A DNA stretch of 34,281 nt, from the NCBI GenBank assembly GCA_964392445.1, contig CAYMPD010000012.1, positions 1 to 34,281 of the forward strand, in the 5' to 3' direction. This DNA comes from an uncultured archaeon. GTDB lineage: Archaea; Aenigmatarchaeota; Aenigmatarchaeia; CG10238-14. Numbering within the stretch: the first letter of the stretch is position 1; each line of letters begins with the position of its first letter. The position numbers and the translations under genes are program-made. Positions 1-34,281 of the stretch are shown one piece after another. Under the pieces are notes generated by a model. That model was not told where the DNA came from, did not search any database, and was given only the letters and a program-made list of their open reading frames with translations.

Positions 1-2
1 AC

Positions 3-3000
3 TATACTTCAGGAGCTAGGACTGTGTTTGTTACTTTTGATCAGGATGCTCCTAAATGGTCCGACAATAGAACTTCAATCCAAACTCCATTAACATATAT
101 TCCAGATCAGTCTTATCAATTCAATATCACATGGACGGATGATATTGATTTGGATACAGTTTTCATAGAACACAACTTCACTGGATCATCCACACCACAC
201 AACGATTCCTTCACGGGTAGTAACGGCGAAGAATATTACTTCGATGCCCAAGATTTAGCAGCAGGTACTTATGTCTGGAGATCATTTGCCAACGACACTT
301 CCGGTAACGACAACGTCACAGACCAGTGGACTTATACAATAGAGAGAAGAAGCCCCATGAACACAATACTAGCCGCAAACAATATGACTATAACCGCTGG
401 CGGGTCTTACTCGGGGTTTGACACTCCATGGGTTAGCGACTCGGGAATAGTTTCAAATCTTACTGATATAGGAGGTTATTCAGCCCCAGCAGTCTTCAAC
501 AAGGACGGTACCTGGTATTTGATTACTGGTAAAAGTTTAGGTACTTTTGAGGGCAAAAGATGGTCAACATCTGAATCTAATTGGACGGATGATTTATCTA
601 TCATCTCAGGATTAGGGGATGTGGGGTATTATTCAGCCCCAGCAGTCTTCAACAAAGACGGCATATGGTATCTCGTTGCCGGAAACGATTCTGGGCATTT
701 CAGTGGCTTTAGTTGGACTGGACTTAATCCATACTGGCAATCCAATTCTGGTATTACTTCAGGATTACCAGACGTGGGAAGTGATTCAAAACCAACAGTC
801 TTCAACATGGACGGTACCTGGTACCTTATCTCGGGTGGAAAAAGTGGTGTTTTCTATGGTTTTAATTGGACTGGATCTTCTTGGCAGTCCGATTCTAACA
901 TTAATGCCAGTTTAGGGGATGTGGGGTCTCATTCAGCCCCAGCAGTCTTCAACAAAGACGGTACCTGGTATTTGATTTCAGGTGAAGATGATGGTGATTT
1001 CAAAGGCTACAACTGGACTGGTTCATCCTGGCAATCCGATTCTGATATTAATGTCAGTCTCGGTGATGTAGGAAGTAATTCCACCTTTACTGTTTTTAAT
1101 AAAAATGGTTTATGGTATTCTATAGCAGGCAACGGTGAAGGTACTTTCAACGGTTACAATCTTACGGAATCACTAACTGTTCAGACTGGATATCAGGTAC
1201 TTGGTTATGAAAATAACACCGGTGATAGCGGTTGTAATTATACTTTATATAGAAATGGAACCCTTACAAACAACCCAAATACGAGTTACACCCCATCCTA
1301 TTACAACTACAGTTACCATACCTCAGGTTGCAGTAACTACACATCTGGTATGAGGACCTTGTTTGTCGAGTTTACTGATCAAATTTCGCCTAAATCGAGA
1401 AACCAGGGGACAAATGATACTGATAATATTATTAATCGAGGGAGTGCTATTAACCTGACAGCGCAGGGTTATGATAATAGTGCTTTGGATTATGCCATTC
1501 TCTCAACAAATGAAACCGGTATCTGGCAAAATTACACCGATGGTACCCATGGCTCACCGATAGACATGGGAGATGTTTCACAAACATGGAGTTGGTCTAA
1601 TTTCACTTGGGAAAATTCATCCATTTCCTCAAAAACAACAGTTGGATGGAAAATTTACTACAATGATACTAGTGGAAATGAAAATGGGACTGAGATTCAT
1701 ACCTTCCGAATAAATTGTTTAGTACCTTCAGAAAATCTAATCATCAATGATAATGTATTTCTTTGTTCAGGGATTTATTATTTGAACGACACTGATGAAA
1801 ATGGGGTTTTATTAATAAATTCTTCTGACATGATAATAGAATGTAACAAAACTGTCTTGGAAGGGAATTATACAGAATCTTCTATTGGAATAAATCATAC
1901 TAAAGGTTTTGATAACGTCACTATCAAAAATTGTGAAATCAATAAATATGATACTGGGATTTATCTAAAGAATACCAATAACAATACCGTTAGAAATAAT
2001 AATTTCACAAATAATGATGATGATATCCTAATTTGGGATAGTAATGATAATTTACTGAAAGATAATATTCTCTATAATAGTTCAGGTAGTGGAATCTATC
2101 TATATACCGGTTCCAATAATACGGTTCGAAATAACACTATAACTGAAAGTGGAAATGGAATACAAATATATCATGCTTCCGAGAATATTGTCCTTAATAA
2201 TACTATAAACGCTACCTCAGGAATAGGGGTTTATATTGGTTACATATCATCAAGTAATAATATCCTCGAGAATAACACGATAACCTATTCTGACTCATAC
2301 GGTATTGGAGACTTCGATGAATCTGAAAATACCACCATTAGATATAACAATTTAGAACACAATTCATACGGGTTATATCTTTATGATCCGGGTAATAACA
2401 CTACTATAACTCAAAATAATATTTCTTCCAATACCTACGGTGTTATGTTTGATGATCAAGAAAAAACTGATCGTATAATGAGATTAAATAATAATACTAT
2501 ATTTGACAATGAAATTGGACTTTATATAGATTTTTCTACCAATATCTTTGTTAAAGGAGGTTCTATTCATGGGAATACAGAATATGATTATTATTTGAAG
2601 TATGTGAGTTCTCTCTGGGATTACGAAATCATAAATAATACTTTCAGAAACACTAACTTCACATCTTCTAGGAAAATATATTTTAACGACACTAATGTAT
2701 GGTTTTATTATAATAATGATCCTTTAGATGGAATATGGTTAAACACATCCCTAAATCAAGGACGAGAAAATATCACTAGAAGAATTATATCCTGGAATGA
2801 GTCTTTAGTGCAATGGACTGATTCAGGAAATTCGAACGCTAACTATACATTAAGTGGAATGAAAACTTCAACTAAATATTCTATTTTCAATAATTCTATT
2901 TACTTTGACACAAAGACAACAGATGTTGATGGTATTTTACCAAGATTTTCTGTTAATTTATCATCCGAACATGAGATAAAAGTGGAAGAGGATACTGAAA

Positions 3001-6000
3001 GTCCCCTCTGGAACGACACTAATGGTTATTTAGGTAGTAATATGAGTACTCCCTCTCAAGGTGATGCAGTTCTCCTACATAGTATGGGTTATGATGGTTC
3101 TGCTCTAGATTGGGCTTGGATGGAAACAAATGAAACAGGGCAATGGAGGAACTATACTTATATTGAAGACGATTCGGAAGATGCGAATGCATGTTGTAAT
3201 AATACTGATTGTGGTTTAAATTGTTCAAATGCTTATGATGAAGATTGGGGGACCTTATTGGTACCGGATTGTGAAGATACCTGGTATGTATATGAAAATC
3301 ATACCATACCCCCCCATATTAAAAGTGGGAGATGGAAAACTAGAGGAGCCGGATATTTCGGGAGCGATGTAATAGTTTATGTTAGAAATTCCACGGGATG
3401 GCAAGAAATAGGAAGAATAGAAGAGTCTGAAAAAAATCTTACTATTGATATACCTTCAGATGTTTTCAGCTTAGATGTTCTACAGATTAAAACAGAAATA
3501 AACGATACAAGTTGTTTGTTGGGGGGAGGAACTAGCTATTATTATGAAGGTATGGCGCTTTGGAGACCTTATAAAAGCCCAATGTACATGAATGATGCCT
3601 CTCAAATATGGAGCTGGTCTAACTTCACTTGGGAAAATTCGTCCATTTCATTTGGTTCAACGGTTGGATGGAAAATTTACTACAATGATACTAGTGGAAA
3701 TGAAAATGGGACTGATATTAAAACTTTTATTATAACAGACTCAATAATGCCCCAATATTCTAATAACAGTACAAATACAACATCTCCAGATGAGGGTTCT
3801 TCTGTTAAAATTTCCTCGAATTGGACAGATAATGTTGGTCTAGATATAGCTTGGTTATCAACAAACGAAACAGGTCAATGGGAGAACTATAGTTACTCAG
3901 CACCATCAGGTTACAGACCGATTAACATCAACACAACCGCGGGAGAATCCTGGTCCAACTTCACCTGGCAGAACACGTCTTTATCAGCGGGGGATGTAGT
4001 AACATGGAAGATATTTGCGAATGATACTTATGGTAACGAGAATGTTACTGGGGAAAGTACATTCACACTCATCAAACGGTGGTTAGAAGTTAATTTAACA
4101 ACACCGAGAAATTTCACTTCAACTAGTCCATACAATGTCAACCAGAACGACACTTTCAGTGTTTCAGCCACGATTAAGTGCAGAAGTACCCCGTCCGGCT
4201 ACAGTTGCAATGATGTCTACGGTGGAATTAGATATAATGGATCCTCACCGACTGAACCTGACACTATGGTTAATACTAGTGAAGGTGATAAACCTTTTTA
4301 TTTGGTTAATATTTTTGAGGATACTTGGAGGAATGTTACTAGTTTGACGCCGTCTACTGATGATGTGTATTCAATAGAAATTGATGAAAATTACCTCTAC
4401 ATAGGAAATGGGGGTTCAGGGGACGAAGATGTCTACGTTGTAGCAAAAAACTCCACCTGGGATAATATCACTACGCTCCAGGTAATCTCAAGTGATGTGA
4501 GATCAATAACCACCGATGAGAATTATGTTTATGTAGGTGGTTATGGTAATGATGTGAAAGTAATAAAAAAGAATTCCACCTGGGATAATATCACCACCCT
4601 CACCCCAGCCACTAATGCTGTGTTTTCAATAACAACCGACGATAACCATGTTTATATAGGTAGTCTTGACGACAAAGTCCACGTAGTAGCCAAAAACTCA
4701 ACTTGGGATAATATCACTACACTCACCCCAGCCACGAATTGGGTTTATACGATATCAACCGACGACAACTACATCTACATAGGTGGTAATGATGACAATG
4801 TTCACGTAGTAGCCAAAAACTCTACATGGGATAATATCACTACACTCACCCCGGCTACCGATAGTGTGTTTTCAACAACAACCGACGACAACTACGTGTA
4901 TATAGGAGGTTATGATGACAAAGTCCACGTAGTAGCCAAAAACTCCACCTGGGATACTATAACCACTTTATCCCAAGCTACAGATTATGTGAAATCGTTG
5001 ACCACCGACGAAAACTATATTTACATAGGGGATGATAATGGTGAAGTCCACATAGTAGCCAAAAACTCCACCTGGGATACTATAGGTACTCTCACTTTAT
5101 CTACTAGTGCTATTGAGTCGATAAAAACCGACGAGAATTACCTCTACATAGGTGGTAGAGACAACAAAGTCCACGTCGTATCCAAAGCCAACTTAGCAGG
5201 TCAGCACTACAGTGATCCTGTGGGATGGGACCGGGTTGACAGTCCGTGGGTTATCAGCAAACCTGACCCTATGCCACTGACACCGAGAGAGGAACCGGTT
5301 GACCTCAAACAGAACCCAGTCAGTGTTATGGATAAGAACAATAGTGTTTATGAGGATAGGGAGTGGGGGAATGTTACTAGTTTGACACCTGCTTCCACTG
5401 ATATTAATTCACTGACAACCGACGAGAATTATGTTTATATAGGTGCTGATGATACTAACGTTTATGTATATACCAAAAACTCCACCTGGGATAATTTAGC
5501 AACCCTCACCCCAGCTACCAGTAAGGTGAATTCAGTAACAAGCGACGATAATTACATCTACATAGGCAGTGCTGATACCAATGTCTACGTAGTTGCCAAA
5601 AACTCGACTTGGAGTGATATATCTACGTTGTCTTACTCCCCCAGTTATGTTGATCAATTAGTAACCGACGATAACTACATCTACATAGGAAGTGGTAATG
5701 ATGACGTCTACGTAGTTGCCAAAAACTCCACCTGGGATAATATCACTACACTGACTGAACCAACTTCAGGTGTGAAATCAATAACAACCGACGAGAATTA
5801 TGTATATTTAGCTTGCAAAGATGACAATGTCTACGTAGTTGCCAAAAACTCTACATGGAATAATGTCAATACATTAAACATGGCGTTTGCAGATGCGGAA
5901 TTTGTAGCAACCGACGAGAATTATGTCTATATGGCTTATTCTAACGACAATGTCTACGTAGTTGCCAAAAACTCGACTTGGGACAATGTAACTACCCTCA

Positions 6001-9000
6001 CCCCTGCCACGGGCCTTGTGAGGTCAATAACAACCGACGATAACTACGTGTATATAGGAGGTTATGATGACAAAGTCCACGTAGTAGCCAAAAACTCCAC
6101 CTGGGATAACATCACCGCCCTCACCCCAGCCACTAGTAATGTGGATTCAGTAACAACCGACGATAACTACATCTACATAGGTGGTAGTGATGATCATGTT
6201 CACATAGTAGACAAAAGACAATCCCTAACCTACTACCATTCACCAGTCGACAACCCTCAGTCCTTGGGATTAATGTCCGATGGCGACCAGCATCAATTGA
6301 ACTGGACTTTAAACGCAACTGGTTCTCTTGAAATGTACTTAATAGATGCTAACTTTACTTCCTCCGTTAGTGATCTCGCAGAGAATAATACTAACAATAA
6401 TTACATCTGTATAGGTGGTGAATGTATTCCGGGTCCCAAATGGTCAGAAAATAAGACATTTCCATTAACTCCACAAACATATACTTCAGAATCAAACTAT
6501 CAATTTAACGTAACATGGATTGATGATGCAGGGTTGGACACAATCTTCATAGAACACAATTTCACTGGTACAGCCACACCTCATAACGATAGTTTCACCG
6601 GTAATAATGGAGATGAATACTATTTCTCTATCTCTGATTTAGGCGTAGGTACTTATGTTTGGAGGTCATTTGCGAATGATACTAACGGAGAGGGGAATGT
6701 CACTGATCAATGGAATTATACTGTCACTCAAGCAGATTCAGAACCAGGGATGGTACTAACCCTAGATGCAAGTTCCTCCTCATTACAAAACAGGTTATAT
6801 CCAAACAGAACCAATATTCAGGTCTCTGAATCAAACATAGGCGATGGAGGTTGCTCTTATCTATTAGCAGAAAATGGAACTAGTGTAAGTAATGGCACCA
6901 AAAGGCTTGCTGCAAGAAGTTATAACTTCACCTACAACACAACAGGTTGTCAAAATTATACGGATGCTCATAGAGAGATCATATTAATTGTTGGCAAAGG
7001 AGTAGCTCACATCACAATTTCCGGTGTCAGCAATGGGACATATCCAATATCTCAGAATATATATTTTGAGATAAACGATACAAATGGATTAACGGGTTCT
7101 ATTTACTACAATGGAACCATGTTTACCAATAATACCAATCCTGATTTGGGTGCGGGGCTCTGGAATATAACAGCTTATACTTCCGGTAATGAGAATTATA
7201 CTTCCGATTTGACTACATCTTGGAATCAGATTTCTAAGGGGACAAGTGGAGTATCGCTTTTCATCAACGGAACAGAAGGGAACGTTAATATATACAATAA
7301 TACGGCTGTGAACATAACTGTGGTTAATAATGTATCAAGTACAACTGTTTTTATGAACACCAATAGAACGAAATGGTCTCCCTCATCTGATACAACACCT
7401 TATGAAAATACATCAGAAATCATGTATTCTACAGTGGGAGCTAAAATTAATGTTACAGGTTGGTGGGGTGGTAATGAGAACTACACCAGTGATGACCAGA
7501 CGTATTACATTACTCTAGTAGATGAAATAGGTCCACTCTGGAACGAAACTATTGGTTACCTAGATAGCAACATAAGCAATCCTAATCAAGACGAACCAGT
7601 TCTCCTTTACAGTATGGGTTATGATGATACAGCTTTAGATTGGGCTATTCTTTCAACCAATGAAACTGGTAGCTGGGAAAATAAAACTTCTTACTCTTCT
7701 CCTATGGATATGTCCGACACAGCGGTAACGTGGACATGGTCCAACTTCACTTGGAAGAACTCCTCTCTTGTTAAAGGAACAGTAGTTGGATGGAAGGTTT
7801 ATTACAACGACACTAGTGGAAATGAAAATGGGACTGATATTAAGACATTTACAATTAATCAAAATCCAAAGTGGTTAAATAACCTAACATTTCCATTAAC
7901 TCCACAAACATATACTTCAGAATCAAACTATCAATTTAACGTAACATGGATTGATGATGCAGGGTTGGACACAATCTTCATAGAACACAATTTCACTGGT
8001 ACAGCCACACCTCATAACGATAGTTTCACCGGTAATAATGGAGATGAATACTATTTCTCTATCTCTGATTTAGGCGTAGGTACTTATGTTTGGAGGTCAT
8101 TTGCGAATGATACTAACGGAGAGGGGAATGTCACTGATCAATGGAATTATACTGTCACTCAAGCAGATTCAGAACCAGGGATGGTACTAACCCTAGATGC
8201 AAGTTCCTCCTCATTACAAAACAGGTTATATCCAAACAGAACCAATATTCAGGTCTCTGAATCAAACATAGGCGATGGAGGTTGCTCTTATCTATTAGCA
8301 GAAAATGGAACTAGTGTAAGTAATGGCACCAAAAGGCTTGCTGCAAGAAGTTATAACTTCACCTACAACACAACAGGTTGTCAAAATTATACGGATGCTC
8401 ATAGAGAGATCATATTAATTGTTGGCAAAGGAGTAGCTCACATCACAATTTCCGGTGTCAGCAATGGGACATATCCAATATCTCAGAATATATATTTTGA
8501 GATAAACGATACAAATGGATTAACGGGTTCTATTTACTACAATGGAACCATGTTTACCAATAATACCAATCCTGATTTGGGTGCGGGGCTCTGGAATATA
8601 ACAGCTTATACTTCCGGTAATGAGAATTATACTTCCGATTTGACTACATCTTGGAATCAGATTTCTAAGGGGGTACCTACATTTTCGACATTCATTTTCT
8701 CTCCGATCGCCTATGAAACACTATCTAATTACTCAGGTTCAGAGTCCAATAGTGGTGATTCGGACTGCACCTACACTCTACTAAGGAATGGTTCATCAAT
8801 CGGAACAGGATCATCAATCTCCGATAGAGATTTACTAGGTGTAAGAGCGTACAATTACACCTACTATACTGATGGTTGTACAAATTTTACTGTAAGTCAG
8901 GATGAACAAATATTGGAGGTAAACCAAAAAATACCCAACTGTACACTTTATATCAATGGTTCAACAGAAAATCAATCATACTACTCTGGACAAATAGTGA

Positions 9001-10835
9001 ATTTTACGGGATACATCGATACAAATTACGGGACAACAATTCACTTAGACTTGAATGGTACGGGTTACGGTGAGGAATTTATATCTGGAAATGATTCAGT
9101 TATTGAGAATTTAACTGACACTCATGTTTTGAATGTCGGAAAAAAATATAATATAACTACCCATTTCAATGGAGATCAAAATTATACTGCTTGCCTTGAT
9201 ACGAGCTACCTAACTATGAAAAACTCCTTAATAAATTTCTCTTTAATAGAAGAACCAACTGATCCATCAACCTACTCACCCAGCCGATCATACCAATTCA
9301 ACATAACTGTGACAGACCCAGATACTGAACCTAGTATAGTTTATATAGAATTCAATAATACTACAGGAACATTAACTGATCTCAACAATTTCACAATGTC
9401 AAATGAATCATCTGAGTATTATAAAACGTTCGATGGACTCCCAGCAGGTGTGTATAACTACAAATTCTACGCCAATGACACCCTCGACGATTGGAACTCC
9501 ACAGGACAATATGACTTTACAATTAATCCGGCAATAACCACAACAACAATAATGAGTACGGGTGGTGGAGGTGGTACATCAGCATATAAGATAGATCCAA
9601 ATAAAGAAATATTATATTTCACGATAATAGTCCCAGAAACACCTGCCAAGAGAGAGTTGACTAATACTGAAATTGGAATCAAAGAAATAGAAATCTCTGT
9701 TAAAAGTAGGGCAAGAAATGTTAAAATAACCTTAGAAAAACTGGATAAAGAGTTAAGCTGTTATGGATATAGAGTATCTGGAAAGAAGTACAGTCAAGTT
9801 AATATAACAAAAATTAATATTGAGAATGATAAAATAGAATCTTCAAAATTACGATTTCCCATTAGTAGATCCTGGGTTATTAGAAATAATATAAATCCAG
9901 ATACGATTCATCTATATAAATGTACATCCGAAGGATGGAGAAAACTACCAACTAAGCGAACAGATGAAACTGATGATTCTTTATATTATGAGAGTGAATC
10001 TAAAGGGTTTTCAGTATTTTCTATAGTCGCAGAAGAGATAATAACAAACACTACTACAACCTCGAAAAAAATGATCACGACAATTCTTACTAGTTCCACA
10101 ACCACAATATTAGAAGAGCGAGAATATCATTCCAAAAATAGAATTTATATAGTATTATCATTAATTTCTTTGTTAAGTGTATTAATTATAGTTTGGATTA
10201 TATTGAAAAATCGCAGAGATAGAAAGACACAAAAAATACTAACTAGGCTTCAAAATATCAACAAAATCTTGGAAAGAAAAGGTGGTTTATTAGTTTTGTA
10301 TAAAATATATCCTCAGATCAAAAAAATAGAGAATCTATCTTATAAACTAGTAAAAACCCATTTAAGTGAACAACAAATATCTAACCTTAAAGAGGATTTA
10401 ATTGAAATTGAAAATAATTTAGAAAATACGGTTAGTATTAACATAGAAGAGATAAAAGGCGAACTTCAAGATGCAAGTCTCCTGCTTAAAGAGGGACATG
10501 AATTATCGATTTTATATAAATCTTGGAAACATATTAAGAAGGCTGAACTTTTATCAAAGCAACTAATAAAAAACAGGAAAGTTGAAATAGAAAATTCGAT
10601 AATGAAAAAAGAGGAAAGATTTCTGAATGAAATTGACGTAATTGAAACTGAAGCTGGAAATCTCAAAAATGCTGGAATTGATACTAGAGAAATAATAGAT
10701 AGACTTCAAACTGCCAAAGAACTTCTTAAAGACCCGAAACCACTGAAAATCTTTAGAGCTGAGACCCAAATTAAAAGAGCCAAAAAATTAACAGAGCACT
10801 ATATTAAACAACAGGAAAATAAGGAAGAAGATTAG
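3..10835 (+). CDS. Giant multidomain cell-surface protein (>3,600 aa, 5'-partial): repeated Ig-like modules, 5-repeat beta-propeller, parallel beta-helix (NosD/PbH1-like), two 7-blade beta-propellers, PGF-pre-PGF-like domain, Thr-rich linker, TM helix, ~210-aa cytoplasmic tail
   Basis: The frame is open from nt 3 (YTSGARTVFVTFD..., which resembles the internal NYTSGMRTLFVEF), so the GTG at 24 is not the true start. It has dense N-x-S/T sequons, repeated modules, W..LPT...YYESESKGFSVFSIV (PGF-pre-PGF-like) and a TM helix IYIVLSLISLLSVLIIVWIIL. Confidence 0.9.
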   Translation, partial: YTSGARTVFVTFDQDAPKWSDNRTSIQTPLTYIPDQSYQFNITWTDDIDLDTVFIEHNFTGSSTPHNDSFTGSNGEEYYFDAQDLAAGTYVWRSFANDTSGNDNVTDQWTYTIERRSPMNTILAANNMTITAGGSYSGFDTPWVSDSGIVSNLTDIGGYSAPAVFNKDGTWYLITGKSLGTFEGKRWSTSESNWTDDLSIISGLGDVGYYSAPAVFNKDGIWYLVAGNDSGHFSGFSWTGLNPYWQSNSGITSGLPDVGSDSKPTVFNMDGTWYLISGGKSGVFYGFNWTGSSWQSDSNINASLGDVGSHSAPAVFNKDGTWYLISGEDDGDFKGYNWTGSSWQSDSDINVSLGDVGSNSTFTVFNKNGLWYSIAGNGEGTFNGYNLTESLTVQTGYQVLGYENNTGDSGCNYTLYRNGTLTNNPNTSYTPSYYNYSYHTSGCSNYTSGMRTLFVEFTDQISPKSRNQGTNDTDNIINRGSAINLTAQGYDNSALDYAILSTNETGIWQNYTDGTHGSPIDMGDVSQTWSWSNFTWENSSISSKTTVGWKIYYNDTSGNENGTEIHTFRINCLVPSENLIINDNVFLCSGIYYLNDTDENGVLLINSSDMIIECNKTVLEGNYTESSIGINHTKGFDNVTIKNCEINKYDTGIYLKNTNNNTVRNNNFTNNDDDILIWDSNDNLLKDNILYNSSGSGIYLYTGSNNTVRNNTITESGNGIQIYHASENIVLNNTINATSGIGVYIGYISSSNNILENNTITYSDSYGIGDFDESENTTIRYNNLEHNSYGLYLYDPGNNTTITQNNISSNTYGVMFDDQEKTDRIMRLNNNTIFDNEIGLYIDFSTNIFVKGGSIHGNTEYDYYLKYVSSLWDYEIINNTFRNTNFTSSRKIYFNDTNVWFYYNNDPLDGIWLNTSLNQGRENITRRIISWNESLVQWTDSGNSNANYTLSGMKTSTKYSIFNNSIYFDTKTTDVDGILPRFSVNLSSEHEIKVEEDTESPLWNDTNGYLGSNMSTPSQGDAVLLHSMGYDGSALDWAWMETNETGQWRNYTYIEDDSEDANACCNNTDCGLNCSNAYDEDWGTLLVPDCEDTWYVYENHTIPPHIKSGRWKTRGAGYFGSDVIVYVRNSTGWQEIGRIEESEKNLTIDIPSDVFSLDVLQIKTEINDTSCLLGGGTSYYYEGMALWRPYKSPMYMNDASQIWSWSNFTWENSSISFGSTVGWKIYYNDTSGNENGTDIKTFIITDSIMPQYSNNSTNTTSPDEGSSVKISSNWTDNVGLDIAWLSTNETGQWENYSYSAPSGYRPININTTAGESWSNFTWQNTSLSAGDVVTWKIFANDTYGNENVTGESTFTLIKRWLEVNLTTPRNFTSTSPYNVNQNDTFSVSATIKCRSTPSGYSCNDVYGGIRYNGSSPTEPDTMVNTSEGDKPFYLVNIFEDTWRNVTSLTPSTDDVYSIEIDENYLYIGNGGSGDEDVYVVAKNSTWDNITTLQVISSDVRSITTDENYVYVGGYGNDVKVIKKNSTWDNITTLTPATNAVFSITTDDNHVYIGSLDDKVHVVAKNSTWDNITTLTPATNWVYTISTDDNYIYIGGNDDNVHVVAKNSTWDNITTLTPATDSVFSTTTDDNYVYIGGYDDKVHVVAKNSTWDTITTLSQATDYVKSLTTDENYIYIGDDNGEVHIVAKNSTWDTIGTLTLSTSAIESIKTDENYLYIGGRDNKVHVVSKANLAGQHYSDPVGWDRVDSPWVISKPDPMPLTPREEPVDLKQNPVSVMDKNNSVYEDREWGNVTSLTPASTDINSLTTDENYVYIGADDTNVYVYTKNSTWDNLATLTPATSKVNSVTSDDNYIYIGSADTNVYVVAKNSTWSDISTLSYSPSYVDQLVTDDNYIYIGSGNDDVYVVAKNSTWDNITTLTEPTSGVKSITTDENYVYLACKDDNVYVVAKNSTWNNVNTLNMAFADAEFVATDENYVYMAYSNDNVYVVAKNSTWDNVTTLTPATGLVRSITTDDNYVYIGGYDDKVHVVAKNSTWDNITALTPATSNVDSVTTDDNYIYIGGSDDHVHIVDKRQSLTYYHSPVDNPQSLGLMSDGDQHQLNWTLNATGSLEMYLIDANFTSSVSDLAENNTNNNYICIGGECIPGPKWSENKTFPLTPQTYTSESNYQFNVTWIDDAGLDTIFIEHNFTGTATPHNDSFTGNNGDEYYFSISDLGVGTYVWRSFANDTNGEGNVTDQWNYTVTQADSEPGMVLTLDASSSSLQNRLYPNRTNIQVSESNIGDGGCSYLLAENGTSVSNGTKRLAARSYNFTYNTTGCQNYTDAHREIILIVGKGVAHITISGVSNGTYPISQNIYFEINDTNGLTGSIYYNGTMFTNNTNPDLGAGLWNITAYTSGNENYTSDLTTSWNQISKGTSGVSLFINGTEGNVNIYNNTAVNITVVNNVSSTTVFMNTNRTKWSPSSDTTPYENTSEIMYSTVGAKINVTGWWGGNENYTSDDQTYYITLVDEIGPLWNETIGYLDSNISNPNQDEPVLLYSMGYDDTALDWAILSTNETGSWENKTSYSSPMDMSDTAVTWTWSNFTWKNSSLVKGTVVGWKVYYNDTSGNENGTDIKTFTINQNPKWLNNLTFPLTPQTYTSESNYQFNVTWIDDAGLDTIFIEHNFTGTATPHNDSFTGNNGDEYYFSISDLGVGTYVWRSFANDTNGEGNVTDQWNYTVTQADSEPGMVLTLDASSSSLQNRLYPNRTNIQVSESNIGDGGCSYLLAENGTSVSNGTKRLAARSYNFTYNTTGCQNYTDAHREIILIVGKGVAHITISGVSNGTYPISQNIYFEINDTNGLTGSIYYNGTMFTNNTNPDLGAGLWNITAYTSGNENYTSDLTTSWNQISKGVPTFSTFIFSPIAYETLSNYSGSESNSGDSDCTYTLLRNGSSIGTGSSISDRDLLGVRAYNYTYYTDGCTNFTVSQDEQILEVNQKIPNCTLYINGSTENQSYYSGQIVNFTGYIDTNYGTTIHLDLNGTGYGEEFISGNDSVIENLTDTHVLNVGKKYNITTHFNGDQNYTACLDTSYLTMKNSLINFSLIEEPTDPSTYSPSRSYQFNITVTDPDTEPSIVYIEFNNTTGTLTDLNNFTMSNESSEYYKTFDGLPAGVYNYKFYANDTLDDWNSTGQYDFTINPAITTTTIMSTGGGGGTSAYKIDPNKEILYFTIIVPETPAKRELTNTEIGIKEIEISVKSRARNVKITLEKLDKELSCYGYRVSGKKYSQVNITKINIENDKIESSKLRFPISRSWVIRNNINPDTIHLYKCTSEGWRKLPTKRTDETDDSLYYESESKGFSVFSIVAEEIITNTTTTSKKMITTILTSSTTTILEEREYHSKNRIYIVLSLISLLSVLIIVWIILKNRRDRKTQKILTRLQNINKILERKGGLLVLYKIYPQIKKIENLSYKLVKTHLSEQQISNLKEDLIEIENNLENTVSINIEEIKGELQDASLLLKEGHELSILYKSWKHIKKAELLSKQLIKNRKVEIENSIMKKEERFLNEIDVIETEAGNLKNAGIDTREIIDRLQTAKELLKDPKPLKIFRAETQIKRAKKLTEHYIKQQENKEED
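429..1170 (+). repeat. Five coding repeats of ~49-51 aa (W.SDS.I...LGDVG..SAPAVFNKDGTWYLISG), probable 5-bladed beta-propeller
   Basis: Five copies are visible in the protein, and nucleotide blocks such as attcagccccagcagtcttcaacaa recur. Confidence 0.8.
4326..5195 (+). repeat. Seven tandem 41-aa (123-bp) WD40/YVTN-like blades, propeller 1
   Basis: Seven copies counted of the consensus WDNITTLTPAT..V.SITTDDNYVYIGG.DD.VHVVAKNST. Confidence 0.9.
5364..6224 (+). repeat. Seven tandem 41-aa (123-bp) WD40/YVTN-like blades, propeller 2
   Basis: Same consensus, seven copies, separated from propeller 1 by a Pro-rich linker of about 56 aa. Confidence 0.9.
6456..7241 (+). repeat. 786-bp direct repeat, copy 1 (262 codons, TFPLTPQ...WNQISKG)
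   Basis: The translation is identical to copy 2, and nucleotide spot checks showed no differences. Offset is 1431 bp. Confidence 0.9.
7887..8672 (+). repeat. 786-bp direct repeat, copy 2
   Basis: Matches 6456-7241, and the sequences diverge immediately after ...tttctaagggg. Confidence 0.9.
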
Positions 10836-10844
10836 AAAATTTGA

Positions 10845-11774
10845 TTAAACCGTCAATAAAACTACCCGGCTCGGTTTAAAATCATCCTTAATTTCAAAAG
10901 AAGAGTTGTATTCTATTTTTTTAGCAAACTCAAAGACTTCCTCATGATAAGGCATCGCATCGTGCGGCAACCTCTTCCTCGATTCTCCCACGTGAACATA
11001 ACCTTTGGCCTCAATAAAATCGGGGTTGAGTTTTTCTATTAATTTAATATATTCTTCAGGTTTAATCATGTTGAAGTTTTTAACTAATGTAATCCTAACA
11101 ACCTTTCTGCAATCAAATGAATTAACTAATTCCAGTGTCTCATTTAACTTTTCCCAAATTTGGGATGCTAGAGGTTTACAAAGTTGATCATAGATTTCTT
11201 TGTTCGGTGCAGCCAAGGTAATATATAACTGGAATGGTTCTTCTTCTAATGCTTCCAATCTCTCAGGTAAAGTTCCGTTAGTAACGAGAAAAGTTATTAT
11301 ATCCTTTTTATGAGCTTCTTGGATTAAGTCTCCAAGTCTAGGGTACATAGTAGGTTCTCCAGTAAGACTTATAGCCATGATGTTAGGTTTTAAAGCTTCT
11401 CTCCATCTTTTCTTATCTATTCCCTCCCATCCTTTGTAGCCTTGGAGTAAAAGTTTTCTCTGTTCTATGGAATTTTCCAAGATTTCTTTGGGATCATCTA
11501 ATTCTACTCCCTTAAAAGATTCCTTCCAAGATATGCCTCTATCCCCTGAGTGCATTCTCCAGCAAAAGAGACAATTCTGATTACAAAACAACGAAGGTGA
11601 CATCTGCATACATCTATGACTTTTAACAGGTGGATACCACTTCTCTTTATAGCAAACGCCCTTACCCCGTAAACTATTCCTAGTCCAACGGCACGTTTTA
11701 ACGACACTGTGGTATCCAGAGAATCGATAGCCCTGTTTGTACAATGTATTTTTCAGTTTAGGGTTGTTTATCAT
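10845..11774 (-). CDS. taw1: 4-demethylwyosine (imG-14) synthase Taw1/TYW1, radical SAM tRNA-modifying enzyme
   Basis: HSVVKTCRWTRNSLRG...CYK, SHRCMQMSP, CNQNCLFC (CxxxCxxC), AISLTGEPTMYP, FIEAKGYVHVGESR, MPYHEEV. Confidence 0.95.
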   Translation of the reverse strand: MINNPKLKNTLYKQGYRFSGYHSVVKTCRWTRNSLRGKGVCYKEKWYPPVKSHRCMQMSPSLFCNQNCLFCWRMHSGDRGISWKESFKGVELDDPKEILENSIEQRKLLLQGYKGWEGIDKKRWREALKPNIMAISLTGEPTMYPRLGDLIQEAHKKDIITFLVTNGTLPERLEALEEEPFQLYITLAAPNKEIYDQLCKPLASQIWEKLNETLELVNSFDCRKVVRITLVKNFNMIKPEEYIKLIEKLNPDFIEAKGYVHVGESRKRLPHDAMPYHEEVFEFAKKIEYNSSFEIKDDFKPSRVVLLTV

Positions 11775-11821
11775 GAGTAAAAGTAGTTAGAATAGAGATA
11801 TATAAAGGTTTCAAGTTTTTT

Positions 11822-12061
11822 TCAATTTATTGGTTTCCCTGCTTGGGGATTCCTTGAACTATCGACGAAAACTAATATACCAACTACAAATATCATTAAA
11901 ATTTCACCTAGAGTCATTCCTGCTAAAATACAATTTCTTTCTTTTAACTCCGGAAATATCAAATAGAAATCTAAAATTCCAATGATCGCCAATATTATCT
12001 GGATTATATTCTTTATTTTGAAATCCTTTGTATTAAACTGTTTCTCATACCCCAAACCCAA
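11822..12061 (-). CDS. Small hypothetical membrane protein (2 TM), start uncertain (TTG)
   Basis: Two hydrophobic segments, co-oriented with neighbours. Confidence 0.45.
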   Translation of the reverse strand: MGLGYEKQFNTKDFKIKNIIQIILAIIGILDFYLIFPELKERNCILAGMTLGEILMIFVVGILVFVDSSRNPQAGKPIN

Positions 12062-12065
12062 GAAA

Positions 12066-12158
12066 TCAACGTCTGGCTATACTGTAAGTTAAAATCGCCG
12101 CAATAAAAACAAATATAGTAAATCCTACGTATACAGCCGTATCAGATAATTCAATCAT
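12066..12158 (-). CDS. Putative 30-aa single-TM micro-protein MIELSDTAVYVGFTIFVFIAAILTYSIARR (not in ORF track)
   Basis: ATG...TGA fills the intergenic gap, with a hydrophobic core and basic C-terminus (positive-inside rule). Confidence 0.5.
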   Translation of the reverse strand: MIELSDTAVYVGFTIFVFIAAILTYSIARR

Positions 12159-12194
12159 AATAATTAATAGAACTTTTAGAATAAAAGTAATTTC

Positions 12195-12632
12195 CTAAAC
12201 CTTAACACTAATTTCTATCTCTTCCCTTCCGCAATAACTCTTAGCAAAAACAATCAAACTATAATTACCTTCTGAACCAATATTGGGACTCAAGTAAACA
12301 AAAATCTCCTCAGATTCTCCTTGATCCAGTCTTACTTTCACAGGTCTAGTAGCAACCCATCTAGGGCCCTCAACCCCAATCCTGAACTCGTCCTCAAAAC
12401 CATTATTGGTAACCTCAACCTTAATTAATTCTCCTTTACCCACTTCCAATTCCGCAGAATAACTCTCTGGTTTTAAATCAACAGAAAAGTGTTCACAATA
12501 CTCTGGTTCTCTTAGGATCAATTTCCCCAAATAACTATAACCAAGATATCCTAGTAACCCAAATAGCATTACCAAAGCTACAGCTGTAAAAATAAACGCC
12601 AACAAACTATTTGTCTTCATTTTTGTCCTCAC
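12195..12632 (-). CDS. N-terminally anchored protein with one Ig-like domain (alternative ATG at 12620)
   Basis: N-terminal TM. The domain aligns by eye with the last repeat of 12789-14387 (WVATRPVKV..IFVYLSPNIGSEGNY vs WVAIRPKQV..VYVYYSPEYGSLGEF). Confidence 0.8.
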   Translation of the reverse strand: MRTKMKTNSLLAFIFTAVALVMLFGLLGYLGYSYLGKLILREPEYCEHFSVDLKPESYSAELEVGKGELIKVEVTNNGFEDEFRIGVEGPRWVATRPVKVRLDQGESEEIFVYLSPNIGSEGNYSLIVFAKSYCGREEIEISVKV

Positions 12633-12787
12633 CGGAGTAGTTTAACCAACACATAGATTAGGTCTACTACCCCCACTAGAAGACCTGTTAAAACGATGAA
12701 TCTTCCCAAATCGGATTTAACCTTCGCTTCTAGAGCTACCGCTAGAAAAACAAAGAAACTCGTTACCAATAAAATTAATTCTATCAT
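12629..12787 (-). CDS. Putative 52-aa two-TM membrane protein MIELILLVTSFFVFLAVALEAKVKSDLGRFIVLTGLLVGVVDLIYVLVKLLR (not in ORF track)
   Basis: Starts 1 nt after the stop of the upstream gene (TGA-A-ATG), and its TGA overlaps the GTG of the downstream gene (GTGA). Confidence 0.7.
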   Translation of the reverse strand: MIELILLVTSFFVFLAVALEAKVKSDLGRFIVLTGLLVGVVDLIYVLVKLLR

Positions 12788-12788
12788 T

Positions 12789-14387
12789 TCAACCACTCAT
12801 AACTATAAAGTAAATTACTGCGAGTATCATTAACGCGATCACAACCCCGATAACTAGTGAAAGAACCATCTTGTTCATTCCCAGTTCCTCTACCTTTTCA
12901 TTCAGGTTTGAACTTAAATCTGAAAAACTTTCCCAAATTCTACCAAATGCTCCTGTTGGTGGTTTTGTGATATTAACCTCGGGTGGCTCTATTATTACTG
13001 TTTCGGTAGTTGTTGTAATATTTTCTTCATGCTCAGTTACATTCTCTTCAACTGTTGTAGTTAGTTGTTCTTCCAAAATTGTAGTGGGTGTTTCCTCCAC
13101 TGTAGTTGTTGCTCCTGTAATTTCTTCTCCTTCAACATTCACTAAGACTGTTTCACTATCAAACGCGGTATCAGACTCTACTGAAATTTCAACGTTGAAT
13201 TCTCCCAAAGATCCATATTCCGGACTGTAATAAACATAAACCCTCTCAGTCTTATTTGGTAAAACTACTACCTGCTTTGGTCTTATAGCCACCCAAGCTA
13301 CACTAGATTTAATTTCAAATGTGTCAGCTCTTGTCCCTACATTTTTAACAGATGGTTGTGTTAATTTCCCTGTTCCTGCTTGGATTGTTATTTCGTTTAC
13401 ATCCAACTCAAGATCTACACCATAACACTTTTCTACAATAAATTTCACCAAACCTTCTTCCTCCGTTCTCTCCGAAGACACTGAGAATGGTATATCATAA
13501 ACACCTTCTCCTCCCTTAACAAATGTAACTTCAAACTCCTGTACTTGCCCAGGTTCCAGATCAATAATATCTGAAAAACCTAACTCCTCTATATTTACTT
13601 CATAAGTATCTTCTCTTATTCCTGTGTTAAAAACGGATATCTTAAAACTTTCCTCAACATTCGCGCAGGTTCTAACTTCCTCAGGGTAAGTTACTTCAAA
13701 ATCAAAGCATTTCTTTTTGGTAATAACCGAAGAAGCCGACGCTGAGGCATAACTATTGGTTGACTCAACATTTACTTCAAGGGTATAATTTCTCTCTTCA
13801 GTATCACATTCTGCTCGAATGGTAACTGGGATTTGTTTGGACTCGTTTGGCTCTACTGTAAAACTTTCGACTTCCACATCAATTATATCCAAAGCATCTC
13901 CAGATAATGATAATGCTAGATTCTCAGAGTACTTTCCCGTGTTCTCCACAACTATCATTGTTTGATCCTCTTCACATATACACGAGGTTAATTCAGTTGG
14001 TATAAGTAAACTTACACTATGATCTTTGACTATAGTTAACGTAAAATCATCAGAAACACCGTTAATAACAACCTCTCCTAGATAAAAATTCTCTTTACTG
14101 GGTTGAGGAGTAACGAATAAGTAGACTTTCTTAGACTCTCCAGAAGCTAGATCGATTGAATCATGGCTCAAAGAGTACCAATCCTCAGGAATACCCTGAA
14201 CGGAAACAGTATAAGTCTCATCTACCAACCCTTCATTCTCAACTAATATATCATACACAGCTATCTCGTAAGGATTGACTGATAACTCTTCAGGAACAAT
14301 ACTAACTGAAAGATCTGAATCTTGCGCAAAAGCGCCGGCCATTAATAAAAGTCCGAAAATTACACCGAAAATTATTTTTGTTTTCAT
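12789..14387 (-). CDS. Secreted, C-terminally anchored surface protein with ~4 tandem Ig-like (COG1470/NEW3-like) domains and a Thr/Glu-rich stalk
   Basis: Signal peptide MKTKIIFGVIFGLLLMAGAFA, repeats of V.N.G...DTY/F, TTTVEETPTT linker and C-terminal TM. Confidence 0.85.
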   Translation of the reverse strand: MKTKIIFGVIFGLLLMAGAFAQDSDLSVSIVPEELSVNPYEIAVYDILVENEGLVDETYTVSVQGIPEDWYSLSHDSIDLASGESKKVYLFVTPQPSKENFYLGEVVINGVSDDFTLTIVKDHSVSLLIPTELTSCICEEDQTMIVVENTGKYSENLALSLSGDALDIIDVEVESFTVEPNESKQIPVTIRAECDTEERNYTLEVNVESTNSYASASASSVITKKKCFDFEVTYPEEVRTCANVEESFKISVFNTGIREDTYEVNIEELGFSDIIDLEPGQVQEFEVTFVKGGEGVYDIPFSVSSERTEEEGLVKFIVEKCYGVDLELDVNEITIQAGTGKLTQPSVKNVGTRADTFEIKSSVAWVAIRPKQVVVLPNKTERVYVYYSPEYGSLGEFNVEISVESDTAFDSETVLVNVEGEEITGATTTVEETPTTILEEQLTTTVEENVTEHEENITTTTETVIIEPPEVNITKPPTGAFGRIWESFSDLSSNLNEKVEELGMNKMVLSLVIGVVIALMILAVIYFIVMSG

Positions 14388-14501
14388 GACTAATCAATAA
14401 ATAAAACCCATGTTAAGGATTTAATCCTTTTCCCAGATAGTTTTAAGAGTTTTATTGGAATTTAGAGATTAGGTTTTGTTATATTAGATAGAAAAGATTT
14501 T

Positions 14502-14594
14502 TCACGAGAAGTAGATGTAAAGGATCAATGTGATTGTTACCAGTAAAATAATTATTGCCTCTATTCGCAATCTTAACTTACCTTTACTTCCCAT
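14502..14594 (-). CDS. Putative 30-aa micro-protein MGSKGKLRLRIEAIIILLVTITLILYIYFS (not in ORF track)
   Basis: Basic N-terminus plus TM; the ATG lies 1 nt after the upstream TAA. Confidence 0.5.
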   Translation of the reverse strand: MGSKGKLRLRIEAIIILLVTITLILYIYFS

Positions 14595-14595
14595 T

Positions 14596-14676
14596 TTAAT
14601 CACTGCTCCCTATGAGCACCATTATCACTAATAAAATAATTATACCGATTATTATTATCAAGGCTGAATCTATCAT
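14596..14676 (-). CDS. Putative 26-aa micro-protein MIDSALIIIIGIIILLVIMVLIGSSD (not in ORF track)
   Basis: ATGA overlap with the stop of 14673-14939; single hydrophobic helix. Confidence 0.5.
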   Translation of the reverse strand: MIDSALIIIIGIIILLVIMVLIGSSD

Positions 14677-14939
14677 CCTTTCACACATCTAATTTTAGTT
14701 TTTATTCTATTAAATTTTCTTCCGAAGATGAGCCAACTAATCACTATTCCACTCAAAATCGTTATTATCGAGATAGAGATGAATTTCATTCTAGCGAGGT
14801 GGATTTTTTCTTTAAAAGCGATGACAAGTAATGAAACTACAAAAGAAAGTAAAGCTCCCCAGACTAGTTGTAGGAATAATTTTATCTCCTCGTGCTCTAA
14901 TTTCAAGATAAGTAACTCTTTTTCTCCCTCTCTAACCAT
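14673..14939 (-). CDS. Hypothetical two-TM membrane protein
   Basis: ATG start, two hydrophobic helices and a basic tail. Confidence 0.65.
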   Translation of the reverse strand: MVREGEKELLILKLEHEEIKLFLQLVWGALLSFVVSLLVIAFKEKIHLARMKFISISIITILSGIVISWLIFGRKFNRIKTKIRCVKG

Positions 14940-15033
14940 AATTTAATTTAGTCCTATCCCATAAATATTATTCGAGTTTAAGTGACAATTAAGTAAAAGA
15001 TTTAATGTTATTTACCACAAATTATTTGTCAAT

Positions 15034-15107
15034 GCCTCTGTAGCTCAACCTGGTAGAGCAATTGCCTTGTAAGCAATAGGTTGTGGGTTCAACTCCCACC
15101 GGGGGCT
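15034..15107 (+). tRNA. tRNA-Thr(UGU), CCA not encoded
   Basis: Cloverleaf: GCCTCTG/CGGGGGC acceptor, GCTC/GAGC D-stem, ATTGC-CT-TGT-AA-GCAAT anticodon arm, GTGGG-TTCAACT-CCCAC T-arm, U73. Confidence 0.95.
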
Positions 15108-15113
15108 TCATTT

Positions 15114-15308
15114 TTACCCAAAAACCCCACTAAAAAATCTAACCAACACCCTAATAAGCTCCCCAGTAAAAGATATGGTCTCGTTCAAGTATATCTTCGG
15201 ATAAGGCGTTTTAACAAAGACGACAAGTAAAATAAGTATCACAAATGCGACTAAAATTATCAAAGTCCATTTCTTCCCCAACTTCTTCAACCTTTTCATC
15301 CTATCCAA
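15114..15308 (-). CDS. Small single-TM hypothetical protein
   Basis: Lys-rich N-terminus followed by a TM helix. Confidence 0.6.
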   Translation of the reverse strand: MDRMKRLKKLGKKWTLIILVAFVILILLVVFVKTPYPKIYLNETISFTGELIRVLVRFFSGVFG

Positions 15309-15373
15309 TAACTTAAATGAATTTTGGATTATTTAATGTTTGTTTTTTATTTTCTGAACTTTAACTATTATCT

Positions 15374-15874
15374 ATGCTAGAATACACTTTTTGGGAAATT
15401 ATCACGGGTTTTGGTAGTCTTCATTTCTGGATAGGAGCTTCATTAGCTTGCTTATTTTTCTTTTTCACAGTTCCGAAAAAATCCCGAAAATATTTTGTCT
15501 GGTTTATATTTCTAGTTTTACCTTCAATAATAATTGCTAATAGTATTACCCAGGGGATTAAACTAATACTTAGAGTTCCTAGACCATGTTATGGTTTACC
15601 TGATTGTCCACATAGTTTCTCAATGCCGAGTGGTCATACAACTGTTGCCTTTGCTGCAATGACTGTTCTTGGGCTGCATTACAAAGATAAGAAGTACCTA
15701 TTACTTGCCTTAATTTTCGCAGAACTTATTGGTATCTCCAGAATAGTTTTAGGCGTACATACTATTCCCGATGTTCTGTTTGGATCTTTTATTGGGATTT
15801 TGGTTGGTTTTACTGTACATAAAGTATATGAAATACACTACAGAGAATTTGAAAATGTTGTTAAGAAAGTTTAG
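15374..15874 (+). CDS. PAP2-family membrane phosphatase (possible polyprenyl-pyrophosphate or lipid phosphatase)
   Basis: PAP2 motifs KxxxxxxRP (KLILRVPRP), PSGH and SRxxxxxHxxxD (SRIVLGVHTIPD). Confidence 0.9.
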   Translation: MLEYTFWEIITGFGSLHFWIGASLACLFFFFTVPKKSRKYFVWFIFLVLPSIIIANSITQGIKLILRVPRPCYGLPDCPHSFSMPSGHTTVAFAAMTVLGLHYKDKKYLLLALIFAELIGISRIVLGVHTIPDVLFGSFIGILVGFTVHKVYEIHYREFENVVKKV

Positions 15875-17046
15875 AATAAATCCCTTAACAAATCTAATGA
15901 TTTTTTAGGCTCTTTAATTAAGAAAGGGAAAAGATAATGAATTATATGTTTATGAGATAAATCGTAATTATTTAAAAGATCTTCAGAGAACATTTTTTTT
16001 GAAATAAATTCAGTGTCATTTAGAAAATCTAAAACTTCTTCCAATTCTTCATTTGAATCTATTTTATCATATATTTTTCTAGTCATTAATTCCAATTTCA
16101 GAGATCTCAAATATTTTCCTTTCCATTTCTCTTCATATTCTACAAGGTTTTCTTCCGAAGGATCATCTATATGATTAAATAAAACTTCACCAATCATTCT
16201 CCCAATATTTAATCCAAAGTATATACCACCAGCACTTAAAGCCCCAGTCTGTCCTGCAGCATCTCCAATGACTAAAAACCTATCACCAAAAGTTTTTTTA
16301 ATGGGCCCAGAAATAGGAATTAGATTAGAACGTATTTCATCTATCTTAAAATTCTTCTCGATTCTATTACTGAAAAATTCTAATATTTCGTCCTTTATAT
16401 TAGTTTTACAAGGTGAATACCTACATAAACCAATATGAGACTTATTATTTGTATGAGGAGCTATCCATGTAGTATAACCAGGAGCAATATCATAATTGAA
16501 AAATAACTCCCAATACTTGAGATTTTTGGGCTTCAAACCCTCAACCATTAGTTCAAATCCAATCAAATATTTCTTCACATAATCTCCTGTAAGCTTCTCG
16601 ACAAGATCTCTATTAGAACCACATGCAAGGACAACAGTCTTTGATTCGTGAGAATTTATCTTTACTTTAGTTCTTTTAATATTGATGTCTTTGCATGGAG
16701 TATTTAGTTGAAATTTTACTCTCCATCTTTTACAGTCTTCAGCTAGATGTTTTTCAAAACCGGTAATATCCCCCATATAAAATCTAGGAACCCCAAAATC
16801 TATTTTAAAGGTTTTACCAGAAGGAGAAGTAAAATAAGATCCTTTTATGTCATCTATCAAATACCTTTTTGGGATATTAAAATCCTCTACGATTTTTTGT
16901 AAAAATATTCCTGTGGTTCTGACTGGCTTACCAATTTTTTTGTTCTTTTCTATTACCAAAACTTTTAAACCCTTCCTCGCAGCAGATAATGCAGATGAAA
17001 GTCCAGAAAATCCAGCACCTATCACAATAACATCATATGAACTCAT
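15871..17046 (-). CDS. Geranylgeranyl reductase family FAD-dependent oxidoreductase
   Basis: YDVIVIGAGFSG Rossmann motif, PGYTTWIAP, VIGDAAGQTGALSAGGIYFG. Confidence 0.85.
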   Translation of the reverse strand: MSSYDVIVIGAGFSGLSSALSAARKGLKVLVIEKNKKIGKPVRTTGIFLQKIVEDFNIPKRYLIDDIKGSYFTSPSGKTFKIDFGVPRFYMGDITGFEKHLAEDCKRWRVKFQLNTPCKDINIKRTKVKINSHESKTVVLACGSNRDLVEKLTGDYVKKYLIGFELMVEGLKPKNLKYWELFFNYDIAPGYTTWIAPHTNNKSHIGLCRYSPCKTNIKDEILEFFSNRIEKNFKIDEIRSNLIPISGPIKKTFGDRFLVIGDAAGQTGALSAGGIYFGLNIGRMIGEVLFNHIDDPSEENLVEYEEKWKGKYLRSLKLELMTRKIYDKIDSNEELEEVLDFLNDTEFISKKMFSEDLLNNYDLSHKHIIHYLFPFLIKEPKKSLDLLRDLF

Positions 17047-17083
17047 GTTTAATATTTTCCAGATCTAAATAAAAATAATTAAC

Positions 17084-17611
17084 CTAGAAATAATCCTTAA
17101 TCTTATGTCCCATTTCTTCATGTATCAACCAAAGAAACAACAAAACTGCATCCAAACCACTAAAAATCAACGCACCGAAGTCAGGATTAGCTAATCTTGG
17201 ATAAAATGTGCCAAAGAATTTACCAAATAAATCCCAACCCCAAACATAAGTAGAAACAGGAAAAAAGGGTCGAATAGTACCAGATAAAACCCCATCAAGT
17301 AAAAGATGAGTTGAAAACCCGAAAGCCATCATAATAAAATACAAGCATATCTTTCTCTTTTTAATGGAATCAAAATATAAAGCAAAGGCCAGAAACAGTA
17401 CTGGTATCCAAATATTATGTGTGTAAAGCCGATGTACGTTAGCATTAAGAAATATATGACCGATAGGAATGTCTATGTCGGGAAATAATCCTGCTAAACC
17501 TGCTAGAAGAACGTGTTTGTTTGTAAGGGCTTTAGTATTCTTAAGGATATGATCTCTGAATATATCTACGAGAATTATTGGTACTAGTATATGTGTGACG
17601 GCTAACGGCAT
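17084..17611 (-). CDS. Membrane-bound metal-dependent hydrolase (YdjM/DUF457-like)
   Basis: TH..., GLFPDID, HRLYTHN and HLLLD motifs within TM helices. Confidence 0.8.
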   Translation of the reverse strand: MPLAVTHILVPIILVDIFRDHILKNTKALTNKHVLLAGLAGLFPDIDIPIGHIFLNANVHRLYTHNIWIPVLFLAFALYFDSIKKRKICLYFIMMAFGFSTHLLLDGVLSGTIRPFFPVSTYVWGWDLFGKFFGTFYPRLANPDFGALIFSGLDAVLLFLWLIHEEMGHKIKDYF

Positions 17612-17643
17612 GAGAAATATTATTAGATTTCCTCAACTTAAAA

Positions 17644-18717
17644 CTATAACAAATCTTCGTCCACCAATTCTTCAACAAGAGGAGCGAGATATTTACCAAC
17701 ACCAAAACCAGCGTCCAAAACCCAGCCAGAGAGATTGTTAAAAGTATTTCGGATTCCAAATCCTTTTAGTATCGGCCATCTAAGTCTTTCTTTCCATTTT
17801 TCTTCATAGTTCTCTTTTAGGAAACTGTAATCGTATTTTTCTTCATTAAGCGATTTTTTACAAGCATCTGCAGCTATTCTGGCTGCTATCAACCCGTATA
17901 TTAATCCTCCACCAGAGAATGGTTTAACGTGACAAGCTGCATCGCCAGCAATTAAAGTTCTATCTGCGACCGAATCTTTGATCAATCCGTATTTTATTAC
18001 CCCAGAAACTTTATCTTTGGTTTGAGTTTTTTTACCCACCCTTTTTTCGATGAATTTTTCGAAGTAGTCACCAGATTTTCTAGGAGTCGCTAATCCTATT
18101 CTCGCCCATTTTCTGTTCTCAGGAACTAACCACGCAAAGAATCCAGGAGCTATATTGGAGCCAAACCAGAGTTCGCATGAATTCGAATCAAATTTTCCTT
18201 TCACTGTTTCTTGAACACCAACAACTATTTTATCGGGTTGAGGAAGCTTTGAAACTCTAGCAACAGTTGAATTGGGACCATCTGCTCCCACTAGAAGTTT
18301 TGTTTTGTAGTTTCCTTTGTTCGTCTGGATATTTAGAAAATTATCTTCTTTTTCATAACTTTTAAAAACAGTCTTTGTTTTAATTTCTACATTATTTTTT
18401 TTCGCCTTTCCAGCTATCTCCTTATCTAGAATCTCTCTATCTACGACATAAAAGGGTTTCTTGGATTTTAAAATCATGGAGTTACCATTAGGAGAGAGAA
18501 ACTTTGATTTAATCACTTTGTTCAAAACAATTGATTTCTTTGAAACACCTGAAAGTTTGAATATTCTATCACTGACAAAACCCGCACACTGAACCGGTTT
18601 ACCTATTTCTGGATTTTTTTCGAGGATTAATACTTTGTGATCCTTACCCAAAAGTTCCCCGACCTTACAACCTATCGGCCCAGCACCAACAATGATTACA
18701 TCCCAAACCTCTACCAT
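17644..18717 (-). CDS. Geranylgeranyl reductase family flavoprotein (DGGR-like)
   Basis: DVIIVGAGPIG, IGKPVQCAG, LLVGADGPNSTVAR, PGFFAWLVP, GDAACHVKPFSGGGL. Confidence 0.9.
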   Translation of the reverse strand: MVEVWDVIIVGAGPIGCKVGELLGKDHKVLILEKNPEIGKPVQCAGFVSDRIFKLSGVSKKSIVLNKVIKSKFLSPNGNSMILKSKKPFYVVDREILDKEIAGKAKKNNVEIKTKTVFKSYEKEDNFLNIQTNKGNYKTKLLVGADGPNSTVARVSKLPQPDKIVVGVQETVKGKFDSNSCELWFGSNIAPGFFAWLVPENRKWARIGLATPRKSGDYFEKFIEKRVGKKTQTKDKVSGVIKYGLIKDSVADRTLIAGDAACHVKPFSGGGLIYGLIAARIAADACKKSLNEEKYDYSFLKENYEEKWKERLRWPILKGFGIRNTFNNLSGWVLDAGFGVGKYLAPLVEELVDEDLL

Positions 18718-18760
18718 ACAAACAAATAGAAAATATAACTACAAAAATGTAATAGTCAAC

Positions 18761-19678
18761 ATGCGAAAAGTTATGATCCTCGCCCTCGGGGGCAATATGA
18801 TTAAAAAAGCAAAAGAGAAGGGAACATTTGAGGAGCAATACAAGAATGTGAACGAGAGTTGTGAACAAATTGTCAAGATAATCAAGCAAGGATGGGATGT
18901 TATTATAACAACAGGTAATGGTCCTCAAGTTGGAAATCTTCTTCTCCAACAGGAATTTTCAAAAGATAAAATACCACCGATGCCTCTCGATGTTTGCGGA
19001 GCTTTAAGCCAGGGAGAAATAGGATATCTGGTTCAACAAATACTACTGAATAAATTAAAGAAAAATAAGATTAGAAAAAAAGTTGTTACTATCATTACTC
19101 AAGTTCTGGTCGATAAAAATGATCCCGAATTCGATAATCCTTCAAAACCAATAGGTACATTCTACGAAAAGAAAAATAATAGATTCCCAATGGTCCATCA
19201 AACAGGAAAAGGTTGGAGAAGGGTTGTCCCGTCACCTGATCCAAAACAAATAATCGAAAAGGAGCAAATCAAAGACCTCGTGGAAGAAGGGGATGTTGTT
19301 ATCGCTTGTGTGGGCGGGGGAATACCAGTTATTGAAAGCGGGGGAGAACTCAGAGGAATAGAAGGTGTTATTGACAAAGACTTAGCCTCAGAAAAACTAG
19401 CAGAGGATTTAGGTATCAAAACCATGATGATACTTACTGATGTGGATAATGTTTACTTGAATTACGGGAAGAAGAACCAGAAAAAACTCGGTCAAGTAAA
19501 ATTAAAGGATATCAAAGAATACCAAAAACAAGGTTATTTTCCAAAAGGAAGTATGGGACCAAAAATAGAAGCTTCTATAAGACTGCTAGAAAGCGAGGGA
19601 GAAGAAGTTTTTATCACATCACCAAGATTAGCAACAGAGTGTTTAAAAGGAAAAACAGGAACTGCACTAACCAGATAA
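18761..19678 (+). CDS. arcC: Carbamate kinase
   Basis: ALGGN, GNGPQVG, SQGEIGY, PSKPIG, GWRRVVPSPDP, GVIDKDLAS, GSMGPKIEA. The ATG at 18761 is preferred over 18692, which overlaps the divergent gene. Confidence 0.93.
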   Translation: MRKVMILALGGNMIKKAKEKGTFEEQYKNVNESCEQIVKIIKQGWDVIITTGNGPQVGNLLLQQEFSKDKIPPMPLDVCGALSQGEIGYLVQQILLNKLKKNKIRKKVVTIITQVLVDKNDPEFDNPSKPIGTFYEKKNNRFPMVHQTGKGWRRVVPSPDPKQIIEKEQIKDLVEEGDVVIACVGGGIPVIESGGELRGIEGVIDKDLASEKLAEDLGIKTMMILTDVDNVYLNYGKKNQKKLGQVKLKDIKEYQKQGYFPKGSMGPKIEASIRLLESEGEEVFITSPRLATECLKGKTGTALTR

Positions 19679-19716
19679 GAATAAAAAATGTAATCGTTAA
19701 TAATTATCAGAACTTC

Positions 19717-19832
19717 GGGGTCTTGGCTCAACTCGGCAGAGCGTCTGGCTCCAGTACATTTGTACATGGAACTTTGATGTAAAGATGATAGAAGAAACCA
19801 GAAGGTTGGGGGTTCAAATCCCTCAGACCCCA
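19717..19832 (+). tRNA. tRNA-Trp(CCA) with a 42-nt intron at position 37/38 (19755-19796)
   Basis: GGGGTCT/AGACCCC acceptor, GCTC/GAGC D-stem, TCTGG-CT-CCA-G[intron]A-CCAGA anticodon arm, GGGGG-TTCAAAT-CCCTC T-arm, and a relaxed bulge-helix-bulge (CTCC/GAAG). Confidence 0.92.
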
Positions 19833-20399
19833 TTACTTCTTTTTCTTATCAGAATCTATTATTTCTTTGATCTTTCCTTTTCTCGGAAATTCCTTCAAGA
19901 AACGGATTAATATCATTCTCGCTAATGGAGTGAACTTTTCAGAATTTAACTTATCAATAATTTCTTTAATCGATATGAATTCACTTTTAATAGAATTTAT
20001 CTCATGTTCATCAAATACCGGTTCATTATTTTCATCAACTATACAAAGATATACAAAACCAAAATGTCCCAAATCGTCAATAAAAACATTATCTTTGAAT
20101 ACTCTCCTAGTAAATATAGGTTTTAATTTTGTTTCCTCATACAACTCCCTAATCGCTGCATTTTCTGGGGTTTCACCAAAATCTATATGGCCAGCTGGCA
20201 AACCGTTATAATCAGGATATACATAGCTTTTTTCTTTTCTTCTTATTATTAAAATTTTACCATCTGATTCCAAAACTATGCAAAGAACCACACCCTGCAA
20301 AATTTTCTCTTTATCAGCTTTAGAAAACTCTACTGGATAAAATTCGTATATTAGGCTATTATTTTTTCCTTTTAATTTAATACCTGATATTTTAGTCAT
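19833..20399 (-). CDS. Nudix hydrolase
   Basis: Nudix box GHIDFGETPENAAIRELYEETKL. Confidence 0.9.
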   Translation of the reverse strand: MTKISGIKLKGKNNSLIYEFYPVEFSKADKEKILQGVVLCIVLESDGKILIIRRKEKSYVYPDYNGLPAGHIDFGETPENAAIRELYEETKLKPIFTRRVFKDNVFIDDLGHFGFVYLCIVDENNEPVFDEHEINSIKSEFISIKEIIDKLNSEKFTPLARMILIRFLKEFPRKGKIKEIIDSDKKKK

Positions 20400-20409
20400 T
20401 TATTTTCAC

Positions 20410-21387
20410 TTATTCTATAATTGTTCCAGGATATAATTCTTGTTCACCTTCAACAACACAATCAGCACCAACATAAATACCTAATCTCCCAGGGTCTATA
20501 GAAAGGCCATTCCCCAGAGGATCAATATTTTCTGGAAGTCCTCTATCTCTTATTTTGAGTTCGTCACCTATTACAACTCCTGGGCCTATCACTGACTTTC
20601 TAATATTTACTTCTCTCCCCAATCTTGCGCCTCGCATGACAATAGAATCTTCTACTACTGAACTATCACCGACGTTAGCTGTTGGATCAATAGTATCAGT
20701 CTCAATTCCCCGAATTTCTCTTACATATGCATCAGCTTCTACCCATTCCCAAGGATAATTTGCATTTATAACAGGTGAATCAGGTCTATACCAAGTGAGA
20801 GGAATGCCTCTTTTTCTCGCTTCAGACATCATTTCTACTATATTTTTATCCAAATCTCCTGAGAAAATATATCTTAAAAATTCACTTGTCAAAAGATAAA
20901 GGGGTTGAACAGTTAAACAGGATTTTAGTTTATCTATTTTCCTAAAACCCATTTCCTCATCGATAAATTCATAATAACCTGTTGGATAATCACAATCAGC
21001 AACTACTACTACCGAAGATCCTTTTTTTTCGTGAAGTTTTAGCATCTCTCTAATTACCTGAGGTGAATAGACCATATCCGTATGGGATGTTATTACAGTA
21101 TCCTCATCTAGTACCTCATTTTGGAATAAATTTAATATTTTTTGGGTAACGGCTCTTTCCTTGTATCTACGGACATATCCTAAGGGTTCCAGAGTTCCTC
21201 GACAATCATAATGATCGTCTTCTAGGGCAAAATAAAATTCTGGGGATCCAAGAACTTCTTGGAATAAATCTAACTCATAACCTAGAAATGTTGTGTCAGC
21301 TACTGGTAAAAAACCTTTAGGTCCATAAATTGGTCTTATTCTATTTCCATCCCCACCAACTGGCAGTATAACCTTCATTTCTATCAT
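20410..21387 (-). CDS. Sugar-phosphate nucleotidyltransferase family protein with C-terminal left-handed beta-helix (divergent)
   Basis: ILPVGGDGNRIRP...PKGFLPV N-terminal motif and hexapeptide repeats at the C-terminus. Confidence 0.75.
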   Translation of the reverse strand: MIEMKVILPVGGDGNRIRPIYGPKGFLPVADTTFLGYELDLFQEVLGSPEFYFALEDDHYDCRGTLEPLGYVRRYKERAVTQKILNLFQNEVLDEDTVITSHTDMVYSPQVIREMLKLHEKKGSSVVVVADCDYPTGYYEFIDEEMGFRKIDKLKSCLTVQPLYLLTSEFLRYIFSGDLDKNIVEMMSEARKRGIPLTWYRPDSPVINANYPWEWVEADAYVREIRGIETDTIDPTANVGDSSVVEDSIVMRGARLGREVNIRKSVIGPGVVIGDELKIRDRGLPENIDPLGNGLSIDPGRLGIYVGADCVVEGEQELYPGTIIE

Positions 21388-21423
21388 GCTAAAATTAAAA
21401 CACTACAAATTTAAACCAAACGG

Positions 21424-22404
21424 TTAGAAAAGATGGGTCTTAATTACCTTTGAACCATCACCTATTTTATTATGAATAGTTTTAATCACACAATCCATCT
21501 TACTTAATCTTTTTTCCACCTCATTCACGTAATCTGGTAGAGTTAATAAATGCAAATTGTGTCCTGCATCCATACTGAAAAAAATTTCTAATCCTTCATT
21601 CCTCCATTCCTGGACTTTTAACATAACCCCTACAGTTTCTGGAAGCCAATAATATATAGGAGGATCAGATGTCATAGTAATAGTATGCATACTGATAGTA
21701 TCTAATTCTGAGAAACGACCTAATGTCTTAAAATCTTTATTCAAAATTGCGTTCTTTAACTTTTCGTAATATTTCTTTAAACCTTCAAGACGAAATTCAT
21801 ACAAAGGGCTTGAAAATGCTCTATTATGCCCTTCTGTGGAACTAGATGGCTTTTTATCTGAGTTCACTATGACTATAATATCACGGACATCAAAATGTTC
21901 TTTCGGAGCTATCTGAACCGCGTAACTGTTTTCAGAGGATTTTCCTTTCTTCCATTCAACAAACCCACCAGAAATGGATCGAGAGGCAGAACCAGAACCT
22001 AATCTCGCTAGAATTGAAAGTTCCTTTTCGCTTAAATTTAATTCTAATGCTGAATCCACTGCTGTGGCTAAAGCCGCGAAACCCGAAGCTGAAGAACCTA
22101 AGCCCACACTTAATAGAAAATTATTCTCAGAATATACCTTAGCAAATAAATCCACCTTTTCTCTTTTTCTAACAGTATCCAAAAATTTCACAACTCTATC
22201 TTCTTTATGATCATCAATTTTATTTCCATCTAGGATGAAAACATCTCTTTTAAAATCCTCTGAGAACTCAACCGTTGTTGTAGTAGTTAAATTGTTTAGA
22301 GACATGGAGATGCTAGAATTCATAGGCAAATTTAATTCTATGTCTTTCTTTCCCCAATATTTTATAAGAGCTAAATTTGAATGTGCTACAGCAGTTGCTT
22401 TCAT
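21424..22404 (-). CDS. mvaD: Mevalonate (di)phosphate decarboxylase, GHMP family (MVD or phosphomevalonate decarboxylase)
   Basis: NLALIKYWGK, PMNSSIS, GLGSSASGFAA, RLGSGSASRSISGG, SMDAGHN. Confidence 0.88.
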   Translation of the reverse strand: MKATAVAHSNLALIKYWGKKDIELNLPMNSSISMSLNNLTTTTTVEFSEDFKRDVFILDGNKIDDHKEDRVVKFLDTVRKREKVDLFAKVYSENNFLLSVGLGSSASGFAALATAVDSALELNLSEKELSILARLGSGSASRSISGGFVEWKKGKSSENSYAVQIAPKEHFDVRDIIVIVNSDKKPSSSTEGHNRAFSSPLYEFRLEGLKKYYEKLKNAILNKDFKTLGRFSELDTISMHTITMTSDPPIYYWLPETVGVMLKVQEWRNEGLEIFFSMDAGHNLHLLTLPDYVNEVEKRLSKMDCVIKTIHNKIGDGSKVIKTHLF

Positions 22405-22413
22405 ATAAATCTC

Positions 22414-22914
22414 CTACAAGAACTCAACACTCTTCTTCAACCAATAAGTATATTCGTCCTCATTATTTGTAATTCTTTCTCTCAGTTCTTTCAATGAAAC
22501 AAAATCAACTTCGCTCATCTCTTCTGGATTAGGTTCTATTTCATCGTCAGAAAAACATTCAAAAACTCCACACATCTCATTATCTATCAAATCTCCTTCC
22601 TTAGTCCTATATTCAAAAACAGTAATTTTCTTTAAGTTTTCTTTTTTTATATCCAGGAATAACTCATCTTTTATTCTTCTAACTGCAGCATCCTCATAAC
22701 TCTCCCCGAGATAAGGGTGTCCCGCTACAGAACAATCCCATAAATTTGAGGCCAAGTATTTCTCCTCACATCTTCTTTGAATTAGAATTTGATTTTCAGA
22801 ATTTTTTATAAAAACAACAAACCCTCTATGTCTTAAACCCCCAGTATGAACTTTCATCTTTTCCTCTTTTCCTAGAATATTATTCTTCTCATCAGCTAAA
22901 GTCAACCATTCCAT
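22414..22914 (-). CDS. idi: Isopentenyl-diphosphate delta-isomerase, type 1 (Nudix-like)
   Basis: KMKVH..GLRHRGF, LIQRR, WDCSVAGHP, AAVRRIKDEL, (E/D)NEMC, PNPEEMSE. Confidence 0.85.
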   Translation of the reverse strand: MEWLTLADEKNNILGKEEKMKVHTGGLRHRGFVVFIKNSENQILIQRRCEEKYLASNLWDCSVAGHPYLGESYEDAAVRRIKDELFLDIKKENLKKITVFEYRTKEGDLIDNEMCGVFECFSDDEIEPNPEEMSEVDFVSLKELRERITNNEDEYTYWLKKSVEFL

Positions 22915-22926
22915 TTTAATCCCCTT

Positions 22927-23730
22927 TTAAACTATTTTTGTTCCAACCTCTTTACCTGATAAAACGTCAAACAAACTATTCTCTTTTAACCCATTAATAA
23001 TATAACAATTTATTCCTTCTCCCGCTATCCTGGACAATTTTTTTACTTTAGATGACATTCCACCTGTCACATCACTACTTTTAGAGTATTCTACCAACTT
23101 AGATGAATCTAGAATTTTGATCAATTTTGCATCAGGATGTCCTTTCGGATCTTTATTATAAACCCCATCAACATCCGTCACCATAACAACCCTTTCAGGT
23201 TTAAATTTCAGGGATAAATTAACACAAATATCATCTCCAGATATAACTTCGAATTTTCCTAATCTTCCCTTATCTGCGTGGACAATATCTCCGTAAGTGG
23301 AAACTATAGTAGTTTTTTCAAGCCCCCTTTCAGCTTCTTTTTCGAGTTTTTCAGTATCAAAATTTCCCTTCTCGTAAAAACAAGTTTCATAAGGATCTAT
23401 TGTCGTAACGGAAAATTTTTCTTCAGCCAATTTACAGACCTTTGAATTTAGAAGTTTTACGGATTTATGAATTGTCTCTGGTCCCACCTCTTTACCTTTA
23501 AGAAAATCTTTAACCAGGCCATGTCCGAAACAACCCGCACCCGTAATTAGGATTAAATTAAATGGTTCCTTCTTATGAAACCTATAAAGTTTATCAAAAG
23601 GCCCCTCAATAACATCAAATCTAATATATTTGTCAGAATTTTTAACTATCTTATCATAATCATTAGGAAAGTCGAGGGTTTTCTTGGTTATTAATGAACC
23701 ACCAAATTTTACAACAAACAAATCTTTCAT
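22927..23730 (-). CDS. ipk: Isopentenyl phosphate kinase (amino-acid kinase family)
   Basis: KFGGSLITKK, GAGCFGH, GDIV, ISGDD, TDVDGVY.KDP, DVTGGM..K; located beside MVA genes. Confidence 0.85.
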   Translation of the reverse strand: MKDLFVVKFGGSLITKKTLDFPNDYDKIVKNSDKYIRFDVIEGPFDKLYRFHKKEPFNLILITGAGCFGHGLVKDFLKGKEVGPETIHKSVKLLNSKVCKLAEEKFSVTTIDPYETCFYEKGNFDTEKLEKEAERGLEKTTIVSTYGDIVHADKGRLGKFEVISGDDICVNLSLKFKPERVVMVTDVDGVYNKDPKGHPDAKLIKILDSSKLVEYSKSSDVTGGMSSKVKKLSRIAGEGINCYIINGLKENSLFDVLSGKEVGTKIV

Positions 23731-24444
23731 CTACTTACCAAAATTTCTTTTAACGTCCGTGAACCACTTTACAGCCTTCATTAACTCTTTCTTATCAAAA
23801 TCCGGCCAAAGGGTTTCAGTAAAATAGAACTCAGTATATACCATCTGCCATGGGAGAAAATTAGATAATCTCTTCATCCCACCAGTTCTTATTAACAAGT
23901 CAACATCATTCTTGACAAATAGATTCTCTTGAACTGTTTTCTCGGTTATCTTGATTCTTCCTGTTCTTCGAGCCAAATCTACCATCTTTTTAACCATCTC
24001 TGTAATCTCGAACCTCCCTCCGTAACAGATTAGAATGTTTAGGATTCTTTTGTGGTATTTTTTTGTTTTTTTCATAACTTTTTTCATTGAATTAACTAAG
24101 TCCGATGGCAGTTTCTTAAAATTCCCGAAAAATCTCACTTGAACTTCGTATTTCTCGAGCAGGCTTTTATCTTCTTTTAACTCTTGGTCCCATTTATTGG
24201 AATATTCCTTAAAAAGTTTGAATAGTTCTTTAACTTCTCTCTGGGATCTTTTCAGGTTTTCCGTCGACAGAACATAAGCTGATATTTCCGATACTCCTAA
24301 ATCCAAACAGTTTTCAAAAAATTTCTCAAGCGTATCCATACCATGTCTATGGCCTTTCCAAGGACGCATTCCACGTTTTCTTGCCCACCTTCTATTACCG
24401 TCTATTATTACACCAACATGATCTGGTATCTTAAGATTTTCCAT
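23731..24444 (-). CDS. uppS: cis-prenyltransferase (undecaprenyl/polyprenyl diphosphate synthase)
   Basis: IPDHVGVIIDGNRRWA, STENLKRS.EV, YGGRFEI, DLLIRTGG..RLSNFLPWQ..YTE. The start is placed at ATG 24444. Confidence 0.93.
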   Translation of the reverse strand: MENLKIPDHVGVIIDGNRRWARKRGMRPWKGHRHGMDTLEKFFENCLDLGVSEISAYVLSTENLKRSQREVKELFKLFKEYSNKWDQELKEDKSLLEKYEVQVRFFGNFKKLPSDLVNSMKKVMKKTKKYHKRILNILICYGGRFEITEMVKKMVDLARRTGRIKITEKTVQENLFVKNDVDLLIRTGGMKRLSNFLPWQMVYTEFYFTETLWPDFDKKELMKAVKWFTDVKRNFGK

Positions 24445-24541
24445 AATTACACACTCTTTTTTAATTAAATGTGTTGTTAATGTTTTTATTTTTATCTTAA
24501 TTAGGAGAAAATAATCCAAAAAAAAGAAAAAATAGGATGGG

Positions 24542-24664
24542 TTAGAGCATTAAAGCCAAAATCTTACTTCTACTGGACGTTTCCCCACACCTCAAGCAAA
24601 TACTAGTTGAAACTATTCCATGACTAAAACTGAATCTTTCAAATCCACCACATTTATTACACAT
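24542..24664 (-). CDS. 40-aa zinc-ribbon micro-protein (CxxC-x16-CxxC)
   Basis: The ATG is preceded by GGGGTGAGGAAT (SD). Sequence MCNKCGG...CLRCGETSS. The longer 86-aa call has no support. Confidence 0.6.
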   Translation of the reverse strand: MCNKCGGFERFSFSHGIVSTSICLRCGETSSRSKILALML

Positions 24665-24848
24665 ATTCCTCACCCCAAAGGGTTTAGGGAGGGCCCTCTC
24701 CCGCTGACAATAAATTGATACTATAAGAATAACCGTCTTTGGAAGGGGTAAGGTTGGAATGAAGATTGAAAAGAAAGCACTAAAACCAAGATAAAACACC
24801 AAAGAAAGAATAAAATACTATAAAAAAATCAAATGACGAACAAGAATC

Positions 24849-25484
24849 TTATTTCAATCTAACAAAAACAAAATTACCAAGATTAGTTTTAGTAAATCTA
24901 TCATCACCTACTTTCTGAAAAAGAATCATTTTCTGACCTCCATTAGCATTGATAGGAGCTACTATCCTCCCTCCCATCTTGGTTTGGTTTTTGACATCTT
25001 CTGGAACATTATCACAAGCCGCGTTGATTAGGACACAATGGTAAGTCGCATTTTTTGGATACCCTTTCCTAGCATCTCCAAGAACTAATTCTATATTCTC
25101 CACATTCACTTTAGCAATATTTTTCTTTGCAAATTCGTGCAATTCAGGATCAAGTTCTATTCCGGTCACTTTTCCTTTTTTACCTACTATTACACCGAGG
25201 AGGCAAGTTGTCCAACCAGTACCAGAACCGATATCAAGGACATTATCTCCAGGATCTGGACTCAAAGCTTCGAGCATGGTCGCGACTGTGTAGGGTTGAG
25301 AAATTGTTTGGCCTCCAAGACTAGGAAGAGCTACATCATCATAAGCACGCGAAAGATATCTTTCAGGAACAAACAAATGACGAGGAACTTCCAGAAAAGC
25401 ATCAATAATCCTACCTGTCTCCAGTACATCTAAAGAAACTAAAGATTCGATCAAAGCTTTATTCTGCTCATCAAGTTCATTCAT
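24849..25484 (-). CDS. pcm: Protein-L-isoaspartate O-methyltransferase
   Basis: VPRHLFVP, AYDDVALP..GQTISQPYTVA, VLDIGSGTGW, INAA. Confidence 0.95.
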   Translation of the reverse strand: MNELDEQNKALIESLVSLDVLETGRIIDAFLEVPRHLFVPERYLSRAYDDVALPSLGGQTISQPYTVATMLEALSPDPGDNVLDIGSGTGWTTCLLGVIVGKKGKVTGIELDPELHEFAKKNIAKVNVENIELVLGDARKGYPKNATYHCVLINAACDNVPEDVKNQTKMGGRIVAPINANGGQKMILFQKVGDDRFTKTNLGNFVFVRLK

Positions 25485-25535
25485 AATAATAAATAGGTTT
25501 CAAAAAATAAAAGAAAAAAGAAAAAAATCTTAGTC

Positions 25536-25883
25536 TTATTTTGCTAAGACAATGTTCATTGTAGAGACGTTTATGGTATTTCCATCTTCTACTTTTCTCT
25601 CTTCTGTTCCTATCTCAATCTTTTTCAATTCAAGGTCTGATAGGAATTTGTTTCTGACGACTTCTGCTACATCTACTGCCCTAGAGATCGATCTTCCTCT
25701 AGCTTTTATACTGACCTCATCAGCCTCAACCTCATTAAACTGGGTCATTACAGCAAGGACATAGCTCATAGTTGGTTTTCTACCAACGTAAACCACATTG
25801 TCGTCTTTTTTTGCTTTTGTTTGTTTTTTCTCAGTTTTTTTCTCAGTCTTTTTCTCAGTCTTTTTTGTTTTTTTCTTAGCCAA
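25536..25883 (-). CDS. albA: DNA/RNA-binding protein Alba with Lys-rich N-terminal extension
   Basis: [45 protein letters not shown]; TTG start after GAGGTGA. Confidence 0.93.
25824..25859 (-). repeat. 3 x 12-bp tandem repeat encoding (KTEK)3 in Alba
   Basis: ttttttctcagt / ttttttctcagt / ctttttctcagt on the + strand. Confidence 0.85.
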
Positions 25884-26017
25884 TTACTTCACCTCTTGTT
25901 TTTTTGAAAGTATGAATTTTACTGAAATCTTTGTTAGTTCTTTTAATTGTATTATTAGTTAGATTTAAATTTGTTTATTTTTCTTGTTTTTTACTACTTC
26001 CTTCTCGATTTTAATAG

Positions 26018-27604
26018 TTAAGGACATTCTGGATGAGGTAAACTTGGGTTTTTTTTTCTAGCGTAGTCGTATACAAAACATACATATTTTCTTGTTGATG
26101 GATATTCTATCGGGCAACCCCATCCATTATATCCCCTTACAGCCCTCATCCAAGGGTCAGCGTAAGAGTATCCACAATCTAATGGATCGTAATTCTCATC
26201 TTTATTCTTGAAAGCATTGTATTTCCCCAAAAGAACTCTCTTACCACATTCTATATTATCTTCCCAGTCTGTTAAATCCAAATCTGAACAATAACTCGCG
26301 GCTGTGCTGGGATAGACTTGCATTATTCCAGTCGATCCTAAAGGACCTGAGACCACACCATAGTCTCTGCAATGACTCGCTCCACTTTCCTGCATAGCTA
26401 TTCCCCAAAGTAGATAATCTGGAAAATCAGGATAGTCTAATTGTATCTCTTCTTCTTTCTCTCTTATTTTCGCCTCAATATCCCCCTGATAACAAGCACC
26501 CGAACCTTCTTCTTCGCATTTTTTCTGGCAACCTGTCACAGTTGGATCATTATAATTATATGTTTTATCACAAGTATTTCCCGAACCAGAAGCCGTTTTA
26601 CGGTCACTAACATAGATATCGTTATTGGAAGATCCACAAACTGTATTATCTATGAGTTCGTTATCGTTTTTTCTGACTATAAGCCCATTGGTTAAAGCAG
26701 AAAATACCTTATTTCCTTCGATCCTATTTAATTTTGATTCAATATCTATTCCCCGCCCGAAGTCACCCTCAAATTCTCTTATAGTATTTCCTATTATCTC
26801 ATTATTACCCTTAAAGAGAATAATTCCCACGTTAGTTTGTTTTATCTCATTATTTTCTATTCTGTTAGAAGATGAATCTATTTTTATTCCCGTCAAAAAT
26901 TCTTCTATTTCACAATTTTCAATAACTGTGTTATCAGATGAAATCACTATCCCTATACCTCTATGTGAACCTAAACCTTGGATATTTCTATGATTACAAT
27001 CTAAAGTGGCCCCAGTTGAATGAATTTCAAAGCAATTTTTGCTACCAAAAGCGTCTCCCCCAAGAAGATCTTCCTCATTAAGACTTCTCTTTAGTCGATA
27101 ATATCCAGGTTTATTTATCTTCTGACAAGTATCAAGCTCAATTACTTCAACGGTTTCTTTTAAATTAAACTCAACAGACATTGATCCCACATGAACATCA
27201 TCCCCTGAATATCTTATCGCTACGGGAGATTTAAGGCCCGGCTCGAAATCCTTACCAACTAACCATTCCTTATTTTGATCTAAATCAACAATTTTAATGG
27301 AATAGCCTATCTCTGGGTAACTTATTTCTGAAAATAATTCTGGTCTAGAAGCAAGATTATCAAGCTTTTCTTTATCTAAAACTCCGCGATGTACGATTGA
27401 ACTACTAACATAAGCCAACTTATCCGATGATAACAAAGCGTTGGTTAAAGTTATTTTTCTTCTTATTAGTTCATTCTCTTCTACTCTTACCTCAACTTCC
27501 TTTCCTCTGGTCATAAAAAGAAATACAAAAAGCCCTATTACACCTATTACCACTAAACCTACGAGCACATCTGAAAGACTGGTTGCCTGAGCTTTGTTTC
27601 TAAT
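26018..27604 (-). CDS. Prepilin-like protein - parallel beta-helix - C-terminal lytic transglycosylase (SLT) domain; probable ATT start
   Basis: In-frame RNKA|QATSLSDVLVGLVVIG (class III signal) lies upstream of the tracked GTG. PbH1 repeats follow, then SLT motifs GIAMQES, GIMQV, DNIECG and AVRGYNG. Confidence 0.85.
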   Translation of the reverse strand: MRNKAQATSLSDVLVGLVVIGVIGLFVFLFMTRGKEVEVRVEENELIRRKITLTNALLSSDKLAYVSSSIVHRGVLDKEKLDNLASRPELFSEISYPEIGYSIKIVDLDQNKEWLVGKDFEPGLKSPVAIRYSGDDVHVGSMSVEFNLKETVEVIELDTCQKINKPGYYRLKRSLNEEDLLGGDAFGSKNCFEIHSTGATLDCNHRNIQGLGSHRGIGIVISSDNTVIENCEIEEFLTGIKIDSSSNRIENNEIKQTNVGIILFKGNNEIIGNTIREFEGDFGRGIDIESKLNRIEGNKVFSALTNGLIVRKNDNELIDNTVCGSSNNDIYVSDRKTASGSGNTCDKTYNYNDPTVTGCQKKCEEEGSGACYQGDIEAKIREKEEEIQLDYPDFPDYLLWGIAMQESGASHCRDYGVVSGPLGSTGIMQVYPSTAASYCSDLDLTDWEDNIECGKRVLLGKYNAFKNKDENYDPLDCGYSYADPWMRAVRGYNGWGCPIEYPSTRKYVCFVYDYARKKNPSLPHPECP

Positions 27605-27614
27605 ATTTATTACC

Positions 27615-28037
27615 TCAAGTTCTGGTTATACTTAGTAAAAGTTCGTCATTAACATAATATTTTTCTTGATTTTCTTCGATTGTTTTTTTAATTGTAAATT
27701 CATCAATATCTGAAAATGATCCTTTTAAATCGATTAGAATCGGGCTTGAAGCTTCTTCCTCCTCCCCATTTTTTGAAACTGTAACTTTTCTTTCATCAAT
27801 ATCAACATCATAATTAACTCCGAGAGGTATTTCGTAATCAATCGTAATATTACTCGAACTGGCGACGGTTATTGAAATTAAACTTGCTAAATCTTTAGAG
27901 ACAACCTCAGGGGAGGAGAAAGCAAAAGATTCTATTGCATCCCTAATAATAGGCATGATCACTGGAATTAAGGCTACTAAAACAACAATAATACCAATCC
28001 AAGTTAGTATCTCAGTTACTTCTGCTTGTCCTTTCAC
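27615..28037 (-). CDS. Archaeal type IV pilin-like protein (class III signal peptide)
   Basis: MKG|QAEVTEILTWIGIIVVLVALIP. Confidence 0.85.
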   Translation of the reverse strand: MKGQAEVTEILTWIGIIVVLVALIPVIMPIIRDAIESFAFSSPEVVSKDLASLISITVASSSNITIDYEIPLGVNYDVDIDERKVTVSKNGEEEEASSPILIDLKGSFSDIDEFTIKKTIEENQEKYYVNDELLLSITRT

Positions 28038-28101
28038 AATTAATAGAATGGATTTTTGATAAGTTAAATATTATAAAAAAGAAAAATATTGTTGGATAGA
28101 A
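28038..28101. promoter_or_regulatory. 64-bp AT-rich divergent promoter region between the pilin/SLT and lipoprotein/NlpC units
   Basis: Head-to-head genes with TATA-like ttaaatattataaa; the exact elements are not resolved. Confidence 0.45.
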
Positions 28102-29016
28102 ATGAAAGGAAAGTTAATTGGCATAAGTATTCTATTAGTGATGTTATTTTTACTTGGTTGTACAGAGGAGACCACTAATGAATGTAGCAACGAAGGTTTG
28201 GTAATTAGCGATTATAATATTGATACTTCTGGTAGAATATTTCCTGGTTATAGGGTTGGAATTAATTTTTGGTTAGAAAATAAAGGGAGTTCCGATGCTG
28301 AAGATATTAAGGTTTTGTTCTTTGATAGACAGGGGTTTGAACTGGAAAGTATTAATTGTGGGGAAGAGAATGGTAAGATAACAAGTGAAGGTAAATTAAT
28401 TGGTTGTGAAATAAATAAAATAGAAGCTAGGGAAAATTGTTATGGGGCAAGACGAGGTATTCATGCCACCCTAAGAGCCCCAGAAGAGTCTGGTGAGAGG
28501 ATCGTTAGTTTTTCAGTGGATTATATGTATGGTGGTAATTCAAAATTATTATTCCGTATATGGGAAAAAGGTACAGAAAAAAAGCAAGTAGGTAAAAAAC
28601 AGGAAGGTAGTAGTTATGGTCCTGTCAAAGTCGATATAGATACTGATTTTCTACTGGAAAGATTTGTAGAGGGAGAAAGAGAAGTGGTGACTGAATGGGT
28701 AGAAGAAGGACAAAGATTTACAGTAAAATTAAATGTTAAAGAAGTTGGAAGTGGAAGTAAATATCAAACTTTCGAAAATAAAATATTTCCAACAGATTTT
28801 GAAGTTAAACTAGATTATGTCGAGATAGAAAATAGAGATAATTGTGACTTCCCTAATGGACATCCTAAAGAAGAGATAGAATATCCAACTGATGAGCCCC
28901 TTATGTGCGAACTAAAAGTTAATAATATAGGTCAAGACTGGGTTACCGGGTCTATAGAAGTCGATTATATTTATGATTATGGTATAGTTAAATCTCAAGA
29001 ATTTACTATTGAATAA
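28102..29016 (+). CDS. Lipoprotein with two probable beta-sandwich domains
   Basis: MKGKLIGISILLVMLFLLG|C lipobox, paired Cys residues and VDY.Y motifs. Confidence 0.8.
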   Translation: MKGKLIGISILLVMLFLLGCTEETTNECSNEGLVISDYNIDTSGRIFPGYRVGINFWLENKGSSDAEDIKVLFFDRQGFELESINCGEENGKITSEGKLIGCEINKIEARENCYGARRGIHATLRAPEESGERIVSFSVDYMYGGNSKLLFRIWEKGTEKKQVGKKQEGSSYGPVKVDIDTDFLLERFVEGEREVVTEWVEEGQRFTVKLNVKEVGSGSKYQTFENKIFPTDFEVKLDYVEIENRDNCDFPNGHPKEEIEYPTDEPLMCELKVNNIGQDWVTGSIEVDYIYDYGIVKSQEFTIE

Positions 29017-29047
29017 AGTTATAATTGCGTTTTTCTAAAATAGTCTT

Positions 29048-31144
29048 ATGACGAAATGTTCTAAGTGTGGAACTGAATTTGATCATGGTATCTGTCCTAA
29101 CTGTGGATTTACCGAAGGTGGAGTTTATGTATCCAATCCTAAAAAAGTTATAAATGAGAAAAAACAGGCTGAAAAAAAACTAGAAGATATGAGAAAGCAG
29201 GAAGAAAAGGCTAGGGAACAGAGGCTAAAGCAAATTAAAGCTCGAGAAAGAGATAGAAAAGGGGAGATTCAAAATCTTCAAGAGAAAGATGAAAGAGAAT
29301 ATAAAAGAGAGAAAGAGAGTCTGTCGAAAGAGGCAAAAAAAATTTGGGAAGGTCAAGAAGAACTGGATCAAGAGAGAAGAAGAATTAGAAGAGAGTCAAG
29401 AAGGGAACAATGGAAAAACAGAAAGAAAGCAGTAAAAAGATTAGCAATAGGAGCAGGAGCAACGGCAGCGGCAGGAGGAGCAGCATCTAAGCGTCAACAA
29501 CCACCACCTCCACCACCAGCATATAAAAAACAATCTCCACTTGTAAAGTATCTAGGTATTATAGTTATAGTTGGTGCATTAGGTTTAGTTGTATACTTTC
29601 ACCAAGATGAAGTTTCGAGTATTTGGTATGGGTTTTCTAGTTCCATAGGAGGGATGTTACCGGGAGATTTTGATCTATTTATTAAATGTATTACTTTTCA
29701 AGTCGATGATATGAGTGTTTGTTGGGGAGGTAAACCACCGGAACCTATTGTTAAACATCAAGTTATCGATATAAGTTTTGAAAATGGTAGAGGACCTAAA
29801 GCACCAATTACTGGTGAACCATATTCTGTGTTGGTTGAAGTAAAAAATTTACTTGAAGATACTACTATTGATGGTATTACTATTCACGGGCAATTAGAAT
29901 GTGAGGTGGAAGAGACAGATGAGGGTTGGGGTGATATTGAAGGTAACGAAAACAGAGATATAGAACTTATACCATTAGAAGAATCTTATCAACTCCCCCC
30001 AGAAGGTGTTAGAACTTTACTAAAAAGCTACCCATTAAGTTGTGAACTTGTTGCTTGCAATAAACTAAATGTAACAGTAGTTTATCAATACAACAACACA
30101 CTTGAAACACAATTTAGATTTGGAGAAACACGAGAAAAGGCTAAATTCGCTAGAAAAGACAGTGTAGGTCAAGGCCCAATTTCTCTGGAAGCTAGCTTTG
30201 GACCCTATGGGAATTATTACTATCCGAATGAAGGTTATGGGAGTCCCAGTTATATTACTAACAAATTAGATCTAACAATAACCGCAGTTAATAAAGGTTA
30301 TGGGGAAGGGAAATTACTGGATTATAGTTTAGAGAAAAAATACGATGATTTTAATTTTTTAAGTGAGGTCGAACCATGTGAGTTTACTCAATTGGGGGTA
30401 GAATTAGAAAAAGACGATTATGAGAATTGTTATCCTATTTACAGTTTCAGCGAAAGTAGTATAGAAAGCAATCTAAAAAATTATCAATCTGTTTTCTTTG
30501 AGTTCAATGTTGATTATGAATATACTCGTACTTTTAAAAAGAGTTTAGGTGAACTTAAAAGAGGGCCTACTTGCCCGGAAGAACCTGAAGATGGTGAAGG
30601 GAGGAGAACTGGTACAACTATTCCTGAAAATGGTGGAGATAGAACTGATCTAGACTGTCAAAACCATGTTATTAAAATTTCTGAAATTCCATTGGGTGCT
30701 CCATATTCACTTGGAGCGACACATCTCAGAGGGGATGAAATGGCCACCTCTAAAACACCTTTTGACTGTTCTGGTTACACAGAATGGGTATATAACAGAT
30801 ATGGTCATGAAACTAACAAAGGGGATTTGATATCCTACGGTTCTCCAGCTTCCTCACAAGTTAACATTGGTAAGGTAATAGACCATAATCCTCTCATAGA
30901 TCATGATAATTATAAATCCATAGAACCAGATATCAGTAAATTTGAACCTGGTGATTTATTATTTTTCTATAAAACAACGCTAGAATCTCGTATAACTCAT
31001 GTGGGAATTTATTATGGAAATGGTAGGATTATACATGCGGGTCAGCCCGAATGTCCGAGTTCTCTCAGTGGATGTGTACAGAAAGCTAATCTTGATACAT
31101 CTTATTGGAAAGAACATTATATTGGGGCTAGAAGAATTTGTTAA
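29048..31144 (+). CDS. Membrane protein: cytoplasmic Zn-ribbon + charged coiled coil + Pro-rich linker, TM, extracellular scaffold, C-terminal NlpC/P60 peptidase
   Basis: CSKC..CPNCG, TM YLGIIVIVGALGLVVYF, FDCSGY (C574), PGDLLFF, HVGIYYGNGRIIHAG (H651, H663). Confidence 0.88.
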   Translation: MTKCSKCGTEFDHGICPNCGFTEGGVYVSNPKKVINEKKQAEKKLEDMRKQEEKAREQRLKQIKARERDRKGEIQNLQEKDEREYKREKESLSKEAKKIWEGQEELDQERRRIRRESRREQWKNRKKAVKRLAIGAGATAAAGGAASKRQQPPPPPPAYKKQSPLVKYLGIIVIVGALGLVVYFHQDEVSSIWYGFSSSIGGMLPGDFDLFIKCITFQVDDMSVCWGGKPPEPIVKHQVIDISFENGRGPKAPITGEPYSVLVEVKNLLEDTTIDGITIHGQLECEVEETDEGWGDIEGNENRDIELIPLEESYQLPPEGVRTLLKSYPLSCELVACNKLNVTVVYQYNNTLETQFRFGETREKAKFARKDSVGQGPISLEASFGPYGNYYYPNEGYGSPSYITNKLDLTITAVNKGYGEGKLLDYSLEKKYDDFNFLSEVEPCEFTQLGVELEKDDYENCYPIYSFSESSIESNLKNYQSVFFEFNVDYEYTRTFKKSLGELKRGPTCPEEPEDGEGRRTGTTIPENGGDRTDLDCQNHVIKISEIPLGAPYSLGATHLRGDEMATSKTPFDCSGYTEWVYNRYGHETNKGDLISYGSPASSQVNIGKVIDHNPLIDHDNYKSIEPDISKFEPGDLLFFYKTTLESRITHVGIYYGNGRIIHAGQPECPSSLSGCVQKANLDTSYWKEHYIGARRIC

Positions 31145-33153
31145 GATGTTATACAACTTGGTATATATTCAAAATGCATTGGATCAAAACTCGGCCAAAA
31201 CCTCCCACCCCATCTAAATCCTTTATTTTCAAAGGTCTCAACAACTTCTGGTGGTATATCCATGTCGCATGCCATTGATGTAATTACATTTCCCCAGTTT
31301 TGTTGCCAATTAATATCCACGGCTAATCCAAAAGCATGTGGACTTAAAACGCTTGGGTTGTTCACATTATATCTAAAATTAAATCCCCCTGTGTGTGTAC
31401 AATCAAAAGTATAAGTACCACTTGGGAAATCATAAGTTGTTCGACTTTGGAAATATTTATCTGTCAATTCTTCGCTAACTTCTCTATAAAGATTAGCAAC
31501 ATTTTTATGTACTCTAACTGTACAACCGAATAAATTGACTGTTTCTAATTGATCTCTTATTTCTTGTTCCAATTGATCTCTAACAGAAGAGGAAGTATCG
31601 TAAACATCCAAATAAGGTTTTTCTAAATCATGAGTGAATTCGTACATACAATGGGGACTATCACAAGATTCAGAATTAGATGGATTTGTATCCCATATTT
31701 TAATATAAGGGCTAGGTGCGGGATAAGAAACTCCATCTTTTTGATTTCCTATTCTAGCTAAACACTCATTTGAGGGATTATCTGTTATTGGTCTTCCAAG
31801 GGTTCCACATTCAAATCCACCTATTGGTGGTGGTGAAGGATCTCCAGGAGGTTTCCCATTTCCCGTTAAATCTAAAACTTCAACTTCACATTCCTTACTA
31901 TCGGTAACCGCATCAATTTTATGGTCGTAATCATTCCCTGAAAGCACATAGAACTTGAGTATAATCGGTTTGAATTCAACGTCCTTATCATCACCCATCA
32001 CCGGATAAAATTGATTTGACGTATCCTTAATCTCAAACAAAACCCAAGCAGAGGCATAATAATTGTAAGTACAGGTAACATCCTGGAGATAACGATAATA
32101 TTCTTCACAGCCTTCACATAATTCCACTTGGTCTACAGGGTCATGAGTTTCATTATCACAATAACACCCATTGTAAACATCGTAGGTAGGTAGAGTAACA
32201 AAATAAGGGTTACAGTAATTGATACTAACACATTCTGACTCTAAAGTATATCCTCCCCCGCAATCAACCGAGTAAGTTTCTTTACAACAAGAAGGCTCAT
32301 CCTCAACAACAGCAACATGACTACATTCAGGTTCATAGGAGACAGAAACTTCAAGTAGTTCTATATCCACCTCCACATCATCATTGGTTAACTCATTACT
32401 CAATTCATTTATTTTTCTCTCGATTTCATCCTCAATATCACTTTCCCAATTACCGCTATTAGCACCTAGGATACTTTCAGGATCAAGTTCATTCTCACAG
32501 ATATCACCAACTGAGATTGATTTGGGAACAGCAGCTTCGCCTATTGCTTCTTGAATTTTTTCTTGAATTATATCATTTTCTATGAAGTTTTCCTTTGCCG
32601 TCTTATACATTTCTCCGATGTTTGTTGTCAATGCCGTCTCCAAAGCATCGATTTCAACTGTCGCCCTGTCCCTTTTTAATGATAATTTTTCCCCAGAGGA
32701 AGCTTCAACCCTGATTAAAGAATCGTCTAATATCTCAACCTCAGAATATTCGTACTCGGGTATGTCAACCTCGTTGTTGATTTCCTCCACATAAACCTTC
32801 AGGGCTTCCAGCATCAGTCTCCCAGTGTAATCAAACCCAGGATATTTTTCACTATCATAATCCCTCCAATAAGGAATGCAACCGTAAGAGTCAACACTAC
32901 TACCTAGTTTGTAATAACCACCCATCGGGCTTGTGAGATAAGATGCTTCGTAAAAAGAATATTCCAAAGCTTTTGATAGACCTGTTCTAGAAAGTTCAAA
33001 CTTATTTATCGCATTGATTATGTTTATCTCAAACATTGCTCTTTTTGTAACTACTGTTCTACTGTAAAGCGAGACAAATGCTATTCCTCCGATGACTAAT
33101 GTCCCAAATAGCCCTAGTAACAAAAGTGCTATTGGCCCTATTCCTTTTTTCAA
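31141..33153 (-). CDS. Large prepilin-like protein with Cys-rich insert and C-terminal M15 (M15C/Peptidase_M15_4-like) Zn peptidase
   Basis: MKKG|IGPIALLLLG, with TTG overlapping the upstream TGA and an upstream GGTGA SD. GGFNFR, SPHAFGLAVDIN (H606, D613), FRWGG, DPMHFEY (H660). Confidence 0.88.
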   Translation of the reverse strand: MKKGIGPIALLLLGLFGTLVIGGIAFVSLYSRTVVTKRAMFEINIINAINKFELSRTGLSKALEYSFYEASYLTSPMGGYYKLGSSVDSYGCIPYWRDYDSEKYPGFDYTGRLMLEALKVYVEEINNEVDIPEYEYSEVEILDDSLIRVEASSGEKLSLKRDRATVEIDALETALTTNIGEMYKTAKENFIENDIIQEKIQEAIGEAAVPKSISVGDICENELDPESILGANSGNWESDIEDEIERKINELSNELTNDDVEVDIELLEVSVSYEPECSHVAVVEDEPSCCKETYSVDCGGGYTLESECVSINYCNPYFVTLPTYDVYNGCYCDNETHDPVDQVELCEGCEEYYRYLQDVTCTYNYYASAWVLFEIKDTSNQFYPVMGDDKDVEFKPIILKFYVLSGNDYDHKIDAVTDSKECEVEVLDLTGNGKPPGDPSPPPIGGFECGTLGRPITDNPSNECLARIGNQKDGVSYPAPSPYIKIWDTNPSNSESCDSPHCMYEFTHDLEKPYLDVYDTSSSVRDQLEQEIRDQLETVNLFGCTVRVHKNVANLYREVSEELTDKYFQSRTTYDFPSGTYTFDCTHTGGFNFRYNVNNPSVLSPHAFGLAVDINWQQNWGNVITSMACDMDIPPEVVETFENKGFRWGGRFWPSFDPMHFEYIPSCITS

Positions 33154-33578
33154 TTGATCACCAAAATTAATTTCTCTGTAAGTTTATCTGGGTTGTAGGG
33201 TAAAGATATGAAAGTTTCTTTCTGATATTCGTCGGGATTACAATCTAAAGTCTCTGCTAGGACTTCTGAGGGGGTTGATAGCTTGTAACACTTACTTTCA
33301 ACTAATTTATCCAATTTTTCCATGAGAATTTGTTCTAATTCATTATCATTTGGACTACCAAAAACAAAATGTTCTCCCAGTAATTCATGAACTGTTTTTC
33401 CGTCTTTAGTCGAAGAAAGTAGTGATATAAGAATCATTTGGGAATTGTCGTGCTTTTCTTGATATTGAATTACTTGAATAAGCGGAGCTCTAAAGAACTT
33501 CAAGGGAGCTATTATTCCCAATACGACTACTAGTACTACTATAATACCAATAACTGGTGCGTCAAGGGAACCTTTCAT
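33150..33578 (-). CDS. Pilin-like protein (class III signal peptide)
   Basis: MKG|SLDAPVIGIIVVLVVVLGIIAP. Confidence 0.8.
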   Translation of the reverse strand: MKGSLDAPVIGIIVVLVVVLGIIAPLKFFRAPLIQVIQYQEKHDNSQMILISLLSSTKDGKTVHELLGEHFVFGSPNDNELEQILMEKLDKLVESKCYKLSTPSEVLAETLDCNPDEYQKETFISLPYNPDKLTEKLILVIN

Positions 33579-33597
33579 ACTAAATAGAATTGATTTT

Positions 33598-33873
33598 TCA
33601 GATTATATCTTTACATTCATCCTCACTAGATGGTTTACTTATATCAAATTGTTCACAGCCATCAGGTTCTATTTCATTCCAATCTCCAGGGTCTTTGCCC
33701 TTTAACAACCATCTCTCGCAATAATTGATGTATTTTGCTGTACAACTTGCCTTTGTGGCCTCAGTATCAATTTGCCCTATCCAAAACCAGAGAGAAATAA
33801 TAGTGAAGATGAGAAATAATCCAATAGCCGCTATTAAAAATATAGTATGGGTTGCTATTGCTTTTGGTGGCAT
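33598..33873 (-). CDS. Small pilin-like protein with 4-Cys C-terminal domain
   Basis: MPPKA|IATHTIFLIAAIGLFLIF; C-x7-C-x2-W...C...C. Confidence 0.8.
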   Translation of the reverse strand: MPPKAIATHTIFLIAAIGLFLIFTIISLWFWIGQIDTEATKASCTAKYINYCERWLLKGKDPGDWNEIEPDGCEQFDISKPSSEDECKDII

Positions 33874-33888
33874 GAATTATATTTGACT

Positions 33889-34176
33889 TTACGGAGTTAA
33901 AAGTTCTTCACAATCTGCTTGTGTAACACCAGAAATTATACGTGTACAATCTGCTGCATAATCTGACCAACTACCACTTGGTTTTTTATCAGGGTCATAA
34001 TTACTAACGGACCACTGTGTGCAGAAAGCCATCTTTCTTCCATTACAATATTGTTCTGTTACTGTTCCTCCACCTCTTCCCAACCAAGTCCAAACCAAAT
34101 AACCAAGACCAACTATTACAATTAACCCAACCGCTAATGCCACAATCAGATTTGTTGCTGATATACCTTTTCTCAT
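33889..34176 (-). CDS. Small pilin-like protein with 4-Cys C-terminal domain (candidate major pilin)
   Basis: AAGGTGA SD; MRKG|ISATNLIVALAVGLIVIVG; C-x7-C-x2-W...C...C. Confidence 0.85.
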   Translation of the reverse strand: MRKGISATNLIVALAVGLIVIVGLGYLVWTWLGRGGGTVTEQYCNGRKMAFCTQWSVSNYDPDKKPSGSWSDYAADCTRIISGVTQADCEELLTP

Positions 34177-34281
34177 ATCTTCACCTTAAATTTTATTTTG
34201 GGATTATTAGTTATTAAATGTTATTTAGACTGTGGGACAAAATTCCTAAATAATCATCCCAAGAGAAATAAATTGTGCCAA

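Follow-up and report, generated by a model that had tools for sequence, protein, structure and literature searches.

The window is the whole of contig CAYMPD010000012.1 (C12; 34,281 nt) from assembly GCA_964392445.1, a CG10238-14 member of the Aenigmatarchaeota (DPANN). A conserved operon of the type IV pilus type, cut by an insertion sequence, has its distal half in the window. A first-pass annotation had placed eight genes at this locus, and 8/8 were found where it put them. On the minus strand lie p1 (33889..34176; 95 aa, MRKG↓ISAT, 4-Cys head; the arrow marks the putative cleavage site), p2 (33598..33873; 91 aa, MPPKA↓IATH, 4-Cys head), p3 (33150..33578; 142 aa, MKG↓SLDA), and p4 (31141..33153; 670 aa), the start of which overlaps the p3 stop by 4 nt. 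While p1 to p3 are small pilin-like proteins, p4 is a modular one, with a carrier module, a Cys-rich middle, a Pro/Gly linker, and an M15 peptidase module. A single-pass membrane protein with a C-terminal NlpC/P60 domain (29048..31144; 698 aa) and a lipoprotein (28102..29016; 304 aa, lipobox LLGC) follow on the plus strand, and then, again on the minus strand, pilin-like p5 (27615..28037; 140 aa, MKG↓QAEV) and p6 (26018..27604; 528 aa, M-RNKA↓QATS from an ATT start), the latter ending in an SLT domain that is preceded by a NosD-type beta-helix. The Alba gene (25536..25883, minus strand; Pfam Alba) forms a conserved boundary of the locus, and p1 has orthologues at the equivalent position in G001, G003, G004, and L041.

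The neighbors of the locus are archaeal, as had been annotated (Alba, Taw1 [wyosine], geranylgeranyl reductases, and mevalonate-pathway genes), and the contig carries a 116-nt tRNA whose length fits an intron. Families such as those of the three enzymes are typically bacterial, which would speak for a bacterial or chimeric contig. This had been named as a pitfall, to be checked at the alba-SLT junction, but we regard it as practically negligible: G+C is uniform along the contig, the Alba/PCMT junction with the locus is kept in four other assemblies (with the same pilin-like genes adjoining in G003, G004, and G035), and the N-termini of the locus have Lys or Arg at position −2, which is the archaeal type (PMC3387779).

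The contig stops in the left end (34228..34281, unstranded; 15-nt inverted end GACTGTGGGACAAAA) of an insertion sequence that is present in multiple copies, one of which here splits the operon. The same end is also found at contig ends of C18 (both), C27, and C5, and the opposite end at C13, C2, C3, C19, C33, and C37. A 9-bp target duplication, TGTTATTTA, is found both where C12 ends and where C13 begins, indicating that C12 and C13 are joined across one insertion sequence. The pilus machinery that the first-pass annotation had suggested seeking past nt 34281 lies on C13, which holds an ATPase (77% identity to the G003 orthologue; nearest NCBIfam models FlaI and TadA, with a weak match to BasE), a T2SSF-like platform protein matching the genome's own PF00482 proteins (hhalign 96.4%, E = 1.4e-9), and pilin-like genes of 69 aa and 626 aa, with three Peptidase_A24 (prepilin peptidase) genes elsewhere in the genome. 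Once joined, the locus has eight genes whose N-termini are of the archaeal class III type, together with the FlaI/TadA-like ATPase and the T2SSF-like platform protein, in an operon order that is unbroken in three same-genus genomes (G001, G003, and G004), and the ATPase, platform, and prepilin peptidase genes bear out its assignment as an archaeal type IV pilus-type locus. In this strain, p1 to p4 may have been uncoupled from the upstream promoter by the insertion sequence.

With respect to the six class III (prepilin-type) N-termini that had been annotated, we observe five as listed, with the pattern M-x(0-3)-[KR]-[GA] ahead of some 20 hydrophobic residues, and the sixth upstream of the GTG start listed for p6 (ORF 26018-27568, minus strand). 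The p6 N-terminus needs an ATT start at 27604, where a Shine-Dalgarno-like GAGGT is followed seven nt on by ATT, and p6 orthologues begin with ATG (MKG↓QATS, MRTKA↓QATS, and MKNKG↓QATS). Genome-wide, the same test is passed by 45/1433 ORFs (3%), grouped in five clusters, so that the 6/8 genes found here are far above chance. The small proteins have no match among the pilin models of Pfam and NCBIfam. Other large pilin-like proteins in the genome bear VWA or GH43/32-like modules, indicating that the carrier principle is general in this genome.

The three enzymes had been described as C-terminal domains with intact catalytic motifs, and all three score above the curated Pfam cut-offs. In p6, the NosD-type right-handed beta-helix (26543..27013, minus strand; PF05048, 35.1 bits) is followed by an SLT (GH23) lytic transglycosylase domain (26126..26422, minus strand; 24.2 bits, cut-off 21.3) whose E-S, GIMQ, and YNG motifs are kept across nine homologues. 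Its nearest solved relatives are Slt70 and MltC, and the E-S motif aligns to the ES of RQESAWN in Slt70, the Glu of which is known to be the catalytic residue. The Peptidase_M15_4 core of p4 (31165..31356, minus strand; 55.2 bits, cut-off 25) has a His-Asp-His zinc site, with the His of SPHAFG, the Asp of AVD, and the His of DPMHFE invariant in the homologues aligned; its profile matches the Ply500 L-Ala-D-Glu peptidase (2vo9), and its nearest named homologues are Patescibacteria proteins (30-36% identity). The NlpC/P60 domain (30695..31135, plus strand; Cys-His-His, 56.3 bits, cut-off 23) carries the motifs FDCSG, THVGIY, and HAG, which align to solved Tn916-type hydrolases, its nearest solved relatives along with LytE and CwlO.

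The claim that all three enzymes are pilin-fused holds for the M15 and SLT proteins but not for the NlpC/P60 protein, which is an N-in single-pass membrane protein and no pilin (in order, a cytoplasmic zinc ribbon, a Lys/Glu-rich coil, one membrane helix, an outer domain, a linker, and NlpC/P60). The lipoprotein and the membrane protein, both correctly recognized before, form a conserved mid-locus pair; the lipoprotein is always found with its partner and is kept in G001, G003, G004, G008, and L041. The membrane protein orthologues have no enzyme module in G003 and G004, Peptidase_C39_2 in G001, and M15_4 plus SLT in G008.

The p4 carrier module (residues 1-230; 32464..33153, minus strand) begins MKKG↓IGP and has a long N-terminal helix (residues 6-77 in an AF2 model with pLDDT 95.1), then a sheet. 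The resemblance of this model to pilins is weak and in the noise range (GspK, Z = 5.0; PilA4, Z = 4.2; PilJ, Z = 4.0), and a Foldseek search with it returned no match. Binding of p3 to the carrier is predicted with a score of 0.62, against 0.00 for the best control; this score is reached by 58/80 solved complexes and 2/110 mismatched pairs, counts that are approximate only, owing to the in-house alignments used for the p3-p4 model. At least 79% of contacts agree between runs, with a partner pLDDT of at least 78, and the models suggest that p3 pairs with the p4 carrier through pilin-type N-terminal helices.

Class III signals are also found on archaeal non-pilus proteins such as the sugar-binding proteins of Sulfolobus, which counts against a pilus, and the bindosome they form needs a pilus-type ATPase and a membrane protein (PMC3387779). 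The N-termini here might likewise serve only as membrane anchors or in a bindosome-like assembly, with the hydrolases digesting free murein or dead walls for amino sugars and peptides without contact with living bacteria. Such scavenging, which the authors of PMC12352652 keep as a possibility, would fit the BasE match of the C13 ATPase and the glycosidase-like (GH43/32) modules on other pilin-like proteins, yet we consider it rather unlikely, as the small pilin-like genes, ATPase, and platform stay together in one operon across the genus, the enzyme carrier p4 is predicted to pair with p3 in the manner of pilins, and enzymes held on the membrane beneath a surface layer would have poor access to insoluble walls.

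Relatives keep the link between a pilin-like carrier and murein hydrolases while the enzyme type changes, which answers the earlier suggestion to look for similar loci. The p4 carrier profile (N-terminal 230 residues) recovers a pilin-like carrier family of 226 cluster representatives, with the class III motif in 127 of the best 150 matches. Murein hydrolase modules occur in 12/12 of the closest long members, in varying combinations; among 60 long members we find SLT (7), M23 (5), NlpC/P60 (3), Amidase_2 (2), C39_2 (2), and M15_4 (2). The p4 orthologues carry pairs of modules (SLT+C39_2, SLT+Amidase_2 [twice], SLT+M23, SLT+M15_4, and Glucosaminidase+NlpC/P60) or a single NlpC/P60 or M23, and carrier and SLT lie in one ORF or at most 7.5 kb apart in 21/29 genomes having both. 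The carrier-hydrolase link is thus conserved and the enzyme shuffled, with at least eight murein hydrolase families on the same carriers (SLT, glucosaminidase, Amidase_2, Amidase_6, M15, M23, NlpC/P60, and C39_2). Repeated replacement by other intact murein hydrolases indicates selection and argues against a remnant, now without function, of genes acquired from bacteria such as Patescibacteria, a reading that the Patescibacteria homologues of the M15 module and the entry of an insertion sequence into the operon might favor; with all ORFs intact and every checked SLT and M15 catalytic residue kept in all aligned homologues, we find it very improbable.

As the first-pass annotation had expected, neither Mur_ligase_M nor FtsW/RodA was found in this 94.9%-complete genome, nor a Mur ligase in five relatives, and the only SLT, NlpC/P60, and M15_4 matches in the genome are those of this locus. 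Known DPANN hosts are archaea, and the enzymes might act on the pseudomurein or surface glycans of an archaeal host or on the cell's own envelope. The GH23 fold includes chitinolytic enzymes (3w6b) and the p6 beta-helix could bind another glycan, but such a substrate seems improbable to us, given the rotation of classical murein hydrolase families on the same carriers and nearest solved relatives that are murein enzymes (Slt70, MltC, Ply500, Tn916-type, LytE, and CwlO); pseudomurein of its own would also need the Mur-type ligase missing from these searches.

Carriers that stay fixed while wall-cutting enzymes swap suggest a surface machine directed against bacteria. We lean, at slightly better than even chances, toward minor pilins of modular build whose glycan- and peptide-cutting enzymes would be turned on the walls of bacteria from a pilus or pseudopilus; the display on a filament, the activity on murein, and the bacterial identity of the target are what we infer. 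One of the three prepilin peptidases would cut after [KR][GA], and from the small subunits the ATPase and platform would build a pilus or a short pseudopilus, in which p4 (held to p3 by N-terminal helices) and p6 would be minor subunits, probably located at the tip. On such a filament, one enzyme that cuts glycan and others that cut stem peptides would be brought through the surface layer of the archaeon to the wall of a bacterium. Opened locally by them, this wall might let the archaeon attach, reach the bacterial cell, or feed. Against this, we know of no bacterial partner of Aenigmatarchaeota. Of the original interpretation, the pilus-type locus, the lack of detected wall genes, and the non-chimeric contig stand, and the pilin-borne nature of all three enzymes does not.

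Novelty had been claimed too broadly, since both DPANN murein hydrolases and the notion of bacterial partners have been published before (PMC8204110, PMC9723730, PMC12352652); for the pilin link of such hydrolases we found no paper. In published work, murein-less DPANN archaea likewise have extracellular proteins with SLT domains, for which binding or degradation of bacterial walls has been proposed, but these are described as giants of as many as 3000 aa that are specific to Woesearchaeota and Pacearchaeota, without mention of pili or pilins, whereas the proteins here are of 528-698 aa, come from Aenigmatarchaeota, and combine pilin-like carriers in a pilus operon with peptide-cutting partners. 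Woldo and Danwoldo of Halogranum salarium likewise combine an archaeal origin with murein hydrolase domains of bacterial type, and they have been shown to kill bacteria, but they are toxins secreted in soluble form by the Tat route and carry cell-wall-binding domains; the accompanying survey found no recognized Sec or Tat signal in 68% of archaeal hydrolases and left class III signals unconsidered (PMC12352652).

Modular type IV pilins are known in bacteria (Streptococcus sanguinis PilB-vWA and PilC-lectin, CofB, and GspK; PMC8179133, PMC10191384), and this genome has VWA-bearing pilin-like proteins as well. The proteins here come from an archaeon, have a class III signal (Lys/Arg at −2), lack the bacterial N-methylation motif, and bear murein hydrolases where the bacterial ones bear adhesins; a survey of modular pilins mentions neither peptidoglycan hydrolases nor archaea (PMC8179133). 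The Sulfolobus bindosome, whose class III-signal proteins are assembled by BasEF, shares prepilin-type signals on functional, non-structural proteins and a pilus-type ATPase with a membrane protein (PMC3387779), but its proteins bind solutes for uptake, in contrast to the lytic-enzyme cargo and many small pilin-like subunits found here. Bacterial envelope-spanning systems likewise encode SLT (VirB1-type) and NlpC/P60 (Tn916 Orf14-type; PDB 4hpe/9ubf) enzymes within a surface-machine operon. It is to the Tn916-type hydrolases that the NlpC/P60 module here is closest. VirB1-type and Tn916 Orf14-type enzymes open the producer's own wall; here the producer has no wall of its own, so the target wall would have to belong to another cell.

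Eight genes fill the locus at 26018-34176, and the C-termini of its three large proteins belong to three murein hydrolase families, all scoring above the curated Pfam cut-offs: SLT (GH23; 24.2 bits versus a cut-off of 21.3), preceded by a NosD-type beta-helix, in the 528-aa protein p6; NlpC/P60 (MEROPS C40; 56.3 bits) in a 698-aa single-pass membrane protein at 29048-31144 (+); and a VanY/Ply500-type M15 peptidase (Peptidase_M15_4, PF13539; 55.2 bits) in the 670-aa protein p4. Genome-wide, matches to these families are found only in proteins of the locus. The first-pass annotation had recognized the three folds and their intact catalytic residues, and both the HMM searches and the conservation of the motifs agree with it. 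The SLT motifs E-S, GxMQ, and YNG are invariant among nine homologues, and in the profile of these nine the E-S aligns with the ES of RQESAWN in Slt70, where the catalytic Glu is known to sit; MltC was matched too. In the NlpC/P60 domain the Cys-His-His triad is present, with Cys (FDCSG), His (THVGIY), and His (HAG) aligning with the Tn916-type conjugation hydrolases 9ubf and 4hpe and also with LytE and CwlO. The M15 domain has the zinc ligands His-x6-Asp ... His, of which His (SPHAFG), Asp, and His (DPMHFE) are invariant in five homologues, and its profile matches LysB4 and also, with an E of 8.9e-5, the L-alanyl-D-glutamate peptidase Ply500 (2vo9), a phage endolysin. The M15 and SLT relatives of known structure came from profile searches, single-sequence phmmer against the PDB being insufficient: it gave no match for the SLT module, and its match of the M15 module to ENP2 was rejected as spurious. 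Murein is the predicted substrate of the three modules, judged from family, motifs, and nearest solved relatives. Among named proteins, those closest to the M15 module (229 residues; 31141-31830, minus strand) come from Patescibacteria (CPR), are labelled "M15 family metallopeptidase", and share 30-36% identity with it, which hints that the module may have been exchanged between ultra-small archaea and ultra-small bacteria. The p4 and NlpC/P60 genes are convergent, and their stop codons share 2-3 nt at 31141-31144.

A class III-type N-terminus, with Lys/Arg at position -2 and Gly/Ala at -1, is found in six genes of the window, as had been proposed, and in two more on C13, a contig of the same genome. 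In prepilin peptidase sites, a positively charged residue at -2 is what marks the archaeal type (PMC3387779). Five of the window genes encode, as called, M-x(0-3)-[KR]-[GA] and then a stretch of about 20 hydrophobic residues. The sixth is p6, whose listed start is a GTG within the hydrophobic stretch and whose frame remains open further upstream, where it reads RNKA/QATS. The start of p6 is most likely the ATT codon at 27604 (27602-27604, minus strand), seven nt past a GAGGT that overlaps the stop codon of the gene before it, and given this start, standard ORF calling placed the beginning of the gene 12 codons too late, inside the hydrophobic helix. The p6 orthologues have ATG starts and read MKG/QATS, MRTKA/QATS, and MKNKG/QATS, and the class III motif is kept in orthologues of the window pilin-like genes. 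Across the whole genome, the same N-terminus test is passed by 45 of 1433 ORFs, which fall into five clusters. None of the curated pilin and flagellin models of Pfam and NCBIfam match the window proteins (E <= 0.1 or 0.01), the sole trace of a pilin model being a weak N_methyl match (E 0.017) on the orthologue of p1, another of the six pilin-like genes, in the related assembly G003.

Both p4 (a carrier at residues 1-230, a Pro/Gly linker, and M15) and p6 (a class III N-terminus, a beta-helix, and SLT) have the layout of modular pilins sensu PMC8179133, that is, an N-terminal pilin module, a linker, and a non-pilus module. The modular pilins established in bacteria carry the IPR012902/N_methyl prepilin motif (PMC8179133), whereas Pfam searches place this motif in none of the window proteins, whose signal is of the archaeal type. 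Other large proteins of this genome with class III-like N-termini, at C5:10921-12345, C5:31251-33044, and C10:12520-15156, bear VWA or GH43/GH32-like beta-propeller modules, so that grafting of functions onto pilin carriers is a habit of the organism.

The strongest result is comparative: the carriers, exemplified by the first 230 residues of p4, stay fixed, and the enzyme heads, the C-terminal hydrolase modules borne on them, change. The p4 orthologues end in SLT plus Peptidase_C39_2 in the related assembly G001, in SLT plus Amidase_2 in G003 and G004, and in SLT plus M23 on a JGI contig of the same synteny. In G003 and G004, bare pilin-like proteins of 145-150 aa are the orthologues of p6, and the orthologues of the membrane protein are bare in these same two assemblies, carry C39_2 in G001, and carry M15_4 plus SLT in G008. 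A related locus on a contig of JGI 3300018080 has, in the interval that separates p4 from the membrane protein, an additional 470-aa SLT protein (3958-5370, plus strand), with an ordinary Sec-type rather than a pilin-type signal.

A word-index search with p4 residues 1-440 returned only three proteins, and the exact p4 protein had no match in the contig index; an exhaustive search with the carrier profile recovered 226 cluster representatives among 1.8 billion. Among the best 150 of these, 127 have the class III motif, and the remainder mostly resemble truncated gene calls. In 60 long members of the family the attached domains are mostly murein hydrolases. All 12 of the closest long members bear at least one murein hydrolase, with a glycan cutter and a peptide cutter paired in 7; in the present genome it is p6 that carries the relocated glycan cutter, so that the locus as a whole retains the pairing. 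Phylum-wide, the carrier is found in 83 of 371 genomes and SLT in 89, and in 21 of the 29 genomes with both (distant families included) carrier and SLT share an ORF or are at most 7.5 kb apart.

An AlphaFold2 model of the carrier, based on 130 homologues, reaches a pLDDT of 95.1 and shows a 72-residue N-terminal helix (residues 6-77) followed by a sheet and helices; a model of a longer stretch (p4 residues 1-440, six-row alignment) was discarded at a pLDDT of 50.7. Comparison with solved pilins gives Z scores of 5.0 for GspK, 4.2 for PilA4, and 4.0 for both PilA5 and PilJ, all in the noise range, with VIA-align reaching Z <= 5.1 at most, and Foldseek returned nothing from the PDB at E <= 0.001. 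A TM score of 0.52, by the length of the target row, was obtained with Bacillota N_methyl pilins in the Atlas, where the nearest clusters are unnamed archaeal (Nanobdellota) families. Since the matches to solved pilins lie within noise, a pilin fold for the modelled carrier is plausible only. The small protein p3, whose gene overlaps that of p4 by 4 nt, is predicted to bind the carrier: modelled together, p4(1-250) and p3 score 0.62 for binding (best control, 0.00). Of 80 solved complexes 58 reach this mark, as do 2 of 110 mismatched pairs, a calibration that holds only roughly because the analysis used its own alignments. The runs share at least 79% of contacts, with a partner pLDDT of at least 78, and in the model p3 and p4 touch along their N-terminal helices, with the conserved C-terminal strand of p3 also in contact. 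The predicted contact places p4 residues 50-69 and 117-127 against p3 residues 122-134.

The window ends within an insertion sequence, its last 54 nt (34228-34281) being one end of a multi-copy element whose opposite end opens C13. The element has 15-nt inverted ends (GACTGTGGGACAAAA) and 9-bp target duplications, one of which (TGTTATTTA) is common to the end of the window and the start of C13. Besides C13, it is found at the ends of contigs C2, C3, C5, C18, C19, C27, C33, and C37; its body is not in the genome bin. Four further pairs of contig ends are joined by target duplications (C5-C2, C27-C3, C18-C19, and C18-C37), which are therefore usable to scaffold the assembly. Past the element, C13 encodes in order a 626-aa and a 69-aa pilin-like protein, a 650-aa membrane protein, and a 748-aa ATPase. 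The ATPase matches T2SSE in Pfam, and among NCBIfam models FlaI and TadA come closest to it. The 650-aa platform protein has no Pfam or NCBIfam family, and its profile gives only noise against PDB sequences; against the T2SSF proteins of the same genome it aligns with hhalign at 96.4% (E 1.4e-9). Three Peptidase_A24 genes elsewhere in the genome (contigs C16, C21, and C26) are of the prepilin peptidase type. The first-pass annotation had suggested looking past nt 34281 and elsewhere in the genome for a pilus ATPase, TadC, and PibD/EppA, and genes of these kinds are present. In G001, G003, and G004 the order is intact: ATPase, platform, pilin-like genes, p1-p4, the pair of lipoprotein (28102-29016, plus strand, in the window) and membrane protein, p5-p6, Alba, and PCMT.

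The best-supported reading is a pilus or pseudopilus with murein-hydrolase modular pilins as minor subunits, aimed at a bacterial wall. The minor subunits would display the hydrolases on the pilus or pseudopilus, the NlpC/P60 protein would act beside it as a membrane-anchored endopeptidase, and the whole apparatus would be directed against the wall of a bacterium. The main rival, equally compatible with the present data, takes the same class III proteins to be anchored at the surface for scavenging wall debris. Own murein is rejected as an explanation, as searches of this 94.9%-complete genome found no Mur-ligase domain and no FtsW/RodA, and those of five relatives (completeness, 81-97%) found no Mur ligase; controls in the wall-synthesis searches behaved as expected. 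Within the reading of a pilus or pseudopilus aimed at bacteria, a more specific version, that type IV pili of Aenigmatarchaeota with exchangeable murein-hydrolase heads at the tip pierce the wall of living bacteria, is possible but rather doubtful. If true, some DPANN archaea would live as episymbionts on bacteria or prey on them, using an organelle dedicated to cross-domain penetration.

The locus bears on the hosts of DPANN archaea and on how these are entered; to our knowledge, the hosts demonstrated so far are archaea only. The novelty claimed for a pilin-fused hydrolase locus stands in part. DPANN murein hydrolases and the idea of bacterial partners have already been published (PMC8204110, PMC9723730), including the fam00969 "murein-like lytic transglycosylase" proteins, described as specific to Woesearchaeota and Pacearchaeota (PMC8204110), and bacterial modular pilins are likewise on record; but neither in these papers and PMC12352652 nor in further literature joining DPANN, pilin, and peptidoglycan did we find a pilus operon described whose pilin carriers bear hydrolases. 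Killing of bacteria by secreted archaeal hydrolases has been reported, and most archaeal hydrolases in a 2025 survey have no recognized secretion signal (PMC12352652). New here are the Aenigmatarchaeota case, the defined carrier family, the module shuffling, and the predicted carrier-partner contact. Published lists of DPANN murein hydrolases give no delivery route, and the locus offers a concrete, testable one, made up of a prepilin-type signal, a defined 230-residue carrier module, a small partner subunit, a pilus motor, and exchangeable enzyme heads, usually one glycan cutter and one peptide cutter. Carrier module plus hydrolase also provide sequence handles for detecting such systems in metagenomes, and the locus supplies antigens and probes for localizing the apparatus and naming bacterial partners in enrichments.

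The window is an entire contig of 34,281 nt from a genome of 1.2 Mb, and NCBI lists a protein from the same genus under Candidatus Aenigmarchaeota. A chimeric contig, which the first-pass annotation had considered at the Alba-SLT junction, is rejected: G+C is even over the full length, and the uninterrupted order, Alba and PCMT included, is conserved in three same-genus genomes. Upstream of the locus lie archaeal genes for Taw1 (wyosine synthesis), two geranylgeranyl reductases, isopentenyl phosphate kinase-type kinases, mevalonate diphosphate decarboxylase, a cis-prenyltransferase, PCMT, and Alba. A scan for sigma-70 promoters and terminators did not rise above shuffles, as expected for an archaeon. 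Rfam detects a 116-nt tRNA at 19717-19832 (+), missed by ARAGORN, whose surplus of about 45 nt fits an archaeal intron. The ORF at 3-10835 (+) encodes at least 3610 aa and is cut off at the contig's 5' end. It contains WD40-like and right-handed beta-helix regions and probably represents a further surface protein, as probably does a 532-aa protein at 12789-14387 (-) with several Ig-like/fn3-like domains.
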